Below, in pieces: positions 1-64,000 of a stretch of 64,000 nucleotides of DNA. The DNA is from a virus (lineage: Duplodnaviria; Caudoviricetes). Under the pieces are notes generated by a model that did no database searches, was not told where the DNA came from, and was given only the letters and a program-made list of their open reading frames with translations. The stretch spans positions 20,614 through 84,613 of the IMG/VR virus record IMGVR_UViG_2756170314_000001. One strand, written 5' to 3'. Made by a program: the position numbers and the translations under genes. Numbering within the stretch: the stretch's first letter is position 1; each line of letters opens with the position of its first letter.

Positions 1-97
1 AGAGTAAAGCTTATTAATCTCTCTATATTTATTATAACATTTTATGTAAGAAAATAAATAAAAAGTGAGCGAAAAAGCCCACTTTTTCAATAAAAAA

Positions 98-685
98 TTA
101 AATAATTTTTTCATCATTGTAATAGTGATCAGAACATAACGCAAGATAATAACTCTTTTCTTCTACAAATGTTTCTCCAGATCGAGAGACTTTTCCATCA
201 ACAATTCGAGCATTATACTGAGCTATCTTAGAGCACTTAGAAGCTTCGCAACCTCTTGAGATTCGGTTTATGTTTTCGGAGGGTAGGATGGTTAAAAGGT
301 GACTAGATGAGTCAAATAACTCTCCTGTGAAGGTTAGATCAAGACCATAAAAATGAATAGGTACGTGGTAGCTTTCTGATAATGAAACAAATTCTTCAAC
401 GGTTTCTTTAGGAAGAAATTGAGATTCATCAATATAAATTGTTTGGGTATTTGTCATGAATATAATGATTTCTAATAAAGAAATATTTTGTTTGAATTGA
501 TCCTTGTTTAAGTTAATTGATCTTAGGCTGCGTCCATCTCTACTTTCAATTTTTCCTCTTGAAAAAGTATCTTCGGTTAAACTAACTGAAAGGGCAACTT
601 TTTCTTTAGGATCAATTAAGTAATCATCTATTAACTTTTTAGACTTTCCAGAACCCATTAAACCAGTATTAAAAGTTATATCCAT
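98..685 (-). CDS. tdk: Thymidine kinase
   Basis: GLMGSGKS P-loop, IDESQF, YGLDLTF, C-terminal Zn cysteines. Confidence 0.85.
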   Translation of the reverse strand: MDITFNTGLMGSGKSKKLIDDYLIDPKEKVALSVSLTEDTFSRGKIESRDGRSLRSINLNKDQFKQNISLLEIIIFMTNTQTIYIDESQFLPKETVEEFVSLSESYHVPIHFYGLDLTFTGELFDSSSHLLTILPSENINRISRGCEASKCSKIAQYNARIVDGKVSRSGETFVEEKSYYLALCSDHYYNDEKII

Positions 686-722
686 AGATAAAGTCCTCCA
701 TTGTAAGATTTAACTTTGTAAT

Positions 723-748
723 TATATCCGTACAATAGAGAACGTAAA
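723..748 (-). promoter_or_regulatory. SigN-type promoter upstream of tdk
   Basis: TTTACG-N14-GATATA on minus strand. Confidence 0.8.
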
Positions 749-802
749 TGAAAAGACCAAAAAAGGTCCAGCTTAATAGCTGAACCCTTAATTAAAAACT
801 TA

Positions 803-1018
803 TTAGATTAAGATTGAAACTTTACGGAATGCTTCTTTGCTAGCACATGCTACAGGTTTATTCTTGATTTCTTCTTCAGAAAAATCATACTTAATATTTT
901 CTAACATGCTTTCATAATCAATAGAAGAAGGATCAATTTCAACTCCAAAATCTTCTTTAGCCATCTCAATAGCTTTTAGAGTTTCTTCTTTAAGCAATTC
1001 GATAGTAAGTTTTTTCAT
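803..1018 (-). CDS. Hypothetical protein (71 aa)
   Basis: GAGGG RBS and upstream TGTACA-N17-TATAAT. Confidence 0.65.
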   Translation of the reverse strand: MKKLTIELLKEETLKAIEMAKEDFGVEIDPSSIDYESMLENIKYDFSEEEIKNKPVACASKEAFRKVSILI

Positions 1019-1135
1019 GGTTAATTCCCTCTTTCTTAGTAGTTGATTTGTTATTTATCTCTCTTACATTATTAATTATACCATATATTGGAAGTTCTGT
1101 ACATAAAAAATACGGAATTTAGGTAAAAATTTAAT

Positions 1136-1160
1136 AAAGACAGCCTTTTGGCTGTCTTTA
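1136..1160. terminator. Intrinsic terminator of alf operon
   Basis: AAAGACAGCC-TTTT-GGCTGTCTTT hairpin. Confidence 0.7.
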
Positions 1161-1313
1161 TTCTTCGTTCCTAATTATCCTATCTATCTTGTGAACTGTC
1201 TCATACAACTCTTTTTCAAGTTCCGGAACAGGACCATCCTTTATAAAACTATAAGACCTCATAATGAGATCTTGAATCTCGAGTAAGTCTTTTTCTTTAA
1301 TTTCAATTTTCAT
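1158..1313 (-). CDS. 51-aa third gene of alf operon (AlfC-like), not in ORF track
   Basis: MKIEIKEKDLLEIQ...RNEE; ATGA overlap with alfB stop; GGAGG RBS. Confidence 0.65.
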   Translation of the reverse strand: MKIEIKEKDLLEIQDLIMRSYSFIKDGPVPELEKELYETVHKIDRIIRNEE

Positions 1314-1591
1314 AAGAACCCTCCTGAATCATCTGGTAACTCAATTGTTTCAATTTTTGCTTTAGAAGGCTTTGGAGGATCGTTTTGGACTTCTTGATCA
1401 ACTGTTTCATATACCGGAGTTGAACGAACAACCCCTCCTCGTTTTTCTTCAAGGTCTTTCTGAATCAATTCTCTTAAATACCAAGCAATCCCTCCGGTTC
1501 GGTTCTTAGCGTCCTCAAGAGCTTTACAAATTTCAGGGTACTTCTTCTTATTCCAATTGATCTGATACATGAAGTTATCTTCGCGACTCAC
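1310..1591 (-). CDS. alfB: Partition adaptor, ribbon-helix-helix DNA-binding protein AlfB
   Basis: 93 aa, coupled to alfA, YLRELIQKDL RHH-like segment. Confidence 0.85.
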   Translation of the reverse strand: MSREDNFMYQINWNKKKYPEICKALEDAKNRTGGIAWYLRELIQKDLEEKRGGVVRSTPVYETVDQEVQNDPPKPSKAKIETIELPDDSGGFL

Positions 1592-2415
1592 GCAAACATC
1601 TCCTCAAACTTCCTACCGTATTTTAGAAGCAATCCAACTGAATTAACGTAGTAAGATGGTTTATCCTCACCCAGTTCGGCAGAACTTACAGTGGAATATC
1701 CAACATTCTCTAAGCATTCTTTCATTTCTTCTGCTTTACCACCTGTACAAACAATAGGGTAGTCATAATCGATATTGCTGCAAGTCTTAGCAAAAGTCTT
1801 CGCCAAATCCATTATTGAATTGTCGATCGTCCCACCATTAATAGTATGGCTATCCATTTTACTTATAGACCCATTGATTAAATAAAGGACGTTTAATGTC
1901 TTAGAACCAGCATCTACAATGACGCAGTTTAATGAATCTGAGAAGTTTAGGGCTCCTAATCCCTCTGCAGCCATCACGATATTATGTACAGTGAATTTGA
2001 ATGACTTTCCTTCAACGATAACTTCTCTTTCTCCTTCAAAATGTTGAACGAAATATTTTTTATCTGTAACCATACTTTCATATGGGCAAGTTAGAATTAA
2101 GTTAAATTCTTTCTTTCCAGTCTCTTTAAAGATTGTATAGAGAGCATATACTAATCGAATTTGACCTTCCATATGGCCTTTTCTTGTATTGCCGAAATAC
2201 ATTTGTTCTTCACGGCCGAAATAGAAGTTCTTAACGGTTTCTCCAACATAATAATCAAGGCCGTTGTACTCTACTCTTTCCATTCCCTCGTAATCTTCTA
2301 AAGGCTTGTAGCTATGGAGAATAGAAGGGAAACTGCCGACCTTAATTTGTTTTTTGTCCTTATAAGCGTACTTCGTACTAAAATTCCCAATATCAATTAC
2401 AGTAGTTAGTGTCAA
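1588..2415 (-). CDS. alfA: Actin-like plasmid segregation ATPase AlfA
   Basis: IDIGNFSTK and VDAGSKT phosphate loops, TGG motif, 275 aa as recalled for AlfA. Confidence 0.92.
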   Translation of the reverse strand: MTLTTVIDIGNFSTKYAYKDKKQIKVGSFPSILHSYKPLEDYEGMERVEYNGLDYYVGETVKNFYFGREEQMYFGNTRKGHMEGQIRLVYALYTIFKETGKKEFNLILTCPYESMVTDKKYFVQHFEGEREVIVEGKSFKFTVHNIVMAAEGLGALNFSDSLNCVIVDAGSKTLNVLYLINGSISKMDSHTINGGTIDNSIMDLAKTFAKTCSNIDYDYPIVCTGGKAEEMKECLENVGYSTVSSAELGEDKPSYYVNSVGLLLKYGRKFEEMFA

Positions 2416-2458
2416 GTTAAAGCATCTCCTTAGTTTTCTTTAGTTGGAACTCATTTCA

Positions 2459-2514
2459 ATTATAATGGAAAGTTATTCATACGTAAATAATTTTTTAAAT
2501 AAACTCTTAAATAA
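2459..2514 (-). promoter_or_regulatory. alfA SigA promoter with overlapping centromere-like repeats (parN)
   Basis: TTTACG-N17-TATAAT; TAAATAA at 2484, 2496, 2508 (12-bp period). Confidence 0.65.
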
Positions 2515-2967
2515 ATTATTATCTAATCGCAAAATGAAAAAATGAACAGAAAAAATATTTTTTTTAATTCTTGACTAATTTAAAGAAAACCCTTTTATTT
2601 TTATTTCCCTTAACTTATAATGGACTTTGAATAGGATTTGGTCCATTTGTAGGATATTGTAAAAATTCGAAAAGTTGGTAATGTTTCTAAACTTCGTTTT
2701 AAAAATTTTACGAGGAAATAACATTAATTTAACGATTTTCGGATGTTTGTGTCCTATTCGTTTGTGTTATATATAATAATAAATAAAGATAATTAGTGAG
2801 CTTTAAGCAGAATCACTTTGGTTCTGTGGTAAGTTCTTACAAAAATTATAAATTATCGAAGAAATGCTATTTATTACCACTTCGTGTTATGTTATAATAA
2901 TTAAAGCAAAATAAAAAGCCCTACCTTGTTGGCAGCAAGGTAAGACTTTGAATAAGATCTTTTTATG

Positions 2968-3567
2968 TTAAGCGATCTCAAGGTATTCTTTGGCGATAAC
3001 AGAACGTAATTTTTTCTTAAGCTTTATGACTCTCTGGTTGGCAGCCTGACGAGTCAAACCATGCTTTTTAGCATAAGCATTAACAGGATTATTTTTTACG
3101 TCAATAATAATTTTAAGTAAGTCCATTTCGTCTTCTTTGACGTTTTTCAAAATGATTGAAAGAAGTTCGTTAGTGGCAATGTTATCAAAAGATGTGTCGT
3201 TGGCAGCGAGCATATCTTCTATCTTGAGATCGTCATCACCTATTGGTGAAGATATTGAAAAGACTCCATTGCTTTGATTCTTTTGAGCATAACGGGAATA
3301 TGTAGCATTTCTTACCCCTTTTCTTAACTTCGGGTACAGATATGTTGTGAAACAGTATCCTGTGTCTGAATCATACGCTTCGTAGGCCCTCCATAATTCA
3401 AGCTCCAACTCTTGCTGAAAATCTTCCTCTTCAACTTGATTAAACATGAACTTTGAATTAGCTTGTTTCATAGTCTTATAGACCATCGGCAAAAATCTTT
3501 CCCTCACCTCTTCAAATGTCATTTGAATTGATAATCCATTTGAAAATAAGATTTCTTTCTTCTTCAC
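2968..3567 (-). CDS. sigN: Alternative sigma factor SigN (ZpdN)
   Basis: Sigma70 region 2 (EEEDFQQELELELWRAYEAYD...FTTY) and region 4 HTH; autoregulatory promoter upstream. Confidence 0.88.
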   Translation of the reverse strand: MKKKEILFSNGLSIQMTFEEVRERFLPMVYKTMKQANSKFMFNQVEEEDFQQELELELWRAYEAYDSDTGYCFTTYLYPKLRKGVRNATYSRYAQKNQSNGVFSISSPIGDDDLKIEDMLAANDTSFDNIATNELLSIILKNVKEDEMDLLKIIIDVKNNPVNAYAKKHGLTRQAANQRVIKLKKKLRSVIAKEYLEIA

Positions 3568-3653
3568 TAAGTCTCGTCCTCTCTCTATATTGCTATTTCA
3601 TGTTGGTGGATACAAGTAAAACCAAAATTTCCATATCCATCAGACTTAATGAT

Positions 3654-3679
3654 TATATCTAGAGAAATAGAAACGTAAA
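3654..3679 (-). promoter_or_regulatory. SigN-dependent autoregulatory promoter of sigN
   Basis: TTTACG-N14-GATATA. Confidence 0.85.
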
Positions 3680-3922
3680 CGAAAAAAATATTATTTTTTT
3701 AACTTTTTGTTTGAGCCTTTTCACAGATTGGAAGTCTTCAGAATAGGTCTTTTTTGGTAGTACTTACAATAATTATTATATTACATAAGTACTAGATCGT
3801 ACACCTCTTTTTTTGATTATTCCCCATAGTCGAAGGATTATGAAAGTTTAGTTTGTTTTGTTGATATGACCTTTATTATGTTGACCGACACGTTAATATA
3901 ATATCATAATACGGTGATTGAG

Positions 3923-3936
3923 GGAACGTTTGTTCC
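3923..3936. promoter_or_regulatory. LexA (SOS) box upstream of sigN
   Basis: GGAACGTTTGTTCC fits GAAC-N4-GTTC. Confidence 0.75.
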
Positions 3937-4080
3937 TATTTTTTAGCGAATAAGAACGGATATATGAACATATAGACATGTAAGGCTCAAATGACCTTAT
4001 TTAACATAAAATATTCATTTTATGTATATCTTTAACTTAATAAATGATACCCCATCATTTAGCAAAAGAAAAGGAGGTAT

Positions 4081-4638
4081 TTACCTCCTTGCTAAACATT
4101 CCTTATTAGAAAGATTGAACTCTTGAACTACCCTATTGTCAATGATTCTCTTAAATATTGTACAATGGTCAGGTTTCTTCTTACATAGAGCACAGTTTTT
4201 GTCTTTGAAATCTTCAAGATCTTTTGGGCCATCGAAAACACCAATATTGGAAGCCTCATAAATCTCAAATTCCAGTCTCGGGTTTTGACTATCAATATAA
4301 ACCCTTTCTGCAACTGGTAGAGCCACATCGTCATCAAGATAAACGCCGGCTTCCGTAAAAACATCGAATGGGACCTTCAAGAAATTGTTTGGGTCTTTTC
4401 TCTTGCGATCTAAGAAAAACTTGATTTTTACAAACACTAACTTTCCTTTTTCAGGTTGTTCCCACTCTTGTTCATTCATTTGGTCTTTTACATAATCAGT
4501 AAAGAAGGATTTGTATATCTTAGTCTCTTCTGATGGATATGCCTGAACAAATTTACGCCGGCCATTTGAAGAGACTTTGTAACTTAGATAGTTGTTAACT
4601 GATGGTGGTAATGGTGAAACTAACCGTAGGCTCTTCAT
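4081..4638 (-). CDS. rusA: RusA-family Holliday junction resolvase
   Basis: PPSVN N-terminus, KDPNNFLK...D...LDDD motif. Confidence 0.85.
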   Translation of the reverse strand: MKSLRLVSPLPPSVNNYLSYKVSSNGRRKFVQAYPSEETKIYKSFFTDYVKDQMNEQEWEQPEKGKLVFVKIKFFLDRKRKDPNNFLKVPFDVFTEAGVYLDDDVALPVAERVYIDSQNPRLEFEIYEASNIGVFDGPKDLEDFKDKNCALCKKKPDHCTIFKRIIDNRVVQEFNLSNKECLARR

Positions 4639-5183
4639 TTAATGTCACCATTCATAATATTAAGAATGTCCTCGATAACCTGGTCCTTATCCACTGAAAC
4701 AATAGTGTAATCAACTTCAAGCTCGAATCCTTCAAAATCTCTTTCATCCGCAGCTAATCTTCTTAAAAGCTCGTCTGAGTTATCTTTTCTATTCAATCCC
4801 CTGGCTAATCGAACATCGTAAGGAGTCATTAAATAGATTCCCACAACATTGTTCGAACCGTATTTTTCAGTTAGATCGCGATAACCAGAAGGCTCTGTAA
4901 TCACGATTTGGTCTTCAAAGAGTTTTATATCTTGGCTATTGATTGCATAGCTCCAGATGTCTCCGAACGCACTTCTAAAGCTATTCTTTGCAACTAATAA
5001 ACCTGATTCATCAAGCCACTCAAAATAATCTTGAGTAACGAAATGATAATCAACCCCATCAATCTCATTTGGGCGTTTTGGACGAGTTGTATAGGATATA
5101 ACCGTTTGATGACCTTGACGGATTAATGTCTCTAATGCTGTTGTTTTGCCAGAACACGTTGATCCAAGTAGAACATATATCAT
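4635..5183 (-). CDS. gmk: Guanylate kinase
   Basis: GSTCSGKT, SYTTRPKRPNEIDGVDYHF. Confidence 0.88.
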   Translation of the reverse strand: MIYVLLGSTCSGKTTALETLIRQGHQTVISYTTRPKRPNEIDGVDYHFVTQDYFEWLDESGLLVAKNSFRSAFGDIWSYAINSQDIKLFEDQIVITEPSGYRDLTEKYGSNNVVGIYLMTPYDVRLARGLNRKDNSDELLRRLAADERDFEGFELEVDYTIVSVDKDQVIEDILNIMNGDIK

Positions 5184-5476
5184 GATTCCTCACCATTGTA
5201 ATTAGCAACGTAATCGAAAAAATTCATCACTTTAATTGATTCTTCAAGTTCTTTGCTGTTAAATGGGCCGTCGTAGTTTGCAATTCTATCGCCTTCCCTA
5301 TCAAAGAAAACCAATGTATGAGTCTTTTCAATTTCATATTCTTCAATTAGCTCAGGATGTTCGTCAATTGACACTTTCTCAAATTCGCTGCCTTGTAAAT
5401 CTGCTGCGTTTATTTGTCTTTCCAAGAAATCATTGAGTGGATCGTTCACTTTATATATCCAAATAACCTTAACCAT
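5180..5476 (-). CDS. Thioredoxin-fold protein lacking CxxC
   Basis: Trx-like pattern (SIDEHPELIEEYEI..TLVFF) without cysteines. Confidence 0.55.
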   Translation of the reverse strand: MVKVIWIYKVNDPLNDFLERQINAADLQGSEFEKVSIDEHPELIEEYEIEKTHTLVFFDREGDRIANYDGPFNSKELEESIKVMNFFDYVANYNGEES

Positions 5477-5523
5477 AGTGTATTCCTCCGATTAGTAGTT
5501 GAGTAAGGGATCCTCCGATCCCT

Positions 5524-5634
5524 TTATGAGTGTTTCATTAACTTGTAAATGAAGTAACCAATAAGAAAAATGATAAATAGGTTATAAGCTGTGATTAATG
5601 TACAAAATAAAGCAATAGCTAATACATACTTCAT
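5524..5634 (-). CDS. 36-aa hydrophobic membrane peptide
   Basis: MKYVLAIALFCTLITAYNLFIIFLIGYFIYKLMKHS, fills operon gap. Confidence 0.5.
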   Translation of the reverse strand: MKYVLAIALFCTLITAYNLFIIFLIGYFIYKLMKHS

Positions 5635-5635
5635 C

Positions 5636-5845
5636 TTATTGTTCAGTCACCACAAGGTCTTTATCTTTGTAGTACTCGACGGTAACTAAGACAATATAAT
5701 ATTCCACTTCTTTTTTAGTCTTCTTCGTGATCGTGTGGGATTTAAGGTATTCACCATGTTCCGCCTTCTGTTGGTCTACAATGGCTTCTGCAGCTACTTT
5801 AGTATCCGCAAAGTATTTAGTAGTGGTTTGCATAGTAGTTGTCAT
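5636..5845 (-). CDS. Hypothetical phage protein
   Basis: CGGAGG RBS, operon context. Confidence 0.7.
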   Translation of the reverse strand: MTTTMQTTTKYFADTKVAAEAIVDQQKAEHGEYLKSHTITKKTKKEVEYYIVLVTVEYYKDKDLVVTEQ

Positions 5846-5881
5846 ATTAATTTCCTCCGATTTATTTAATGATTTAAAGTA

Positions 5882-6013
5882 TTAAAATGAAAAGATATGA
5901 TGAAGGATCATATCTCCAAAATAGCCAAGAATAAAACCAAGACTGATCCATCCTAAACAAATCAGATAACCAATTGAATGAATTAAAAGTGTCTCTAAGA
6001 TTTTTTTGATCAC
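5882..6013 (-). CDS. 43-aa membrane peptide (GTG start)
   Basis: MIKKILETLLIHSIGYLICLGWISLGFILGYFG..., GGGGG RBS. Confidence 0.5.
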   Translation of the reverse strand: MIKKILETLLIHSIGYLICLGWISLGFILGYFGDMILHHIFSF

Positions 6014-6018
6014 TAAGT

Positions 6019-6393
6019 TTACCCCCGGACATAACCGAGTTTTGGATCCTCTTGCCGGCGATAATTCAACCGGTTCTTTTCTTTATACAATTTTAAAATT
6101 TCTTCCTCTGTCATTTGTGCAGCAATAAGAATATTTGTAAAGAAATGCAAAGCATCAATGATCTCTTCCTTAAATAGCTGCTGCTGTTTTTCAAGATCAT
6201 AATCTTCTTTTTCATACTTGCTGGACCATTCTTTAGCATAAGGAAGTTCATGAAGAGCTTCACTGAGTTCATCAATCGTCCAAAGCATCATAGTCTTGAT
6301 GTATGTGGCTTTTTCCTGAAGAGTCATGTTATCAAGGTCATAACCCATACGTTTTTGAAACTCTTTCTGACTATCAAGAATAAATTGATTCAT
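6019..6393 (-). CDS. All-alpha dimeric dUTPase/dCTPase (MazG-fold)
   Basis: DELSEALHE...EEIIDALHF...KNRLNYRRQ. Confidence 0.8.
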   Translation of the reverse strand: MNQFILDSQKEFQKRMGYDLDNMTLQEKATYIKTMMLWTIDELSEALHELPYAKEWSSKYEKEDYDLEKQQQLFKEEIIDALHFFTNILIAAQMTEEEILKLYKEKNRLNYRRQEDPKLGYVRG

Positions 6394-6474
6394 AGTAGTA
6401 GTTGAGTCCTTTCTCCGACTTAAATAATATTTTATTTATATTATTATTTAAGTTGTTATTTAATTCTTTATATT

Positions 6475-6500
6475 TATATCTGGTTATTGAAAAACGTAAA
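6475..6500 (-). promoter_or_regulatory. SigN-type promoter
   Basis: TTTACG-N14-GATATA. Confidence 0.8.
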
Positions 6501-6679
6501 TCATTTATTACATTATTTTTTAAATAAATTACTTATGACCGTCATGACTGAGGGTATTATATCGGTTATAACAGAAATGTAAATCATGACTGCGATATTT
6601 TGCATTTAGATGGTTGGTTATATTATTAAAGCAAACTAATTTCCTTGTAGAGCCCTGTAGAAGCAACAAAAGCCGCAGA

Positions 6680-9600
6680 TTACTCTGCGACTTTAGCCAT
6701 TTGAAGGTATAACTTCTCGGAGTCATAACCTTTGATTTTCATTGTGCTGTGCTTAAATTGAGTTCCTGTTGTCCGAAGGACGAATTCTTCTCCACGCCTA
6801 AAGCCAACCAGAACAAGTTTACTTCCTCGTTCGAACCAAGATGGATCAAGGACTTCTTTTTCTTTACCATGCACTCGAACGACCTTTTTATCATAGTGAG
6901 CAAACTGACCTTTAGAATATCTTACAGTTACAACGCCAGCATCTTGAGTTAGGACATGGACGAGAGACTTCTGCTTGTTTTTTTCAACTACAGTTCCAGC
7001 AATAACATCGATCTTGTATTGAGGGACATCATTTCCTCTTCTATTTTTTTTGTATCCAGTTATGACTGGGTTAGACGGCAGATCGTTAAAATTAGCAATA
7101 TTAAAGTAGTTGTGTAATGGCATGTAATCTAACTCATGCTTTTTAGAGTAGAATAGTAATGTTTCCATTTCCCAAGCTTCAATTGTTCCTTGGCAGTGTT
7201 TGGCCCAGAACTCTTTCATTTTAATCTTGTTAAATTGTTCAGCAGCTTCAGGAGAAGTAACCCACATTCTTAATGGCTCGATAATCTCTTTGTAAGCTTT
7301 ATCGAAGGTTTTCTGATCAACACAAAGTTTTCCGTCTTTAAATTCATAATCAACTTGATAAGGGTACGCTTGTAAGAAATCCATAAATTCTTGTTCGATT
7401 TCTCTTGTCATAGGGACTTTATTTCTTCCAAAAAGTTTATTTCTAAACTTATAGACTTCAAGCTCAGTTCCAAATCTTTGCTTATCAGCTAAGTGAATTA
7501 TGGTTGGTAGTTGGACCATTGTAAGCTTTTCTTTTTTAGGGGTAATTGCCTTAACAAAGTCGATCATTAAGAGTCGCCTGTTTGGATAAAAAGAATCAAA
7601 GCAACCAGCTTTTATTAACGAAACAACTTTAGCTTCAGAAATTAGACCAGGATCGACTATCTTCTTAAAGAAGTCCCCAAAGTTCTTATAAGGCCGATGT
7701 TCAATGATTTTTTCTATTGCATCTGTTCCTAAACCGGCAATCGGCTTGAGACCGAATAAGATCTTATTCTCTTCCTCTAAAGGTGTGAATTCTTTATTTG
7801 AAAGGTTAATGTCCGGGTTTAAAATATCACCTTTCATATCTCCAACAGCTTTAGCAATTGCACCGTATTTTGTGCCTTTCTCAGTTTCACCTATCATCCC
7901 CGCGTTAACTGATAAGCAAGCTGTCTTCCAATAAATCGCTCCATATCTATGGCAGATATTCATTTCAATCATTAAGATCATTGTGTACCCAGCAATATGA
8001 GGTAATGAGAAAGAGTATCCAAACTGAGGTTTAAGTTCTTTATTCCAAACATAGTCCAGGAATACTTTACGAGCCCCAGTTTTTTCTCCACCTTCATAAA
8101 ATTTAATTCTTTGATCTTCAATTAATTTTTGGTTTGCCTTTGCAACAGCTTTCCGGAATTTATTAGCTTGAGTTAGGCTGAACCCAGCAATTCTTTCATC
8201 CATAGCAAGCAACATTAGCCCTTCTTGAGTATCACAAATGCCATACCTATCAAGTAAATGTTCCTCAAGAATCTTAATTTCTTCCTCATTCAAACTGGCT
8301 GTTTTCATTTCTTCGTACCAATCTTGAATGTTGTTTTTGAAACGAACATATTTATCAAGTGGCTGCTCTCCATCAGTACTCAATCTCATTAAAGAGTTGC
8401 CAGCGCATAACTCATCAAAGGATCGAGGATTAATTTTAGTAAGTGCCTGCTGACCAACAGCTGTCTCAAATTGAAAAGCATTTAAAACATGACCTTTAAA
8501 TAGTAAATCGAACATTTTTGGTGATTCCATTTCAAGAACGTCTGGATGAAAATATTTATTGTAAGTTGCTCTCAATGACCCTTGCCATTCAATTTTCCCA
8601 TGTTCCAGAAGAAGATCTAAAGCTGTTCTAATTCTATCAAGAGCATTAATGGACAGATAATCTAATTTGAGCCCACCCATATAGATACTGTCTTCTGCGT
8701 CAAACTGAGTGATAGGCAGCCCAGAAGTTGTTTTCATCATGGCATTTTGTTTTATATATCCATCAGGGAAAATAATAACTCCTGAAGCATGTTGGCCACG
8801 TCCAGAAATTAATCCTTCAATAGAGAGCATTGCTTCTTTTAAACCTTCGTATTTATCAACTTCACGGCAAAATTCTTTTGCTGGTTTGGTTCCCTCTTTT
8901 GGGTTTCCGTAAAAACACTCGTGTAAGCTCCAGATGCCACCCTTACGAGTAGGAATTAGGTTAGCAATATTATGAGCAATATCTTTATCAATTCCTAATC
9001 CACGGCAAGAAGTTAAAACAGTTGAACGAGTACCTTCTGTTGTAAAAGTTCCCATGTTCAAGACGTTCTCTTCTCCATAGTGATCCTTTGTGATTTGAAT
9101 AATTTCATGACGCTTTGATCCTTCAGAATCCAAATCAATATCAGGTAATTCCGGCCGTTCTTTTGATAAGAACCTCCAATGAGGAAGATTAAATTTAATT
9201 GGATTCAGCTGGACAATGTCTAAAAGGTAATTCAGATAAAAGCAGCATGCAGATCCACGACTCACACCAACTAGCGAGACTTGCCACATCAAATCAACCA
9301 CATCTTTTGAAAGGACAAAATAAGATGAAAGTGGCTGACCAAGATTTTCAGTAATATGGTAAAGCTCATCAAGCTCAGTATTTATTCTTGAAAGGTTCTC
9401 TTTATTCAGATCTTGTTTCTTCGCAACCATACCTTCGGCAATTAAATGAAGATAATAACGATCGATGTCGTATCTGCTTTCAGCATATTTTCTAATGTAT
9501 TCGTATTCCATATAGTGAGGAACAAATAGTTGGCTCATTTCATATTTCGGAATATGAGCTTTCGGAACTTTAGTTTCTTGGGCAAATGTAATTGTTCCAA

Positions 9601-10522
9601 GTTTGGATCTTATCTCATTCGTATTATCAACAAGAACATCTAATAGTTCCTCGTCAAAGTACTCAAGCAATTCTTCATATCCCATAACGTAAGTTGTGGC
9701 GTAAAATTCATCAACTTCTCTCTCCCCTTCTGATGCTGTAAGGTATATTTTATGTGCCGGAGCATATTTTTTATTTAGATAATGGGCATCAGTAGAGACA
9801 ATACATTTAACGTTGTAAGCTTCCGACACTTTTAGCATCATTTCATTAGCTACTAATTGGTCACGGTTTTTTGATGGCTGCAGTTCAAAATAAAGATCTT
9901 CTCCAAAAACACCTTTTAACCAAACAATGAAATCATGTACTCGTTTTTTATTTTCAGGAGTAGGATTATCATGATATGAAATTAGAGACTGAGGAAGTTC
10001 TCCACCAACACAAGCTGTACAAGCAATAATTTCCCCTTGGTACTCCTGCATTAAAGACATTAATTCATCTTTGTACGTAGGAACACGTTCCATTCCACGG
10101 TAGAAGAAAGAGTTGTACCAAGCTTTAGAGCTAAGTTTTTTCAGACCTTCATATCCTTTTTGTGACTTGGCGATTAATATAAAGTGGTGGAAACTAATCT
10201 TTTGGTTTAATGATTTTTTCTCCATGGTATCTTCTTTATCAACCAGGTAAATTTCATTGCCGAACCCTAGTTTAAAATCTCCAAGACGCTCTTTATTCTC
10301 TTCAACATACTTATGAGCTTTTACATGGGATGATAAAGTTTCGTGATCTGTTATGACTACTCCACTCAATCCAATCTCATGGCAGTAATCAATCAATTCT
10401 TCTGGTTTATTAATCGCATCTCTTAGTCGAAAATTTGATGCATCAGTGTGTGAATGAGTTAAGAAAGGTTTTTTCTTATACTTTTCTATACTTCTATTGA
10501 TACTTCGTAGTAGTCGAGCCAT
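6680..10522 (-). CDS. dnaE: DNA polymerase III alpha subunit
   Basis: PHP HSH/TDH, SRGSA, PDIDLD, GQHASG, KLDYL. Confidence 0.95.
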   Translation of the reverse strand: MARLLRSINRSIEKYKKKPFLTHSHTDASNFRLRDAINKPEELIDYCHEIGLSGVVITDHETLSSHVKAHKYVEENKERLGDFKLGFGNEIYLVDKEDTMEKKSLNQKISFHHFILIAKSQKGYEGLKKLSSKAWYNSFFYRGMERVPTYKDELMSLMQEYQGEIIACTACVGGELPQSLISYHDNPTPENKKRVHDFIVWLKGVFGEDLYFELQPSKNRDQLVANEMMLKVSEAYNVKCIVSTDAHYLNKKYAPAHKIYLTASEGEREVDEFYATTYVMGYEELLEYFDEELLDVLVDNTNEIRSKLGTITFAQETKVPKAHIPKYEMSQLFVPHYMEYEYIRKYAESRYDIDRYYLHLIAEGMVAKKQDLNKENLSRINTELDELYHITENLGQPLSSYFVLSKDVVDLMWQVSLVGVSRGSACCFYLNYLLDIVQLNPIKFNLPHWRFLSKERPELPDIDLDSEGSKRHEIIQITKDHYGEENVLNMGTFTTEGTRSTVLTSCRGLGIDKDIAHNIANLIPTRKGGIWSLHECFYGNPKEGTKPAKEFCREVDKYEGLKEAMLSIEGLISGRGQHASGVIIFPDGYIKQNAMMKTTSGLPITQFDAEDSIYMGGLKLDYLSINALDRIRTALDLLLEHGKIEWQGSLRATYNKYFHPDVLEMESPKMFDLLFKGHVLNAFQFETAVGQQALTKINPRSFDELCAGNSLMRLSTDGEQPLDKYVRFKNNIQDWYEEMKTASLNEEEIKILEEHLLDRYGICDTQEGLMLLAMDERIAGFSLTQANKFRKAVAKANQKLIEDQRIKFYEGGEKTGARKVFLDYVWNKELKPQFGYSFSLPHIAGYTMILMIEMNICHRYGAIYWKTACLSVNAGMIGETEKGTKYGAIAKAVGDMKGDILNPDINLSNKEFTPLEEENKILFGLKPIAGLGTDAIEKIIEHRPYKNFGDFFKKIVDPGLISEAKVVSLIKAGCFDSFYPNRRLLMIDFVKAITPKKEKLTMVQLPTIIHLADKQRFGTELEVYKFRNKLFGRNKVPMTREIEQEFMDFLQAYPYQVDYEFKDGKLCVDQKTFDKAYKEIIEPLRMWVTSPEAAEQFNKIKMKEFWAKHCQGTIEAWEMETLLFYSKKHELDYMPLHNYFNIANFNDLPSNPVITGYKKNRRGNDVPQYKIDVIAGTVVEKNKQKSLVHVLTQDAGVVTVRYSKGQFAHYDKKVVRVHGKEKEVLDPSWFERGSKLVLVGFRRGEEFVLRTTGTQFKHSTMKIKGYDSEKLYLQMAKVAE

Positions 10523-10558
10523 TGTTAATACCTCATTTCTTTTGTATTACAAAGTATT

Positions 10559-10584
10559 TATATCTGGACCGGCAAAAACGTAAA
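10559..10584 (-). promoter_or_regulatory. SigN-type promoter of dnaE
   Basis: TTTACG-N14-GATATA. Confidence 0.8.
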
Positions 10585-10637
10585 TTGGATGACTGAAAAA
10601 TGTAAAAAAAATAACCACTCAGATGAGTGGCTATTTG

Positions 10638-11090
10638 TTAATCCTCTATTTTTTTATTTTTGTTTTTAAAGATGTGTGGCTGCGACACAAAGTATGTCAG
10701 CTTAATCTTCTTATGCCCTTTTAAGTACTTATCAATGAAGTAATTAAAGAATTGAACGTCATCTTCTAAATTAAACAAGTTAGAAGATCTTTGAAAAACG
10801 TTAATTCCAATTACTCGTTTCTCATTGTCGAATATAAAATGAACTGCTGAGATACATTCGTCACTTGATAACATAACTTGTCTTTCACTTGAGATCCACC
10901 CTTTATCATACTTGTAAAGTAAGTGTCTTAGTTGCATTTCGAGTGAAGTATAATAAGGTTCATCAGAGTCAGGAAAGGTATTCCTGGTCTGAGGATTAAT
11001 CATCGTGAAGGATTCATACAAGATCATTTCATCATTTTCTTTTAAATATTCAAGTTCGCCTACAGATGGGATTCGAGGAAATTGTAACAT
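10638..11090 (-). CDS. Miniature thymidylate synthase/dCMP hydroxymethylase-fold protein
   Basis: SERQ, EC, QRSSN, DDV, PHIF appear in the order of ThyA SRR, PC, QRSxD, PFN, AHIY. Confidence 0.55.
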   Translation of the reverse strand: MLQFPRIPSVGELEYLKENDEMILYESFTMINPQTRNTFPDSDEPYYTSLEMQLRHLLYKYDKGWISSERQVMLSSDECISAVHFIFDNEKRVIGINVFQRSSNLFNLEDDVQFFNYFIDKYLKGHKKIKLTYFVSQPHIFKNKNKKIED

Positions 11091-12064
11091 TACTCATCTT
11101 CTCCTCGGCCTGCAAGGTGATCCATATACTGTTTTGAGGCAATTTTCCATTCTTCAAGTTGATTTTTATATTCTTGGAACATTTTTTGAAACTTAGTTGG
11201 CCCTTCTGGAGGGTTGGTTCCATTAATATTTTCACGGTAGTCTTGATAAATAAAGTCTTTTTCATTCCATTCGAATTTATCTGAGTTTTCTTCTGGGAAG
11301 TACAGGTTTGTGGCATGTCCATTTCGAGCATTCTTGATGTAATGGAAACTTGGCATTTCAAAGTCGATCAGATCTAAATGAGCAATAGGATATGCCCGAC
11401 ACAGCTCAAGATACATTTGATATGCAATAATGTTATCTGACTTCGGTTGAATCTGGCGATCAATACGCTGCTTGCAGAATGCCAATAAATCTTTAACATT
11501 CATTGAAGCATAATAAAAGTTATCATGGTTTTTATTCAGAATAAGTCGAGCATCCATAATTGAAATCTTCCTAGAATCAATCATTTCAGCATAAAGCTCA
11601 CGACATTGACGAGTAAGATCTTTGTATCTTTCTAAAAACTCAGGGGAATTTTCAATAGACTCAGGAATAACTGCAGTTGTATGAGATAACCAACGATCCC
11701 CTGTACATTGAGCCGAGAACGAAAATGTTCTATGACGAATTAAATGGGTTACGTCTTGGACTGAAATTCCTTCAATTCGGAATGTTAAACGAATCGTTTC
11801 AAGTATTGAAGGTAGCGTTTTAAAGGTGAAGGCTTTTTCAATATCATCAACCACCTGTGCCATGCTATATGTTTCTTCAGGTTCATCAGCCCAGGTAGCA
11901 TTCACATATCCAGGGAGGTAATGAATGATGCTTTCCCAAGGAGTATAATCAACAAGAGTAACTTTAATATTCTCTAAATCATTTTTGAATTCAAAATCCG
12001 GCTTTTCACCAAAGCGAATTGGCATAGGCAATTTAACAGGCTCAAGGTTATTGTTTTTAGGCAT
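11090..12064 (-). CDS. thyX: Divergent flavin-dependent thymidylate synthase (ThyX-like)
   Basis: LTFRIEGIS, HLIRHRTFSFSAQ, DARLIL. Confidence 0.8.
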   Translation of the reverse strand: MPKNNNLEPVKLPMPIRFGEKPDFEFKNDLENIKVTLVDYTPWESIIHYLPGYVNATWADEPEETYSMAQVVDDIEKAFTFKTLPSILETIRLTFRIEGISVQDVTHLIRHRTFSFSAQCTGDRWLSHTTAVIPESIENSPEFLERYKDLTRQCRELYAEMIDSRKISIMDARLILNKNHDNFYYASMNVKDLLAFCKQRIDRQIQPKSDNIIAYQMYLELCRAYPIAHLDLIDFEMPSFHYIKNARNGHATNLYFPEENSDKFEWNEKDFIYQDYRENINGTNPPEGPTKFQKMFQEYKNQLEEWKIASKQYMDHLAGRGEDE

Positions 12065-12118
12065 AGTTTAATTCCTCCGATTTTTCAATATTTTTTTCAA
12101 TAAGAATTACAATATATT

Positions 12119-12144
12119 TATATCTAAAAGTATGAAAACGTAAA
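12119..12144 (-). promoter_or_regulatory. SigN-type promoter of thyX operon
   Basis: TTTACG-N14-GATATA. Confidence 0.8.
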
Positions 12145-12160
12145 TCGATTTAATAATTTT

Positions 12161-12394
12161 TTATTGATTTTTTTCAATAAATTTTAATTTCCCCTCAAAA
12201 ACAACCTCGTACTTTGTAAGTAATCCTTCTTTATTAACTGAGAACGCACTCACCAGTTTTTTTATCATCATGTGATGTTGCAAACCCTGCGACGAAAGAT
12301 AAGGCGGACTCTTGACTTCGGAAAGTTTCCATCCTTGATTCTTTAAATCCGAATTCATCTTCGTGCTCATAAACAATAATGAAGACTGATTCAT
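12161..12394 (-). CDS. Hypothetical protein
   Basis: Abuts RNase H stop. Confidence 0.55.
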   Translation of the reverse strand: MNQSSLLFMSTKMNSDLKNQGWKLSEVKSPPYLSSQGLQHHMMIKKLVSAFSVNKEGLLTKYEVVFEGKLKFIEKNQ

Positions 12395-12862
12395 TCATAC
12401 GGCAGCACCTCTTGTAAGTTCATCCATTGCCTCATTTGCTAATCTATCAGCAAGTTCATTATCCGGGATTCCTGAATGGCCTTTAACTTTGTTAAAAGTG
12501 ATAAACGGGAATTGTTCGACCAGTTCAATTAATTCAATCCATAACTGGCGATTCTCCACCGGCTTTTTACCAGCTGTAACCCATCCGTTATTCATCCATT
12601 TCTTATACCAACCTTGGTTCATACAGTTACACAGATATGCAGAATCAGTATTGATTTCTACAGGGATATTAGTTGTTTTTAATTGTTTAAGGGCTTCAAT
12701 AGCTGCACGAATTTCCATCATGTTATTAGTCACGTTTCTAAAGCCAGCCTTAATGGTTTTAACGTGGTCACCATATCGAAGAACTGCCCCAAAACCTCCG
12801 ACATTGTTATCTTTTCCGTTATTTCTTGCTGCGCCATCGCAGTAAATTACAACCTTTTTCAT
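12395..12862 (-). CDS. rnhA: Ribonuclease HI
   Basis: YCDGA, TNNMME, TDSAY, VKGHSG, NELADRLA. Confidence 0.95.
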   Translation of the reverse strand: MKKVVIYCDGAARNNGKDNNVGGFGAVLRYGDHVKTIKAGFRNVTNNMMEIRAAIEALKQLKTTNIPVEINTDSAYLCNCMNQGWYKKWMNNGWVTAGKKPVENRQLWIELIELVEQFPFITFNKVKGHSGIPDNELADRLANEAMDELTRGAAV

Positions 12863-13323
12863 TAAAGGACTCCCTCCTTGACAAGATCGTTGGCAATTTC
12901 CTCAGGAGTCTTATATGTTGTGTCTACAATGATCTTCTTCATTGGGGACTTATCAAAATAAAATTTATAAAAATGCTTATGCAAAGTATAATCAAGAATT
13001 TCGTGGCCGGTCTGAATGCATCGATCTATCAGGACTTTTGTGTCACAATCAAGGTAAATTACGAGTACGTCTTCCATCTTAGCTAGGTGTTTTTCTAAAT
13101 CATCATAGTTATCCCATAATTGAGGATCCCGACTAAACAGGTCACAGTATGTTTTAAAACCAATCGGTCCCCTATCGACTACAATATGTTTGTAGCAAGT
13201 GGCTTTATTTATAGCATGTTGTAAAGTTGATTTTCCCGAACGATCAACACCTTCAAGGATGATGATTTTTGGCTTAACAAATTCAGGAGTCGGCGCGACA
13301 ACACAAGTAGTTGAGTTAGTCAT
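12862..13323 (-). CDS. dNMP/thymidylate kinase-like P-loop kinase
   Basis: LEGVDRSGKST, VVDR. Confidence 0.8.
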   Translation of the reverse strand: MTNSTTCVVAPTPEFVKPKIIILEGVDRSGKSTLQHAINKATCYKHIVVDRGPIGFKTYCDLFSRDPQLWDNYDDLEKHLAKMEDVLVIYLDCDTKVLIDRCIQTGHEILDYTLHKHFYKFYFDKSPMKKIIVDTTYKTPEEIANDLVKEGVL

Positions 13324-13368
13324 AATTGTTATATCCTCCGATTTCTTTAATCTCTTTGCTTTACTTTG

Positions 13369-13400
13369 TATTTATATCTGGTGATTCGAAAACGTAAATT
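13369..13400 (-). repeat. 32-bp SigN promoter block, identical copy at 16667-16698
   Basis: tatttatatctggtgattcgaaaacgtaaatt at both positions. Confidence 0.9.
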
Positions 13401-13515
13401 GAAATATAAAAAAGACTACTATAGCAGTCTTTATTGGCATAACTTTTATATCCGACATAACTTTTATATCTGCTTTATAAAAAACAAAAAAGGCTGGAGA
13501 CAAATCTCCAACCTT

Positions 13516-14304
13516 TTATATAGCTAACAAATCTATTGATTTCATAAACTTTTCAATTCGAGTGATTACTTCATCAACTTTGTCTTCAGGGAACTCAAAC
13601 CACTCTGGTTGCTTAGTTTGACCAGTCTTTGGTGGAAGTCTGTATTCTTCAAATTGAGAGTGAATCAATCTTTCAACTGCTTTACCATCCTTACAAGGGA
13701 AAGTAGCGACGACTTCCAAGTCTCTTGAGGTATATGTATTCATGTTTGCTTCAGCATAACGTTCTTGCCAAGGCCGGGTAGTCATACCAATTTTGAGTTC
13801 ATTTCTAACTTTAGGGTGTCTAAAAATATATATCCATTGGAGACCCCCATAATCATCATTTTCGGGCTCGTCAGAGATAACTTCTGATGAATATATATAT
13901 TTAATCAAATCGGATCTCTGTAGCTCTATAAGGGCCTTACAAACATAATTTATGCATTGTTCAGCATAGTAGGCTGAGTTAGGTGGTTCGATAGCTGAAA
14001 CATCAACTTCTGAATCATAATATTTCAAAACAAGTTCATCTATAACTTCCAAGCCTTCTTTGTAGACTATTTTAGCTTGTCCAGCTTTAACTACCGTTGC
14101 TTTTACTCCATGCCTAACATGAGAGTGCCAATTAAAGAAGCCTTTCAAGCCAGGACATATAAAAGCAATGTACTTATAATCTCCAGACCTTGCACTCCTT
14201 CCAAGTATGTTTGTGGCTGTTAAAGCTTCATATTGGTTCATAGGAATATTGCCGTTTTCATTAAACAACCTGATCATTGAATTTGATAATTTTTCCGTAT
14301 CCAT
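13516..14304 (-). CDS. Protein with C-terminal GIY-YIG-like (T5orf172) nuclease domain
   Basis: WIYIF...LKIGMTTR...ER...VERLIH...EWF. Confidence 0.75.
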   Translation of the reverse strand: MDTEKLSNSMIRLFNENGNIPMNQYEALTATNILGRSARSGDYKYIAFICPGLKGFFNWHSHVRHGVKATVVKAGQAKIVYKEGLEVIDELVLKYYDSEVDVSAIEPPNSAYYAEQCINYVCKALIELQRSDLIKYIYSSEVISDEPENDDYGGLQWIYIFRHPKVRNELKIGMTTRPWQERYAEANMNTYTSRDLEVVATFPCKDGKAVERLIHSQFEEYRLPPKTGQTKQPEWFEFPEDKVDEVITRIEKFMKSIDLLAI

Positions 14305-14581
14305 AGCAGAATAATTTTAACATAAAATAGTGTTTTTATTATAGAGTCACTTTTTCGTTTTATTCTTCATATGCTAATAGCATACAGTGGTGGTAAGAAA
14401 TTTAAGGACGAGGATGTTTCATTTTTTGTTATGTTTCTGCGACACAAAATTAACGACATAAATAAACACAAAAATATTTACGTGGCTGTACAAATTTTTC
14501 ATTGCCTCAATGGGGATCCATACTGGACACACTATAACTTTGTTGATACAATCACTATATATTAAGTATATATTACGTAGT

Positions 14582-14643
14582 AATATTACATGATAATGTT
14601 ACATGATAATGTTACATGGTAATGTTGCATTGTTGCATTGTTG
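14582..14643. repeat. Short tandem repeats (AATGTTACATGAT-like units decaying into TGTTGCAT)
   Basis: aatattacatgataatgttacatgataatgttacatggtaatgttgcattgttgcattgttg. Confidence 0.75.
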
Positions 14644-14737
14644 TTTATCGTTTTCGAATGAATAAAATATTCGTAAACGAATAAAATAAAAAAGACCGAA
14701 GATGGTGCAACATCTTCGATCTGTAATAGAATAGCTC

Positions 14738-14820
14738 CTGAGGGAGACGGCTTTGTCTAAAAAGCTAAATTAAATGTAGGAACGCTCTGACCGTCACATC
14801 ATTCGTTCCTACTTTTTTTT
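14738..14820 (+). ncRNA. Predicted antisense (antitoxin-like) RNA convergent with comI
   Basis: TAGAAT -10 at 14727-14732; GTAGGAACG/CGTTCCTAC hairpin plus T-run over the comI stop. Confidence 0.5.
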
Positions 14821-14901
14821 GTTGGAATTGGCAAGCGACAAGATTCCGACAATAAGGAGACCAAATTGAAACATCAATCCAAGTGCGCTTTCTACTGGCA
14901 T
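14809..14901 (-). CDS. comI: Competence inhibitor ComI, 30-aa single-TM peptide (not in ORF track)
   Basis: MPVESALGLMFQFGLLIVGILSLANSNKKK; Gln12; AAGGAGGTG RBS. Confidence 0.88.
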   Translation of the reverse strand: MPVESALGLMFQFGLLIVGILSLANSNKKK

Positions 14902-15159
14902 ATTCTCACCTCCTTCTTTCTAGACATGGAGGTGTGCCGTCTGCCCTTTTCCAAAAGCCGTATCTATTACGTTACTTATACTTTAAATGAAAATCTTTCA
15001 AATTACAATATATAGACTGAGCTTGGAACGCAAATTAGGAGATTTGAGTTTTGTACTTTGTGTAAAAGCGCTTACACATTCTGCGAAAGGAGGATTTCTC
15101 TTTCTTACAAAATAAAAAAGAAGCCGAAAAATCGACTTCTCTACAAAAATACTACAGTA

Positions 15160-15720
15160 TCAATTTTCAAATTTACTCTCAATTGCTTTTTCCAATTTCT
15201 CAATTAAGTTTAAAACACGCTCTTGTGCCCCCTCATTAATACTCTTCATTTGATTTGTTTTATTCCCAAGCTCGATTTCGCTATTGGAATATTGAAGGAC
15301 AGAAACCGTATCGGCAAGCTTAACGATTAGATAAGCAATTGTCTCTTCTTTTTCTTCTTTGAGAAATTTTTCATAAGCTTCAGCATACTCAGGCATATTC
15401 TTTTTTAAGCTAACCACTTCAGCTCGCTCGAGGATCTCTGTTAAGTCGGGATTGTCCACTTTCGTATCATATGGTACATCGCCTAAGAAAATCTCCGGAA
15501 TATCATGAACTGCAGCGAACTCTAAAGCTTTGAGCTTAATATAATCATCAATGTTGTACATCTGACAGATCTTCAGGACCGTTGTAATCACGTAAAACGT
15601 ATGTTCAGCAACATTTTCATGTTTGATTTTCGGACGATTATTGTATCGGATAATCTCTCCAAGTCCTAAGATTTGTGTATCTCCTAAAGTCCGTACTTTT
15701 CCACGGTTATAGTAAGTCAT
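15160..15720 (-). CDS. HD-domain 5'-deoxynucleotidase (YfbR-like)
   Basis: ENVAEH, HDIPEIFLGDVP, VKLAD. Confidence 0.85.
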   Translation of the reverse strand: MTYYNRGKVRTLGDTQILGLGEIIRYNNRPKIKHENVAEHTFYVITTVLKICQMYNIDDYIKLKALEFAAVHDIPEIFLGDVPYDTKVDNPDLTEILERAEVVSLKKNMPEYAEAYEKFLKEEKEETIAYLIVKLADTVSVLQYSNSEIELGNKTNQMKSINEGAQERVLNLIEKLEKAIESKFEN

Positions 15721-15788
15721 AACTGTTGTGTCTCCTTTTTGTGAGTAATTGAGTTAAGTTATATCTGTTATAAAAGTTACGAGGGATG

Positions 15789-16067
15789 TTATCCCTCGAT
15801 TTTTCCTGCTTTTAAGAACATATCTCGAATCAGATCTTGCTTACCGTCAAATCCAACGATTCTTTCAATCTCATTTTCATCATCATCAACAAGTACCAAG
15901 ACTGGGGCTGCCATAATACCAAACTTCATAGCAGCATTTATTGATTCATCATCACCATTTGAAAGGTTATAAGTTATATCTGGCTCGACTCCCAGCTCAA
16001 AAGTATGGAAGTTCTCAAGCATCTGACAAGGACGGCAAGCATTTTGTTTAAATTTAATTACTTTCAT
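15789..16067 (-). CDS. Thioredoxin/NrdH-like redoxin
   Basis: CRPC motif. Confidence 0.85.
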   Translation of the reverse strand: MKVIKFKQNACRPCQMLENFHTFELGVEPDITYNLSNGDDESINAAMKFGIMAAPVLVLVDDDENEIERIVGFDGKQDLIRDMFLKAGKIEG

Positions 16068-16171
16068 GTTGGTTCCTCCATATGTACTGATAGATGATTA
16101 TTGAATAAAACCAATAAAAAATTATTTAATCAGTTATCTTTTGATATTAATTATTGAATTTATTAAATAAA

Positions 16172-16630
16172 TTATTCAATTAAACCTTCATAATAGATTT
16201 CTTGACCAAGTATGGCAGCTTCCAATTCCTCAACCGTTTTACACGCAGCTTTTCCGGACTCAGCTAGCATTAAGTTGAACATTCCATCTTTACCGAGTGT
16301 GAAGGCCACATAAATTACTGGAACACCTGATGCATAAGCATGTCCGGCTTCAAAAATGGTTCCCATATCTTTATCATCAGTGATGGCAATAACAAGCTCT
16401 GATTCTTCAATTCCTCTTACATTCATATCAAAAGACTTTTTGCGAACTTCAGGCGATGATATTGGGCCGATTGCTGATTGTTTTCTTGGTGAAAAGTAAG
16501 TTAATCCATGTTTTTCAAGTAATGTCTCGACCAAAGCAACACGAGTGATTTGATCTGGCTTGAAAAATGGCGCAGCAATGTAAACATGTTGTTTCTTGCC
16601 TGGAGATAATGATTTAGTAGTTTGAGTCAT
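16172..16630 (-). CDS. Nucleoside 2-deoxyribosyltransferase family protein 1
   Basis: YIAAPFF, SPR, DMGTIFEAG, NLML. Confidence 0.88.
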   Translation of the reverse strand: MTQTTKSLSPGKKQHVYIAAPFFKPDQITRVALVETLLEKHGLTYFSPRKQSAIGPISSPEVRKKSFDMNVRGIEESELVIAITDDKDMGTIFEAGHAYASGVPVIYVAFTLGKDGMFNLMLAESGKAACKTVEELEAAILGQEIYYEGLIE

Positions 16631-16666
16631 AATTATTCCTCCGATTTAAATATGGTGTTTTCTCTT

Positions 16667-16698
16667 TATTTATATCTGGTGATTCGAAAACGTAAATT
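16667..16698 (-). promoter_or_regulatory. SigN-type promoter (duplicate of 13369-13400)
   Basis: TTTACG-N14-GATATA. Confidence 0.85.
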
Positions 16699-16789
16699 AA
16701 TGTCGAAACTTTTATTACGTTTTTTCTAAAAAGCTATTTTGTCTATGATATGATTGTTATGACTACTATAATCGGAGGTTATAACTGTT

Positions 16790-17314
16790 ATGAATGTTTT
16801 CGCTGGTGTCGATGATGTAGCCCGAGAACTTGGGTTATCTCCATCAACTATTAAGAAGTACTATCTCTTGATAGAAGAGAACGGATACAGATTTACGAGA
16901 AGTCGCACAGGAAAAGTAATCTTCTCAGAGAGAGATTTGGAGATTTTTAAGCGACTGATTCAGATTAAAAACGAAAAAGGAATAAAAGTTGTAGACGCTG
17001 TTAAGACAGTTATATCTTCTATAACTGATGTAACTGTGTGGAAAGAGTCGGCTGTCGCCACTGAATTTGAAGAACCACCGGTGGATATAACAGTTATGAA
17101 AGAAACAATGGAACAAATGCATGAAATTATAAAAAACCAACAGAAACAAATAGACCAGCTGTTAGAAAGCCAAAATCAAACTCAAAAGCTTTTAGAAAGT
17201 GGCTCTACAGATAGAGACAAGTTATTACTGCAGTCAATTAGAGAAACCCAGGAATTAAAACAATTGATCTTAGAAAACAACAAGAAGAAAAAATGGTGGC
17301 AGTTCGGTAAATAA
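16790..17314 (+). CDS. MerR-like HTH plus coiled-coil protein with KKWWQF tail
   Basis: VARELGLSPSTIKKY HTH, heptad region, aromatic-basic C-terminus. Confidence 0.8.
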   Translation: MNVFAGVDDVARELGLSPSTIKKYYLLIEENGYRFTRSRTGKVIFSERDLEIFKRLIQIKNEKGIKVVDAVKTVISSITDVTVWKESAVATEFEEPPVDITVMKETMEQMHEIIKNQQKQIDQLLESQNQTQKLLESGSTDRDKLLLQSIRETQELKQLILENNKKKKWWQFGK

Positions 17315-17386
17315 AGATAGCCATAACAATTACAACTACTGCTGTAACTGTTATGGCTGACGTTGTGACTGTCATAACTGTTGTAC

Positions 17387-19138
17387 CTAAAAAATAATAG
17401 TTTCTGCGGTAATTTCGTCAGGTACCTCAATAAAATCATATTGGCCAGATTCATTTCTTTCACAGTCAACCAATACTAATTGAAGAGTTCGTTTATTACC
17501 ATAAACGTTCACAGATGGGGTACCAACGAAATCCATCGTGATTTGCCTGTCGAAATTATTTTTAAGACTCTCATATAATCCTTCGGGTGCTCCGTACATA
17601 ACAAACTCAACACCATTTTCATAAAAGGTTAACATGGAACCTTTTTGACGGATAAAGTTCTTATTAATTTTAATTCCGACAAAGGCTAGTAGGGGTTCTT
17701 GAACTTTCCCACCAAATAAGTGTTTATTATCAGTAACATCTTCAATTAGAGACCGATCAACGTTTTCCTTTACTATGAGGTCAACCTCATAAACAAACTC
17801 ATTCTGCTCAACTTCATGTGTTCTTTTTTTGAACTCCTCAAAGTTATCTTCAGGGATAGAGATACCAAAAGCATTGGCATGTCCTTGAGCAAACTCAACT
17901 AAGCCAGTTTCATTGCACCAGTCTTTAAGAGAAGACAAAACTTTTTCATCTCCACGTCCCGATCCAATATATTTCTTATCTTTATAATAGAGCACTAAAG
18001 CCGGCTTCTGATATTTTTTCGCAACTTTATTAGCGACTAAACCGGTAATCGCAGCTTCATCGGAAGAATCAAGTAAAGCAATTGAAATTCCACCTTCATT
18101 GTATGTACTGCTTCTAAGTTTTTCTAAAGACTTTTTAATCATTGAGTTCTGACGGCCCTTAACTTTTTTCATCATATCAAAGGCATATTCATATAGATCT
18201 TGCTCAACTAATATCTTATCGAATTTACCGGTCTTTTTATTTTTCTTCCGTTTCTCTACATTCCAAACTCGTCCATCACCGATCTTATTTAAGGCTCTGA
18301 ACAGGAGGTCTTTTTCATCTTCAGTCCCAACACGAACAACAGCATTAATCATTGGAATGATAGAGAAAGAGAGATCTTTTGGTGCAATGCCTTCTAGGCT
18401 TCCGAAAACATCCATTACAGCAACTTTAACCAGAGGATTATTGATTGTCTCAAGACCACGGAAGACTAGATTTCTGACCTCATTTTCACTTATATCTGAA
18501 GTATCTCCAATTTGACCGATAGCAACTAAGTCGAGTAGATCATCTGCATAATGAGTATCTAAAATCCTATCTAAGGCCTGGCAAAACTTATAGGCCATAC
18601 CTGCACCAACTAAATTCTTATTAGTGCTTTTATTCTCGTCTAATTGGTTATTAATTAAAATTCCGTGCGTCGGCATCTTATCTACTTCATGGTGATCTAG
18701 GACGATAATGTCAATTCCCATGTAATAAAGCCTTTGAAGTTCATCAACATCATTAGACGCTGCATCAGGAATAATAATTAAATCTATTGATGAGTCAGCA
18801 ATCTTTTGAGAAATTTCATCGGTTAATCCATGAGCTTTTCGATCATGAAGAAAATATGAAACATGCGAATCTGGTTCGATTTTTTTTATATATTGATAGA
18901 TTATTGATGCAGACGAGAATCCATCAGCGTCAGCATCAACTAAAATACCGATGTGGTCGTTTATAAGCAAATGAGCAAGAAGTACATTCGCGCCTAGTTC
19001 AATATTATGAAGATCAAAAGGATTAAGATCCTCGCTGCTGTTAGGATTAAGGAATGTATCAATATCCTTAATATTTCTATTCTTCAATATGGTGTCTATG
19101 ATGTCTCCATTGTAAGAACTGATTTGTTTAATCTTCAT
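17387..19138 (-). CDS. recJ: RecJ-like DHH ssDNA exonuclease
   Basis: DADADG, LDHH, GSGR, QGHANAFG. Confidence 0.92.
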   Translation of the reverse strand: MKIKQISSYNGDIIDTILKNRNIKDIDTFLNPNSSEDLNPFDLHNIELGANVLLAHLLINDHIGILVDADADGFSSASIIYQYIKKIEPDSHVSYFLHDRKAHGLTDEISQKIADSSIDLIIIPDAASNDVDELQRLYYMGIDIIVLDHHEVDKMPTHGILINNQLDENKSTNKNLVGAGMAYKFCQALDRILDTHYADDLLDLVAIGQIGDTSDISENEVRNLVFRGLETINNPLVKVAVMDVFGSLEGIAPKDLSFSIIPMINAVVRVGTEDEKDLLFRALNKIGDGRVWNVEKRKKNKKTGKFDKILVEQDLYEYAFDMMKKVKGRQNSMIKKSLEKLRSSTYNEGGISIALLDSSDEAAITGLVANKVAKKYQKPALVLYYKDKKYIGSGRGDEKVLSSLKDWCNETGLVEFAQGHANAFGISIPEDNFEEFKKRTHEVEQNEFVYEVDLIVKENVDRSLIEDVTDNKHLFGGKVQEPLLAFVGIKINKNFIRQKGSMLTFYENGVEFVMYGAPEGLYESLKNNFDRQITMDFVGTPSVNVYGNKRTLQLVLVDCERNESGQYDFIEVPDEITAETIIF

Positions 19139-19331
19139 TGGATTCACCAACAATTTTATTAGTGATTCTCAGGAATTGAGGGTGGATGCCTTCTAGCTCT
19201 AACATATCTTTGATTGCATAATTCATTCTTTTGATTTGTTCTTCCTTTTCTTCAGCTGATAATTTATTTACATATTCAATTTCCTCACTGTTTAAAGGGC
19301 GATCGATCTCTATTTTTATAACACTTCTCAT
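19128..19331 (-). CDS. Hypothetical protein
   Basis: AGGAGG RBS, downstream of SigN promoter 19366-19391. Confidence 0.7.
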   Translation of the reverse strand: MRSVIKIEIDRPLNSEEIEYVNKLSAEEKEEQIKRMNYAIKDMLELEGIHPQFLRITNKIVGESNED

Positions 19332-19391
19332 AAATTTTTCCTCCTAGTAGTTGAATCTTCGTTATTATATCTGGGGTTTTTAAAACGTAAA

Positions 19392-20432
19392 TCAAGCTAC
19401 TAGGATTCGGTTATGGAATAATTTCATGAAAGTTTCTGGGCCTTTATCTGAAGGGCTGTCTTTTAAATCGAGAAGACCTTCAACATCCCACATCACACTT
19501 GTTTCGAACCTGGAACTAAGCTTATTAATAAAAACACTATTGATTTTCTCTATGTAGTATTTTTCTTCGATACTCCCGACTTCTGTGAATTCTTTATCTA
19601 GTGCAATTATGACTCGTTCGATGCCTAAGTCATTTATTATTTCTAACTGAGTATCAGTGAGAGTTGACCCACTTAAAGCTACAGCAATAGACATATCAGG
19701 AAACATAGTATCTATCTGCATGACTGACTTTTCAGATTCACACAAGATGATTGCTCCGTAATCTGTTATTTGTTCTAGGTTAAAATTTAATCCATAAAGG
19801 CAGGCGCCGGTGGGGTGCTTTAAAAAACGATTTTTGTAAAACACGGGCATATATTTTTTTCCGGAGTTCACTAATTCCTGATTTAAGTTCCGGGCTCGGA
19901 CCCCAACAAGATTTCCTTTAAGATCATAGTGAGGTATGATTATTTGGTTATCTAAAACTGAGTACTTAATATTAAACTTCTTCATTGTCTTTGGAGAAAT
20001 GTTGTCTTCTATCCAAGACTTATGATAGTAGTCATAATAAGAATCAAGGATTTTCTTATCTAACAACTTAATTTCTGCTGCCATATCTTTTGGCTCAAAC
20101 TTTTCAAAAAAAGACATATCCACTTTATCAGAGCCATATTTTGAATTTCCGTATGATAATCCAAATCTCTGACAAACAAATTTAAATGACTCAAAAAAAG
20201 TTAACCCTTTTATTTTCCCTATTAATCCGTACAGGTCCATGTGGCCGCATTCCGTAAAGCAATAAAATGAATGAGAGTTAGAATAGTAGGTAAGCTTATG
20301 ACTATGACCGTTATGACAGATCGTTTTGCATATAATATTTGAACCTTTTAATTTTGGTTGGGCTCCTAACTCTTGAAGTAAGGTGAATATGTCATTTTCA
20401 CTCAAGGATTGTTTTACTTCGTTGGCATCCAA
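19392..20432 (-). CDS. dnaG: DNA primase
   Basis: Zn finger (CH...CFTEC), TOPRIM ESEKS and IALDKE. Confidence 0.85.
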   Translation of the reverse strand: MDANEVKQSLSENDIFTLLQELGAQPKLKGSNIICKTICHNGHSHKLTYYSNSHSFYCFTECGHMDLYGLIGKIKGLTFFESFKFVCQRFGLSYGNSKYGSDKVDMSFFEKFEPKDMAAEIKLLDKKILDSYYDYYHKSWIEDNISPKTMKKFNIKYSVLDNQIIIPHYDLKGNLVGVRARNLNQELVNSGKKYMPVFYKNRFLKHPTGACLYGLNFNLEQITDYGAIILCESEKSVMQIDTMFPDMSIAVALSGSTLTDTQLEIINDLGIERVIIALDKEFTEVGSIEEKYYIEKINSVFINKLSSRFETSVMWDVEGLLDLKDSPSDKGPETFMKLFHNRILVA

Positions 20433-20511
20433 ACCAATTCACCTCTTAACCCTGTTTAAGTTATTTTATCTGACTAAATAAAAACGTAAAAAAGAGAAGA
20501 ATTATCTTCTC

Positions 20512-22104
20512 TTAAAAAACGGGCACTTCTTCAGCCGAATCTTCAGTTGCTTCGATAGCATATTCAATATCCATTGGGTGAACATCTAGCAAATTAAAAT
20601 CGTAGTCTGTAACGAATAATGGCTCTTCTCTCATAGTTCCTAAATTCATGTAAGTCCAGATAATTACGTTACTGTACTTTCCCCCACGATTTTTATAAAC
20701 CCAATGAGAGTAGTTTGGTTTTTTGTTAGTAAAACCGGTTTGCAAAATGTGCTTTAGATTATGATGATCTGAAGCTCCTGCCCTAAATGTAAGTATGCCA
20801 AAGTCAACTTTATCTGCTGTGGCTTGTCCACCACGAAGGGCTGAAGGGTCTCTATTTTCAATATCCTTAGAACCTCTATTTAACTGAGTCGAAGAAGCAA
20901 TAAAAATATCGTACTTCTCAGCAAGAATCTTTAATGATGATGAAAACTGATGAAGAATCTGGTCTTCCCGAAGATGATTCCCAAACGCACTTGCCATTGT
21001 TCTGGAGAGTTTCGGGGTCATTTGAATATAGTCGAAGGCACACTCTTGAATATTGTTTTCAATAATATGTCGTTCAATAATTGTTTCAATATCTGAAATT
21101 GAGAAGTCATTTACATATTCGCAGAAGATAGGAGCCCTCTTTAAAATTTCGATTGCTTTTTTGAGCCTTCTTAAAACTACTTCAGAATACTTACCATCTT
21201 TAATTACGTCTTCATCGACTCCAGAAATGAAAGCAAGCATAATTGTTTGAACTTCTCTTTTTACAAGCTCCGTTGATATGAATAGGGTAGGGATTGATGG
21301 ACCATTGCTTACATATTTGTTTTGGTCAATATCAAAAATTTCGTCACACGAAGCATTACACATATCAGCTAATGCTTGACGAGTTTTCCCCGTCCCCGTA
21401 CCAGCTGAACGCAGCATAAGCTTTGTTTTCCGTTTTCCACGAAATATTGTGTTATAGAACTTGTTCGTGAATGGGTTTCCGTACTCAGGATCTTCGTCTA
21501 ACTCATCCAGAAGAGTATCCAAGTCATCACCAGCCATAAAGCTTTTTGTCTCTTGGCCGATATTAAATTCATCTTTAATCTTAGTCAACTTAATTGTGTA
21601 ATGGTCGATTATTTCATTAACAGTCATGCTGTCTATTTTTTTCATTCCATCATTCCGAACCTTTAAGTCAGTAGACTTCCAATCATAAAGATCTGTCACA
21701 TCAATTCCATTTAATACGTAGTGTCTTAATAAAGAAATCTTTTTCAGTCGATCATAGCTGCTTTTAAAGGTATTTTCATTTGCATGAGCTATTGATTTTC
21801 TTATATAAGATAAACCATCATTTTTTTCCCAGATCTTATAGTGCTGAGGAAAAGAAGCTAGGTAATTATCGAGGTCAATTTCATCAATCTTAGTGACTTC
21901 ATAATTTGAGTAAGCGATATTATATATTGAAGAAAACACAATTTGATGAAATTCATGAGCAAAGTCTTTTTCTGTAATGATAATCTCCGAATCTCTTAAA
22001 AGATGAGGGTTTTTACAAAGTGAGCCTATAACAGAATAGACTGCACGAGTAGGGTTTAAAGCTTTCATTACATTATCAGTAGTAGCTGAGTTAACTTCTG
22101 TCAT
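20512..22104 (-). CDS. dnaB: DnaB-like replicative helicase
   Basis: AGTGTGKT, FISTE, FDYIQ, STQLNR. Confidence 0.9.
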   Translation of the reverse strand: MTEVNSATTDNVMKALNPTRAVYSVIGSLCKNPHLLRDSEIIITEKDFAHEFHQIVFSSIYNIAYSNYEVTKIDEIDLDNYLASFPQHYKIWEKNDGLSYIRKSIAHANENTFKSSYDRLKKISLLRHYVLNGIDVTDLYDWKSTDLKVRNDGMKKIDSMTVNEIIDHYTIKLTKIKDEFNIGQETKSFMAGDDLDTLLDELDEDPEYGNPFTNKFYNTIFRGKRKTKLMLRSAGTGTGKTRQALADMCNASCDEIFDIDQNKYVSNGPSIPTLFISTELVKREVQTIMLAFISGVDEDVIKDGKYSEVVLRRLKKAIEILKRAPIFCEYVNDFSISDIETIIERHIIENNIQECAFDYIQMTPKLSRTMASAFGNHLREDQILHQFSSSLKILAEKYDIFIASSTQLNRGSKDIENRDPSALRGGQATADKVDFGILTFRAGASDHHNLKHILQTGFTNKKPNYSHWVYKNRGGKYSNVIIWTYMNLGTMREEPLFVTDYDFNLLDVHPMDIEYAIEATEDSAEEVPVF

Positions 22105-22595
22105 TTCAATAAATCCTCCATGTTTATTAATTTCTTGTCTCTATATCTGTTTTGAGACAGGGAGGGTGGCTTTATTTGAACCTTTTGGGTTTCTATTTTT
22201 TTAACCACCATATTCTCTCTTCTTCTTTTGAGATCCTTATAGTAGTCAATCATTTCATCATAATAGTGGGGGATAAGAGCCAAACCATACTTTAATTCCA
22301 ATTGTATTTTTTTGATTCTTACTATGTAATCAAGAGCGAAACCTATATTCTTGTAAGTGTATCCTCGTTCCTCTTTAAACTGTTTGATCTGCCTAAGCAT
22401 TAAACCTGTAGGAAAAGAGATACCAAAGACTTCTTTACACTTGTTATAAAGGTTTTCTCGATCTTCGACCTCTTTAACTTTTTTCTTATAACATGCAGGG
22501 CAGTAGTTTTTGCTTTTGAATTTTTGCATAATAGATTGGGGATGTTTTTGTTCACATGTTCCGTAGCATTTAACTAATCTGCTGCTCATTTTCAA
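22101..22595 (-). CDS. Zn-binding replication accessory protein coupled to helicase
   Basis: CYGTC...YCPAC; overlaps helicase start. Confidence 0.65.
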   Translation of the reverse strand: MKMSSRLVKCYGTCEQKHPQSIMQKFKSKNYCPACYKKKVKEVEDRENLYNKCKEVFGISFPTGLMLRQIKQFKEERGYTYKNIGFALDYIVRIKKIQLELKYGLALIPHYYDEMIDYYKDLKRRRENMVVKKIETQKVQIKPPSLSQNRYRDKKLINMEDLLK

Positions 22596-22679
22596 ATGCT
22601 CCTTTATTTTTTGTTATTATATCTGGATCACCTGAAACGTAAATTTTTGAAATTAAAAAAGACGACCAATATATGGCCG

Positions 22680-23771
22680 CTAAATTTGTTTATACCTGGT
22701 TTTAATCTTTTCACCGACACGTGATGATAATGTTTCAGCAAATGAATTGAGTTTGTCTATAATTTCATATAATTCTGTTTTGGAAAGTTTAATACGTTTA
22801 TACTTATTTATTTCTATTGTTGAATTCTCATCACTCATTACTTCAATTGAATCTGCGTTTGGCAAGCTATAATTTAATGAATCCCTGTCTAAATTCCAAT
22901 TATGATGTTGAATACAATTCCTAATGATTACATGCTTTATTATTTCGTGCCTTAACTCTTTATCTTGTTTACTCATTTCATAATCTAAAGGTTTTGTTAG
23001 TCTGGATAATTTATCTGTAAAACCAGTTCGTCTATAATCATCATAGACATCACTAATAATGTTAGCGATTGTTAGCCAATCATCTCCATCCATTTTATTC
23101 AGATCTAATTTAACATTTTTCTTTGATAACTTCAGTTTGCTTTTATTACCGTTCTCTAATACTTCAATTAACAGTTGTAAGTAGCAGTTGTCCATAAAGT
23201 CATTCAAAAGTTGAATTAACATACATTGATTGTATCCGAGTATTTTTTCTTCAATTTCTTCTTTTATTTTTTGGTTTGAGATTTCATCAATTGCTTTTAA
23301 TTCTTTTTCAATATTATCTTTGTAAGAGAAGAGATCTTTCTTGAAAGAATCCACCTCGTGTTGAATTATGTTGCGTCCTTCGTTATTCACAGGCTCATTT
23401 TCGTCATCAGGTATAGATAAATTTTGTTTAGAGGCATTCTGCTTTAGTAATTCCCCAAATGGAAGGAATAATCTTGAAGCGAGAAATGACGTGCCATTAT
23501 TCTGTTGTTTCACATGATAAACCCAATGTCCATAACTGTTAGCTTTATGTAACACAAAAGGAGGTAGCCATATCTGCCCGATTTCCCCGTCACCCTCCCA
23601 ACCTTCTTTTTTAAATAATTGCTTTAATTCATCTAAAAGTGCTTTATTACTGTCGGGTTCTAAAAGCTCGATATTGTCTAAGTAATCTATATGTTCATAT
23701 TTAAAAACAAACCATTTTTTTGGTGATTCCATAAGTGTTTTCCCCTCTTTAATTTTCACTATCCTTAACAT
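22680..23771 (-). CDS. Accessory protein with putative C-terminal HEPN domain
   Basis: IIRNCIQHHN (R-x4-H) in a helical C-terminal half. Confidence 0.55.
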   Translation of the reverse strand: MLRIVKIKEGKTLMESPKKWFVFKYEHIDYLDNIELLEPDSNKALLDELKQLFKKEGWEGDGEIGQIWLPPFVLHKANSYGHWVYHVKQQNNGTSFLASRLFLPFGELLKQNASKQNLSIPDDENEPVNNEGRNIIQHEVDSFKKDLFSYKDNIEKELKAIDEISNQKIKEEIEEKILGYNQCMLIQLLNDFMDNCYLQLLIEVLENGNKSKLKLSKKNVKLDLNKMDGDDWLTIANIISDVYDDYRRTGFTDKLSRLTKPLDYEMSKQDKELRHEIIKHVIIRNCIQHHNWNLDRDSLNYSLPNADSIEVMSDENSTIEINKYKRIKLSKTELYEIIDKLNSFAETLSSRVGEKIKTRYKQI

Positions 23772-23977
23772 ATAAAACCATTTTTTCTCGGTTCTGGTTC
23801 ATTTAATTATAAAATAAGTATTTTATAATTAAAAACCCCGACATCGGAATAATGTCGAGATTTTTGTCATAACCATATAGCATACATACACTGCTATGAT
23901 TCTCATAAGATGGGGTTGGTAGAATCATAGCAAGAGATTGCTATTTTCTTAGGTTAAATCGGTCGATTAAAGTTGAA

Positions 23978-24364
23978 TTATGACTGTTTCACTTCATAAT
24001 TGTGATAAACCCAAACAGGGTTGGTTCCTAACAAAGCCAGTTTAAATTTGCTTAATATCTTTGTGGCTTCCTCGGTAAGACTAATTGTATCTCCGTCTTC
24101 ATTACTTGAAGCGAACATAATATTCCCACAGATCACTACATCCCAATCGGTGATAGATGGATTTGGGGTGTTTTTTATAATAAGGGATGGCATTGGGGGC
24201 TCTTCCTTTAAAAGAAATCCATCGTCGTACCACACGTCTAACTCCTCAATGCTTGTCAAAGCAAGAGTTCCTTGGATTTCTTTCTTTAGAAGATCATAAG
24301 TGCTGCCAACGCCCTCCTTAAAATTAATCAATTCTCCTGGCTTTAAAGTTGCGTAGTTGAGCAT
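23978..24364 (-). CDS. DUF3846-like phage protein
   Basis: DDGFLL...VVICGNIMF...GDTISLT pattern. Confidence 0.65.
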   Translation of the reverse strand: MLNYATLKPGELINFKEGVGSTYDLLKKEIQGTLALTSIEELDVWYDDGFLLKEEPPMPSLIIKNTPNPSITDWDVVICGNIMFASSNEDGDTISLTEEATKILSKFKLALLGTNPVWVYHNYEVKQS

Positions 24365-24405
24365 TTGTGTCTCTCTCCTTAAAGTTATTTATCTCTTACA
24401 TTTAA

Positions 24406-24442
24406 ATTATACAATATCTGGAATATAACGTACATATGTTCG
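24406..24442 (-). promoter_or_regulatory. SigA promoter with LexA box over the -35
   Basis: CGAACATATGTACG (24429-24442); TGTACG-N17-TATAAT. Confidence 0.7.
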
Positions 24443-24462
24443 TATTTAAAAAGCCAAACTTT

Positions 24463-24969
24463 TTAGGTTTGGCTCGTTTCAATGCTTTTAGATAAATATT
24501 TGAGGAGATCATATAGTTCATTTGGAGTTAGATCAATTCCTCGTACCTCACCGGTGATCCCAAGATCATTAGTAATTCCAAGGTGATCTAGAACATTAAA
24601 CACTAACTCCGAGCAAATTAAATTGTTGGGATTGTTGAATAAAATCTTTCCTTTGAGGTGGAATAGGTTTTTAATGATATAACCAAAAATTTGTGCATAG
24701 TCATATTTCTTGCCTATATACGCTTTGCTAATCTCAACAACTTTTTCCTGTTGTTCTGAACTCAATCCTAAATCAAGAATCTCATAATATGAGTATTCTT
24801 TGAGATTGAACTTTTTAACTCTTGAAACAATGTTTATATCGGCTTCTAGAATTTCTGTATCAGATATAGCAATGGCCACATGACTAAACTTTCCTCGATG
24901 ATCAAATAACCTAATCAGTTTAGAAATGATACCTTTTCTTCTTACAAAAATAATACTTCCTCTAGTCAT
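24463..24969 (-). CDS. Permuted papain-like NlpC/P60 (YiiX/YebB-like) enzyme
   Basis: FSHVAI before YDY and ICSELV. Confidence 0.8.
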   Translation of the reverse strand: MTRGSIIFVRRKGIISKLIRLFDHRGKFSHVAIAISDTEILEADINIVSRVKKFNLKEYSYYEILDLGLSSEQQEKVVEISKAYIGKKYDYAQIFGYIIKNLFHLKGKILFNNPNNLICSELVFNVLDHLGITNDLGITGEVRGIDLTPNELYDLLKYLSKSIETSQT

Positions 24970-25121
24970 TTTTTAAACACAATTCTTAAGAAGTATAGTG
25001 CAATAAAGATAAAGTAAAGACCCCAGAAATCAATGTTGTAATGGAAAATTCGTGATATGCTAAACTTAATCAATATGCTAGGAATGGCTAAATAAAAAAA
25101 TAAAAGATAAATAATAAACAT
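24966..25121 (-). CDS. 51-aa membrane protein (not in ORF track)
   Basis: MFIIYLLFFYLAIPSILIKF...; AGGGAG RBS; ATGA overlap with next gene. Confidence 0.6.
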   Translation of the reverse strand: MFIIYLLFFYLAIPSILIKFSISRIFHYNIDFWGLYFIFIALYFLRIVFKK

Positions 25122-25215
25122 AAATATCTCTCCCTTCTGAAATCTTTGTTATTTTATCTGGGTAAACAAAAACGTAAATCATAATTCAATAAAAAATTAA
25201 ATAAAAAAGGAGCCG

Positions 25216-25641
25216 TTAACGACTCCAATATTTAATGCTGCCTATTAATTTATTCAATTCTAACTTAGTTAGTTTCTCAGCATTGAATCTCTGTTCAAAT
25301 TTAAAAGCAGCTATGACATCAGCGCCACAATCCAAACAAATTTTCTTTATTCCCTCAACTGCCCCACAGAATTTAGGATAAACTGAATTACCACTCCCAA
25401 ATATAAAAATTTCTCTTCCATGCAGCTGTAAATGGTTTTCAATAAGATATTCTTTGAGTCTCTTAGGTATTTTTCCGTTACCCCAAGTATATGCCCCAAT
25501 AGCCAAACTATTACAACTAGGGAAAGGATTGTTAAAGTCTTCAATAACCTGCAGATCCCTTTTAGCATACTCTTGGATAAACGGAATAAAGGTTCTAGTG
25601 TTACCCGTATTTGAAGCAAGAATAATTGGGAGCGAACCCAT
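25216..25641 (-). CDS. nrdI: Flavodoxin (NrdI-like) of RNR operon
   Basis: SNTGNT, YTWGNG, FGSGN. Confidence 0.75.
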   Translation of the reverse strand: MGSLPIILASNTGNTRTFIPFIQEYAKRDLQVIEDFNNPFPSCNSLAIGAYTWGNGKIPKRLKEYLIENHLQLHGREIFIFGSGNSVYPKFCGAVEGIKKICLDCGADVIAAFKFEQRFNAEKLTKLELNKLIGSIKYWSR

Positions 25642-25642
25642 C

Positions 25643-26686
25643 TCATAGGTCATCCCAATCATTCTTTTGTTCATTCGCTTTGCCATAGTTTACTTCTTTA
25701 TCCTCAAAGAAATCTCGTTTTGTATTATTCAAATTATCAGGATCAAAAGCTGTTATCCAAGGCATAGGATTTTTCTTTGCTGAGAATATTTGGTCGAGTC
25801 CCAGGTTGTCTAAAATTAAATTCGCCCGGTACCCGATGTACTCTTTTACTTCTTCAATATCAATATCAGGAGTGTTTTTATAAAGATCCTCACAGAACTC
25901 TCTTTCAAGTTGTACAAGCTCAGTGAAGAAATCATATACAAACTCAGAAAACTCTTCAGTATTAAGTTCAGGATATTGAGTTAGAATGTCACGTACCAGG
26001 ATTGTTTGGAAGTAAGAGTGCTTCATTTCATCACGTTGAATATACTGAATAACAGTTCCGGTCCCAAACATTTTTCCGTTTCTATTAAAATGATAGAACG
26101 GTGTAAATCCATTTACGAAACATAAACCTTCTAGGCCACTCATTGCAACCAATCCTTTTGCAAAAGTCTCCGGAGTAGGATTTTGGATGAACTCATCAAA
26201 CAGATCCATCATTAGCTTGTTTCTTCTAATCATGAATTCGTTCTTTTTTGGTCGTTCAAATACATCTAAAGAGACAGCTTTAGAGCTAACCGAACTTAGA
26301 ATATATGTGTAAGATTCGTTATGAATTGTTTCCATTGCAGCTACAAAAGCCATAAGGGCTTTAATTGCAGAATCTCTAATATAATATGCAGCAACATTAT
26401 CAAAATATGTAGCAATAGAATCGAGTACAGCCAAAATTCCGATAGCATTTAAAAACAACTCTTGTTCCATTTCGTTCATTTCAGTAGCCCACTGTACTTT
26501 ATCCTTACTCATGGATACTTCATCCGGAATCCAGAATACTTCTCTCATTTCTTTAATAAGTTCGTAGTAGACTTGATTAATAATGTCATCCCAGAAGAGA
26601 ATACCACTTACATCATCGAACATTCTCTCGCCTTTGTTAGGTAAATTCTCGTTAAAAACTCTCACTTGTTTCGTCAATTGTTCCAT
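25643..26686 (-). CDS. nrdF: Ribonucleotide reductase beta subunit
   Basis: METIHNESY, LEG, RDEMKH, DFFE. Confidence 0.92.
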   Translation of the reverse strand: MEQLTKQVRVFNENLPNKGERMFDDVSGILFWDDIINQVYYELIKEMREVFWIPDEVSMSKDKVQWATEMNEMEQELFLNAIGILAVLDSIATYFDNVAAYYIRDSAIKALMAFVAAMETIHNESYTYILSSVSSKAVSLDVFERPKKNEFMIRRNKLMMDLFDEFIQNPTPETFAKGLVAMSGLEGLCFVNGFTPFYHFNRNGKMFGTGTVIQYIQRDEMKHSYFQTILVRDILTQYPELNTEEFSEFVYDFFTELVQLEREFCEDLYKNTPDIDIEEVKEYIGYRANLILDNLGLDQIFSAKKNPMPWITAFDPDNLNNTKRDFFEDKEVNYGKANEQKNDWDDL

Positions 26687-26789
26687 ATAAGCGTTCCTCC
26701 GTATTCATAAAAATCTCTTAATATTTATATCTGGAGTATTAAAAACGTAAATCAAAAAAGGGAGCTTTCGCCCCCACTTCTTTAATATA

Positions 26790-29159
26790 TTAAGCTGAAC
26801 ATGCCAGGCATGAACTTTCATGTTTTTGATCCCAAGATCGAGTGTAGTAAGAAGTTTTCACACCGGCTTTCCAGTTTTCCATATGAAGCTTATAGAAATT
26901 CTTAGCCTTAATGTCCTGAGGAATATAGAAGTTATGAGAAATAGCTTGGTCTACAAACTTTTGACGAGCAGCGTTGTGTTTAATAGCCCAAAGGTGAGCT
27001 AATTGTTTTTCATTTTCGTATTCCATTTTCATAGTTGGTTTGTAGAAGAACCATGTTTTTTGATTTAATTCCGGAACCAAAATAGGAAGGTGGAAGTCTT
27101 TTTTTCGTTCAAAGTAGATAACATCAAAGATTGGGTCGATTCCTGGAGTTGATCCAGCAATAACTGATGTTCCACCAGTCGGGGCAATAGCTCTTAGGTA
27201 TCCATTTCTCATGTACTTAGAAGCCAATTCTTTAACTTCCAACCACTCGGGAGAGTTTAAATCACGTTCTTCAAACCATTCTCCAGTTTGCCATTTCGAA
27301 CCTTCAAAAACAGGATAGCTACCTTTTTCTTTTCCTAATAAAGCTGAAGCTTTAATGCAATTCAACATGATTTTTTCTTCAAGTTTGGAGATATATTCAA
27401 TAGCCTGTTCTGAATCCCACATGATTCCTTCTTGAGCTAATAAAGCAGCAATACCTTGTTCTCCTGCCCCAACAGCACGATACTTCATATTTGTGTATTG
27501 AGCTTGAGGAACAGGGACCTTTAAGAGAGAAATAACGTTATCAAGGGCTCTCATTTGAATTTTGATAACTCTCTCTGTTACTCCATCTTTTTCTGTTCTA
27601 TTAACAACCAAGGAACTGAGGTTGCATGTTACTAGATCACCAATTTGTTTATGAATGATTACTTCTCCTGTTTCCCAATTAATCGTCTCTTGAGTTACAA
27701 ACGAAGGTGACATATTTTGAGCGATTTCAGAACACAAGTTAGAAGAATAGATCATTCCTGAATGAGAGTTTGGATTATTACGGTTAACCGTGTCACGATA
27801 AAACATATATGGAATTCCAGTTTCTAATTGAGCCTTCATGTATCTCTTTTTCAATTCAATTGCTGGTACACGTCTCTTATCTAAATTGTTATTATCAACG
27901 CATAAGTAATAGTGGTAAGTCCAAGCATGATCAATTGGATTTGGTGTTTCTTTTTCACCAAGTTTTTTCTTATCGTAGAAGTCTTCAAGACTGAATCCCA
28001 TCTTTTGTTTGATCTCATGAGGATCAAAAAGATAGAAGTCACCACGTTTTTCAACTTGTCTCATAAATTCATCCGGAATACAGAGACCAGTGAAAACGTT
28101 GTAAGCTCGTTTTGATTTATCACCAGTATTGAGACGAAGATCTATGAAGTCTTCAATATCTTTGTGCCATATATCTAGATACACAGCAACGGCTCCAGGT
28201 CTTTGTCCTAACTGATCAACGGAAACGGCCGTGTTATCAAGTTGTTTAATCCATCCTAGTATTCCACTGGCAGCGCCTTTATGTCCTCGAATATCTGATC
28301 CAGTTGCTCGTAATTTTCCAAAATAAATACCAATACCGGCACCATTTTTAGAGAACGTAGAAACATCAGTGTTATCATCAAAAATTCCACGAAGTGAGTC
28401 TTCAGTTGTTAGAACAAAACAACTTGATAAACCACCGGTAACACGGCCAGCATTCATTAAAGTTGGAGTAGCAAGTGTAAGGTAAAGGTTAGAAAGCGCC
28501 CAGTATAGTTCAATTGCTTTCTCCACTCGGTCTTTTTCCTCTGGCATCATCAGGTGAAGGGCAGCAATCATAAATCTTTCTTGTGGCAATTCATAAACTG
28601 ATTTGTCAAAGTCTTTAACACAATAGCGACCAGATAGTGAATGAAGCCCTGCAAAATCAAATAATTCATCACGTTCGGGAACAATTGAATTTCCGGCCTT
28701 AACTAATTCTTCTCGCGTGTAATTAGCAAGAATATCGGGAGTATACAAGCCTTTTTCGGTGAGAGTCACGATAAGACCATAGAAATCACCATACTTCTCT
28801 TTTGAATCATAAGATCTATTTTTAGAAGCTCTTTTATATAACTCTTGGAGCTTTACATAACGGGCAAATCTATTCCAGTTAGTGTTTACAAGGTAATCAG
28901 GCGACACGTATCCAGAATCATTCTTAATGTCATTTGTAAGAACCAAAGCATTTTGAATGAGAATTTTCGTAATATCTTTTGATTCGATTTCTTCTCTTCT
29001 CTCGATTGTCCGGACCACTTTAGAAATGTAACTCTCTTTTGTGGTTGGATTAACCTCAATATTTTCGAATCCACGTTTAATAAATGAAATCAATCTTTCT
29101 CTATCAAATTCCATTCGTCGTTCACGTTTTTTATTCTTGTCTTTAATTACAACTGTCAT
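26790..29159 (-). CDS. nrdE: Class I ribonucleotide reductase alpha subunit
   Basis: ATPTLMNAG, SSCF, SNLCSE, APTG, C-terminal CLAC. Confidence 0.93.
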   Translation of the reverse strand: MTVVIKDKNKKRERRMEFDRERLISFIKRGFENIEVNPTTKESYISKVVRTIERREEIESKDITKILIQNALVLTNDIKNDSGYVSPDYLVNTNWNRFARYVKLQELYKRASKNRSYDSKEKYGDFYGLIVTLTEKGLYTPDILANYTREELVKAGNSIVPERDELFDFAGLHSLSGRYCVKDFDKSVYELPQERFMIAALHLMMPEEKDRVEKAIELYWALSNLYLTLATPTLMNAGRVTGGLSSCFVLTTEDSLRGIFDDNTDVSTFSKNGAGIGIYFGKLRATGSDIRGHKGAASGILGWIKQLDNTAVSVDQLGQRPGAVAVYLDIWHKDIEDFIDLRLNTGDKSKRAYNVFTGLCIPDEFMRQVEKRGDFYLFDPHEIKQKMGFSLEDFYDKKKLGEKETPNPIDHAWTYHYYLCVDNNNLDKRRVPAIELKKRYMKAQLETGIPYMFYRDTVNRNNPNSHSGMIYSSNLCSEIAQNMSPSFVTQETINWETGEVIIHKQIGDLVTCNLSSLVVNRTEKDGVTERVIKIQMRALDNVISLLKVPVPQAQYTNMKYRAVGAGEQGIAALLAQEGIMWDSEQAIEYISKLEEKIMLNCIKASALLGKEKGSYPVFEGSKWQTGEWFEERDLNSPEWLEVKELASKYMRNGYLRAIAPTGGTSVIAGSTPGIDPIFDVIYFERKKDFHLPILVPELNQKTWFFYKPTMKMEYENEKQLAHLWAIKHNAARQKFVDQAISHNFYIPQDIKAKNFYKLHMENWKAGVKTSYYTRSWDQKHESSCLACSA

Positions 29160-29229
29160 AACCTATTTCCTTTCTTGCAGTAGTTGAGTTAAAGCAAGAG
29201 AGGACGACATAATCATCCCCTCGCAATTA

Positions 29230-30264
29230 TTAAAGAATTTCTTTCATTTTTTGAATTGCAACGAATAACGGCTGAACTTGTTCTTTGGAAGCATCGGTTA
29301 ACTTATTGCCGGCTCCAAATACTTCATCTACAATTCTATTAACTTCATCCATACGATTTGCTTTATGGAACTGAACACCAAGCTCACGAGCTTCTTGCAT
29401 CAGAGCATCATAATCCAGCTGTTCTTCTTGTAATCCAACTGATTCTTTTTCTTCTTTCAATTGAGAAGGATCAATTAGATTAATTGCATCAGTAACGGCT
29501 TTTTTATATGCTTCAGCATCCAAAGGAATTACTGGAGCAATACCTTCAAATGTTGAACCGGCTTGCCATTGAAGTGTTTCTCGAAGATGGATTACACGAT
29601 GTTCATTCATGTGTTCATCAGTTGTAACTGTCATGAACAAGATGTTATCAACCATTTTATTGATTGGAGCCATGACTTTATCTTTTAGATCCGGAACATA
29701 CTTTTCAAATTGATAGTATTGTTCTTTGGTCTTTTTATCAGTTACAAGAGTCATAGTGTCGTTTACCTGTTCTTGAAGGACCCCTGAAACAGGAATCTTA
29801 GTTGTGACTTGAGTTGCGTGAGCAATAAACACAGGAGTGTAACCGAGTCGTTCAATTTGCTGAAGATTTTTCTTCCAATCATTTTTAAGATCAACCCAGT
29901 CTTTTCCCCATTCAACCTGGCCGAACTCTGTTTTGTCATACTTTGAAAGGATATATGTTTCAAGCATTGCGTAAAGGTTTTCTACCGTATCAATGCAAAC
30001 AACATCGTATCGTTCTTTAATTTTTTTGTTCTGCAACTGAGCTAAAACCTGAAGATATTCAATCCAGTTTGAAACGTATTGAACATTGGCACCAACAAGC
30101 ACTTTATGCCGTTTTTCTGTGGCGATAAACAAAACTCGATCTCCATAGAGCTTATGAACAAAAGATGTTTTACCGATTTTAGGAACACCATAAATAAATG
30201 AAGTGTAGGATGCTAAATCCGTACTTGCCTTAATCGGCTCTAAATTTAATAAGTTAATTGCCAT
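29230..30264 (-). CDS. Phage P-loop ATPase (AAA_24/Sak4-like)
   Basis: YGVPKIGKT, IDT, FIAH. Confidence 0.8.
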   Translation of the reverse strand: MAINLLNLEPIKASTDLASYTSFIYGVPKIGKTSFVHKLYGDRVLFIATEKRHKVLVGANVQYVSNWIEYLQVLAQLQNKKIKERYDVVCIDTVENLYAMLETYILSKYDKTEFGQVEWGKDWVDLKNDWKKNLQQIERLGYTPVFIAHATQVTTKIPVSGVLQEQVNDTMTLVTDKKTKEQYYQFEKYVPDLKDKVMAPINKMVDNILFMTVTTDEHMNEHRVIHLRETLQWQAGSTFEGIAPVIPLDAEAYKKAVTDAINLIDPSQLKEEKESVGLQEEQLDYDALMQEARELGVQFHKANRMDEVNRIVDEVFGAGNKLTDASKEQVQPLFVAIQKMKEIL

Positions 30265-30332
30265 AGTTGAGTTCCTCCGATTTGTTTAATGTGATTACTT
30301 TTTATTTATATCTGGTTCTTGGAAAACGTAAA

Positions 30333-30572
30333 TTAATTAATAAATTTTGCCGGCGTTTTTTTAAATTCTTCCTGTATTTTTTTCTTTATCAACTCATATG
30401 GATAAAGCTCGTTTATTGAAACGTACCAGGTATTTTTCCCATCACTTGCTTGGAAAAAATCAGAGTGACCAGCATCATGTAAGATGGTAACAATCTCACC
30501 TATCTCAAATTCATGGCCACAAAATTGTCTGATTATAATTGCTTTATCACCAACTTTATATGGATTTTTCAT
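30333..30572 (-). CDS. Small SH3-like phage protein
   Basis: YKVGDKAII...FEIGEIV; GGAGG RBS. Confidence 0.65.
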   Translation of the reverse strand: MKNPYKVGDKAIIIRQFCGHEFEIGEIVTILHDAGHSDFFQASDGKNTWYVSINELYPYELIKKKIQEEFKKTPAKFIN

Positions 30573-30660
30573 CTATAAACCTCCGTCTTCTTTCAAGTCC
30601 TTTTGTATTCTATTTGGATAGTGAAAAACGTAAATTAAAGCACAAAAAAGAAACAAGGAA

Positions 30661-31023
30661 TTATCCTTGTCTCTTGTCGTTTTCTTCATTAAACTTTTGC
30701 TTTAACCATTCAGCTGTAATTAATGCCTGGGGAACAACATATGAAGAGTTTTTTCTATATTTCAGAACCATGATCAACATAATTAAAGCAAGAGCTTCAT
30801 TTAAGGCTTCAGTAATCATAGTCCCCCATGTACCGAACTTGATAAAGATCATAATGGCATTAACGAGCATAAAGATCAAAGCGACATTTAGAGAAAGCCA
30901 GAATAATACGCTCATACCATTTACGTCTTTTATTACATACGTTTTTCTTATTTGAGGTAGGTAACAAATTGTCAGGAACACCGTTCCTAGTACTGGCAGC
31001 CAATTCAATAGAAAGTTTATCAT
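30661..31023 (-). CDS. PQ-loop (SemiSWEET-like) membrane transporter
   Basis: YLPQIRKT, three TM helices. Confidence 0.8.
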   Translation of the reverse strand: MINFLLNWLPVLGTVFLTICYLPQIRKTYVIKDVNGMSVLFWLSLNVALIFMLVNAIMIFIKFGTWGTMITEALNEALALIMLIMVLKYRKNSSYVVPQALITAEWLKQKFNEENDKRQG

Positions 31024-31541
31024 TGGGGAGCCACCTCTTTTTCAACTGATTTTTTTAATTCATCAGTTTTCTTTTTTAAAGCAGCTACTAAATCATCTAC
31101 GGTAGAGAATATTCCACCATTTGTTTTCTTGATCAAGCCAATAACATAAAGATTACGATATTGGAATTGGTTTTCGGTAATATCATCAACTAATGTTAGA
31201 ACCTTTTTAGCATTGTCATTTCCTAACTGCCGAACATCAGTATACAAACCAAGGATAGGTCGTCCAGTTGTTGAGAAAACTCCAATCTCTGCAGCAACAC
31301 CAGAATCAATTTCTACCCCATCTAAAACGGCAACTAAAATATCACTTGATAGGAGGTGTTCTGTATCAGCATCGGCGATTTGTGTACTTGTTGCACTTGC
31401 TTTTTTATCATTAACAACAACATTCTCTTGTGGGAGATATACCTCAAGTTCAGGGATTTCTTCTCTGATTTTTGCTGCTAATGTATCGTTAAAATTTCGG
31501 TCTGCGATTCCAAATAAACCGTTAGCTAAGTATAGTTTCAT
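31020..31541 (-). CDS. Nucleoside 2-deoxyribosyltransferase family protein 2
   Basis: LYLANGLF, YLPQEN, DSGVAAEIG, NLYVIG. Confidence 0.85.
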   Translation of the reverse strand: MKLYLANGLFGIADRNFNDTLAAKIREEIPELEVYLPQENVVVNDKKASATSTQIADADTEHLLSSDILVAVLDGVEIDSGVAAEIGVFSTTGRPILGLYTDVRQLGNDNAKKVLTLVDDITENQFQYRNLYVIGLIKKTNGGIFSTVDDLVAALKKKTDELKKSVEKEVAPQ

Positions 31542-31615
31542 TTTTATCAACCTCGTCTCATATTTGTTCAAAGAGAAGCCAACGAGAATTTCTTCTCATT
31601 GGCCTGATTAAAATA

Positions 31616-32581
31616 TTAAAAATCTGGCATATCATCTGTATTTGGAGCATCACTAAATGGGTTATCATCTTGTGGTGGTTCCATTCCAGTTGGCAGAGAT
31701 CCAGGAGGAAGATCATTTCCGTTCGAACCAAAACCACTTGGTGGTGTATCTTCAGCTGGTTGAGAAAGCTCCTGAAGCTTAAGTTTGCGGATTTGAAGAG
31801 CTGTTTCAATTTCTTCTTCTGTATAGGCTTTATCACCAAAGTAAGGAATTTCTCCACCAATTACTTCAATATTATTTACATAGTTTGTTACCTGACGAGC
31901 TTCAGCTTTCTCAGTAGATCCAAAGCCATGTGAAACTTGGTTTGATTCTTTAACTTCGTCAACAACAGCATAGTTATTAATCTTGAAATTTAATTGGCCA
32001 GTAGAACCTACAGGGTATAAATCCATAAATGCTTCAGCAAGTTCGGCACCAACAATTGTATTTTTAAGTTCAATAACTTCATTCCCCCAACCAACAGTGA
32101 AGCCTTTAACTTTATATTCTCCAGTTGGAAGGTCATTTTTAATAACAGGTTCAAATCCTTGAACAACCGTATCAATAGTTGCGATTGCTTTATCTGGTCG
32201 ATCATTTGTTTCATCTAAACGGTTAAAGAAGATTCCTTTAACTTGATTAAACTGAACAAGGTTTCCCTGAGCATTGTAGTATTCATTTAATGTAAGTTCT
32301 CCATTAACTTCAATTCGATCGGCTGCATCTGCCCCATCATCTTCAATAGTTTTGTATTCATTTTTTACAGTTTCAATGCCTTTAAAGAGTTTTGATGATT
32401 CCATCATAAACACTGAAATTTTGATTTCCTGAACATGGTTATCAAATTTTGAAAGAACAACCAGGTTACCAGACATATACTTATTGCCTTTTTTACTTGT
32501 TTTGACCTCTAAATCTTTCGATTTAAGGGTGCCGATTACTTGAACATTATTTTGAAGTTGTCTTAATTCTTTATTTTCCAT
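31616..32581 (-). CDS. Putative single-stranded DNA-binding protein
   Basis: NNVQVIGTL OB-like start; acidic tail DDMPDF. Confidence 0.7.
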   Translation of the reverse strand: MENKELRQLQNNVQVIGTLKSKDLEVKTSKKGNKYMSGNLVVLSKFDNHVQEIKISVFMMESSKLFKGIETVKNEYKTIEDDGADAADRIEVNGELTLNEYYNAQGNLVQFNQVKGIFFNRLDETNDRPDKAIATIDTVVQGFEPVIKNDLPTGEYKVKGFTVGWGNEVIELKNTIVGAELAEAFMDLYPVGSTGQLNFKINNYAVVDEVKESNQVSHGFGSTEKAEARQVTNYVNNIEVIGGEIPYFGDKAYTEEEIETALQIRKLKLQELSQPAEDTPPSGFGSNGNDLPPGSLPTGMEPPQDDNPFSDAPNTDDMPDF

Positions 32582-32640
32582 GTGATTTTCCTCCGATTTG
32601 ATAGTAGTTGAGTTATTTATTTTTATAAGACTCCCATGAG

Positions 32641-32850
32641 TTACGAGAAAATTTCCTTCAATAGATCTTCAATTTCTGATGCTTCAGATTCCTCTGTAAC
32701 TTCTTCCTGAACTTCATCAAGAATTGATTTAAGTTGGTCCATAAGAATAAGAAATTCTAAATCACCGATAGCTTGCATAGCTTCATCTTGATCCATACCA
32801 GCTTGGCGAAATTGAAGATAAGCGTAGAGTTTTTCGATTTCATTTAACAT
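32641..32850 (-). CDS. Acidic hypothetical protein
   Basis: CGGAGG RBS, SigN promoter 32895-32920. Confidence 0.7.
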   Translation of the reverse strand: MLNEIEKLYAYLQFRQAGMDQDEAMQAIGDLEFLILMDQLKSILDEVQEEVTEESEASEIEDLLKEIFS

Positions 32851-33128
32851 AAGAATTTCCTCCGATTTATGAGTGATTTTTATTACATATCTTTTATATC
32901 TTGGGTTTTAGAAACGTAAATCAAAAAATAAATAATTTATTACTTATTTTTTTCAATAATCATCAAAGTTCCATTAGCTTATATGTTCAATAGAGATGTA
33001 ATTAAACCAACTTATGTTTCTTTATGTGGAATCATTGTATTTATATCGTGAGAGTTGAAAATGTAAATCTAAATCGGATCAAATAAAAAAAGTGTAGGCG
33101 TTAAGCCCACACTTTTTGCTGTTTATCT

Positions 33129-33383
33129 TTATCTCTCGACTTTCACATAACACATACCATTTTGAACTTTGTCACATTTAACGATTTTTGGTACTTTACC
33201 TTTGAAGTAAAGAGTAACTTCTTTTTTATTGGCATCGAATACAAAGTCATAAGCGTCTTGATATTCAGGTACATCTCTAATCCATACATACTCTGTAATA
33301 GCGCTTGCAGGCAAAGCAGAAATAAATAAACCAGTGGTAATGATACCCATTCCAACAACTTTTTTCAGTTTTGATTTGAACAT
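33129..33383 (-). CDS. Small secreted protein (84 aa precursor)
   Basis: Signal peptide MFKSKLKKVVG...PASA. Confidence 0.7.
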   Translation of the reverse strand: MFKSKLKKVVGMGIITTGLFISALPASAITEYVWIRDVPEYQDAYDFVFDANKKEVTLYFKGKVPKIVKCDKVQNGMCYVKVER

Positions 33384-33615
33384 TTTCAACACTCCCCACC
33401 TTTTTATTTTCCTGATTACAAAACAGGACAAGGAAATTTTACCATGTATTTGGTGGGGAAAAATGTCGATTTCTGTAAAAAAGAACAAACTTTTTGTGAA
33501 TTTTAAGACCATTTAATCAGCATAAAATCTGAATTTTATATCTGAATTTAGCTTTAATCCTCTGATTTTCCGTCTAAATATCCAATACCATAGGATAAAA
33601 AGAAGCAAATAAACG

Positions 33616-33951
33616 TTATAATAAATGAAAGCATTGATCTTCTCCTTCGTTTACCAAGACTTCAGCATGAAATCCTAATTTTTCATCGTATTTCAACTCT
33701 ACAACCGTCAAATCTGGATTGAAGTTGTGGTATTCCTCTAAGAACTGAATAATGCCTTCCGAGATCTGAGTTGTTCCAAGAAATTGTCTTCTTAAAGGTC
33801 CATAACGAACCTCAGCAATAAACCCTTTGTGATTGTTATATGTTAGTTCTTTTATTTCAACATCTTCTGGAGAAATGGCTGCGTCATTTGAAATAAAAAC
33901 ACAAATTCCATCTACAATTTCTTGCTCATTTAATATTAATCTCATAATCAA
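33616..33951 (-). CDS. YxcD/DUF2653-like protein
   Basis: LNEQEIVDGICV...GFxAE repeat. Confidence 0.6.
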   Translation of the reverse strand: MIMRLILNEQEIVDGICVFISNDAAISPEDVEIKELTYNNHKGFIAEVRYGPLRRQFLGTTQISEGIIQFLEEYHNFNPDLTVVELKYDEKLGFHAEVLVNEGEDQCFHLL

Positions 33952-34706
33952 AATCTCCTTTTGTAAGTCTTAGATGATTTGTAAGCACGGATGATAGCAA
34001 TGACAATGATTAAAATAATGATCAAAGCGATGACATCAACGATCCAGGCAATAGGTGAAGCTCCATAGGAAACATAACCTGGTCCTCCGACTGGATGATA
34101 GGTGTAACCCCAGGGGTGCATCATGCTTGTCATGAACATTCCCATCGTAAAACCGTTATAATATCCAAACCAACCTGAAGGAGAAAATCCTGCATTGTAG
34201 TAATGATTAACAGAAACGGTTCTGCCACCAACATAAGCTTTTGTGGTTCTTCCACTATAGGTTTTTCCTTTTACCTTTGATGTAGCGCCTGAGAACGACC
34301 CTGATGATTTTTTAGCAGAACTCTTCTTAGATAGTGTTGATTTTGTTTTATTTGAAGATTTTTTTGTTAAAGAAATTGATTTTGATTTATCCGACTTTGT
34401 AGATTTTTTAGATGATCCACCAAAGAATGATTTAAAGCTAGAACTAAAGCTAGATTTCCTCGAACTCGAGCTTGATCCTGAGCTCGAGCTAGAACTTGGT
34501 TTAGAATAACTGGATTTGTAACTTCCACTATATGATGATCCAGAACTCCGACTACCACTACTGAAGCTGGATTTAGATGAAGAAAATGATGAAGAAACCC
34601 TGGCACTTCCACCACTAAAGCCAGCTGCTTCTGATATTGTAGGTGGCAACAGTAAACCGAAAGTAACGACTACTGCCAATAAGGATTTAACATATTTAAG
34701 TTTCAT
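33948..34706 (-). CDS. Ser/Lys/Gly-rich exported membrane-anchored protein
   Basis: Signal peptide, low-complexity middle, C-terminal TM helix. Confidence 0.75.
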   Translation of the reverse strand: MKLKYVKSLLAVVVTFGLLLPPTISEAAGFSGGSARVSSSFSSSKSSFSSGSRSSGSSYSGSYKSSYSKPSSSSSSGSSSSSRKSSFSSSFKSFFGGSSKKSTKSDKSKSISLTKKSSNKTKSTLSKKSSAKKSSGSFSGATSKVKGKTYSGRTTKAYVGGRTVSVNHYYNAGFSPSGWFGYYNGFTMGMFMTSMMHPWGYTYHPVGGPGYVSYGASPIAWIVDVIALIIILIIVIAIIRAYKSSKTYKRRF

Positions 34707-34745
34707 TTGTATTCCTCCAAGTAATGAGGCCGCCTAAGCGACCTA

Positions 34746-35324
34746 TTATGCTGATTTTGAATCGTCAACGATAAACGTAAAATTCTTAACAACCGGTGAT
34801 CTTAACATCGCTGCATCATCAGCCATCGCTTCACTCATGCTTTTCACAACTTTAATTCTTTCATTTTCGAATTCCGGATAAGATGTGAGAATAATATCTC
34901 CAATCTCTGGTTCCACAGGATTTTCAACTGTTAAGTACTTTGTAGGAACTTTTTTAGATAAAGCCCGGTATAAAGCGATCGCTTTACCAATATGCTCATT
35001 AAAGGTATCTCTCGGATCACATTTAGCAATACCTTTTGCGTAAATTCTTCCAGACCTATAACCTTTTAATAGAACTGTTACGACACGTTTTTTTCTATTG
35101 ATGTGGTATTCAGGAACAGTAGCATAAGATCCAACTTCATATCCATCGCACATAGTGGAATCTTTTAAGTTTTCAAGGTCTGACTTAGCATCTTCAATAA
35201 CTTTCTTTCTAGCAGTAATAACTCTAGGTGACTTATTAGCTCTCTTAGTGAGTTCTTCTGCTGCTTTGGAAATAAATTCGTTTAATTCAGTAGTAGTCAA
35301 GTTTTTGAAATTTACCTTCTGCAT
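34746..35324 (-). CDS. Conserved phage hypothetical protein
   Basis: GIAKCDPRDTFNEHIGKAIALYRA motif. Confidence 0.7.
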   Translation of the reverse strand: MQKVNFKNLTTTELNEFISKAAEELTKRANKSPRVITARKKVIEDAKSDLENLKDSTMCDGYEVGSYATVPEYHINRKKRVVTVLLKGYRSGRIYAKGIAKCDPRDTFNEHIGKAIALYRALSKKVPTKYLTVENPVEPEIGDIILTSYPEFENERIKVVKSMSEAMADDAAMLRSPVVKNFTFIVDDSKSA

Positions 35325-35328
35325 AATA

Positions 35329-35853
35329 TTAGTGTTCCTCCGATTTTTTGATTTGATTTTCAATTTCTGCTTTGATCTTTGGTTCAGGTTGTTGCCAACC
35401 TTCCGGTTTAAGTATCTTTCCACTATTGCCTAAGTCATATCTCGGTTTACCATCCGGAAATAACTTGGCCATGTTTGCGTCTTGAACAATATCAAAGAGT
35501 GGTTGTGGTTTAACTCCAGCAACGACAAATGATCCTTGAACAAAATAATTAACATCAGTTAATGCATCCATTTGGTCAACAAGAATATCCTCAACCGGAC
35601 CTTTCTTAATCACTTTAGATTCTGCAGCAGTAATTCCCCGGATTAACTCTGTTACCAACCCATAAAATTTTGTTTTGTTTCCACCTGCTGTTGCATATAA
35701 GAATTCAACTAACTCTTCAGCCGTCCAGATGGTTCTGGCCAAAGCAACATCTTCAGGAATAGATGTTGGTTTTTCTGAGATTGGGTGATGGAATGCTCGG
35801 TGAAACTCTTCAACTTGAGATTTGGCATAGTCTAAACCTTTTTCTTCTTTCAT
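35329..35853 (-). CDS. MazG-like NTP pyrophosphohydrolase
   Basis: EFHRAF, EELVE, DALTD, ANMAK, GKILKPEGW. Confidence 0.8.
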   Translation of the reverse strand: MKEEKGLDYAKSQVEEFHRAFHHPISEKPTSIPEDVALARTIWTAEELVEFLYATAGGNKTKFYGLVTELIRGITAAESKVIKKGPVEDILVDQMDALTDVNYFVQGSFVVAGVKPQPLFDIVQDANMAKLFPDGKPRYDLGNSGKILKPEGWQQPEPKIKAEIENQIKKSEEH

Positions 35854-35864
35854 GATCATTCTCC

Positions 35865-36095
35865 TCAATGTACTAAATGTTCTTTCTTTAATGTAAAGGG
35901 GTTTTGATCTATTTCATTGCTGACTATTTCAGCCAGATCAACAATCGTTAAACCAAGGTCTTTAAGGTCTTCTTCACTTAATTCATTTACTGATTCATAT
36001 AAGAGCCAGGTCTTATCATTTTTAGTTCGAGTCGATAGATTCTCACGAAAACTCTTAACCTTCCTGGTTAAAGCTTCGTAACCTGGTGTGCTCAC
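35865..36095 (-). CDS. Hypothetical protein
   Basis: GAGGTG RBS, SigN promoter 36126-36151. Confidence 0.65.
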   Translation of the reverse strand: MSTPGYEALTRKVKSFRENLSTRTKNDKTWLLYESVNELSEEDLKDLGLTIVDLAEIVSNEIDQNPFTLKKEHLVH

Positions 36096-36124
36096 TTATT
36101 ATCACCTCACGGTAATTTTTGTTA

Positions 36125-36823
36125 TTATATCTGTGCCTTTGAAAACGTAAATTGATTTTCAGCTTTTTTGGCCATTTCTTTTAATATTTTTGTTTCAAAG
36201 GACTGTATCGACGTTTTATCAAGACCTCTGTTTGTAAATAGAACTTTTATGTCTCCTTCGATCCAATATAATTCTCCATTGACCATATCATCATTAAAGA
36301 AATGGACCTCTAGGTATTCAGCTGGTCTACCGTAACACTTAATTTGTTCTTGCTTTTCTTTCTGATCTTTAGAATCCATATGTCTGTGATTTTTAATTTG
36401 AAGTGGAATAGAAATGTTGGAGTCTTTTAAATGAAGAACCGTTCCATCAATTTTCGAATTACGATCTTCTTTTGATGAGGGAATTTCAAACCAAAACATT
36501 AGGCAGCTGTTGACGAGGTTTCTAACGACAATCTCTTGAAAAATCGGCCGTCCTATTCTTTGAAAGAAATACTTGATGTAATTCCTTTCTACTTCGCCCC
36601 TATCTCCATAGTGTTTTGTTGCGTTATTGAGAAATCGGGTAATCTCTCCTGGATAGTAATGCTTCCAAATAAAATTTAGGATTTCAATTGGTTTAATAAA
36701 TGGATCTCTTTCGATGAGTTTAAATGTAACGTACTTGGCCAAATAAAAATCAATGTGCCCTTTGCCATCTTTGCCTTTTATAACAGCATTATGACATTCT
36801 GCTTCAAGTCCATACTTAAACAT
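36125..36823 (-). CDS. Hypothetical protein, possible PD-(D/E)xK nuclease
   Basis: D..KIDG...LQIK. Confidence 0.5.
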   Translation of the reverse strand: MFKYGLEAECHNAVIKGKDGKGHIDFYLAKYVTFKLIERDPFIKPIEILNFIWKHYYPGEITRFLNNATKHYGDRGEVERNYIKYFFQRIGRPIFQEIVVRNLVNSCLMFWFEIPSSKEDRNSKIDGTVLHLKDSNISIPLQIKNHRHMDSKDQKEKQEQIKCYGRPAEYLEVHFFNDDMVNGELYWIEGDIKVLFTNRGLDKTSIQSFETKILKEMAKKAENQFTFSKAQI

Positions 36824-36879
36824 AGATTCAGTCTCCTGTTCTCAATATTTTCTGATTCAAACGAAAAATACAGAGATCC

Positions 36880-37914
36880 TTAGACCTCTGTTTCTTCTGA
36901 ATCGTATTTATCTCCAACTGCAGCGACCTTCTTAACAATACGATCGATTGTTCGAGATATTTTCATTTGATATGTGTTAAAATTCGCAGCTATTTCTTCT
37001 TGAGTTAATCCATTTTGGGTTTGTCTTAAGACTTCTTTTTCGAAGTCAGTGAGTTCAGCTTTTTCGATTGTCGATTTTAAATCTAATAAGATGAAGCTGA
37101 AATCATCATTTGGATCAAAATCTGGTTTTAAGAATAATAACCCTTTAGCTGAGATGGTTTTTCCTGATTCTGTTTCGACTACATCACCTTTTAAGTGAAG
37201 AGGATTTGTGAAGTCAAATACATCAATATCGTATTCTGTACTCTGGGAGAAGTATTTAAGGTTATAACCGAACACGCCTAACAATGTATCTTTAGAATAA
37301 ATCATATCGTGCTGCAGCTGACCTTTAATGCGAGATAAAATGAACCGGTTCCCTTCTTTATTCTTCAGTTTTTGTGTTACGAAATCATAGAATGGCTTAT
37401 AACTTCTTAAAATTTCCCCCAACCAATCATCTCTTTCGAGATCTGAAGCTGTAATCGATTGAGGTCTAAGCAGAATTTTGTTTCTTTCTTCTTTTTTCAA
37501 GAAGTGAATAACATTCTCGGAAAAATCATTGCTATCTGAGTTCGTCAATGATTCTATAGATTGTTCTTTCTCAACTTTCTTTTGAAAGTACCGTTCATCT
37601 GAATAAAAAATGTACTCCGTTTTCTCTTGTTCTTCTTCTTTCTTAATTTCATCACTGGTTAATAAATATGTGGCCATACGATCTAGTGATTTGCAAACAT
37701 TGTTTTGATGGGATAAAAAGTCTTTGGTTGTAATCCCTGTTTTAAAATAACCATCAAAATACTCGGAATAGAAATTAGTCTCATTTAGGATCTCTTCCAC
37801 AACTTTTTTCCGTTCCTCTAATGTTGTTTTTTCAAAATCAATTTTTTTGTTAATTTCATGAACTGTCGTTCCATCTAATCTCCCTTTAAAGTTTCTCTGT
37901 GATGTAAAACTCAT
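36880..37914 (-). CDS. Protein with C-terminal sigma region 4-like HTH
   Basis: LTDFEKEVL...GLTQEEIA...ISR. Confidence 0.7.
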   Translation of the reverse strand: MSFTSQRNFKGRLDGTTVHEINKKIDFEKTTLEERKKVVEEILNETNFYSEYFDGYFKTGITTKDFLSHQNNVCKSLDRMATYLLTSDEIKKEEEQEKTEYIFYSDERYFQKKVEKEQSIESLTNSDSNDFSENVIHFLKKEERNKILLRPQSITASDLERDDWLGEILRSYKPFYDFVTQKLKNKEGNRFILSRIKGQLQHDMIYSKDTLLGVFGYNLKYFSQSTEYDIDVFDFTNPLHLKGDVVETESGKTISAKGLLFLKPDFDPNDDFSFILLDLKSTIEKAELTDFEKEVLRQTQNGLTQEEIAANFNTYQMKISRTIDRIVKKVAAVGDKYDSEETEV

Positions 37915-38040
37915 TTATTTGTTCCTCCATAAATTTGTCCTATTTATTTTGAATTAATTTAATGTTTGAAATTATATAACGATTATATCCGTAATTTTCC
38001 ATATGTAAATTAATGGAAGGTGGATTTTATAAGTCTATGA

Positions 38041-38067
38041 ATCTTACACAATGACATTATGTAAAGT
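38041..38067. other. Putative tyrosine-recombinase (dif/res-like) site
   Basis: ATCTTACACAA-TGACA-TTATGTAAAGT imperfect inverted repeat. Confidence 0.55.
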
Positions 38068-38172
38068 GTTAAATCCCTTCATATCAATGTTTATAAGAGA
38101 TGCCGACTTTTCATTGTTTTTGAATATTACATAACATATAATTATCTTATAATATGTCATATTGGTTAGAAG

Positions 38173-38745
38173 GTGATCATTTTGAATATGGTGAGTCCCA
38201 TTAGAGACAAAAAACAACTGGAATTACTAAAAATGTATTTGAGAGAAAAGAGCAAAAGAGATTACTTAATGTTCATGGTTGGAATAAGTTCTGCCCTCAG
38301 AATTAGTGATATTCTTAAATTAAAGGTTGGAGATATTTGGGATGGAAGAAAGCCGAAAGAATTCATTTATCTTCATGAAGAAAAGACAGGAAAATATAAA
38401 AGATTTCCGATCACTGAGAACCTCCAAAAAGCAATTAGAGAATATATGAAAGAATATCAGCTTGACCAGGAATCCTATTTGTTTTTCAGCAGAAAAGGTA
38501 ATAAACCCATCTCTCGACAACAAGCTGCACATATATTATCTTCAGCTGCAGATTACATTGGAATTAAAGAGCCAGTATCAACTCATAGCATGAGAAAGAC
38601 ATGGGGATATTGGGCATATAAAAAAGGATACTCTTTGGCATTAATAATGGAGGCTTTGAATCATTCAAGTATTGCCATTACAAAGAAATATTTGGGGATT
38701 ACTCAAGAAGATCTTGATGATGTCTATATGAGTATGAATTTGTGA
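38173..38745 (+). CDS. Tyrosine recombinase (catalytic domain only)
   Basis: LRISD, KT, HSMRK, NHSS, Y. Confidence 0.92.
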   Translation: MIILNMVSPIRDKKQLELLKMYLREKSKRDYLMFMVGISSALRISDILKLKVGDIWDGRKPKEFIYLHEEKTGKYKRFPITENLQKAIREYMKEYQLDQESYLFFSRKGNKPISRQQAAHILSSAADYIGIKEPVSTHSMRKTWGYWAYKKGYSLALIMEALNHSSIAITKKYLGITQEDLDDVYMSMNL

Positions 38746-38782
38746 TATATAATAGAAGAAACTCGGAATTATGAGGTGAATT

Positions 38783-39121
38783 ATGGAGATTAAGAGAATA
38801 ACAAGAAAAGAATTCGAAAGCTTTCCTAAATTTAAAAATGTTGAAGAAGCAATAAAGTTTTTCAAAGAAAAGTATGGGGATCATTTTATGGAGCAAGGAT
38901 TGGGCCCATTTGAAGAATTTGAACTTGGAAAGTACTATCACCATTTGTTAGTCCTTGATAAGGAAGGTCTTAAAAGGATGAGTGAATGGATGATAAAAAA
39001 TAATCGGTTAACATTCCCTGAGGATTCATATTCTGAAACAAAAGGGATGAATGAAAGTGTTCAAGCAATATTTATTTTTGAAAACGGAAGGGTTCAAGTA
39101 TCTAATTTAGCTGAGGAATAA
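38783..39121 (+). CDS. Hypothetical protein
   Basis: GAGGTG RBS. Confidence 0.65.
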   Translation: MEIKRITRKEFESFPKFKNVEEAIKFFKEKYGDHFMEQGLGPFEEFELGKYYHHLLVLDKEGLKRMSEWMIKNNRLTFPEDSYSETKGMNESVQAIFIFENGRVQVSNLAEE

Positions 39122-39408
39122 AAAATCAAAAAGCAGACATAAACTGTCTGCTTTTAATCACTCCAAATGTTTATCTAGGAGTTCTGAAAACTTTATAATC
39201 ATAGCCTATTTGTTTGCTATACTTGCTATCTTTATATACGTACATGTCTACGATTGTATATCTATATTTTTTATCGTAGGCTAAGTATTGTGTTGTTGAA
39301 TAATATCGTGTTGGTTTTTTGTGATAGAATGTTCCAAACACAGCTTGGGCGAATAAACCAGCCCAGGAGTATTTAAGACCAGGTAACCCTGTTTTGGAGG
39401 TTGAAAAT

Positions 39409-39651
39409 ATGAATTTTGATGACAAAAAGAGCATATTAAAGACCGTGGGAAATGTATTTATGGTTCTTGTTCTTATCTCTTTATTTGTTTACGCGTTTTC
39501 TTCTGAATCAATTGGATGGTATGTTAAGATTACTTCTATTGTGATGTTGACCATATCATATATCTGTTATGCTCTAATTTCTCTACAAGAGAAGTGGTTT
39601 ATTGCAACTTTAGTGGTCTCTTGGTTGGTCATTATTTTTTGGGTGTTTTAA
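39409..39651 (+). CDS. Small three-TM membrane protein
   Basis: GGAGG RBS, hydrophobic helices. Confidence 0.6.
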   Translation: MNFDDKKSILKTVGNVFMVLVLISLFVYAFSSESIGWYVKITSIVMLTISYICYALISLQEKWFIATLVVSWLVIIFWVF

Positions 39652-39784
39652 ATCAAAGATTATACAATAAAAAAATGATCCGGATTAACCGGACCATCAA
39701 TACTTTCGACTGCCGTTATATTCTCTCCCAACAATGGCTATAGCGAGGTAGAAAGTGAAATGGCAGCCTTTATTATTATTCCCT

Positions 39785-40306
39785 TCACTTTAAGATTTTA
39801 ACTTGAATATCTCTAACACCAAATTCAATGCACTTGTCATTAGCATTTAAATAGACATCTATTTTGTTTCCTTTAATAGCTGATCCAGTATCTTCGGCCG
39901 TATATACACCATTAAGGTGTTCATATCCTTCAGGAAATTTAATTTCAACTTTAGATCCTAACGGAATTACACTTGGATCAACTGCAATCGTACGACCTTC
40001 TTGAACTTTCGTTCCTGTCGCCGTAACAGTTCCCATTGAATATGCTGTTGAAGTAAAATGTTTATATCCCTCATAAACCCCTGATTTATGTTTTTCAACT
40101 CCAACTTTCGTGTTTATTTCTTGTCCCGGAAAAATCAAAGAAAGATTTTTGATTTGTGGGTTAGCTTCTGCCAATTCTTGCAGAGACATATTATTTTCCC
40201 TCGCAATTTTTGACATTGTGTCCCCAGGTTTCACTTCTTGAGCAAACGTGGGAGAAGCAATTAGCATCGATACTACTAATGTCGATACGGCAATTAGTTT
40301 TTTCAT
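39785..40306 (-). CDS. Secreted LysM + 3D-domain cell wall hydrolase (YocH-like)
   Basis: Signal peptide, VKPGDTM LysM, IAVDPSVIPLGS, AEDTG, IDV. Confidence 0.9.
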   Translation of the reverse strand: MKKLIAVSTLVVSMLIASPTFAQEVKPGDTMSKIARENNMSLQELAEANPQIKNLSLIFPGQEINTKVGVEKHKSGVYEGYKHFTSTAYSMGTVTATGTKVQEGRTIAVDPSVIPLGSKVEIKFPEGYEHLNGVYTAEDTGSAIKGNKIDVYLNANDKCIEFGVRDIQVKILK

Positions 40307-40454
40307 AGGTTCTTGCCCTCCTGTTTTTATTTGGTTCATTCTTTTTCTTTCAGAACCTTTTATACTTATATCTATGAATATGAATTCGTAAATCAAAACA
40401 GTATTACATTTGGATTACAAAGAAAAGGCCTGACACATAGCCAAGCCCATAACG

Positions 40455-41735
40455 TTATGAATAAGACACTTCATCTTTATCATCTCGAATTCTATTTAAT
40501 GAAGGCTGCCGTAAAGATAAACCTCCATGTTCATTTTTACTTTCTTGAAAGTATTTAATCTCAACAATCTTCCCAACCACCAAGGATGGATCTTTCCAAA
40601 AATCAACTTTCCATTTCTCTTTTAATCCAGCTACGGCCACTCGATGTCCTTTGTAATCAACAATAATTGATCCACATTTACCTCCACGTATATCTTCCAC
40701 AACATCTAAACAACGTAAATCTGCTTCTTCTTCTGGTTTTACTTTTAAAATGCTAGGAGACTTTTTCAATTCAAATATTCCATCCGATAAATGAATTATT
40801 AATCCTTCTTCCCCACGGCCAATTGCTTCAAGAAACAAGTCATCAATAACATCCTTGTCATTTCCAACATAGAATTTAGGAACAACCGAAATTAACGAAT
40901 CTGCCGGCAGAGACTTCTTGATCGTTTCTTCTAAAAAAGAGCGTCTAGTTTTGTAAGGAACATCAAAAACACCTTTTTCATAATCATCAATTGGAATCAT
41001 GTCGAACAACAAAAATCTAACGTCTTTTTTAATTCCGTGTTTCTTCAAACGACTTTGAGTTGCTCGGAATAAGTCCGATGAGGAAAGGTTATCTCTATTC
41101 ACGTTTACGAGTTCTCCTTCATAAACAAATCCTGTCGGAAGTTTTTTCATTAACTCTTCGAGTTCAATTAATCCTTCGTATTTGGCACCGGTGGTTGTAA
41201 TGAATTCGCTGCCTTCTTCCAAGTTCTTCGTTGTTGATCTGAAGCCATCGACTTTAAGTGAGACAATGAACTCTTCTCCTTTTGTAAGGTGTTTTTCAGG
41301 ATTGTATTTTTGACCTTTCATAACCTTGTGTTTACTGATAAACCCTTTACCGTATACTTTATTCAAAGTAGTTGAAGAGATTCCAATCGGCAAATCTTTT
41401 GTTAATATAGATTTGGCCAGTTCCCGTTCTTCTTCTGTTTTAAGTTGCTTTAAAAAGATCTGAATTGATTGGATTATTTGATCAGATCCGGTATTGTAAA
41501 GAATTACGTAAGCCATAGCATCAAAGATGGTTTCAAGTTGAGTATAAGTCGGCAAACAAACTTCTTTTTCGATCTTCTTTTTTGCTAAACCCGTTTTAAC
41601 AAGTGGGTCGTAAACAAACTTGAAAATCTCCTTTAAACCCTCAACATTTTCGTATTTTCTTAGTAATTCTTCTTTTCCTTTTCGGCTTGATTCATTTTTA
41701 ATCTCCTTAAAAATTTCAACGTATTTCTTCATCAT
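40455..41735 (-). CDS. ATP-dependent DNA ligase
   Basis: KVDGFR, EGEL, FD, EGLI, LKVK; start moved to ATG after CGGAGG RBS. Confidence 0.9.
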   Translation of the reverse strand: MMKKYVEIFKEIKNESSRKGKEELLRKYENVEGLKEIFKFVYDPLVKTGLAKKKIEKEVCLPTYTQLETIFDAMAYVILYNTGSDQIIQSIQIFLKQLKTEEERELAKSILTKDLPIGISSTTLNKVYGKGFISKHKVMKGQKYNPEKHLTKGEEFIVSLKVDGFRSTTKNLEEGSEFITTTGAKYEGLIELEELMKKLPTGFVYEGELVNVNRDNLSSSDLFRATQSRLKKHGIKKDVRFLLFDMIPIDDYEKGVFDVPYKTRRSFLEETIKKSLPADSLISVVPKFYVGNDKDVIDDLFLEAIGRGEEGLIIHLSDGIFELKKSPSILKVKPEEEADLRCLDVVEDIRGGKCGSIIVDYKGHRVAVAGLKEKWKVDFWKDPSLVVGKIVEIKYFQESKNEHGGLSLRQPSLNRIRDDKDEVSYS

Positions 41736-41864
41736 AGTAGTTGAGTCCTCCGATTTTTCTTTATTTATTTCGAGTAACGAAATAATATTATCACTTCTTT
41801 TTTGAGTCGTACACATTGATTACAGAATATTGCAAAAATAATAGCTAGATATTTGAATCTAGCT

Positions 41865-42167
41865 CTATACACATGCAGCCATTCTTTTTGCCATCCTTTT
41901 TCTTTTCTCAATAGCTTCATGGTTATTATTACGAGATCGTTTAATAACGGTTGTAAGTATCCAGCGATTTCTTTCTTTTACAAAGATGAATTCCTTACTA
42001 TTTCTAGTAAAGATATGCCTCACATTACCGTTATTCACTATCTGCTTTATATTTAAGTTTCTTACATCACGCTTAATCCTACTTTCAATATTTTTACGGC
42101 ATTCGCCTACTCTTTGTTCATATCGCTGTATTACGTGATTAGTAATGATAAAGTCTTCAAACATCAT
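41865..42167 (-). CDS. Hypothetical basic protein (RelE/DUF4258-like fold possible)
   Basis: ITNHVIQRYEQR...ILTTVI. Confidence 0.6.
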   Translation of the reverse strand: MMFEDFIITNHVIQRYEQRVGECRKNIESRIKRDVRNLNIKQIVNNGNVRHIFTRNSKEFIFVKERNRWILTTVIKRSRNNNHEAIEKRKRMAKRMAACV

Positions 42168-42774
42168 ATCTCCCTCCGATTAATGTATGTAGTAGTTGAG
42201 TGAAAGTGGTGCTGCTGAATTGGTTATCTAACAACACCACTTTAGAAATGTCTGATAATTGGTATGATTATATCTGGCTCTATTAAAACGTAAACCACAT
42301 TAGCGAATTAATTTAATATGCCAATGCTAAAGCATTGTCTATTCGAAATTACTTACGTAATTTCTCATATGTTTATTTAATTTATTATTTAATTTATTCA
42401 TTAATAATTAATTGATATATAAAGACCATAGCTATTCGTAAGCATCCATGAAGATTAAGTTTAGAATTCTTACGACCACATCTAAACAACTATACGTTCT
42501 TCTCCAGTGTTGATTTATAAGTTAATTCTTATTGGCTCAAACACTTAAAGCACATGACAACGGATAACATTACTAATCAACTGCAAGTCAATGATAAGGA
42601 TGGTCAATGACGATTGATTAGTCTATCCATCGATCCCAGCGAAGATGAAGAATCTTCACCACCATTAATTGCTTAATGGTATTTGCAACGGCGAGATAAC
42701 CTTGGAGTTATTTGATAAAGGAGTGAACTCTCAGCTTCAAATGTCTCCGTGATTATTGAGTTGTGCAATATATT

Positions 42775-42800
42775 TATATCTGAGAATGGTGAAACGTAAA
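42775..42800 (-). promoter_or_regulatory. SigN-type promoter with no evident downstream CDS
   Basis: TTTACG-N14-GATATA. Confidence 0.7.
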
Positions 42801-43114
42801 TTGGTAGGGAGAAATCAAACAAGAGTGAGGAAAATTCACACACGAAAAATTCGGGTGGAGTTGAAAATGATTGCCGCCTGCTCCGAGAGTTGGATCGAGG
42901 TTTGAAAAAGTAGCCGCCTACCCTTTCGGGAAAAAAATCGGTCTCGACAGGAATAACTGGAGGAGGTCCGTTCACACCAACCATCCCAAAACGCCCAAAT
43001 TGTGTTGAAATTTAGGAGAAGGAACAAGAATTTTGTCATTCTTTGTTATAGAATAATAGTTAGATGGATATAATAAACATATAGAGAAAATAACCTAGTT
43101 GAGGGGGAAAATTT

Positions 43115-43954
43115 TTGTATTATAGGATTGGGACTATTAAGACAATAAAAGAAGGAGAACACGAAGTTGATATTAAAAGAGACTTCACTCAAGAAGAACA
43201 AGAAAAATATTTTCAGTACAGAAAGTACCTTGGGCTACATATAAATAACAAGAATTTATATAATCTAATTGTAAGAAATGGAGAAGAATTTGAACATTTT
43301 TTAGATACGATTAAAGATAAAGACCCGTCAGAAATAGGAAGCCCAGATTATGTTGTATTTGAAGCCAATAGGTTATTTATGAATTACTTATCGATGATTA
43401 GGACGTACATTGATCATATTCCTTCTTCGTTGTCTAAAACCTTTGATTCTAAAGTCAAAGATGAATTTGATGAGTTTTTATCAGTTATATATGATAATTA
43501 TTTTGAATATAGATTTTTATATAAATTAAGGAACCTGGCTCAACATTTTGGGATCCCTATTTCTAATTTAATCAGCAATGAACAAGGCAACCATATAACC
43601 ATGAGTCAAAGTTATTTATTAAGCTATAAAAAATGGGGTACTGTTAAAGAAGAAGTTAAAAATATGGAAGAAAGTATACCGGTTAAAGGATTAGCTCTAA
43701 GAATGAATGTAATCATGAATACGGTATACTTGTTTGTAATGAAGTTCTATGTTGAGGGTATTAATGAATCAATAGAATGGTTTGATTCATTACAAGGAGA
43801 ATTAGGTGGTAGCACCATTCTTGCAGTTTCAGACTCAGCTGAAGAATATGGAAAAGGAAAATTTAATTTTCAACCTATGAATACTGACGAATTTATTAAT
43901 GCAGTGCATGATTTAAATGAAAACCCAGGTATAAATATTAAATTGATAAAATAA
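43115..43954 (+). CDS. Accessory protein with putative HEPN motif
   Basis: LRNLAQH (R-x4-H); opposite strand, own RBS and terminator. Confidence 0.6.
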   Translation: MYYRIGTIKTIKEGEHEVDIKRDFTQEEQEKYFQYRKYLGLHINNKNLYNLIVRNGEEFEHFLDTIKDKDPSEIGSPDYVVFEANRLFMNYLSMIRTYIDHIPSSLSKTFDSKVKDEFDEFLSVIYDNYFEYRFLYKLRNLAQHFGIPISNLISNEQGNHITMSQSYLLSYKKWGTVKEEVKNMEESIPVKGLALRMNVIMNTVYLFVMKFYVEGINESIEWFDSLQGELGGSTILAVSDSAEEYGKGKFNFQPMNTDEFINAVHDLNENPGINIKLIK

Positions 43955-43985
43955 AAACCCCATTGGACTTTCCAAATGGGGTTTT
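43954..43985. terminator. Bidirectional terminator
   Basis: AAAACCCATTGGA-CTT-TCCAAATGGGGTTTT. Confidence 0.7.
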
Positions 43986-43996
43986 CCTTTATCATA

Positions 43997-44119
43997 TTAA
44001 GTTGCTGCTCTATCTGCGACCTTATAAGTGGACTGCTCAGAAAGAGCATATGAAGCGCTAGATACTCCAACAATGCCAAGCAAGAGCGCTAAACAAATTG
44101 CAATTTTACATTTTTTCAT
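43997..44119 (-). CDS. phrP: Phr signalling pre-peptide PhrP (40 aa, not in ORF track)
   Basis: MKKCKIAICLALLLGIVGVSSASYALSEQSTYKVADRAAT; overlaps rapP end. Confidence 0.92.
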   Translation of the reverse strand: MKKCKIAICLALLLGIVGVSSASYALSEQSTYKVADRAAT

Positions 44120-45269
44120 TTAAATGCTTCCCCCTTTGAATTTGTTTGCGTGCTTCAATTGCCATTTGATAAAAATCGACCGCATCATGTCTGTCTTCTT
44201 TGTTGGTCAAAAAATCAGCAACAGCAACAGCGTATTCTTCCATATCACCATAAAGGTTTTTCTCTTCGAAGAACTTGAACACTTCTCTAAGTGTTTGTAA
44301 GTCGAATGATAAATAAAGGCCTTTAACCAGTTTTAATTTCTCGGTTACTTCCTGGTTGTTGTGCCGGGCAGCAACCTTCTGACCTTCCTGATATAATTCT
44401 AATGCAGCCTTTAAATCATTCTTCTTTGCTTTGACATATGCCAGATTAAAAATCGCTTTTGACTCATAAATGTGCTTTCGATCCTTATGAATTTCATAGG
44501 CGATTTGAAAATGTTTCTCAGCATTGTCAAGTTCTTCAAGGTTATTATAACATAATCCCACGTTAAAATGAGCTGAACCAATTAAATGTTGCTCCCCTAT
44601 TTCTAGGGCATCTTTTAAAGCTTTTTCAGCTGTTTCTAAAGCATCTTCATAACACATTTTATCTAGCCAGTTCCCGAAGATAACAAACTGACACTGGACC
44701 ATTTCTTTGCCATATGTAAGATTACCCTGAGCATCTTTTTGCTCTTTAAATATAGAGTATGCTCGCTGAGCATAATTCATGGAGAAATGAGTCTCTTTCA
44801 TATAGTAATAGACCTCTGATACTTTAAAATAGAACTCGGCCTTATCTGTATTTGCATTTTCATCTAATAAATCAAGATATTTTTCAGCTTCACGGTAATA
44901 TGTTAGGGCAATAACTAAATCTCTTGTTCTGAAGTGATACATACCGGTAAAAAAATTATAATAGAACTCTATTGTATTCGTAAGGGATTCAGGGGCCATA
45001 TTTTCCCTTGTTTTTTTGAGATCAGCATAAACACCATCTATATTTTTAACAGAGTCAGGTTCGAGATACGAAAGCATTATTTCGTGCCGCAGCTTTAATA
45101 GCTGAAGATAGACTGCTACTTTTTCATTTTTCTCCATCATATCGAATTCTTTTTCAACTTTTCTTTTCATTTCTTTTGCTTTCTCAACTCGACCCTGCTT
45201 TATGACAACATACCAATGATTAATGTCTGTGGTTACATAATGATATGGGATTAAATCCGAAACAGACAA
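44106..45269 (-). CDS. rapP: Rap-family response regulator aspartate phosphatase RapP
   Basis: Rap N-terminal bundle plus TPRs; followed by phr. Confidence 0.92.
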   Translation of the reverse strand: MSVSDLIPYHYVTTDINHWYVVIKQGRVEKAKEMKRKVEKEFDMMEKNEKVAVYLQLLKLRHEIMLSYLEPDSVKNIDGVYADLKKTRENMAPESLTNTIEFYYNFFTGMYHFRTRDLVIALTYYREAEKYLDLLDENANTDKAEFYFKVSEVYYYMKETHFSMNYAQRAYSIFKEQKDAQGNLTYGKEMVQCQFVIFGNWLDKMCYEDALETAEKALKDALEIGEQHLIGSAHFNVGLCYNNLEELDNAEKHFQIAYEIHKDRKHIYESKAIFNLAYVKAKKNDLKAALELYQEGQKVAARHNNQEVTEKLKLVKGLYLSFDLQTLREVFKFFEEKNLYGDMEEYAVAVADFLTNKEDRHDAVDFYQMAIEARKQIQRGKHLNEKM

Positions 45270-45418
45270 TCAAATACCTCCTTTTCTTTACATATATTTA
45301 ATATTATACCACCAAAGGCTCATACGAATAGGATCATTTTTTGAAAAATCCCTCAATTCAGATGAATAAAAAGGTCAGAATAAGCATAAATAAGGACCAT
45401 ATCGTCTGATATGGTCTT

Positions 45419-45739
45419 TTAGCTGGCTTTAGAATTTATGGTAAGTTGGTCTAAAAGGCTCCCAATGTCGTTTAATGACTTATAAATGACATCCAAACAG
45501 TTAATTATATGAGAATCAATCTCTCGCTCTTGAACATCTCCAAATACAAACTTCAATTCTTTATAAGACTTAGAGTACCTTAAATTAAAGAGATTTCCAT
45601 CAATCACCTGAACAATTTTAACTTTCGGGTCCAATATTTGTTCATAAATAGTCTCTGGATGAACCACTCCTTCAACATTTTCAATGTAATTTAACGACCC
45701 CAGAATCGTTTCAAGTTTAGAATAAGCTTCAGTTTTCAT
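45419..45739 (-). CDS. Hypothetical protein, probably SOS-regulated
   Basis: CGGAGG RBS; LexA box in promoter. Confidence 0.7.
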   Translation of the reverse strand: MKTEAYSKLETILGSLNYIENVEGVVHPETIYEQILDPKVKIVQVIDGNLFNLRYSKSYKELKFVFGDVQEREIDSHIINCLDVIYKSLNDIGSLLDQLTINSKAS

Positions 45740-45783
45740 AACTTATCCCCTCCGATTTAGTAGTTGAGTAACTTACATTTAAA

Positions 45784-45812
45784 ATTATAAAACGCAAACG
45801 TAGGTTCGTACA
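45784..45812 (-). promoter_or_regulatory. SigA promoter with LexA box in spacer
   Basis: TGTACG-N17-TATAAT containing CGAACCTACGTTTG (45795-45808). Confidence 0.65.
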
Positions 45813-45946
45813 CTCTATTTAATAAATTATTTAAAAAATTCAATAAAAACTGTTTAGAATTTTCGACTTGTGTACATTTATATTAGAGACATAAAACAGT
45901 ATTGTTCGAGATATTGAGCTTCAAAAAAGGAGATCAATATGAATAA

Positions 45947-46126
45947 ATGAAAGATAATCGAACTAAATTAATCTGTTCTAAATGTAATTCTCCTATTATT
46001 ACATATCGGAAAAAGAAAAAAGTCATTTATGAATGCTCTTATTGTGGTATTCAACCTGATGATTTAAACTTTGACGATCTTTCTCCAAACGATTGGGAAG
46101 ATGATTATGAAGAAGAAAATATGTAA
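45947..46126 (+). CDS. 59-aa zinc-ribbon protein with acidic tail (not in ORF track)
   Basis: CSKC...CSYC then DDLNFDDLSPNDWEDDYEEENM. Confidence 0.6.
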   Translation: MKDNRTKLICSKCNSPIITYRKKKKVIYECSYCGIQPDDLNFDDLSPNDWEDDYEEENM

Positions 46127-46514
46127 TAATTGCGGGAAGATTATTGGTTCAAATGAAACTTGCCCTTGCAAGCAAAACAGAAATCGGAATCAATATCAAC
46201 GTAAATATTATCAAAAGAATAAAGAATACTTAAAACCCCTTTCCACTGCACGTTGGAAAAAATTAAGAAGTCTCATCATCCACAGAGACAAAGGTTGCTG
46301 CCAACGGTGCCTAATCAAATATAGCATCGTTAATTCTTCAGAATTACAAGTTCACCACATAAAACCTCGAATTGATTACCCCGAATTAATGTTTGAAGAA
46401 AGCAATCTTATTACCCTTTGTAAAACGTGCAACCTCCAATTAGGTACTTCTGGTGAACTTGATTTTAAACCAAACATTAATCTTGAAAATCACGATTATG
46501 ACTTCAAACTTTAA
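46101..46514 (+). CDS. Terminase-associated HNH endonuclease
   Basis: RWKKLR...CQRC...VHHI...NLITLCKTC. Confidence 0.88.
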   Translation: MIMKKKICNNCGKIIGSNETCPCKQNRNRNQYQRKYYQKNKEYLKPLSTARWKKLRSLIIHRDKGCCQRCLIKYSIVNSSELQVHHIKPRIDYPELMFEESNLITLCKTCNLQLGTSGELDFKPNINLENHDYDFKL

Positions 46515-46522
46515 GAGGTGAT

Positions 46523-47017
46523 GTGATGGCTCGTCCTAGAAAGCCAGCTTCCCTCAAACAAGGACATTCAGAATCAAAAGCTCAATTGGAGGAAAGAGCT
46601 GAAGCAGAACAAGAGCTACTTGGAAATGATGATTTAGTGAATGAAATTCCTGAACACCTTGATGAATTAGCTCAAGAGTATTACAAATTCTTAACTACTG
46701 AACTAGAGATAAGTAATATCCTCTGCAATTTAGATATTCCTCTACTCGAACAAACTGCTGATTGTCTAAGTAAAATGAGGCAAGCAGATGAAATTATTAA
46801 TAAAGAAGGACTTATTTTAAACACAATTGATAGGTATGGGAATGCCTTAATAAAAGAACATCCCGCAGTTGCTACAAAACAGAAGTATCTTAATCAGTTT
46901 AGAGCTTTATCTACCCAACTTGGATTATCTCCAGCATCAAGGGCTCAACTTGCGGGTTTGAAAATTGAACAAAAAAACGAAGAAGAAGATCCGTTACTCA
47001 AATTATTAAAAAGCTAA
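46523..47017 (+). CDS. terS: Terminase small subunit (P27 family)
   Basis: ARPRKP start, HPAV, LGLSPASR. Confidence 0.9.
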   Translation: MMARPRKPASLKQGHSESKAQLEERAEAEQELLGNDDLVNEIPEHLDELAQEYYKFLTTELEISNILCNLDIPLLEQTADCLSKMRQADEIINKEGLILNTIDRYGNALIKEHPAVATKQKYLNQFRALSTQLGLSPASRAQLAGLKIEQKNEEEDPLLKLLKS

Positions 47018-47068
47018 TTATAATCCCTGCTGTTTTTTACTCCGATTTTCAGTGGGGATTTTTTCTAT

Positions 47069-47145
47069 GTGCTCGTAGCTCAGGTGGTTAGAGCATCGGT
47101 CTGTTAAACCGAGTGTCGTAGGTTCGAATCCTACCGAGTACGCCA
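47069..47145 (+). tRNA. tRNA-Asn(GTT)
   Basis: Cloverleaf, anticodon loop CTGTTAA, TTCGAAT, encoded CCA. Confidence 0.92.
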
Positions 47146-47146
47146 T

Positions 47147-47220
47147 GAGGGTTTAGTTTAATGGTAAAACGTCAGTCTCCAAAACTGAAAATGTCGGTTC
47201 GATTCCTTCAACCCTTGCCA
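47147..47220 (+). tRNA. tRNA-Trp(CCA)
   Basis: Anticodon loop CTCCAAA, encoded CCA; T-stem has two mismatches. Confidence 0.85.
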
Positions 47221-47250
47221 ATAAATATAATACTGAGGGTGAGTGATAAT

Positions 47251-47847
47251 ATGGTTTCTTCGTATTTAAAAGCCCATCCCTCCTATCAGTATGCTAGAGA
47301 TGTTGTTGAAGGTAAATTAACTGCCGGCAAGTACGTTAAAAAGGCTTGCTGCAAATTCATTTCTGACGTTCACAATCCTGATTGTGAATTTTTTATCGAT
47401 GAAGATGAACTTAAGAAAATTGATGGCTTAACAAAGCTTATAAATATGGCCACAGGATTGAAAGCTGGAACGCCAACTCATGATGCTTTGGCTCCATTCC
47501 AATGGTTTTTCTTAGTCAATGCTTTATGTTGGAAGTATAAACAAAATCCAATTAAAAGAAGATATGAAAAGTCAGTACTCCTAATTGGTCGTAAATCCGG
47601 TAAATCATTCCTCGTTGCTTTAATTTTTATCCTCTTGCTCTTAATTGAACCAGAATACTCCGAGTTTTATTCCGTTGCCCCGGATAAAGAGCTTTCTTCG
47701 ATAGTCAAAAAAGAAGTTGAACAAACAATTACAGCTTCTCACCCTTCTATCCAAAAACAGTTCCAAATAACAAGAAGTGAAGTACGGTGTTTACTCACAA
47801 AATCTAAATTCATTCCATTAGCTAACTCTGAGAACCGTATGGACGGT
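47251..47847 (+). CDS. terL: Terminase large subunit, exon 1
   Basis: LAPFQ, GRKSGKS Walker A; ends ...RMDG. Confidence 0.88.
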
Positions 47848-47920
47848 AAACATAGCCTTATTGCCGTCGCATGATAGAAATATCATGTTAGAAAATCGGG
47901 CAAAATCGGTAGAATTCTTA

Positions 47921-47949
47921 TTTACGAACATATGTTCTCGATATATAAT
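47921..47949 (+). promoter_or_regulatory. Intron-internal SigA promoter with LexA box
   Basis: TTTACG-N17-TATAAT with CGAACATATGTTCT at 47925-47938. Confidence 0.75.
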
Positions 47950-47984
47950 TATATTATAGAGATATAATTAAGGAGTAGAGCAAT

Positions 47985-48926
47985 ATGTTTGGTTATATCT
48001 ATAAAGTTACAAATATGGTAAATGATAAAATCTATATTGGCAAAAAACACTCAGCAGTATTTTTAAATGATTATTATGGAAGTGGCCTTCTAATAAATCG
48101 AGCTATTGATAAGTATGGGTTAGAAAATTTTAAATTAGAAATGATCGATACTGCAGATTCTCTCGAAGAATTAAATGAAAAAGAAAAATTCTATATAAAA
48201 AAATATGATTCATTCTATAAAACTTCCAGAGGATATAATATTGCTTCTGGTGGTGATGGTGGTAATTTAATCGCCGGCTGGAGTGAAGAGAGATACAACA
48301 AGTATATTGAACTAAAAAGAATAAATAACACTGGTGAGAAAAACCCGAATTACGGTAACGGAGAAAAAATTTCTGGAGATAAAAATCCTTCTAAAAGAAA
48401 AGATGTAAGAAAAAAATTAAAAGTATTACTAAGTGGTGTAAATAATCCAATGTATGGAAGAAGGAGAGATCTTCATCCACTATATGGAAAACACCATTCA
48501 GAAGAGACAATAAACAAAATCAGTGAAGCTCTTTCTGGTGAAAACAATCCAAATTACGGAAAGCACCATTCAGAAGAAACAAAGAGAAAAATATCCGAAG
48601 GAAATAAAGGAAAAGTTGTATCTGAAGAAACAAGAAGAAAAATGTCAGAATCTAAAAAGAGCTTATCCGTTGAAGCTCGCAAAAATATTAGCGAGGCTGC
48701 TAAGAAAAGAAGATACAAACTAATATGTGGAATTTGTGAGAAAGAATTTGAAGGAAAAATTCATAATGTAACAAAATGCCCAGAATGCAGATTAATTAAA
48801 CCTAAATCAAAATTTAAAATGCCAAATAGAGAATACCATTGTAAATGTAAAACATGTGGCTCCGATTTTATCGGAAGATCAAGCAGAAGTTTTTATTGTA
48901 GTGATAAATGTAGAAAACGTAAATAA
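47985..48926 (+). CDS. GIY-YIG homing endonuclease with NUMOD3 repeats and C-terminal Zn fingers
   Basis: GYIY...IYIG, GYN, HHSEETKRKISE repeats, CxxC pairs. Confidence 0.92.
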   Translation: MFGYIYKVTNMVNDKIYIGKKHSAVFLNDYYGSGLLINRAIDKYGLENFKLEMIDTADSLEELNEKEKFYIKKYDSFYKTSRGYNIASGGDGGNLIAGWSEERYNKYIELKRINNTGEKNPNYGNGEKISGDKNPSKRKDVRKKLKVLLSGVNNPMYGRRRDLHPLYGKHHSEETINKISEALSGENNPNYGKHHSEETKRKISEGNKGKVVSEETRRKMSESKKSLSVEARKNISEAAKKRRYKLICGICEKEFEGKIHNVTKCPECRLIKPKSKFKMPNREYHCKCKTCGSDFIGRSSRSFYCSDKCRKRK

Positions 48927-49138
48927 GACAATACCGAGGTAAGTTAAAGTTTAAAAGCTTTAGCCACCGTAGAGCGTAGGAATTGAACCTATGCTTTTTT
49001 ATTGCCAAAAAAGCATAGAATATAATATTCCCAAGAGTGTCCGATACCTGACCGAGTAAAGTCGAAGGTAAAAATGTACGCCGAACTTACTGGTGACAGT
49101 AAGAAGTTAGGATAAAAAGCCTAACGATAACAATATTG

Positions 49139-50242
49139 CGTAAGGCCAACGTTTTCGTAGCAGACGAAGTTGGAGCATTAAGAAACCGTTACCCTATTGA
49201 TGCCATGCAATCTTCTCAAATGAACATGGTAAACCGTACCGGAATTCTTATTAGTACAGCCTATGAATCATTAAACAATCCTATGACTGAAGAAGTTGAA
49301 TACGCTCAAAAAGTTCTGGATGATTTAATTGATGATCCCACTCTTTTCGCCCTCCTTTATAAACCTGATGATCCTAAAGACTGGCTATCTGACAAATCCC
49401 TCATTGAAGCAAATCCACTTGCTGAAGTTCTCGAAGATAACTTGGAATATTTAAAAAAGCAACGTAGAACTGCTTTAGATATGCCAAGTTCAAAAAAGAA
49501 CTTCTTAACAAAGCATATGAATATTTTCGTTGATGGTGATGACTCAGAGGTTTATATCCCTTCAGATGAACTAAAGAAGAATATGATTACTACATATGAT
49601 TGGACAGGTCGAGAAGTGTTTGTTGGTGTTGACTTATCTCAAACTACTGATAATACAGCTGTTTCAATGGTTACTTATGATCATGATAAAGATGAATATG
49701 TTGCTCAGTCCTGGGCTTTTATTCCGGAAGATAGTGCGGAAAATAAGTCCAAAGTTGAGAAGGTTGATTACTTTACCATGAGAGATAATGGTTATTGCTA
49801 TTTCTGTGGTGATAAAGTTATCAGCCATAGGTTCGTTGAAAACTTTGTCTTGGATCTCGAAAAGAAATATGGAGTAATCATTAAAGGCATCGGTTATGAC
49901 CGGTGGAACTGCGTTGCTTCAGCTAACCGATGGTACGAAGAAGGATATGACACGATCGAAATAAAGCAGCATTCTTCTGTCTTGCACCCTGCTACTAAAC
50001 TTGTAAAAGAACGTGTTTTGAAAGGCAGCTTTAAGTATCTACAAAACAGACTGCTGGAAATCAACTTTTCAAATGCTCGTGAGGTTAAGGATTCCAACCT
50101 CAATACTTACGTTAATAAGAAAAAATCCACAGGAAAAGTTGATATGGTTATCTCAATATTAAACGCTATGGCCCTATGGAATAAAGAAGTTGAAGAAAAT
50201 TTAACCTCCAACTTTGAAGAAAGGGAACTAATTATTCTCTAA
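49139..50242 (+). CDS. terL: Terminase large subunit, exon 2
   Basis: FVADEVG Walker B, ISTA, GVDLSQTTD, KVD nuclease motifs. Confidence 0.9.
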   Translation, partial: RKANVFVADEVGALRNRYPIDAMQSSQMNMVNRTGILISTAYESLNNPMTEEVEYAQKVLDDLIDDPTLFALLYKPDDPKDWLSDKSLIEANPLAEVLEDNLEYLKKQRRTALDMPSSKKNFLTKHMNIFVDGDDSEVYIPSDELKKNMITTYDWTGREVFVGVDLSQTTDNTAVSMVTYDHDKDEYVAQSWAFIPEDSAENKSKVEKVDYFTMRDNGYCYFCGDKVISHRFVENFVLDLEKKYGVIIKGIGYDRWNCVASANRWYEEGYDTIEIKQHSSVLHPATKLVKERVLKGSFKYLQNRLLEINFSNAREVKDSNLNTYVNKKKSTGKVDMVISILNAMALWNKEVEENLTSNFEERELIIL

Positions 50243-50264
50243 GAAAGGAGGATAACCAACCTAA

Positions 50265-51644
50265 ATGGGGATTTTTTCGAGAAAAAATAAGCAGAAAGAA
50301 GACCGTTCCATGCAATATTCCTACGGTGGTGGATATTCTATTACTTCTTACTTTGGTGATGGTGGTCCAATAACAGAAGAAGAAGCTATGAGAATCCCCA
50401 CTGTTGTTTCGGCTCTTGAGCTTATTACATCATCAATAGCATCATTGCCAATCTACTTATATAAAGAAGATCGCAAAGGTGCAGTAATTAAAATTCCTGA
50501 TAACCGTGTTTCTCTTTTAAATGATGAACCAAATGATTTGATAAACGGCTATAACATGAAAAAGAGAATGGTTAAGGACTATTTACTGTATGGAGCTAGC
50601 TACATCAAGATCGAAAAAATTCGGAATGAGGTTACTAACTTCTATCCCTTGCCCATCAAATATATTTCAGTGACAACTTATAGTCAGGGATATAAAAAAT
50701 GGGCTACGATCAATTATTTTTATAACAACAAAACTGGAACTTATGAATTTACTCCGGATGAATTGATTATTCTTACAAGAGACAGTGAAGATGGAGTTAC
50801 CTCATCAGGAATCCTCCAGAATAATAGTAAGCTTCTTAGACTTGCCCTTGATGAAATCGAATACTCAAATGGAATCTTAAAAAACGGGGCCCTTCCTATA
50901 GGTGTTTTAAAAGCTACATCAAGATTAAGCCAAAAAGCAATTGATAACCTGCGATCTTCTTGGGAAAACCTCTATAGTGGACCAAAGAAAGCTGGTAAAA
51001 CAATTATTTTGGAAGAAGGATTAGATTACAATCCAATTTCAATGAAACCAAGTGAAATGGATTTAACTAATTCTAAGAAAAACACGGTCTCAGAAATTGC
51101 TAGAGTCTTCAATATTCCAGAGTCCATGTTAAATTCCTCGGCCAATAAGTATGCTTCAAATGAACAAAATAACCTCTATTTTCTTCAATACTGTGTTGGC
51201 CCGATCATTTCTGCGATTGAATCTGCTCTAAATAAATCTCTCCTATTAGAAACAGAAAAAGAACAAGGTTATTATTTTAGATTTGATGTTTCTGAATTGC
51301 TCAGAACAACAGAAAAAGAAAAAATCGATGCCACTGTTTCTGCTGTAAAAGGAGGATTAATCTCTCTTAACGAAGGTCGTTCAAGAATTGACATGCCTGA
51401 AATTAAAGATGATTTCTTTATGTGGGGTCTGGGTCAAATTTTCTATAATCCCAAAACCGGAAAAATGACTATTCCAAACATGGGAGAAACGATTGATCCT
51501 AACAATCCACAACCTTCCGCACAAAATCAGAATCACCCCCCTACTCCATCTAATCTTGATCCAAATAAACCTCCAATTGAAAATGAACAAACTTCTGAAG
51601 ATAAAGATGATTCAAAGATAAAAGATGAGCCAGTAGATCAATAG
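50265..51644 (+). CDS. HK97-family portal protein
   Basis: IASLP, ILEEGLDY, EIARVFNIP. Confidence 0.93.
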   Translation: MGIFSRKNKQKEDRSMQYSYGGGYSITSYFGDGGPITEEEAMRIPTVVSALELITSSIASLPIYLYKEDRKGAVIKIPDNRVSLLNDEPNDLINGYNMKKRMVKDYLLYGASYIKIEKIRNEVTNFYPLPIKYISVTTYSQGYKKWATINYFYNNKTGTYEFTPDELIILTRDSEDGVTSSGILQNNSKLLRLALDEIEYSNGILKNGALPIGVLKATSRLSQKAIDNLRSSWENLYSGPKKAGKTIILEEGLDYNPISMKPSEMDLTNSKKNTVSEIARVFNIPESMLNSSANKYASNEQNNLYFLQYCVGPIISAIESALNKSLLLETEKEQGYYFRFDVSELLRTTEKEKIDATVSAVKGGLISLNEGRSRIDMPEIKDDFFMWGLGQIFYNPKTGKMTIPNMGETIDPNNPQPSAQNQNHPPTPSNLDPNKPPIENEQTSEDKDDSKIKDEPVDQ

Positions 51645-51685
51645 ATTTATTGGCTTTTATTTTTTCAAGGAGGTGTAACTAACTT

Positions 51686-52627
51686 ATGAAATTTGAGCTT
51701 TTATCCCGTAAGGTCGAGCTTCGAGCCAATAACGATAATGATTCAATGACTGTTTCTGGTTACGTCAATAAAACAGGAGAGTTAAGCGAAGTACTGGGTT
51801 CTGGAAAGAAGTTTGTTGAGAAAATTGCACCGGGTGCATTTACTCGAGCTCTATCACGAAACCCCGACAATATTGACTTCCTTGCTGAACATAACAGCAA
51901 ACATATTCTAGCTTCTACACGAAACGGTTCCCTTCGATTATTTGAAGACAGCACCGGTTTATATATGGAAGCAACAATCTCTCCTACTACATGGGGACAT
52001 GATTATTACCAATTGATAGACGATAAAATCCTTCGGAATATGTCATTTGGATTTAGAACCTTAGATGATTCATGGGATGTTCGCGATGATGGTATTTACG
52101 AACGGACCATTAATGATCTTGAATTACTTGAAGTTTCCGTTGTACGAGACCCGGCCTACTCACAATCTACAATCTCAGCCAGAGGAATTGATGTAATTGA
52201 AGACATTGAAATTCCAACGAACTTAGAAGAAGGAGAGCAAAGAAATATGGATGAAATCAAAGAGCTCTTTGAAGGATTAGAAGAACGTTTATTAACTTCT
52301 CTTAAAGAATCAATCAATGAAATTCGTTCAGAACAAAAAGAGTTCATTGAACAAGCTACGGCTGAATTAAGAGAAAAAGTGAACGAACAAGATCCTGAAA
52401 AGGCTGCCGAAAATTCAGGCGAACAAACAGAAGTTAAAGATAATGACTCCGAACAAGATGAACCTGAAACAAAAGAAAAGTCTGAAAATGTTGATGAAAC
52501 GAAACCAAATGAAAAAGATCCTAAAGAAGATAAATCTGATGAAGATCCTGATAAAGAGAAAAAACGTTCATTAGTCTCTGAAGAATTGTCAGAATTGCGA
52601 AATAAATTAACTGGACTATCAAATTAA
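51686..52627 (+). CDS. HK97-family prohead protease with acidic C-terminal extension
   Basis: FVEKIAPGAF, MSFGF, EVSVV.DPAY. Confidence 0.92.
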   Translation: MKFELLSRKVELRANNDNDSMTVSGYVNKTGELSEVLGSGKKFVEKIAPGAFTRALSRNPDNIDFLAEHNSKHILASTRNGSLRLFEDSTGLYMEATISPTTWGHDYYQLIDDKILRNMSFGFRTLDDSWDVRDDGIYERTINDLELLEVSVVRDPAYSQSTISARGIDVIEDIEIPTNLEEGEQRNMDEIKELFEGLEERLLTSLKESINEIRSEQKEFIEQATAELREKVNEQDPEKAAENSGEQTEVKDNDSEQDEPETKEKSENVDETKPNEKDPKEDKSDEDPDKEKKRSLVSEELSELRNKLTGLSN

Positions 52628-52647
52628 TCAGGAGGTTTCTTATAAAT

Positions 52648-53796
52648 ATGAATTTGAAAGCGCTTAAAGAAAAACGAAATGCCCTGTTAGATGAAGCAGA
52701 TGAACTACTAAAAAATGCTGAAAAAGAAGTTCGCTCATTATCAGCAGACGAAAAATCAAAATTTGATGAATTGACTGCTGATGTTACTGATTTAAACAAC
52801 CAAATTTCCGAATTAGAAAGTCGCCAGAAAGATGGCGAGAAAAATGAAAAAACAATGGAGGAACGTAAAGTGGATAATAAAGAAAAAGAACTCCGCGGTA
52901 TTGAACAGTATCTCCGTCGCCAAGATGGTGAAGAAGTTCGTGCTCTTCAAACAACTTCTCAAGGTGGAGCCGTAATCCCTGAGAATGTTGAAGGAACAAT
53001 TGTACTTAAAATGGAAGAAACTTCACCGGTATTTGCTCGAGCAACTAAATTCCCATCTGTCGCTGGAACATTGAAAATTGCTAAGGAATCCCTTAACTCT
53101 GTTGCAGGATTTGTTGGTGAAGGTGAAGATGTATCCGAACTTCAAATCTCTTTTGATGAAGTTAAGCTTGCACAAAAACGTGTTGGTGCAGCAATCAGCC
53201 TATCTAATCAGCTGATTAATGATGCAGCTGTTAACATTGTTGATTACTCTCTTAACCTTCTCGGTCGTCGGGTCGGTAAAGCAGTTGAAAAATCAATTCT
53301 TGTGGGTGCAGGTGGAGAAGAATTCTCTGGTATCGTTAACGATGCTGAAGTTCAAAAAATCCCTGTCTCCGGCGCAGTTACTATTGATAACTTAATGGAC
53401 CTCTATAACTCTATTCATCCTGAATTCCTAGCTTCATCTTCTTTCATTATGCAACGTGGTTTCTTCAACCAAATCGCTAAGATGAAAGATTCTATGGGCC
53501 ATTACTACATGCAAAACGGTGTCGTTAACGGTAAATTAACCTATACCCTTTTCGGTGCCGAAGTCATTGTAACTGATCAACTTCCTGATGGAACTCCTGC
53601 GATCTTTGGTTCTGTTCAAGATGCTTATGCAGTATTGGTTAAGAAAGGATTCGCTCTTCAACACGTCACAGGTGATACAACACAAGCTATCCGTGGTTCT
53701 CAATTACTTGTTCTCGATGGTTACATGGATGGTGCAGTCTACAACCCACAAGCTATCTCTGTGTTAAAAGTTGATACTGCGACTACTTCTGCTTAA
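52648..53796 (+). CDS. HK97-fold major capsid protein
   Basis: N-terminal coiled-coil delta domain, GGAVIP, VGEG. Confidence 0.93.
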   Translation: MNLKALKEKRNALLDEADELLKNAEKEVRSLSADEKSKFDELTADVTDLNNQISELESRQKDGEKNEKTMEERKVDNKEKELRGIEQYLRRQDGEEVRALQTTSQGGAVIPENVEGTIVLKMEETSPVFARATKFPSVAGTLKIAKESLNSVAGFVGEGEDVSELQISFDEVKLAQKRVGAAISLSNQLINDAAVNIVDYSLNLLGRRVGKAVEKSILVGAGGEEFSGIVNDAEVQKIPVSGAVTIDNLMDLYNSIHPEFLASSSFIMQRGFFNQIAKMKDSMGHYYMQNGVVNGKLTYTLFGAEVIVTDQLPDGTPAIFGSVQDAYAVLVKKGFALQHVTGDTTQAIRGSQLLVLDGYMDGAVYNPQAISVLKVDTATTSA

Positions 53797-53829
53797 TCAT
53801 GTGAAAAACTTCACAATATATAGGTGATT

Positions 53830-53853
53830 AGGAGCTCTTCGGAGCTTCTTTTC
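53830..53853 (+). terminator. Terminator after capsid gene
   Basis: GGAGCTC-TTCG-GAGCTTC-TTTT. Confidence 0.75.
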
Positions 53854-53899
53854 ATTTATAAAATACTGATTTTATACATAACCAAAGGAGGTAATCCAT

Positions 53900-54115
53900 A
53901 TGCCAAAAGTTAAATTCCTACAATCTGCTTATCTTCCTTCTCATAAAACAGTCTTTAACCATAACGAAGTTGTTGAGATTGAGAATAAAGATTTGGCCAA
54001 GAGCCTTGTAAAGAATGGCCATGCAGAGGAAGTTAAAGAAACGAAAAAAGGCAAAAAAGAACCCAAAGTTATAGAAAAACCTGATGAATCACAGGTAGAT
54101 AACAATGTTGAGTAA
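53900..54115 (+). CDS. Small head-associated protein
   Basis: Position; AKSLVKNGHAE. Confidence 0.7.
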   Translation: MPKVKFLQSAYLPSHKTVFNHNEVVEIENKDLAKSLVKNGHAEEVKETKKGKKEPKVIEKPDESQVDNNVE

Positions 54116-54437
54116 TGTAAAAATCACTGAGTTAGACCTCGCCTTTGTAAAGAATTATCTCAAAGTCGATCATGACGCAGATGATGCTTTAATTTCGATG
54201 ATGATTATTTCTGCACAGAATTATATTCAAACTTACCTCAATAAAAAGTTTGATGAATTCGATCCCCTTCCAGCTGAATTCACTATCGCAGCACTTAGCC
54301 TTATCTCCCAATGGTATGAACATAGAGAAATTCAGACTGCATCAATTTCATCTAAAAGTGAACTCTCATATGTATTTTCTGGTCTTCTTGACGTTTATAG
54401 AAATTGGAATGATGAATCATACGAGGTTGATGCTTAA
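54105..54437 (+). CDS. Head-tail connector (gp6-like)
   Basis: VKNYLKVDHDADD, WYEHR. Confidence 0.88.
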   Translation: MLSNVKITELDLAFVKNYLKVDHDADDALISMMIISAQNYIQTYLNKKFDEFDPLPAEFTIAALSLISQWYEHREIQTASISSKSELSYVFSGLLDVYRNWNDESYEVDA

Positions 54438-54775
54438 TGCCTTCTAAACGCCCCGATATTAGTGAATTAAATAAAAGAATAACCTTTTTAAAACAAACTC
54501 AAGGAAAAGATTCTTATGGGGCTCCAACTATGGTTTACAAGGAAGTTACATCATGTTGGGCCAGTGTTGAATCACAACAGCTGAAAGAATTCATAACTAC
54601 TTACGGGACAGAACTTCAAAATATTATCACCTTCTTAATTCGGTCAAAACAAAGGGTCCCTATTACAGACGATATGATGATCTCTTTTCAAGGTCAAAAA
54701 TACAAAATCGTTGAGATCCAGCCAGATCTAAAAAGTTCTATGTATGACTTAATCGTTGCAAAGGCGGTGTCTTAA
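54437..54775 (+). CDS. Head closure protein
   Basis: LNKRITF, CWA, synteny. Confidence 0.85.
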   Translation: MPSKRPDISELNKRITFLKQTQGKDSYGAPTMVYKEVTSCWASVESQQLKEFITTYGTELQNIITFLIRSKQRVPITDDMMISFQGQKYKIVEIQPDLKSSMYDLIVAKAVS

Positions 54776-55155
54776 TGGGACTAGATATTGATACGTCAGG
54801 AATTGAATTAGCTTTGAAACAAATGGCTGGACGTGAAACCAAAGTTCGAAATCGAGCATTAAAAGCAGCTGCGCATGTTGTTGCAGAAAAATTAGAAGAC
54901 AATACTCCAGTTTGGCCGGTAGATAAGCACAAACACTTGAAAGACGATGTAGTAATTTCCGGTGTTGATGCATTTGGCCAAATCAAAGTTGGATATAGCA
55001 AAGAAACTGAATGGAGAGCAAAGTTCGTTGAATTTGGAACAATGGGTGGATCAAGAATTGCTCCACAAGGTTTTATTCAACGGACTGAAGAAGAGTCTCG
55101 TTCAGAAGCCATGTCAGTTATGACAGACGAGCTCAAGAAAGGATTGGGATTGTGA
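54775..55155 (+). CDS. HK97 gp10-family tail component
   Basis: AKFVEFGT...PQGFI. Confidence 0.85.
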   Translation: MGLDIDTSGIELALKQMAGRETKVRNRALKAAAHVVAEKLEDNTPVWPVDKHKHLKDDVVISGVDAFGQIKVGYSKETEWRAKFVEFGTMGGSRIAPQGFIQRTEEESRSEAMSVMTDELKKGLGL

Positions 55156-55556
55156 GTTTATCAGTAAAAACAGTATATGACTTGCTGATGAATGATCAAG
55201 AAATTGGAAATCTCATGAACAAAGATATGATATTTTCAATCAACGTTCCTGAAGACTTTCAAAAAGTCGAAAATGCTCCGATTATTTGCATCACTCAAAT
55301 AAGTGATTTCCAAAGTAGATTTGTTAGCAATAAAGCATTTTCTTCTGAAATTAGTGTTCAAATTACAGTTTGGGCTGCAGATCTAGCAAAAATCGATCAA
55401 TTTAAAACTCGTTTAGACACTTTAATGGGTGAAAATAATTGGTCGCAATACACAGGAATGTTAGACAGAGATCCAACCATTGATTTGTTTATGTTAGCAA
55501 GACGTTATCGAACAACTGAAATATTAAACGATTTGAGCCTTCTCAAACATGAGTAG
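55152..55556 (+). CDS. Tail terminator/completion protein
   Basis: Synteny, VQITVW. Confidence 0.75.
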   Translation: MSLSVKTVYDLLMNDQEIGNLMNKDMIFSINVPEDFQKVENAPIICITQISDFQSRFVSNKAFSSEISVQITVWAADLAKIDQFKTRLDTLMGENNWSQYTGMLDRDPTIDLFMLARRYRTTEILNDLSLLKHE

Positions 55557-55586
55557 GCTTATTTTTTTTAAGGGAGGAAATCATTA

Positions 55587-56237
55587 GTGGCAACATTAGG
55601 TTTTGAAGAAGTCCAAATTGCTATTCTTAATGATCAAGAACAGGTAGTAAAAGTTCATAAAATTAACGCCCAAGTCGGTGGTGCTGTTGAAGCTAAAATT
55701 TCAGGTTTGGCTCCAACGACTAATACAGTCTATGCTTCCAACGTTCCATTCTATGTTTCTGCTGTCGGTGTTTCTAACCCTAAATTAGAACTTAATACAG
55801 CTGATTTAACAGAAGAAATGATCGCAGACATCTCTGGAGCTAAGACAAATGAAAATGGAATTACAACTCTTGGTGCTGATACAGTTGCCCCTTATTGTGC
55901 CGTAATTATGAAAACAAAAGGCCTGGCCAATGATGACATTTATATTGCCCTTGCAAAAGGTAAATTCGGTCACCCTGATGGATTCGATCTTAAAACAGGT
56001 GAGGACAAAGGACAAGAAGCTGATACAACCGATGGTGCTTTGACTGGTGAATTTGTTGCTCGCCATTCTGACGGTATTGTTTATGCTAAAGGCCGTACAA
56101 GCACTCAAGGCTTCACTGTGTCTGCATTTACTCAATTGCTCTTCCCCGGCTGGAATGGAACAACAGCTGAAGGTCAAACTTCAACTAACACTTCAACAAC
56201 AACCCCTACTGAAACTTCTGATACTACTACTGCCTAA
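55587..56237 (+). CDS. Major tail protein
   Basis: VYASN, LAKGKF, synteny; followed by terminator. Confidence 0.88.
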   Translation: MATLGFEEVQIAILNDQEQVVKVHKINAQVGGAVEAKISGLAPTTNTVYASNVPFYVSAVGVSNPKLELNTADLTEEMIADISGAKTNENGITTLGADTVAPYCAVIMKTKGLANDDIYIALAKGKFGHPDGFDLKTGEDKGQEADTTDGALTGEFVARHSDGIVYAKGRTSTQGFTVSAFTQLLFPGWNGTTAEGQTSTNTSTTTPTETSDTTTA

Positions 56238-56314
56238 TCACAAATAAGCTAGATGCCTTTGGCATCTAGTTTTTTATTTACATACCAAATAAACAAAGGA
56301 GAGAAATTTTCACG

Positions 56315-56641
56315 ATGCTAAAAATTGAATTATATAACCCTGAACTAGACAAAGTTGAAACATTCACTGAAGGATTTGTCTCAGCCCGAGCATTACGTCG
56401 GGTAATCGAATTCGGAGTCAAGCAAGAAACAGAAGTTATGAATGAGCTTGAACAATTAGACGAATTGGTTGCTCTTGTCGCAAGCCTATTTAGAAGTGAA
56501 AAAGTCAATTTCGACACTATCTATGATGGTATTGCCTCTGACAAAATCGCCGAAGTTTTATCTGGAATCCTCCAAGATGTACTGGGTGGAGAAGCTAAAA
56601 AAAAGAAGGCACAGATGGAACTAGCGAAAGTGACGGAATAA
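56315..56641 (+). CDS. Tail assembly chaperone gpG
   Basis: Position before tape measure; slippery A-run. Confidence 0.85.
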   Translation: MLKIELYNPELDKVETFTEGFVSARALRRVIEFGVKQETEVMNELEQLDELVALVASLFRSEKVNFDTIYDGIASDKIAEVLSGILQDVLGGEAKKKKAQMELAKVTE

Positions 56642-56817
56642 AGTCATACCAAGATTACCTGGATAACCTCGATCAGATTTACAAAGATTTGATCGAGGCC
56701 GGTTGGTCTTATAAGGATATTGAAGAAATGGACATAAATGGCTTCTTACGCTTAATGGGAGACAAAAAGAAGAAAACAAAAACTGACGATATTGAAGAGT
56801 TCTTCAAATCGATTTAA
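56599..56817 (+). CDS. gpGT extension via -1 frameshift
   Basis: A AAA AAG at 56599-56605; -1 frame open to TAA 56817 with GWSYKDIEEM. Confidence 0.8.
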   Translation, partial: KKEGTDGTSESDGIKSYQDYLDNLDQIYKDLIEAGWSYKDIEEMDINGFLRLMGDKKKKTKTDDIEEFFKSI

Positions 56818-56838
56818 TGAAGTCATGGAGGTGGAGCG

Positions 56839-59800
56839 ATGGCGACGACTGGAACCCCACTAGGAAATATGGTCATTCAATTATCAATGGATGGCACCCA
56901 GTTTTCTAATACTCTTCAAGGTATTAAGAGAGAAATTAGAGTTGCTCAAACAGCAATGAAAGCGAACCTTGAGATTCTTTCAAATGCTGGTGATGAATAC
57001 GCTCTATTAGAGAATAAGATTAAAGATCTTACTCAAATAATGGATGCGAACAAACGTAAAATTGATGAGTTACGTAGACAACACCAGAATGCCATTCAAA
57101 CTTATGGTGAAGGTTCAAAACAAGTTCAGCTATTAGCTTCACAAATCAACTCCGCAATTACCCGACAAGCTGCCTGGGAAAGACAGCTAAGAACTACCGA
57201 AGGTAGACTCGAAGATCTCAAATCTGGTACAGCAGATTTAAGACAAGAGATTAGTAACATTACTCGGGCTACTCAAGAGAATGTTGCTTCTTTAAATGCA
57301 AGTGGTAGGGTCTATTCGGCTCAACGTGCTAGAATTGACGGTTTATCCCAAACAGTTAACCATTACAATAACCTAATTGAAGTCCAAAGACAAAGAATCA
57401 ATAATCTATCAAATACTTTTGGTGAGAATGATTCGAGGGTTGAAGCAGCAAGGCAAGAACTCCAAAGGTATACTGAACAACAACAACGGGCCCAAGAACG
57501 TTTAGACCAATTAAGAAACAGATTTGACCGTATCTCCCCTTCTGTTGGAGAACTTTCTGATAACCTCGGACAGGTTTCTTCAAGAATGAGAGAAGTTTCA
57601 GATCGAGCCAGAAAAACTGGAGAAAAGATTCACGATATTGGTTCAAATATTAAAGAGTCTGTAGTTCCAATGACAGGTGCCCTCACTCTTGGACTGGGGT
57701 TTGCGACTAAGAGTGCCATGGATTTTGAATCCCAAATGTCAGCTGTAAAATCCGTTATGGCCCCAGATGAAGTAAACAAGTATGGGAAAGCTCTTGAAGA
57801 ACTTGCTGTTATCCAAGGTGCAAAAACAAAGTATAGTGCATTAGAAGCTGCCCAAGCTGAAGAAGAACTGGTTAAGGCCGGTGTTAGTGTAAAAGATATT
57901 ATCAACGGGGGTTTAAGTGGTGCCCTATCATTAGCTACAGCTGGTGGTTTAGAACTAAAAGATGCTGCAGAAATTGCTTCAACAGCATTGAATGCCTTCA
58001 GGGATGATAATATATCTGTAGCTGACGCTGCCAATATTTTAGCTGGTGCAGCAAACGCTTCTGCAACTGACGTTGGTGAATTAAAATACGGTTTATCAAT
58101 GGTTTCTGCAGTTGCTTCAGGTGTTGGTTTAAGTTTCAGAGATACCTCAACAGCATTAGCCGCATTCGCTCAAAATGGATTGAAGGGTTCAGATGCCGGT
58201 ACCTCCCTCAAAACAATGCTCCTTAACCTTTCCCCTCACACAAAAGCTGCATCAGATATGATGGATTCTCTTGGATTAGCTACAGCTAACACGAAAGTTG
58301 CTTATCAATGGTTAGTCGACCGTGGAATTAAACCGGCTTCAACAGAATTTAAAGATGTATCAGCAGCCGTTCAAAAATTAGCGAAAATCCAAGCTGGCCA
58401 TGGTGCTTCAGCTGCAAAAGTAGCTAAAGAGTATGACAAACTAGCAACATATTCTGGTTTGGCTTCAAGTGCTTTCTACGATGAAAATGGTAACCTTAAA
58501 AGCATTTCCGAAATCGCTGCCTTACTCAAGGATAGATTAAAAGACTTGAGTAATGAACAGAGACAACAAGCTCTAAATACTATGTTCGGTACCGATGCAA
58601 TCCGTGCTGCCAATATCCTTTATAAAGAAGGCGCTAAAGGCATGGATGATATGGCAGCTGCAATAGGAAAGATTTCAGCAGATGATGTTGCAAAAACCAA
58701 ACTCGATAACTTAAAAGGGACAATTGAACAGTTAAAGGGATCAGTTGAAACTGCTGGAATTACGATTGGACAAAATCTTACTCCAGCATTAAAAGTCGTT
58801 GCTACAGTTATTCAAAAAGTTGTAGATGTATTCAATGCCCTTCCTTCTCCTGTTCAACACTTTTTAGTTATTGGGGCAGCATTAGTCGCTGTCCTTGGAC
58901 TAATTGCAACTGCAATTGGATTTACTATGATCGGTATTGGTGGAGCGATTAAAGGTTTCGGAGAATTCGGGGCCATTGTCGCTAGCGCCACACGGAAAAT
59001 TGCTGAATCTGAAGCAATTATGGCAACTCTAGGTTCAGTCATGAACTTTGCTTTAGGGCCAATCGGACTCGCAATTGCAGCCATTTCAACCCTCGGAATT
59101 GCCTTTGCAGTTGCATATCAGAAATCAGAGACTTTCCGTAACTTCATAAATGGAATTGGAGCTTCTATTGGAACAGCCTTTTCAAAAGTGAAACAAGCTG
59201 TCTCCGGGATCTTTGCTTTATTTAAAGGTGATCAATCTAAAGGCAAAAGTCTCTTATCTTCTCTAATGCCTCCAGAAATGGTTAAAGTCATTGTCGATTC
59301 TGTAAATAAGATAAAATCGGCATTTTATAACATGACTGCCCCACTTACGAGCGCTTACGGCAAAGTTAAAACTGTTATAACTGGTATTTTCGCTTTATTC
59401 TCTGGTAACACCAAAAAAGGCACATCAATTTTATCAGGTGTCTTGAGTGCCAAAGACATTTCAAGTATCAGAAGTATGGTTGCTCAAGTTAGACAAGTAA
59501 TCATGTCTGTTATAACTTATATCAAAGCGAAAACTACTGAGATTCGTGCTTTCTGGCAACAGAACGGTCCGATGATAACAAAAGCTTTTATCAATATCTT
59601 CTCAGGGATAGTTAAAACGGTTACAACTGTTATGACTACTATCTTCCAGATTGTCGGTCCAATCCTCAAATCCCTCGTAGCTCTTTTCAAAGTCTTACTT
59701 CCCCCAATTTCAGTCGTATTCAAATTGGTATTTACGGTAGCCTTGGCTCTTATTAAGTCAGTACTGAATAACATCAAAGGTGTTATTGATGGAACACTTA

Positions 59801-61923
59801 ATGTAATTATGGGTATCGCGAAAGTTTTTGGTGGTCTATTCACTGGAAACTGGAAGAAGATGTGGGAAGGTATCAAACAATTGTTCTTTGGAGCTTTCCA
59901 ATTAATTTGGAATGCAATCCAATTAATGTGGTTCGGAAAAATGATTAAAGGCGCTGCCTTATTCATTGGATCCTTCAAAGCATTGTTTGTTGGTCTATGG
60001 AATATATTAAAGTCTGTTTTCAAGACTCCGATTAAGTGGATCGTTAATTTCTTGAAAGACAACTTTAATATCATGAAAAGAACAGCGAGTACAGTTTTTG
60101 GTGGAATCAAAACGGTTATCTCCAAAGTCTGGGGCGGAATCAAACTCGTGTTTACCACAGTAATTAAGTACATCGTTAAATTCTTAAAACTTGAATTTAA
60201 CGGTATGAAAGTTATTGTGACTACAATTTTCAAAGTAATAAGCAAAGTAATCTCTACAACTTGGTCAGTGATCAAGAAAATCTTTGTTACTACTGCGAAA
60301 TTTTTGTATAACACGGTGAGGACCCGATTTGGGAACATCAAAGACTTCATCGGAAAAGTTTTCAGTTGGATCTGGAATTTCGCTAAAAAAGCTTGGAGTG
60401 GAATTTCTAACGTAATCATCAAACCAGTTGTAAATGTCTTTAAAACAGTGGTTAAGTATTTCACCAATATTAAACAGAACGCCTTAAAAATCTTTGACGG
60501 ATTAAAGAAAGGTGCTCAAAACATCTGGACCAAGATGGTTGACGGCATCAAATCTTTACCTCGTCGGATGGGTGATGGATTAAAGAATGGCGCTAAAGCA
60601 ATCGGTAAGGGCGCCAAAGCCGTTGCTAAGATCTTGATTGAAGGATTGGCTAAAGGTGTCAATGGTGTAACTGGTGGCGTGAACTGGATCCTCGATAAAG
60701 TTCATGCTCCTAAGAAATTAAGAATTCCTAAATGGGATGTCCCAAAATATGCCCGTGGTACTGACAATCACCCAGGTGGACCAGCTATTGTTTCTGATGG
60801 TAAAGGCCCAAACAAACAAGAGTTAATAGCTCTTCCAAATGGCCGAATGTTCTTATCTCCTAAGAAAGAAACAATGTTGAATCTTCCTAAAGGAACATCG
60901 GTTCTTGATGGAAATAAAACAGCTGCTCTTCTTAAAATGGCACCTAAGTATTCAACCGGTATTGGTTGGCTTGATAGTGCATGGGATAAGACGAAAGAGT
61001 TTGCTTCTTCTGCAGCTTCTAAAGTGACAAATGTAGCAAAAGATATTTGGTCTTATGCAACTCACCCAACGAAGTTATTAGAAATGGCAATCTCTAAGTT
61101 CACTAAATTGGACGCCCTTAAAGATCCAACTCTCGGTATGGTTAAAGGTGCAGTTACATCTGTCAAAGACGGTGCCGTAAATTGGATCAAAGGTTTACTT
61201 ACAGCTGATAACCCACCAGGAAAAGGTGTTCAGCGTTGGAAACCTTTAGTTAAGAGAGCACTAGAGATGAATGGTCTATCAACAAGTACTGAAATGGTTA
61301 ATAAAGTTTTGAGACAAATTCAAACTGAATCTGGTGGAGATCCAAAAGCCGTTCAGCACGGTTATACAGATATAAACACGATTCGGGGGGATTTGGCTAA
61401 AGGCTTGATGCAAACTATCTCAAGTACATTCAATGCCTACAAGTTTAAGGGCCATGACAATATCTTTAATGGCTTCGATAACCTGTTGGCTGCCTTAAAC
61501 TATGCAAAACATAGATACGGTCCAACTTTATCAGCATTAGGGCAAGGACATGGTTACGCAAACGGAGGCATTGTTACAAGGGCACAAGTTGCGAATATTG
61601 CTGAGGGAAATAAACCTGAATCAATTATTCCACTTGACCCTTTAAAACGGACAAGGGCATTGCAACTGTTATCTAAAACTCAACAGATTTTAGGTGTTCC
61701 TAACGGATCGCAAGTAACAGTGAACAATGATTACTCTGAGGTTATTGCCCGACAAGATGCTCAGATTACCCTTATGCAGCAACAAATCACTCTCCTAACT
61801 CAATTATTGGCCAAAGATAACTCACTTTACTTAGATGGTAAAGAAGTTTATAACACCAATAAAAAGTATGCAGATCAAAAAACAAAATTAAGAAACTTAG
61901 CTAAAGGAGTGGTAACTACTTGA
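56839..61923 (+). CDS. Tape measure protein with C-terminal lytic transglycosylase domain
   Basis: TP901-type core (GLKGSDAGT), W/F repeats, TESGG...GLMQ. Confidence 0.95.
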   Translation: MATTGTPLGNMVIQLSMDGTQFSNTLQGIKREIRVAQTAMKANLEILSNAGDEYALLENKIKDLTQIMDANKRKIDELRRQHQNAIQTYGEGSKQVQLLASQINSAITRQAAWERQLRTTEGRLEDLKSGTADLRQEISNITRATQENVASLNASGRVYSAQRARIDGLSQTVNHYNNLIEVQRQRINNLSNTFGENDSRVEAARQELQRYTEQQQRAQERLDQLRNRFDRISPSVGELSDNLGQVSSRMREVSDRARKTGEKIHDIGSNIKESVVPMTGALTLGLGFATKSAMDFESQMSAVKSVMAPDEVNKYGKALEELAVIQGAKTKYSALEAAQAEEELVKAGVSVKDIINGGLSGALSLATAGGLELKDAAEIASTALNAFRDDNISVADAANILAGAANASATDVGELKYGLSMVSAVASGVGLSFRDTSTALAAFAQNGLKGSDAGTSLKTMLLNLSPHTKAASDMMDSLGLATANTKVAYQWLVDRGIKPASTEFKDVSAAVQKLAKIQAGHGASAAKVAKEYDKLATYSGLASSAFYDENGNLKSISEIAALLKDRLKDLSNEQRQQALNTMFGTDAIRAANILYKEGAKGMDDMAAAIGKISADDVAKTKLDNLKGTIEQLKGSVETAGITIGQNLTPALKVVATVIQKVVDVFNALPSPVQHFLVIGAALVAVLGLIATAIGFTMIGIGGAIKGFGEFGAIVASATRKIAESEAIMATLGSVMNFALGPIGLAIAAISTLGIAFAVAYQKSETFRNFINGIGASIGTAFSKVKQAVSGIFALFKGDQSKGKSLLSSLMPPEMVKVIVDSVNKIKSAFYNMTAPLTSAYGKVKTVITGIFALFSGNTKKGTSILSGVLSAKDISSIRSMVAQVRQVIMSVITYIKAKTTEIRAFWQQNGPMITKAFINIFSGIVKTVTTVMTTIFQIVGPILKSLVALFKVLLPPISVVFKLVFTVALALIKSVLNNIKGVIDGTLNVIMGIAKVFGGLFTGNWKKMWEGIKQLFFGAFQLIWNAIQLMWFGKMIKGAALFIGSFKALFVGLWNILKSVFKTPIKWIVNFLKDNFNIMKRTASTVFGGIKTVISKVWGGIKLVFTTVIKYIVKFLKLEFNGMKVIVTTIFKVISKVISTTWSVIKKIFVTTAKFLYNTVRTRFGNIKDFIGKVFSWIWNFAKKAWSGISNVIIKPVVNVFKTVVKYFTNIKQNALKIFDGLKKGAQNIWTKMVDGIKSLPRRMGDGLKNGAKAIGKGAKAVAKILIEGLAKGVNGVTGGVNWILDKVHAPKKLRIPKWDVPKYARGTDNHPGGPAIVSDGKGPNKQELIALPNGRMFLSPKKETMLNLPKGTSVLDGNKTAALLKMAPKYSTGIGWLDSAWDKTKEFASSAASKVTNVAKDIWSYATHPTKLLEMAISKFTKLDALKDPTLGMVKGAVTSVKDGAVNWIKGLLTADNPPGKGVQRWKPLVKRALEMNGLSTSTEMVNKVLRQIQTESGGDPKAVQHGYTDINTIRGDLAKGLMQTISSTFNAYKFKGHDNIFNGFDNLLAALNYAKHRYGPTLSALGQGHGYANGGIVTRAQVANIAEGNKPESIIPLDPLKRTRALQLLSKTQQILGVPNGSQVTVNNDYSEVIARQDAQITLMQQQITLLTQLLAKDNSLYLDGKEVYNTNKKYADQKTKLRNLAKGVVTT

Positions 61924-63584
61924 ACGAAGTAACATTTAATTTTTGTGGTTTTAACTCCAACACTGATCTTGATCTGATTGTAAATGACATCAAAAGAAAT
62001 GTCGGCCCAGAAATATCAGAGAACGTCCAAGACGTTCCTGGTATGATGGGTAAGATTTTTCAAGGCAATAGTTACGGTCAAAGGGTATTTGAAATTGATG
62101 CTACGATTAAAGCTACTTCTGAAGCTGACAGAGTTGATAAGATTCAACGTCTATCAAATCTAATCACCATAACTGGTGATGGAGAGTACCCTATGGTCTT
62201 TAGTGATGATGCTGAATACACCTATTATGGTCACTTTAGTCAAATATCTCAGGTATCAAGATTAAGCCAATCATCTTTTGATGGAACATTAACTCTCACT
62301 TTCTCCTGTTCTGACCCAAGAGGTTATGGTCAGTATATATCTCAAGATATAACTGAGAGCCCTGAAACAATCACCCCACAAGGTAACTCCGTAACATACC
62401 CTATCTTCACATGCATTCCTAAAAAGGACGTAACTAAAATCGCGATTTCTGATGAAGATGACAATTACGTTTATATTGGTCAAGATGTTGATCCAGATAC
62501 GGGTGATTCTCCAATCGACAAAGAACCAAGAGTTCTAAAAGATCCTTGTAATACTCTTGCTACTTGGACTGAAATCACTTCTTCTAATCTAACCTTCTAT
62601 ATTGAAAATGGAGTACCAGGTGGAACAATGACAAGTACTCCTAATGTGCTAAAACCTTCAAGTTTCGGTAGTAAAGTTGATGGTAAATGGCATGGACCAG
62701 TTAGACAACAATGGCTTCCTGCCAGTTATAAAGACTTTAGAGTTAGAGCCAGAATGAAGATTGTTTCTTACTATCCTCGTGCTATGGGAAAAATCGAAGT
62801 TTACTTGCTAGATTCTAATGGACGACGTATTGGAAAACTGATGCTTAAAGATTTAGGATCTACTGGTGAAATAACTATGGCTCAAGTTCAAGTTGGTTAC
62901 GATTCAAACGGGGTTCATCATGAAATTTATGCTTCAAATGGATCCGTTAAGAAAAAGAAGAAAACCACTAAAACCATCAAAGTCAAAAATGGTACGAAAA
63001 AAGTGAAGGTTAAAGGAAAAACCGTTACACAACAACAATGGAAAACCATCAAATTGGATGTTGATAATAGCACAAGTACTTTTACTGATTTCTATGGTTA
63101 CCTTCAGATGACTAAGATTGGAAACAAATATACAGCTGAGATTATGAAATTAGATGAGAATTGTAATCCAGCTTGGTCTAAGCCAATTAAAAAGACTTGG
63201 ACAGATACAAAAAATACTTTTGGTGATGCTCTAGCTGGGGTCGCATTTTATACAGCTAAATACGATATTAAGGAAGACAAAGTAGATCCAGCTGTTTCAT
63301 ATAAAAATGACTACCTTGCTCTTTGTGATATTGAAGTATGGAACATTATTGATGGCGGAAATTCATCATCCTCAAAACCTGCAGTAATTGCTCGTGAAGG
63401 AGATGAAATTAAGATTAATAGTGAAGACAGAACAGTCTATAAAAACGGTGACTTGTTTATGGAAAACTTTTATATCGGTAGTAAATTCTTCGATATGGAC
63501 GGTGGAGTTCCTAAATCTTTCGCCTTCGAACCGAATTTAGATGACGCAGAATGGTATATGGAATATACCCCAACAACTTTATAA
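61920..63584 (+). CDS. Distal tail protein (large, with insertion)
   Basis: Position, VPGMMG, FSCSDP. Confidence 0.8.
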   Translation: MNEVTFNFCGFNSNTDLDLIVNDIKRNVGPEISENVQDVPGMMGKIFQGNSYGQRVFEIDATIKATSEADRVDKIQRLSNLITITGDGEYPMVFSDDAEYTYYGHFSQISQVSRLSQSSFDGTLTLTFSCSDPRGYGQYISQDITESPETITPQGNSVTYPIFTCIPKKDVTKIAISDEDDNYVYIGQDVDPDTGDSPIDKEPRVLKDPCNTLATWTEITSSNLTFYIENGVPGGTMTSTPNVLKPSSFGSKVDGKWHGPVRQQWLPASYKDFRVRARMKIVSYYPRAMGKIEVYLLDSNGRRIGKLMLKDLGSTGEITMAQVQVGYDSNGVHHEIYASNGSVKKKKKTTKTIKVKNGTKKVKVKGKTVTQQQWKTIKLDVDNSTSTFTDFYGYLQMTKIGNKYTAEIMKLDENCNPAWSKPIKKTWTDTKNTFGDALAGVAFYTAKYDIKEDKVDPAVSYKNDYLALCDIEVWNIIDGGNSSSSKPAVIAREGDEIKINSEDRTVYKNGDLFMENFYIGSKFFDMDGGVPKSFAFEPNLDDAEWYMEYTPTTL

Positions 63585-63599
63585 AGAGGTGATAGCCTA

Positions 63600-64000
63600 A
63601 TGTATACAATCCTGGATCCGGATCTTAGAGTTTGTGGAGTCCTTGATTTAGAAGGAAACCTTGGTTGCAAATTCTACAACGACTTGAGATCAACAAAGAT
63701 TGCTGATGATCAAGGTAAAGTGTGGTTAGATACTTTACAACTCTCCGTACCTTATGGTTTTCCTCAAACAGATATGATGACATCTGGCTATCACCTTCTT
63801 GTAGAGGGTAATGACGGTTATCATTACTGCTATAGAATTTATAATTGGCAAGATGAAGCAGTAGGTCCCGTTCATGTCAAAACAGTTCAGGCATACAACC
63901 TTGCTATATGGGATTTTAACCATAAAATCGTTCCGGCGAAGACATTCAGTAATGCTAATAGTACTGATGCATTTTCTTATATCCTTCAAGGAACAGGATG
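63600..64000 (+). CDS. Tail spike/endopeptidase (Tal) N-terminus, truncated by window
   Basis: GAGGTG RBS, ATG 63600, open to end (MYTILDPDLRVCGVL...). Confidence 0.7.
   Translation, partial: MYTILDPDLRVCGVLDLEGNLGCKFYNDLRSTKIADDQGKVWLDTLQLSVPYGFPQTDMMTSGYHLLVEGNDGYHYCYRIYNWQDEAVGPVHVKTVQAYNLAIWDFNHKIVPAKTFSNANSTDAFSYILQGTG

Follow-up and report, generated by a model that had tools for sequence, protein, structure and literature searches.

A T4-like cytosine-modification gene set predicted within the SigN-driven nucleotide module of the plasmid-prophage pBS32

Results

Region 6019..16630 of the stretch of DNA analysed here (the window, 64,000 nt) is the module of the plasmid-prophage pBS32 that SigN drives and that serves replication and nucleotide metabolism. 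Within this ordinary supply and salvage module sits a gene set that parallels the cytosine-replacement pathway of phage T4, and from its sequence we predict a C5-modified cytosine made by a minimal thymidylate-synthase-fold protein (mini-TS), a tentative reading to which we assign a probability of about 40%. The window is a pBS32-type plasmid-prophage with 99.8% identity to the NCIB 3610 plasmid, the host of pBS32 is Bacillus subtilis, and the region corresponds to the SigN regulon as published. All of the genes named in the original prediction are present by Pfam, on the minus strand and where it had placed them (Table 1). Most genes of the cluster serve ordinary dNTP supply and salvage: the element encodes a ribonucleotide reductase (RNR), NrdI, thioredoxins, tdk, gmk and two nucleoside 2-deoxyribosyltransferases (NDTs) of the true type.

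Table 1. Features of the SigN-driven module and related genes elsewhere in the window
Feature	Position	Strand	Basis or remark
tdk	98-685	-	Pfam; outside the region
gmk	4635-5183	-	Pfam; outside the region
P0003, all-alpha NTP pyrophosphatase, dUTPase_2-type, T4 gp56 (dCTPase/dUTPase) homologue	6019..6393	-	Pfam and BLASTP
SigN promoters PzpdH2 (6500-6474) and PzpdH1 (-35 box at 6584)	6474..6584	-	Sequences agree with Table 2 of PMC6751061
DnaE-type Pol III alpha (PHP, NTPase, finger, HhH)	6680-10522	-	Pfam
SigN promoter PzpdG, upstream of the DnaE gene	10584-10558	-	Table 2 of PMC6751061
Terminator-like hairpin directly 3' of the mini-TS gene	10636-10609	-	12 pairs, then a T run; consensus match only
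P0001, mini-TS, 150 aa, candidate dCMP C5-modifying enzyme	10638..11090	-	AlphaFold2 fold and family profile
P0002, ThyX-long, divergent 324-aa flavin-dependent thymidylate synthase homologue	11090..12064	-	Pfam Thy1
Putative SigN-type promoter directly 5' of thyX	12144-12118	-	Sequence only; -35/-10 spacing as in PzpdG
77-aa ORF	12161..12394	-	Position of the nitroreductase in GR1-type phages
RNase H	12395..12862	-	Pfam RNase_H, 7e-35
P0004, TMPK-like P-loop kinase, candidate kinase for the mini-TS product	12862..13323	-	hhalign, BLASTP, PHROG
SigN promoter PzpdB	13398-13372	-	Sequence identical to Table 2 of PMC6751061
GIY-YIG/T5orf172 nuclease	13516..14304	-	Pfam; by synteny, position of the glycosyltransferase in GR1-type phages
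HD YfbR-like 5'-deoxynucleotidase	15160..15720	-	Pfam, 1.5e-18
Thioredoxin-like protein	15789..16067	-	Weak sub-cut-off Pfam matches; RefSeq annotation thioredoxin family
NDT	16172..16630	-	Pfam, 2e-14
SigN promoter PzpcX, for the NDT at 16172..16630	16696-16670	-	
Second NDT	31020-31571	-	Pfam; outside the region
PRA-PH/MazG-like	35329-35868	-	Pfam; outside the region

A regular expression built from the published SigN consensus has 19 matches in the whole window, every one of them on the minus strand, whereas 200 shuffled sequences gave 0.095 matches on average. The proposal that thyX and the 150-aa mini-TS gene form a two-gene SigN unit fares unevenly: the two are joined by a TAATG stop/start overlap and lie between a putative promoter and a terminator-like hairpin, but the Rend-seq table of PMC6751061 (Table 2) gives a single five-gene operon, zpdBCDEF, whose promoter is the one at 13398, and has no entry for the site at 12144. 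The same table reports induction of these operons by SigN of 85- to 401-fold.

The mini-TS, P0001, by itself has no Pfam match at E <= 0.01 (PF00303 included) and no PDB sequence match, and its hhalign probability against the single sequence of T4 gp42 is 0.14%. Its AlphaFold2 model (pLDDT 92, pTM 0.87) is nonetheless a minimal thymidylate-synthase fold, so that the label "ThyA-like" in the original prediction is confirmed at the level of predicted structure. The best VIA match is the flavin-dependent dCMP hydroxylase AfhB (9iqc; Z 9.2, rmsd 3.6, 140 aligned residues), with T4 dCMP hydroxymethylase (dCH, 6l18) at Z 8.8, ThyA at 8.6 and MilA at 7.6; the top seven matches all belong to the TS superfamily (Z 9.2-7.3) and the next, unrelated match reaches 6.4. 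All of the best 35 Foldseek matches listed are likewise of the TS family (best E 2.2e-5). Relatives supply the link in sequence: a distantly related short TS passes the PF00303 cut-off (25.1 bits against 24.3), and phmmer with T4 gp42 retrieves ThyX-adjacent short TS proteins directly (best E 1.4e-6).

Among 52 diverse relatives of the mini-TS, down to 20-30% identity, R70, C79, R101, S102, D111 and H139 are kept in every sequence and Y47 in 51. The family profile matches T4 dCH (1b49, E 0.0022) and aligns C79 with C148, R101/S102 with R168/S169, D111 with D179 and H139 with H216, while R70 falls on the SRR motif of gp42 and AfhB. The catalytic cysteine (ThyA C146) and the phosphate-binding residues R166/S167 and R126/R127 thus have their counterparts in C79, R101/S102 and R70. 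At the ThyA-N177 position, which specifies cytosine, all 52 relatives carry Asp (D111), and the position of ThyA D169 is Asn (N104) in 37 of 52 sequences across the family, and in 30 of 30 within the clade of pBS32 and GR1, following R101-S102-S103 much as in the R-S-Q-N of 9iqc. The position of ThyA L143, judged by spacing from the Cys and with an alignment uncertain by 1-2 residues, would be S76, followed by D77 and E78.

Folate binding in thymidylate synthases involves ThyA D169 and helices of the N-terminal half bearing E58, W80 and W83. With Asn at the former position and the N-terminal region absent, the mini-TS has neither element. P0001 does not have the full-length TS architecture, its 150 aa comparing with 234-246 aa in AfhB and T4 dCH (9iqu/9iqc 234-238, T4 dCH 246), and the N-terminal region of T4 dCH has no counterpart in it. 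Because the part that carries the cofactor site in full-length enzymes is absent, activity of P0001 on its own is uncertain. According to PMC13326640, N177D marks dCMP as substrate and D169N is diagnostic of 5-hydroxy-dCMP (5hodCMP) synthases, with 9 of 9 tested homologues active; both substitutions appear in the aligned mini-TS, and the passages of that paper used here describe no D169N enzyme as short as 150 aa.

ThyX-long, P0002, has a Thy1 domain (71.8 bits against a Pfam cut-off of 24.8; E 8e-20) and in sequence resembles solved ThyX proteins weakly (E 1e-4 to 2e-3). The canonical ThyX motif is RHRxxSxxxxS. P0002 has RHRTFSFSAQC, of the type RHRxxSxxxxC, the last Ser being replaced by a Cys (C120) that is invariant in 31 of 31 ThyX-long sequences, and among PDB entries the family profile matches 3g4c best, the S88C mutant of the T. 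maritima enzyme. Like the canonical enzymes (T. maritima TM0449, M. tuberculosis ThyX), ThyX-long retains the RHR motif and the two uracil/phosphate arginines equivalent to R147 and R174; unlike them, it is extended at both termini, which makes it about 100 residues longer, and besides the invariant Cys at S88 has an invariant Ala at E86 and Gly at R90. At least 17 loci with adequate flank have ThyX-long but no mini-TS, and in these it often adjoins a dCMP deaminase. Because ThyX-long keeps these arginines and also occurs beside dCMP deaminase without its partner, the mini-TS is the likelier modifier of the two.

Enzymes that could act before and after the mini-TS are encoded nearby. P0003 matches Pfam dUTPase_2 (28.9 bits, cut-off 22.9), finds 831 phage records by tblastn, mostly T4-like and annotated "dCTP pyrophosphatase", and aligns with T4 gp56 itself by BLASTP (E 2e-11, 33% identity over 87 aa). 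These matches identify it as a gp56 homologue, which may prefer either dCTP or dUTP; homologues in Microbacterium and Gordonia phages are annotated dUTPase or MazG. P0004, encoded three genes upstream of the mini-TS, corresponds to PHROG 761 "thymidylate kinase". In 17 of 65 mini-TS representatives the protein is about 290 aa long and begins with a kinase domain homologous to P0004 (hhalign probability 99.6%, E 1e-24; BLASTP 41% identity, E 1e-16).

The cultured sister phage GR1 and four of four examined IMG/VR contigs carry a nitroreductase gene directly upstream of thyX, and GR1 and three of the four contigs a gene matching the PHROG "alpha-glucosyltransferase" (E 6e-53), whose only phage relatives in GenBank are 424 T4-like a-gt records. 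Across 57 ThyX-long loci the glycosyltransferase is found in 4 and the nitroreductase in 5, all in the GR1 clade. A tblastn search of the window gave no trace of either, the 77-aa ORF has no Pfam match and no similarity to the GR1 nitroreductase, and the glycosyltransferase is found in 0 of 72,556 PLSDB plasmids. For GR1, the published description reports Illumina sequencing only.

Discussion

T4 converts dC to glucosyl-hmdC by means of gp56 dCTPase/dUTPase, gp42 dCMP hydroxymethylase, gp1 dNMP kinase and a-gt/b-gt. In pBS32 the parallels are the gp56 homologue, a TS-fold protein that has both the Cys nucleophile and an Asp corresponding to T4 D179, a dedicated monophosphate kinase, and a polymerase, RNR and tdk of its own, to which the sister phage GR1 adds an a-gt-like glycosyltransferase. 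In contrast to T4, the TS-fold protein is much shorter and has Asn at T4 D171, the kinase is TMPK/YorR-like, the polymerase DnaE-type and the thymidylate synthase ThyX-type, and pBS32 is temperate, a plasmid-prophage controlled by a dedicated sigma factor. The 5hodCMP synthases (RB69 gp48, DLP3 gp80, HY126 AfhB; PDB 9iqc/9iqu) are the closest structural match and share C146, N177D and the diagnostic D169N with the mini-TS, and GR1-type relatives also have a glycosyltransferase and a flavin-reductase-like gene nearby; the mini-TS differs in being about 85 residues shorter, in what may be Ser, with acidic residues after it, rather than Glu at the L143 position, in its constant coupling to a ThyX homologue and in its Gram-positive host. 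The idea of T4-type base substitution survives in part, carried by the gp56 homologue, the cytosine-type TS-fold protein, the kinase fusions of other phages and the GR1 glycosyltransferase, but not with ThyX as modifier, and it is weakened by the two genes missing from pBS32 and by the ordinary supply function of most of the cluster.

It is quite possible that the module provides ordinary precursors only, with ThyX making dTMP, P0003 a dUTP-sanitising dUTPase, P0004 a dTMP kinase and the DNA canonical; the NDTs, the HD enzyme, tdk, gmk and RNR would adjust the pools to the hyper-replication of AT-rich DNA, and the mini-TS would persist as a nucleotide-binding remnant, either non-catalytic or accessory. 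The supply genes, the transferase-like NDTs, the arginines of ThyX-long, its loci without a mini-TS and the lack of a glycosyltransferase in pBS32 all suit this explanation, as does the published annotation of these genes as "nucleotide synthesis" (PMC6751061). In related phages a Zn-dependent dCMP deaminase and a dUTPase go with the module, so plain dTMP supply fits there too. However, invariant Cys, Arg, Ser, Asp and His among relatives only 20-30% identical, and repeated fusion to a kinase, are unexpected of a remnant, and Asp at the N177 position speaks against binding of dUMP or dTMP. We regard it as unlikely that GR1-type phages have a genuine pathway that is vestigial in pBS32, the glycosyltransferase and flavin reductase having been lost and the remaining genes being expressed without meaningful DNA modification. 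Confinement of those two genes to the GR1 clade, the nuclease and 77-aa ORF at their positions in pBS32, and the statement in PMC10601692 that no particle of pBS32 has ever been seen agree with such a loss. Yet each of the 41 pBS32-family plasmids that carry the mini-TS gene has it intact, a weak argument as these plasmids are nearly identical, and the protein retains all catalytic residues although it shares just 64-69% identity with the GR1 clade. Host flavin reductases could replace the lost one; RB69 gp48 functions in E. coli, and the passage of PMC13326640 describing this names no reductase partner.

It seems improbable that the product of the mini-TS has a purpose other than incorporation into DNA. 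A free modified nucleotide or base, released by the NDT or HD enzyme, would then serve host takeover, toxicity or counter-defence, and of the 57 ThyX-long loci, 51 do have an NDT homologue and 47 an HD homologue. The analogy originally drawn with MilA/MilB and BcmA/BcmB, pairs of a TS-fold hydroxymethylase and an NDT-fold N-glycosidase, points the same way, as pBS32 also combines a cytosine-type TS-fold protein and NDT-fold proteins in one gene cluster. But the nearest solved relatives of its two NDTs are the nucleoside transferases 6evs (E 7e-9, for the NDT within the region) and 7m5h (E 1.5e-41), neither NDT matches MilB or DNPH1 at E <= 0.01, and in these comparisons the analogy finds no support. 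The kinase fusion suggests a route to the triphosphate, and thus nucleotide anabolism rather than base release, and the SigN regulon is dispensable for SigN toxicity according to later work (PMC10601692).

For the predicted cytosine modification, we infer a route in which the gp56-like pyrophosphatase would convert dCTP (and dUTP) to monophosphates and the invariant Cys of the mini-TS would attack C6 of dCMP and add a substituent at C5. The active-site signature, Asp at ThyA-N177 with Asn at ThyA-D169, points to a hydroxyl and hence to 5-hydroxy-dCMP, with hydroxymethyl as the alternative. ThyX-long, whose translation is coupled to that of the mini-TS, would most probably supply dTMP alongside this route, the role that td has in T4. 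The TMPK-like kinase would phosphorylate the mini-TS product and the element's own DnaE may incorporate the modified nucleotide during SigN-induced hyper-replication; GR1-type relatives, beyond the point at which the pBS32 route would end, may then glycosylate the base.

Identity of the element and SigN regulation

The region around dnaE matches 57 Bacillus plasmids, the best being that of B. subtilis NCIB 3610 (84,215 bp), which is 99.8% identical with 100% of the query aligned. Because of this match, and because the record holding the window is 84,613 bp long with direct terminal repeats, the window is, judged from its sequence, pBS32 itself or a nearly identical relative. The cluster has already been published together with its regulation and general annotation, since the SigN regulon of pBS32 was defined by Burton et al. 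(PMC6751061), the available text of which uses the labels 'nucleotide synthesis' and 'DNA Pol III' for its operons and gives inductions of 85- to 401-fold. The literature on pBS32 and thymidylate synthase yielded no proposal of base modification in pBS32, and the accessible portions of the literature on phage ThyX, dCMP and 5-hydroxymethyl chemistry held nothing on the gene pair described here, a long ThyX homologue (ThyX-long, P0002) and a short protein with a thymidylate synthase (TS) fold (mini-TS, P0001).

Every gene that the original prediction named around dnaE was found there, and its description of the pair as a two-gene SigN unit was borne out in part. A regular expression built from the published SigN promoter consensus matches 19 sites in the window, all 19 on the minus strand; 200 shuffles gave 0.095 matches on average. 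There is a SigN-type site upstream of thyX, the two genes overlap by one base (TAATG), and a hairpin follows. However, both genes lie within zpdBCDEF, which the available table of PMC6751061 lists as a five-gene operon with its promoter at 13398, and a two-gene unit nested in that operon is a reasonable way to read the sequence. Two further SigN-type matches precede a primase-like gene and tdk; neither is among the 19 promoters in the accessible version of Table 2 of PMC6751061. Elsewhere in the window, a protein without a Pfam match corresponds to PHROG 5767 'sigma factor' (E 4e-107) and would be a second sigma-like protein besides SigN, and two adjacent tRNA genes sit at the start of the plus-strand (structural) half.

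Coordinates of the features discussed (window positions unless another record or locus is named)
Feature	Position	Strand	Remark
Region compared with plasmids	6019-16630		around dnaE
P0003, T4 gp56-like pyrophosphatase	6019-6393	-	
Terminator-like hairpin	10636-10609		after mini-TS gene
P0001, mini-TS	10638-11090	-	150 aa
P0002, ThyX-long	11090-12064	-	324 aa
SigN-type site	12144-12118	-	directly upstream of thyX; absent from table in PMC6751061
P0004, TMPK-like kinase	12862-13323	-	
Suggested nuclease cassette	13516-15160		GIY-YIG/T5orf172 nuclease, RefSeq 'holin-like toxin'
SigN-type match	20490-20464	-	upstream of primase-like gene (19392-20432)
SigN-type match	748-722	-	upstream of tdk (98-685)
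Putative sigma-like protein	36880-37914	-	344 aa
tRNA genes Asn(GTT), Trp(CCA)	47069-47220	+	
GR1 early region	L002 (OK896991) 14000-50000		
P0004-type kinase neighbourhood	L008 (MT837767) 2740-7000		human-gut phage fragment
Genes of distant ThyX-long loci	L059:6353-7177; L036:10957-11940; L059:9106-10011; L031:17136-17519		dUTPase_2-UDG fusion, NAD-dependent sugar epimerases, cytidylyltransferase, DUF1599

A short branch of the thymidylate synthase fold

Mini-TS has no Pfam match and no sequence match in the PDB, either by phmmer or with a profile of its close homologues. These number 52, all hypothetical proteins, and include members from contigs of ~45-100 kb and from Geobacillus phage GR1. 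An AlphaFold2 model built with 30 homologues (pLDDT 92, pTM 0.87) places the protein in the TS fold: all 35 of the Foldseek matches listed are thymidylate synthases or relatives (best E 2.2e-5), and the top seven chains in an independent all-against-representatives structural alignment belong to the TS superfamily. The best is 9iqc, the 'monooxygenase with dCMP and FAD' of phage HY126 (Z 9.2, rmsd 3.6, 140 residues aligned), followed by T4 dCMP hydroxymethylase 6l18 (Z 8.8), ThyA (Z 8.6 and 8.3) and MilA (Z 7.6); the first unrelated chain scores Z 6.4.

Searching 1.84 billion representatives with a profile gave 65 relatives, and in an alignment of 52 of them (20-55% identity) R70, C79, R101, S102, D111 and H139 are invariant and Y47 is kept in 51. 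The profile of these 52 sequences reaches T4 dCMP hydroxymethylase 1b49 at E 0.0022, pairing C79 with the nucleophile C148, R101-S102 with R168-S169, D111 with D179 and H139 with H216. Only this wider profile reaches the T4 enzyme by sequence, not mini-TS itself or the profile of its close homologues; hhalign of the latter against the single T4 gp42 gives a probability of 0.14% and nonetheless pairs the same residues. Phmmer with T4 gp42 directly finds somewhat longer ThyX-adjacent members (best E 1.4e-6), one of which passes the Pfam TS cut-off. Scanning genome contigs with the close-homologue alignment recovered no members, viral scans with three distant members (P0206, P0188, P0211) found none, and a metagenome scan for distant members gave eight loci, mostly duplicates or short.

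The active-site signature, in E. coli ThyA numbering, points to cytosine. According to the available text of Lee et al. (PMC13326640), Asp at the N177 position indicates a dCMP substrate, an acidic residue at L143 accompanies non-methyl products, and Asn at D169 serves to diagnose flavin-dependent 5-hydroxy-dCMP synthases, with 5hodC made by all nine D169N homologues tested. In mini-TS the N177 position is Asp throughout the family (52/52), and the D169 position is Asn in all 30 members of the pBS32 protein's clade (37 Asn and 12 Asp among the 52), while the residue at L143, judged by its spacing from the Cys in an alignment uncertain by one or two residues, would be Ser (S76), followed by Asp-Glu. 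The best structural match, 9iqc (AfhB), is the solved member of the flavin-dependent 5-hydroxy-dCMP synthases, but both AfhB and the T4 hydroxymethylase are ~85 residues longer than mini-TS, which is without most of the N-terminal half. We read mini-TS as a new short branch most like the 5-hydroxy-dCMP synthases, and do not file it as one because of its short length and the probable Ser at L143. Its predicted substrate is dCMP, and the signature would predict 5-hydroxy-dCMP as product, with 5-hydroxymethyl-dCMP as the alternative.

Links to the kinase and the pyrophosphatase

In 17 of the 65 representatives (276-312 aa) mini-TS is fused to an N-terminal P-loop kinase domain, with weak Thymidylate_kin matches in nine of the 17, one of them above cut-off. 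The fused domain is homologous to P0004 (hhalign probability 99.6%, E 1e-24; BLASTP 41% identity), and because such a kinase is joined to mini-TS in other proteins, P0004 is predicted, by the gene-fusion argument, to act on the mini-TS product. In MT837767, a P0004-type kinase gene adjoins a dUTPase_2 gene and neighbours genes for a cytidylyltransferase, a HAD-like protein and a 313-aa full-length TS homologue that has Asp at the N177 position, in what looks, from gene content, like an uncharacterised cluster for dC hypermodification. Tblastn with P0003 gives 831 phage matches, the great majority of them T4-like 'dCTP pyrophosphatase' genes, and P0003 is homologous to T4 gp56 (E 2e-11), which according to the T4 record removes dCTP/dCDP and dUTP/dUDP.

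ThyX-long and its loci

The ThyX-long family comprises 969 matches at E <= 0.001; at E <= 1e-20, GR1 is the only one of 50,697 GenBank phages to carry a member. Where the canonical ThyX motif ends in Ser, ThyX-long has an invariant Cys (31/31), and the family profile has its best PDB match in the S88C mutant of T. maritima ThyX. Relative to the latter enzyme, E86 is replaced by an invariant Ala and R90 by Gly, whereas R147 and R174 are kept. The N-terminal (~35 aa) and C-terminal (~95 aa) extensions are conserved, the C-terminal one with many invariant aromatic and acidic residues, and belonging to no recognisable family; Pfam at E <= 10 gave nothing relevant for either. The idea that the C-terminal extension is the missing N-terminal TS half was rejected (hhalign of the ThyX-long alignment against T4 gp42, probability 1%). 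Because it occurs alone and beside dCMP deaminase, ThyX-long most likely functions as a dTMP synthase and corresponds to td of T4.

Searching with ThyX-long yielded 57 loci (54 viral, 3 MAG), in which conservation of the Cys is by construction, the Cys motif being part of the search pattern. Mini-TS is present in 25 of the 57, a count of adjacency that is biased because all gene context was taken from loci recovered with ThyX-long. In 19 loci it directly follows thyX, among them five of the GR1 clade and one kinase fusion, and in six it lies 4-5 kb downstream, fused to the kinase. It is absent from at least 17 loci with adequate flank; in 10 of the 57, the downstream sequence is shorter than 1.2 kb. 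The ORFs downstream of thyX in L016 and L061 proved not to be divergent mini-TS, that of L061 being gp56-like. Homologues of NDT occur in 51 of the 57 loci, of HD in 47, of DnaE in 28, of P0003 in 15 and of P0004 in 13. Pfam annotation of 132 ORFs from 11 loci revealed a recurring string of NDT, HD, ThyX-long, in some loci mini-TS, and a polymerase, with NDT and HD directly upstream of thyX in seven; a Zn-dependent dCMP deaminase is frequent and sugar-nucleotide genes occur in some.

In distant ThyX-long loci, sugar epimerases directly flank thyX. The dUTPase_2-UDG fusion, epimerases, cytidylyltransferase and DUF1599 ('nucleotide modification associated domain 1') of these loci hint at sugar-based DNA modification in their uncultured phages.

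Comparison with Geobacillus phage GR1

GR1, a cultured, plaque-forming 79-kb temperate siphovirus of G. stearothermophilus, is syntenic with the early region of pBS32, including the sigma factor and an actin-like protein; tdk, RNR, DnaB, primase and a RecJ-like gene are also in synteny. The relationship is relevant to the question of whether pBS32 derives from a functional phage-plasmid. We compared pBS32 with GR1 and four related IMG/VR contigs. In all five, the gene directly upstream of thyX encodes a nitroreductase-family flavoprotein, and in GR1 and three of the contigs the HD and kinase genes flank a gene for a 451-464-aa protein; pBS32 lacks both. The latter protein matches PHROG 2888 'alpha-glucosyltransferase' (E 6e-53), and among GenBank phages its relatives are otherwise confined to 424 T4-like a-gt records (~22% identity, E ~1e-4). 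GR1-type relatives appear to carry a complete T4-style scheme including glycosylation. The available text of the GR1 paper (PMC10237291) describes Illumina sequencing only and reports no DNA chemistry.

Also missing from pBS32 are the NUDIX, amidoligase (PF12224) and gamma-glutamylcyclotransferase genes of GR1. A tblastn search of the window for leftovers of all five extras gave nothing better than E 1, a 77-aa ORF considered as a nitroreductase remnant does not align to nitroreductase, and the GR1-type glycosyltransferase was not found in PLSDB plasmids; mini-TS is present in 41 plasmids, always at >=97% identity. Since a nuclease and a 'holin-like toxin' gene occupy the place of the glycosyltransferase, the arrangement suggests replacement by a mobile nuclease cassette.

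Alternative readings

The pyrimidine-modification pathway of the original prediction is partly supported, in that both the kinase and the gp56 homologue agree with the T4 scheme, with the difference that the candidate modifier is mini-TS and not ThyX. We tentatively favor operation of such a pathway in pBS32 on induction, at a probability of roughly 0.4. It is also quite possible that these genes provide ordinary precursor supply and the DNA stays canonical. Genes typical of precursor supply are present (RNR, NrdI, thioredoxins, tdk, gmk), the nearest relatives of both NDTs are true nucleoside deoxyribosyltransferases, with no match to MilB or DNPH1 at E <= 0.01, and actinophages too have gp56 homologues, which carry dUTPase or MazG annotations. 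Moreover, mini-TS may be too short to function on its own, pBS32 is missing the glycosyltransferase and the flavin reductase, and pBS32 particles have, in the available text of PMC10601692, never been observed. We consider it unlikely that GR1-type phages alone have a genuine pathway.

A more specific form of the modification pathway is a long shot that we keep because ThyX-long is tightly coupled to mini-TS: the two may form an undescribed two-component flavoenzyme that, with the kinase and gp56-like dCTPase, replaces lytic-phase cytosine by 5-hydroxy- or 5-hydroxymethyl-cytosine. In this form, only the dCMP site and the Cys nucleophile would come from the truncated TS fold. The divergent ThyX-long (S88 to Cys, a remodelled substrate loop, ~100 extra residues) would contribute what mini-TS has lost the ability to bind, either reduced flavin or a one-carbon unit carried by flavin. 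A fused or neighbouring kinase and the dCTPase would complete cytosine replacement in lytic-phase DNA. The module is widespread in uncultured phages and lies under SigN in B. subtilis NCIB 3610.

Implications

The value of the system lies in its direct testability in NCIB 3610 and GR1. NCIB 3610 is the ancestral laboratory strain with pBS32, and because SigN can be induced there at will, cytosine modification in the lytic phase is directly testable in it. If the modification reading is false, mini-TS remains an unexplained, strongly conserved TS-fold family. If true, it would be the first modified-cytosine system in a Bacillus plasmid-prophage and would give a role to the conserved NDT-HD-ThyX-miniTS-polymerase string in dozens of uncultured phage contigs. 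It would also bear on the lethality of SigN activation, because a gp56-like dCTPase would starve host replication.

Follow-up and report, generated by a model that had tools for sequence, protein, structure and literature searches.

The comI gene of Bacillus subtilis is best explained as the toxin gene of a type I toxin-antitoxin module of the bsrG/SR4 type. The module lies on plasmid pBS32 and includes a predicted antitoxin RNA of about 262 nucleotides; we put the probability of this reading at roughly 0.7. The ComI peptide belongs to a known toxin family, its mRNA has a fold that covaries among relatives, and the promoter and terminator signals of the locus are conserved. From these sequences we infer that an antitoxin RNA is made and that it would neutralise comI. 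The assignment of ComI to a family of type I toxins has already been published (Smith et al. 2024). New here is the predicted antitoxin RNA, which is longer than the one proposed in an earlier note made from the sequence alone.

The window analysed, a stretch of 64,000 nucleotides, is plasmid pBS32 of B. subtilis NCIB 3610: the 601 bases around comI are 100% identical to 20 pBS32 records. These bases match 67 Bacillus plasmid records, the pBS32 records including NCIB 3610 among them, while a blastn search of a phage collection with 14500-15100 returned no match. The window comes from a viral contig record, 84,613 bases long, that has direct terminal repeats; this agrees with the published suggestion that pBS32 could be a plasmid prophage. 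Two adjacent plasmid tRNA genes lie at 47069-47142 and 47147-47217 on the plus strand (Rfam tRNA, 69.7 and 62.9 bits). The neighbours of comI are genes for a GIY-YIG nuclease and a YfbR-like 5'-deoxynucleotidase, both on the minus strand, and RefSeq labels its product 'putative holin-like toxin'.

Much of what is known about comI comes from Smith, Kearns and Burton (bioRxiv 2024), cited here from the accessible part of the text. Induced ComI permeabilises and kills cells, and viability is lowered. Natively expressed ComI is active only when pBS32 is present, in trans, and preferentially in comK-ON cells; the competent cells are killed. In comK-ON cells a comI reporter gives a higher signal only if pBS32 is present, and native comI placed ectopically blocks transformation only when the plasmid is there (Smith et al. 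2024). InterPro assigns ComI to the BsrE-like family, and those of its members that have been characterised belong to type I systems. What restricts expression of native comI, and why are only plasmid-carrying competent cells killed? Both questions are left open in that part of Smith et al. 2024, which names no antitoxin RNA for comI. Nor did we find a report of one in the literature searched, which takes in few of the subscription journals. The accessible parts of two pBS32 papers that use Rend-seq describe antisense transcripts of sigN and none at comI, and those of a 2019 review of B. subtilis toxin-antitoxin systems (PMC6562991) mention neither pBS32 nor 3610.

The minus strand of the locus carries the following features:

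14809..14901, minus strand: comI open reading frame, a 30-aa Hol_Tox membrane peptide; stop codon TAG at 14809-14811.
14980..15008, minus strand: predicted comI promoter, with -35 TTGTAA (15003-15008), a 17-nt spacer and -10 TAAAGT (14980-14985).
14688..14974, minus strand: comI mRNA, about 285 nt, with 5'-3' helix P1, Shine-Dalgarno (SD) hairpin SL1, stop-codon hairpin SL3 and terminator SL4.
14907..14934, minus strand: SL1, in which the anti-SD CACCTCC (14928-14934) pairs with the SD GGAGGTG (14907-14913).
14723..14757, minus strand: 3' arm of helix P1, including CTATTAC (14723-14729) and AAAGCCGTCTCCC (14742-14754).
14687..14722, minus strand: intrinsic terminator of the comI mRNA, a 12-bp stem (14693-14722) followed by a T-run, found by scan.

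The reading frame encodes the single-transmembrane peptide with a KKK tail that had been described from the letters, with a hydrophobic core and an NKKK end. It matches Pfam PF16935 Hol_Tox over profile positions 1-34 with 37.0 bits (E = 3.1e-9), above the cut-off of 23.3; BsrG of SPbeta scores 34.5 bits against the same profile (E = 1.8e-8). The two peptides are 43% identical (alignment A2), and ComI matches the NCBIfam model NF052249 ComI with an E value of 9.6e-21. The KKK tail is encoded by a run of eight As on the minus strand (14813-14820), which also gives the U-tail of the antitoxin predicted below. Three relatives (L018, L022 and L030) have A7, one base fewer; their frame is shifted and the peptide is 40-45 aa long. 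The difference between A7 and A8 may be slip-strand variation of the toxin C-terminus.

The comI promoter matches the consensus at 8/12 positions, below the scan threshold of 9/12; its hexamers and 17-nt spacing are kept in relatives. Transcription would start at about 14973-14974, which is also the 5' end of the match to the Rfam BsrG family. A second promoter-like site, TTTAAA-N16-TACAAT (9/12; 14982-15009, plus strand), lies back to back over the comI promoter and points away from comI. The Rfam match (RF01412, 14697-14974 on the minus strand) covers all model positions, 1-259, with 33.9 bits (E = 3.7e-6). Because this is below the gathering score of 55 (bsrG of SPbeta itself scores 210.4 bits), the comI mRNA is no member of the family by the curated cut-off, yet it is a recognisable relative.

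The 287-nt RNA from 14974 to 14688 has a minimum free energy (MFE) of -99.3 kcal/mol against -68.0 ± 5.5 for shuffled sequences (z = -5.74), and none of 200 shuffles folds as well. Its layout is that of bsrG: a long 5'-3' helix, the SD in SL1, the stop codon in SL3 and a terminator directly after P1. In the probed bsrG RNA, nucleotides 1-35 pair with 232-262, the SD and stop codon lie in SL1 and SL3, and the terminator follows P1 after one nucleotide (Jahn and Brantl 2013, PMC3834814, accessible part). The earlier note had recognised two of these pairings in comI, and both are in the MFE fold. The anti-SD and SD are paired in 93.5% of cells in the alignment of 22 loci described below (helix 5). 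The fold-back of the 5' leader onto the 3' UTR holds in substance: it forms just upstream of the terminator, as part of a long helix that covaries.

Are these helices kept in relatives? We compared 24 loci that have a ComI-like or BsrG-like peptide or the conserved UTR scaffold. The set comprises pBS32, two pBS32-like plasmids about 75% identical to it in this region (L002 and L003), SPbeta (L010) and 20 others. Eleven of the loci (L011-L018 and L020-L022) lie on 24-87 kb plasmids of B. subtilis, B. licheniformis, B. paralicheniformis, B. velezensis, B. altitudinis and B. pumilus, and nine (L023, L028-L033, L035 and L036) came from scans of genomes and viral contigs. L024-L027 were dropped as identical to L023, L034 as identical to L033, and L019 (H95) for having no ComI-like reading frame with an SD. 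The 24 loci include many close relatives, so counts across them are not independent.

The covariation alignment (A3) holds 22 distinct mRNA regions. Its RNAalifold consensus recovers the long 5'-3' helix, the anti-SD/SD hairpin and the stop-codon hairpin. Standard pairs occupy 91.7% of cells across the 22 loci, compared with 40-56% when partners are slid by 1-3 columns. Both sides have changed in 16 of 32 pairs, compared with 7-9 after sliding, and none of 500 shuffles reached the covariation score. In the long helix (helices 1-4) such changes affect 8 of 18 pairs. Helix 1 alone has 5 compensatory pairs out of 7, with the variants GCGATAG/CTATCGC, GCAATAG/CTATTGC and ACAATAG/CTATTGT. Helix 5 (SL1) has 2 pairs changed on both sides, and helix 6, the stop-codon hairpin, has 6 of 7.

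The relatives also differ in what the RNA encodes. In L002 and L003 the place of 14809-14901 is taken by a different, unannotated 40-aa reading frame with no Pfam match (L002:1799-1918 and L003:1796-1915, both on the minus strand). These two loci retain the comI promoter, the 5' UTR, the anti-SD/SD pairing, the hairpin with its A-run, the 3' UTR, the terminator and the antisense promoter. By sequence this looks like a swap of toxin reading frames inside a conserved RNA scaffold; such exchange has also been remarked on for bsrG/SR4 loci (Brantl and Müller 2019, PMC6562991, accessible part). This scaffold is found on many Bacillus plasmids of 24-87 kb, in some cases with a different toxin reading frame, which suggests that it may serve as a mobile platform for toxin cassettes. 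Bacillus sp. WMMC1349 has five ComI-like loci (L023-L027), identical over about 560 nt, three on one contig and two on another. The contigs are 67 and 43 kb long, and the copies may be plasmid segments that are repeated or a concatemer made by the assembly.

On the plus strand we find or predict the following:

14776..14820, plus strand: predicted antitoxin terminator, with a 9-bp stem, a 19-nt loop region and T8; the counterpart of SL3 of the mRNA.
14524..14552, plus strand: predicted antitoxin promoter, with -35 TGGACA (14524-14529), a 17-nt spacer and extended -10 TGaTACAAT (14544-14552).
14559..14820, plus strand: predicted SR4-like antitoxin RNA, about 262 nt, drawn from the promoter, the terminator and homology to SR4.
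14570..14643, plus strand: tandem repeats (13 nt x ~4 and 8 nt x 2.6), within the 5' portion of the predicted antitoxin that is not complementary to the comI mRNA.

A plus-strand hairpin followed by a T-run had been reported over the comI stop codon, and it is there: 14776-14784 pairs perfectly with 14804-14812, T8 follows at 14813-14820, and TAG at 14809-14811 is covered. When both strands of the 64-kb window were searched for perfect stems of at least 9 bp with loops of 3-20 nt and T7 no more than 2 nt away, this was the single site returned; 100 block shuffles gave none. The loop region of 19 nt is larger than in textbook terminators, and the terminator scan did not return the site. The hairpin and T-run stand at the same place as the terminator of SR4.

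Each of the two hairpins was folded on both strands in 20 distinct homologues. Antisense RNA forms the more stable stop-proximal hairpin in 17 of the 20, with a margin of 0.7-10.2 kcal/mol; A·C positions of the mRNA become G·U in the antisense RNA. For the distal hairpin, the comI terminator, the sense strand gives the greater stability in 18 of 20. Such a reciprocal bias is consistent with two convergent terminators. pBS32 itself is an exception at the stop-proximal hairpin (-17.9 kcal/mol sense, -12.6 antisense), with a 9-bp stem that is perfect on both strands, so the argument from asymmetry rests on the relatives.

Where would an RNA that ends at this hairpin begin? Among antisense promoter-like sites downstream of the comI terminator in pBS32, the one at 14524-14552 scores highest (12). 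It matches the consensus at 10/12 positions and has the TG of an extended -10. The element recurs in 13 of the 24 loci, where the -35 hexamer and TTTGTTGATACAAT are invariant and the middle of the spacer varies. The hexamers and TTTGTTGA are invariant in these 13 loci, and the 40-nt upstream flanks are only 47-60% identical between plasmid groups. In the remaining 11 loci, this stretch contains other promoter-like antisense sites, with scores of 9.5-12.5 (for example, TTGACA-N17-TATAAT in L036); in 3 of the 11 (L010, L016 and L020/L021), sense-strand sites there score as well or better. The comI terminator hairpin has no T-run after it on the plus strand, so an RNA starting upstream would be expected to read through to the next terminator. 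Its 3' portion of about 130 nt (14690-14820) would be complementary to the comI mRNA. This falls within the range of 100-140 bp of complementarity given for all five systems studied in B. subtilis (Brantl and Müller 2019, PMC6562991, accessible part).

The prophage locus serves as a yardstick. In a MAFFT alignment the element at 14524-14552 of pBS32 aligns with TTGCAA-N18-TATAAT downstream of bsrG in SPbeta. A start placed at +7 after that -10 reproduces the published landmarks of SR4: GGGC from nt 111, G133, loop L4 at 153-161 and a 3' end at about 183. The method thus recovers a known antitoxin, and the pBS32 promoter is the positional homologue of the SR4 promoter.

Matches of the plus strand to RefA9, SraC/RyeA and MicC had E values of 0.3-2.1 and were treated as chance; Rfam otherwise gave no meaningful family match on this strand, and no antitoxin family. 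In two sets of RNA contigs, 14480-15020 lies within single contigs (3326 and 2581 nt), from which strand, ends and transcription cannot be read. Two runs of raw RNA reads have 0 reads anywhere on the stretch and hence are no test of the locus.

We propose that the module works as follows. In the comI mRNA, running from 14974 to about 14690 on the minus strand, the 5' end pairs with the stretch that precedes the terminator. The SD is locked in a 7-bp hairpin, and as a consequence the mRNA would be translated poorly. A convergent RNA would start at about 14559 from TGGACA-N17-TGaTACAAT, pass over the back of the comI terminator and stop at the hairpin and T8. The terminator hairpin of this RNA would overlap the last four comI codons and the stop codon, and its 3' end would be fully complementary to the comI 3' UTR. 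SR4 suggests by analogy that the loop of this hairpin may touch the mRNA at its stop-codon hairpin, after which the duplex would lengthen, destabilise the comI mRNA and possibly tighten the SD hairpin.

Could comI do without an antitoxin? In this account no working antitoxin is encoded on pBS32: comI is curbed by the fold of its own mRNA, a weak promoter and transcription that depends on the plasmid and on competence, and the plus-strand signals are relics or specify an RNA without effect. The control of comI described in the accessible part of Smith et al. 2024 is transcriptional, as this account expects. The sense-strand preference of the pBS32 hairpin agrees with it too, as do the roughly 80 extra nucleotides with tandem repeats that separate the pBS32 promoter from its target. 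Small-plasmid loci differ in this respect: their promoter lies only 39-63 nt from the toxin terminator. L002 and L003 have related 13-nt repeats; the small-plasmid loci and L029 lack them. Against this account, pBS32 and every pBS32-like relative examined have kept the hexamers, the TG and the T-run intact, while the flanks diverge. In the homologous system, loss of SR4 reportedly causes lysis. Furthermore, the plus-strand promoter (10/12 plus TG) is stronger than that of comI (8/12), as is reported for SR4 and bsrG (PMC3834814, accessible part). We consider the absence of a working antitoxin unlikely; it is the strongest of the competing accounts.

An antitoxin acting in cis does not by itself explain one published result, namely that ectopic native comI acts only when pBS32 is present (Smith et al. 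2024, accessible part). A speculative extension of the preferred reading addresses this. The type I pair may have been re-purposed as a suicide switch coupled to competence, with the repeat extension of about 80 nt (14570-14643) as its regulatory handle. Acting through the 5' repeats, a plasmid-encoded factor or the competent state would reduce the activity of the antitoxin. If true, this would explain why native ComI acts only with pBS32 and in comK-ON cells; we regard it as rather improbable.

The earlier note had proposed a different antitoxin: an RNA of about 80 nt starting at about 14738, made from GGTGCA (14704-14709)-N17-TAGAAT (14727-14732), ending at the same terminator and serving plasmid addiction. 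It held that the terminator of the comI mRNA overlaps this promoter. The minus-strand terminator (14693-14722) is real; the promoter function is not borne out. The letters are present with 17-nt spacing and TAGAAT matches TATAAT at 5/6 positions, but the -35 matches TTGACA at only 2/6, there is no TG, and the scan does not list the site, whose score is 8 against 12 for the upstream promoter. In relatives TAGAAT becomes TAGGAG, without the final T (L013, L017 and L023), TAGACT (L002 and L003) or TAGCAT (L020). Its partial conservation is explained by its position inside covarying helix P1: the hexamer sits within the 3' arm, where CTATTAC pairs with GTAATAG. With the promoter unsupported, so is the length of 80 nt. 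The comparative evidence, which places the promoter at 14524-14552, makes 14738-14820 the 3' core of a longer RNA.

This core does correspond to a meaningful part of SR4. Nucleotides 111-180 of SR4 suffice for function (PMC3834814, accessible part), and 14738-14820 is the counterpart of this minimal active part and folds into the terminator hairpin. The 85-nt RNA has an unremarkable fold (z = -1.87; 8 of 200 shuffles are as good). As for plasmid addiction, cured and comI-deleted strains are viable and in routine use in the accessible part of the published work, which neither proves nor excludes killing at plasmid loss. Taken as proposed, with its own promoter and an addiction function, the short RNA is very unlikely. 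Still less credible is an antitoxin of about 125 nt, fully complementary, that starts at about 14695 from the weak TGAATA-N17-TAAAAT (14660-14688) abutting the comI terminator: the site is the second-best antisense site in pBS32 (score 8.5), and sites resembling TGAATA/TGTATA/TGAATT-N17-18-TATAAT lie 0-23 nt from the terminator in L003, L013, L014, L015, L022, L028, L031 and L036, but its -35 match is low, it lacks the TG, it falls in an A/T-rich terminator tail where composition alone predicts such matches, and the published numbering of SPbeta SR4 fits the distal promoter.

The predicted antitoxin matters because ComI is the reason for the poor transformability of the ancestral B. subtilis strain. 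An SR4-like RNA with defined coordinates is a concrete, testable candidate for a regulator of comI. It also bears on the design of comI constructs, since the inclusion of 14524-14820 decides whether the predicted antitoxin travels with the gene.

How does the module compare with known systems? The earlier note had taken bsrG/SR4, bsrE/SR5 and txpA/RatA as models for a type I architecture at comI, and the choice was sound: Hol_Tox covers both ComI and BsrG, and the BsrG RNA model aligns from 1 to 259. The closest likeness is to bsrG/SR4 of SPbeta. The toxins share a Pfam family, the mRNAs are of similar length (about 285 nt for comI and 294 nt for bsrG) and have the same fold, and the two genes of each module converge. 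In both, the antitoxin terminator, predicted in the case of comI, lies over the lysine codons and stop codon of the toxin, and the antitoxin promoter lies beyond the toxin terminator. Unlike bsrG, comI is on a plasmid. Its predicted antitoxin is about 262 nt long against about 180 nt for SR4, because its non-complementary 5' part has an insertion of some 80 nt with tandem repeats. The SD helix in the free mRNA has 7 bp in comI and 4 bp in bsrG. The read-out of comI is the killing of competent cells, unlike that of bsrG/SR4, and its antitoxin is a predicted one.

The bsrE/SR5 pair of the P6 element and the txpA/RatA pair of the skin element also have cis-antisense antitoxins that overlap the toxin mRNA at its 3' end, with 100-140 bp of complementarity, and SR5 and RatA act through mRNA decay only (PMC6562991, accessible part). 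The hok/Sok system of R1 and the fst/RNAII system of pAD1 resemble comI in being plasmid-borne, in encoding a small membrane toxin and in antisense RNA control, which for comI is predicted. Their toxin mRNAs likewise have a 5'-3' fold-back and a hidden SD. In hok/Sok and fst/RNAII the antisense RNA targets the 5' end, and post-segregational killing is proven; the antisense overlap predicted for comI lies at the 3' end.
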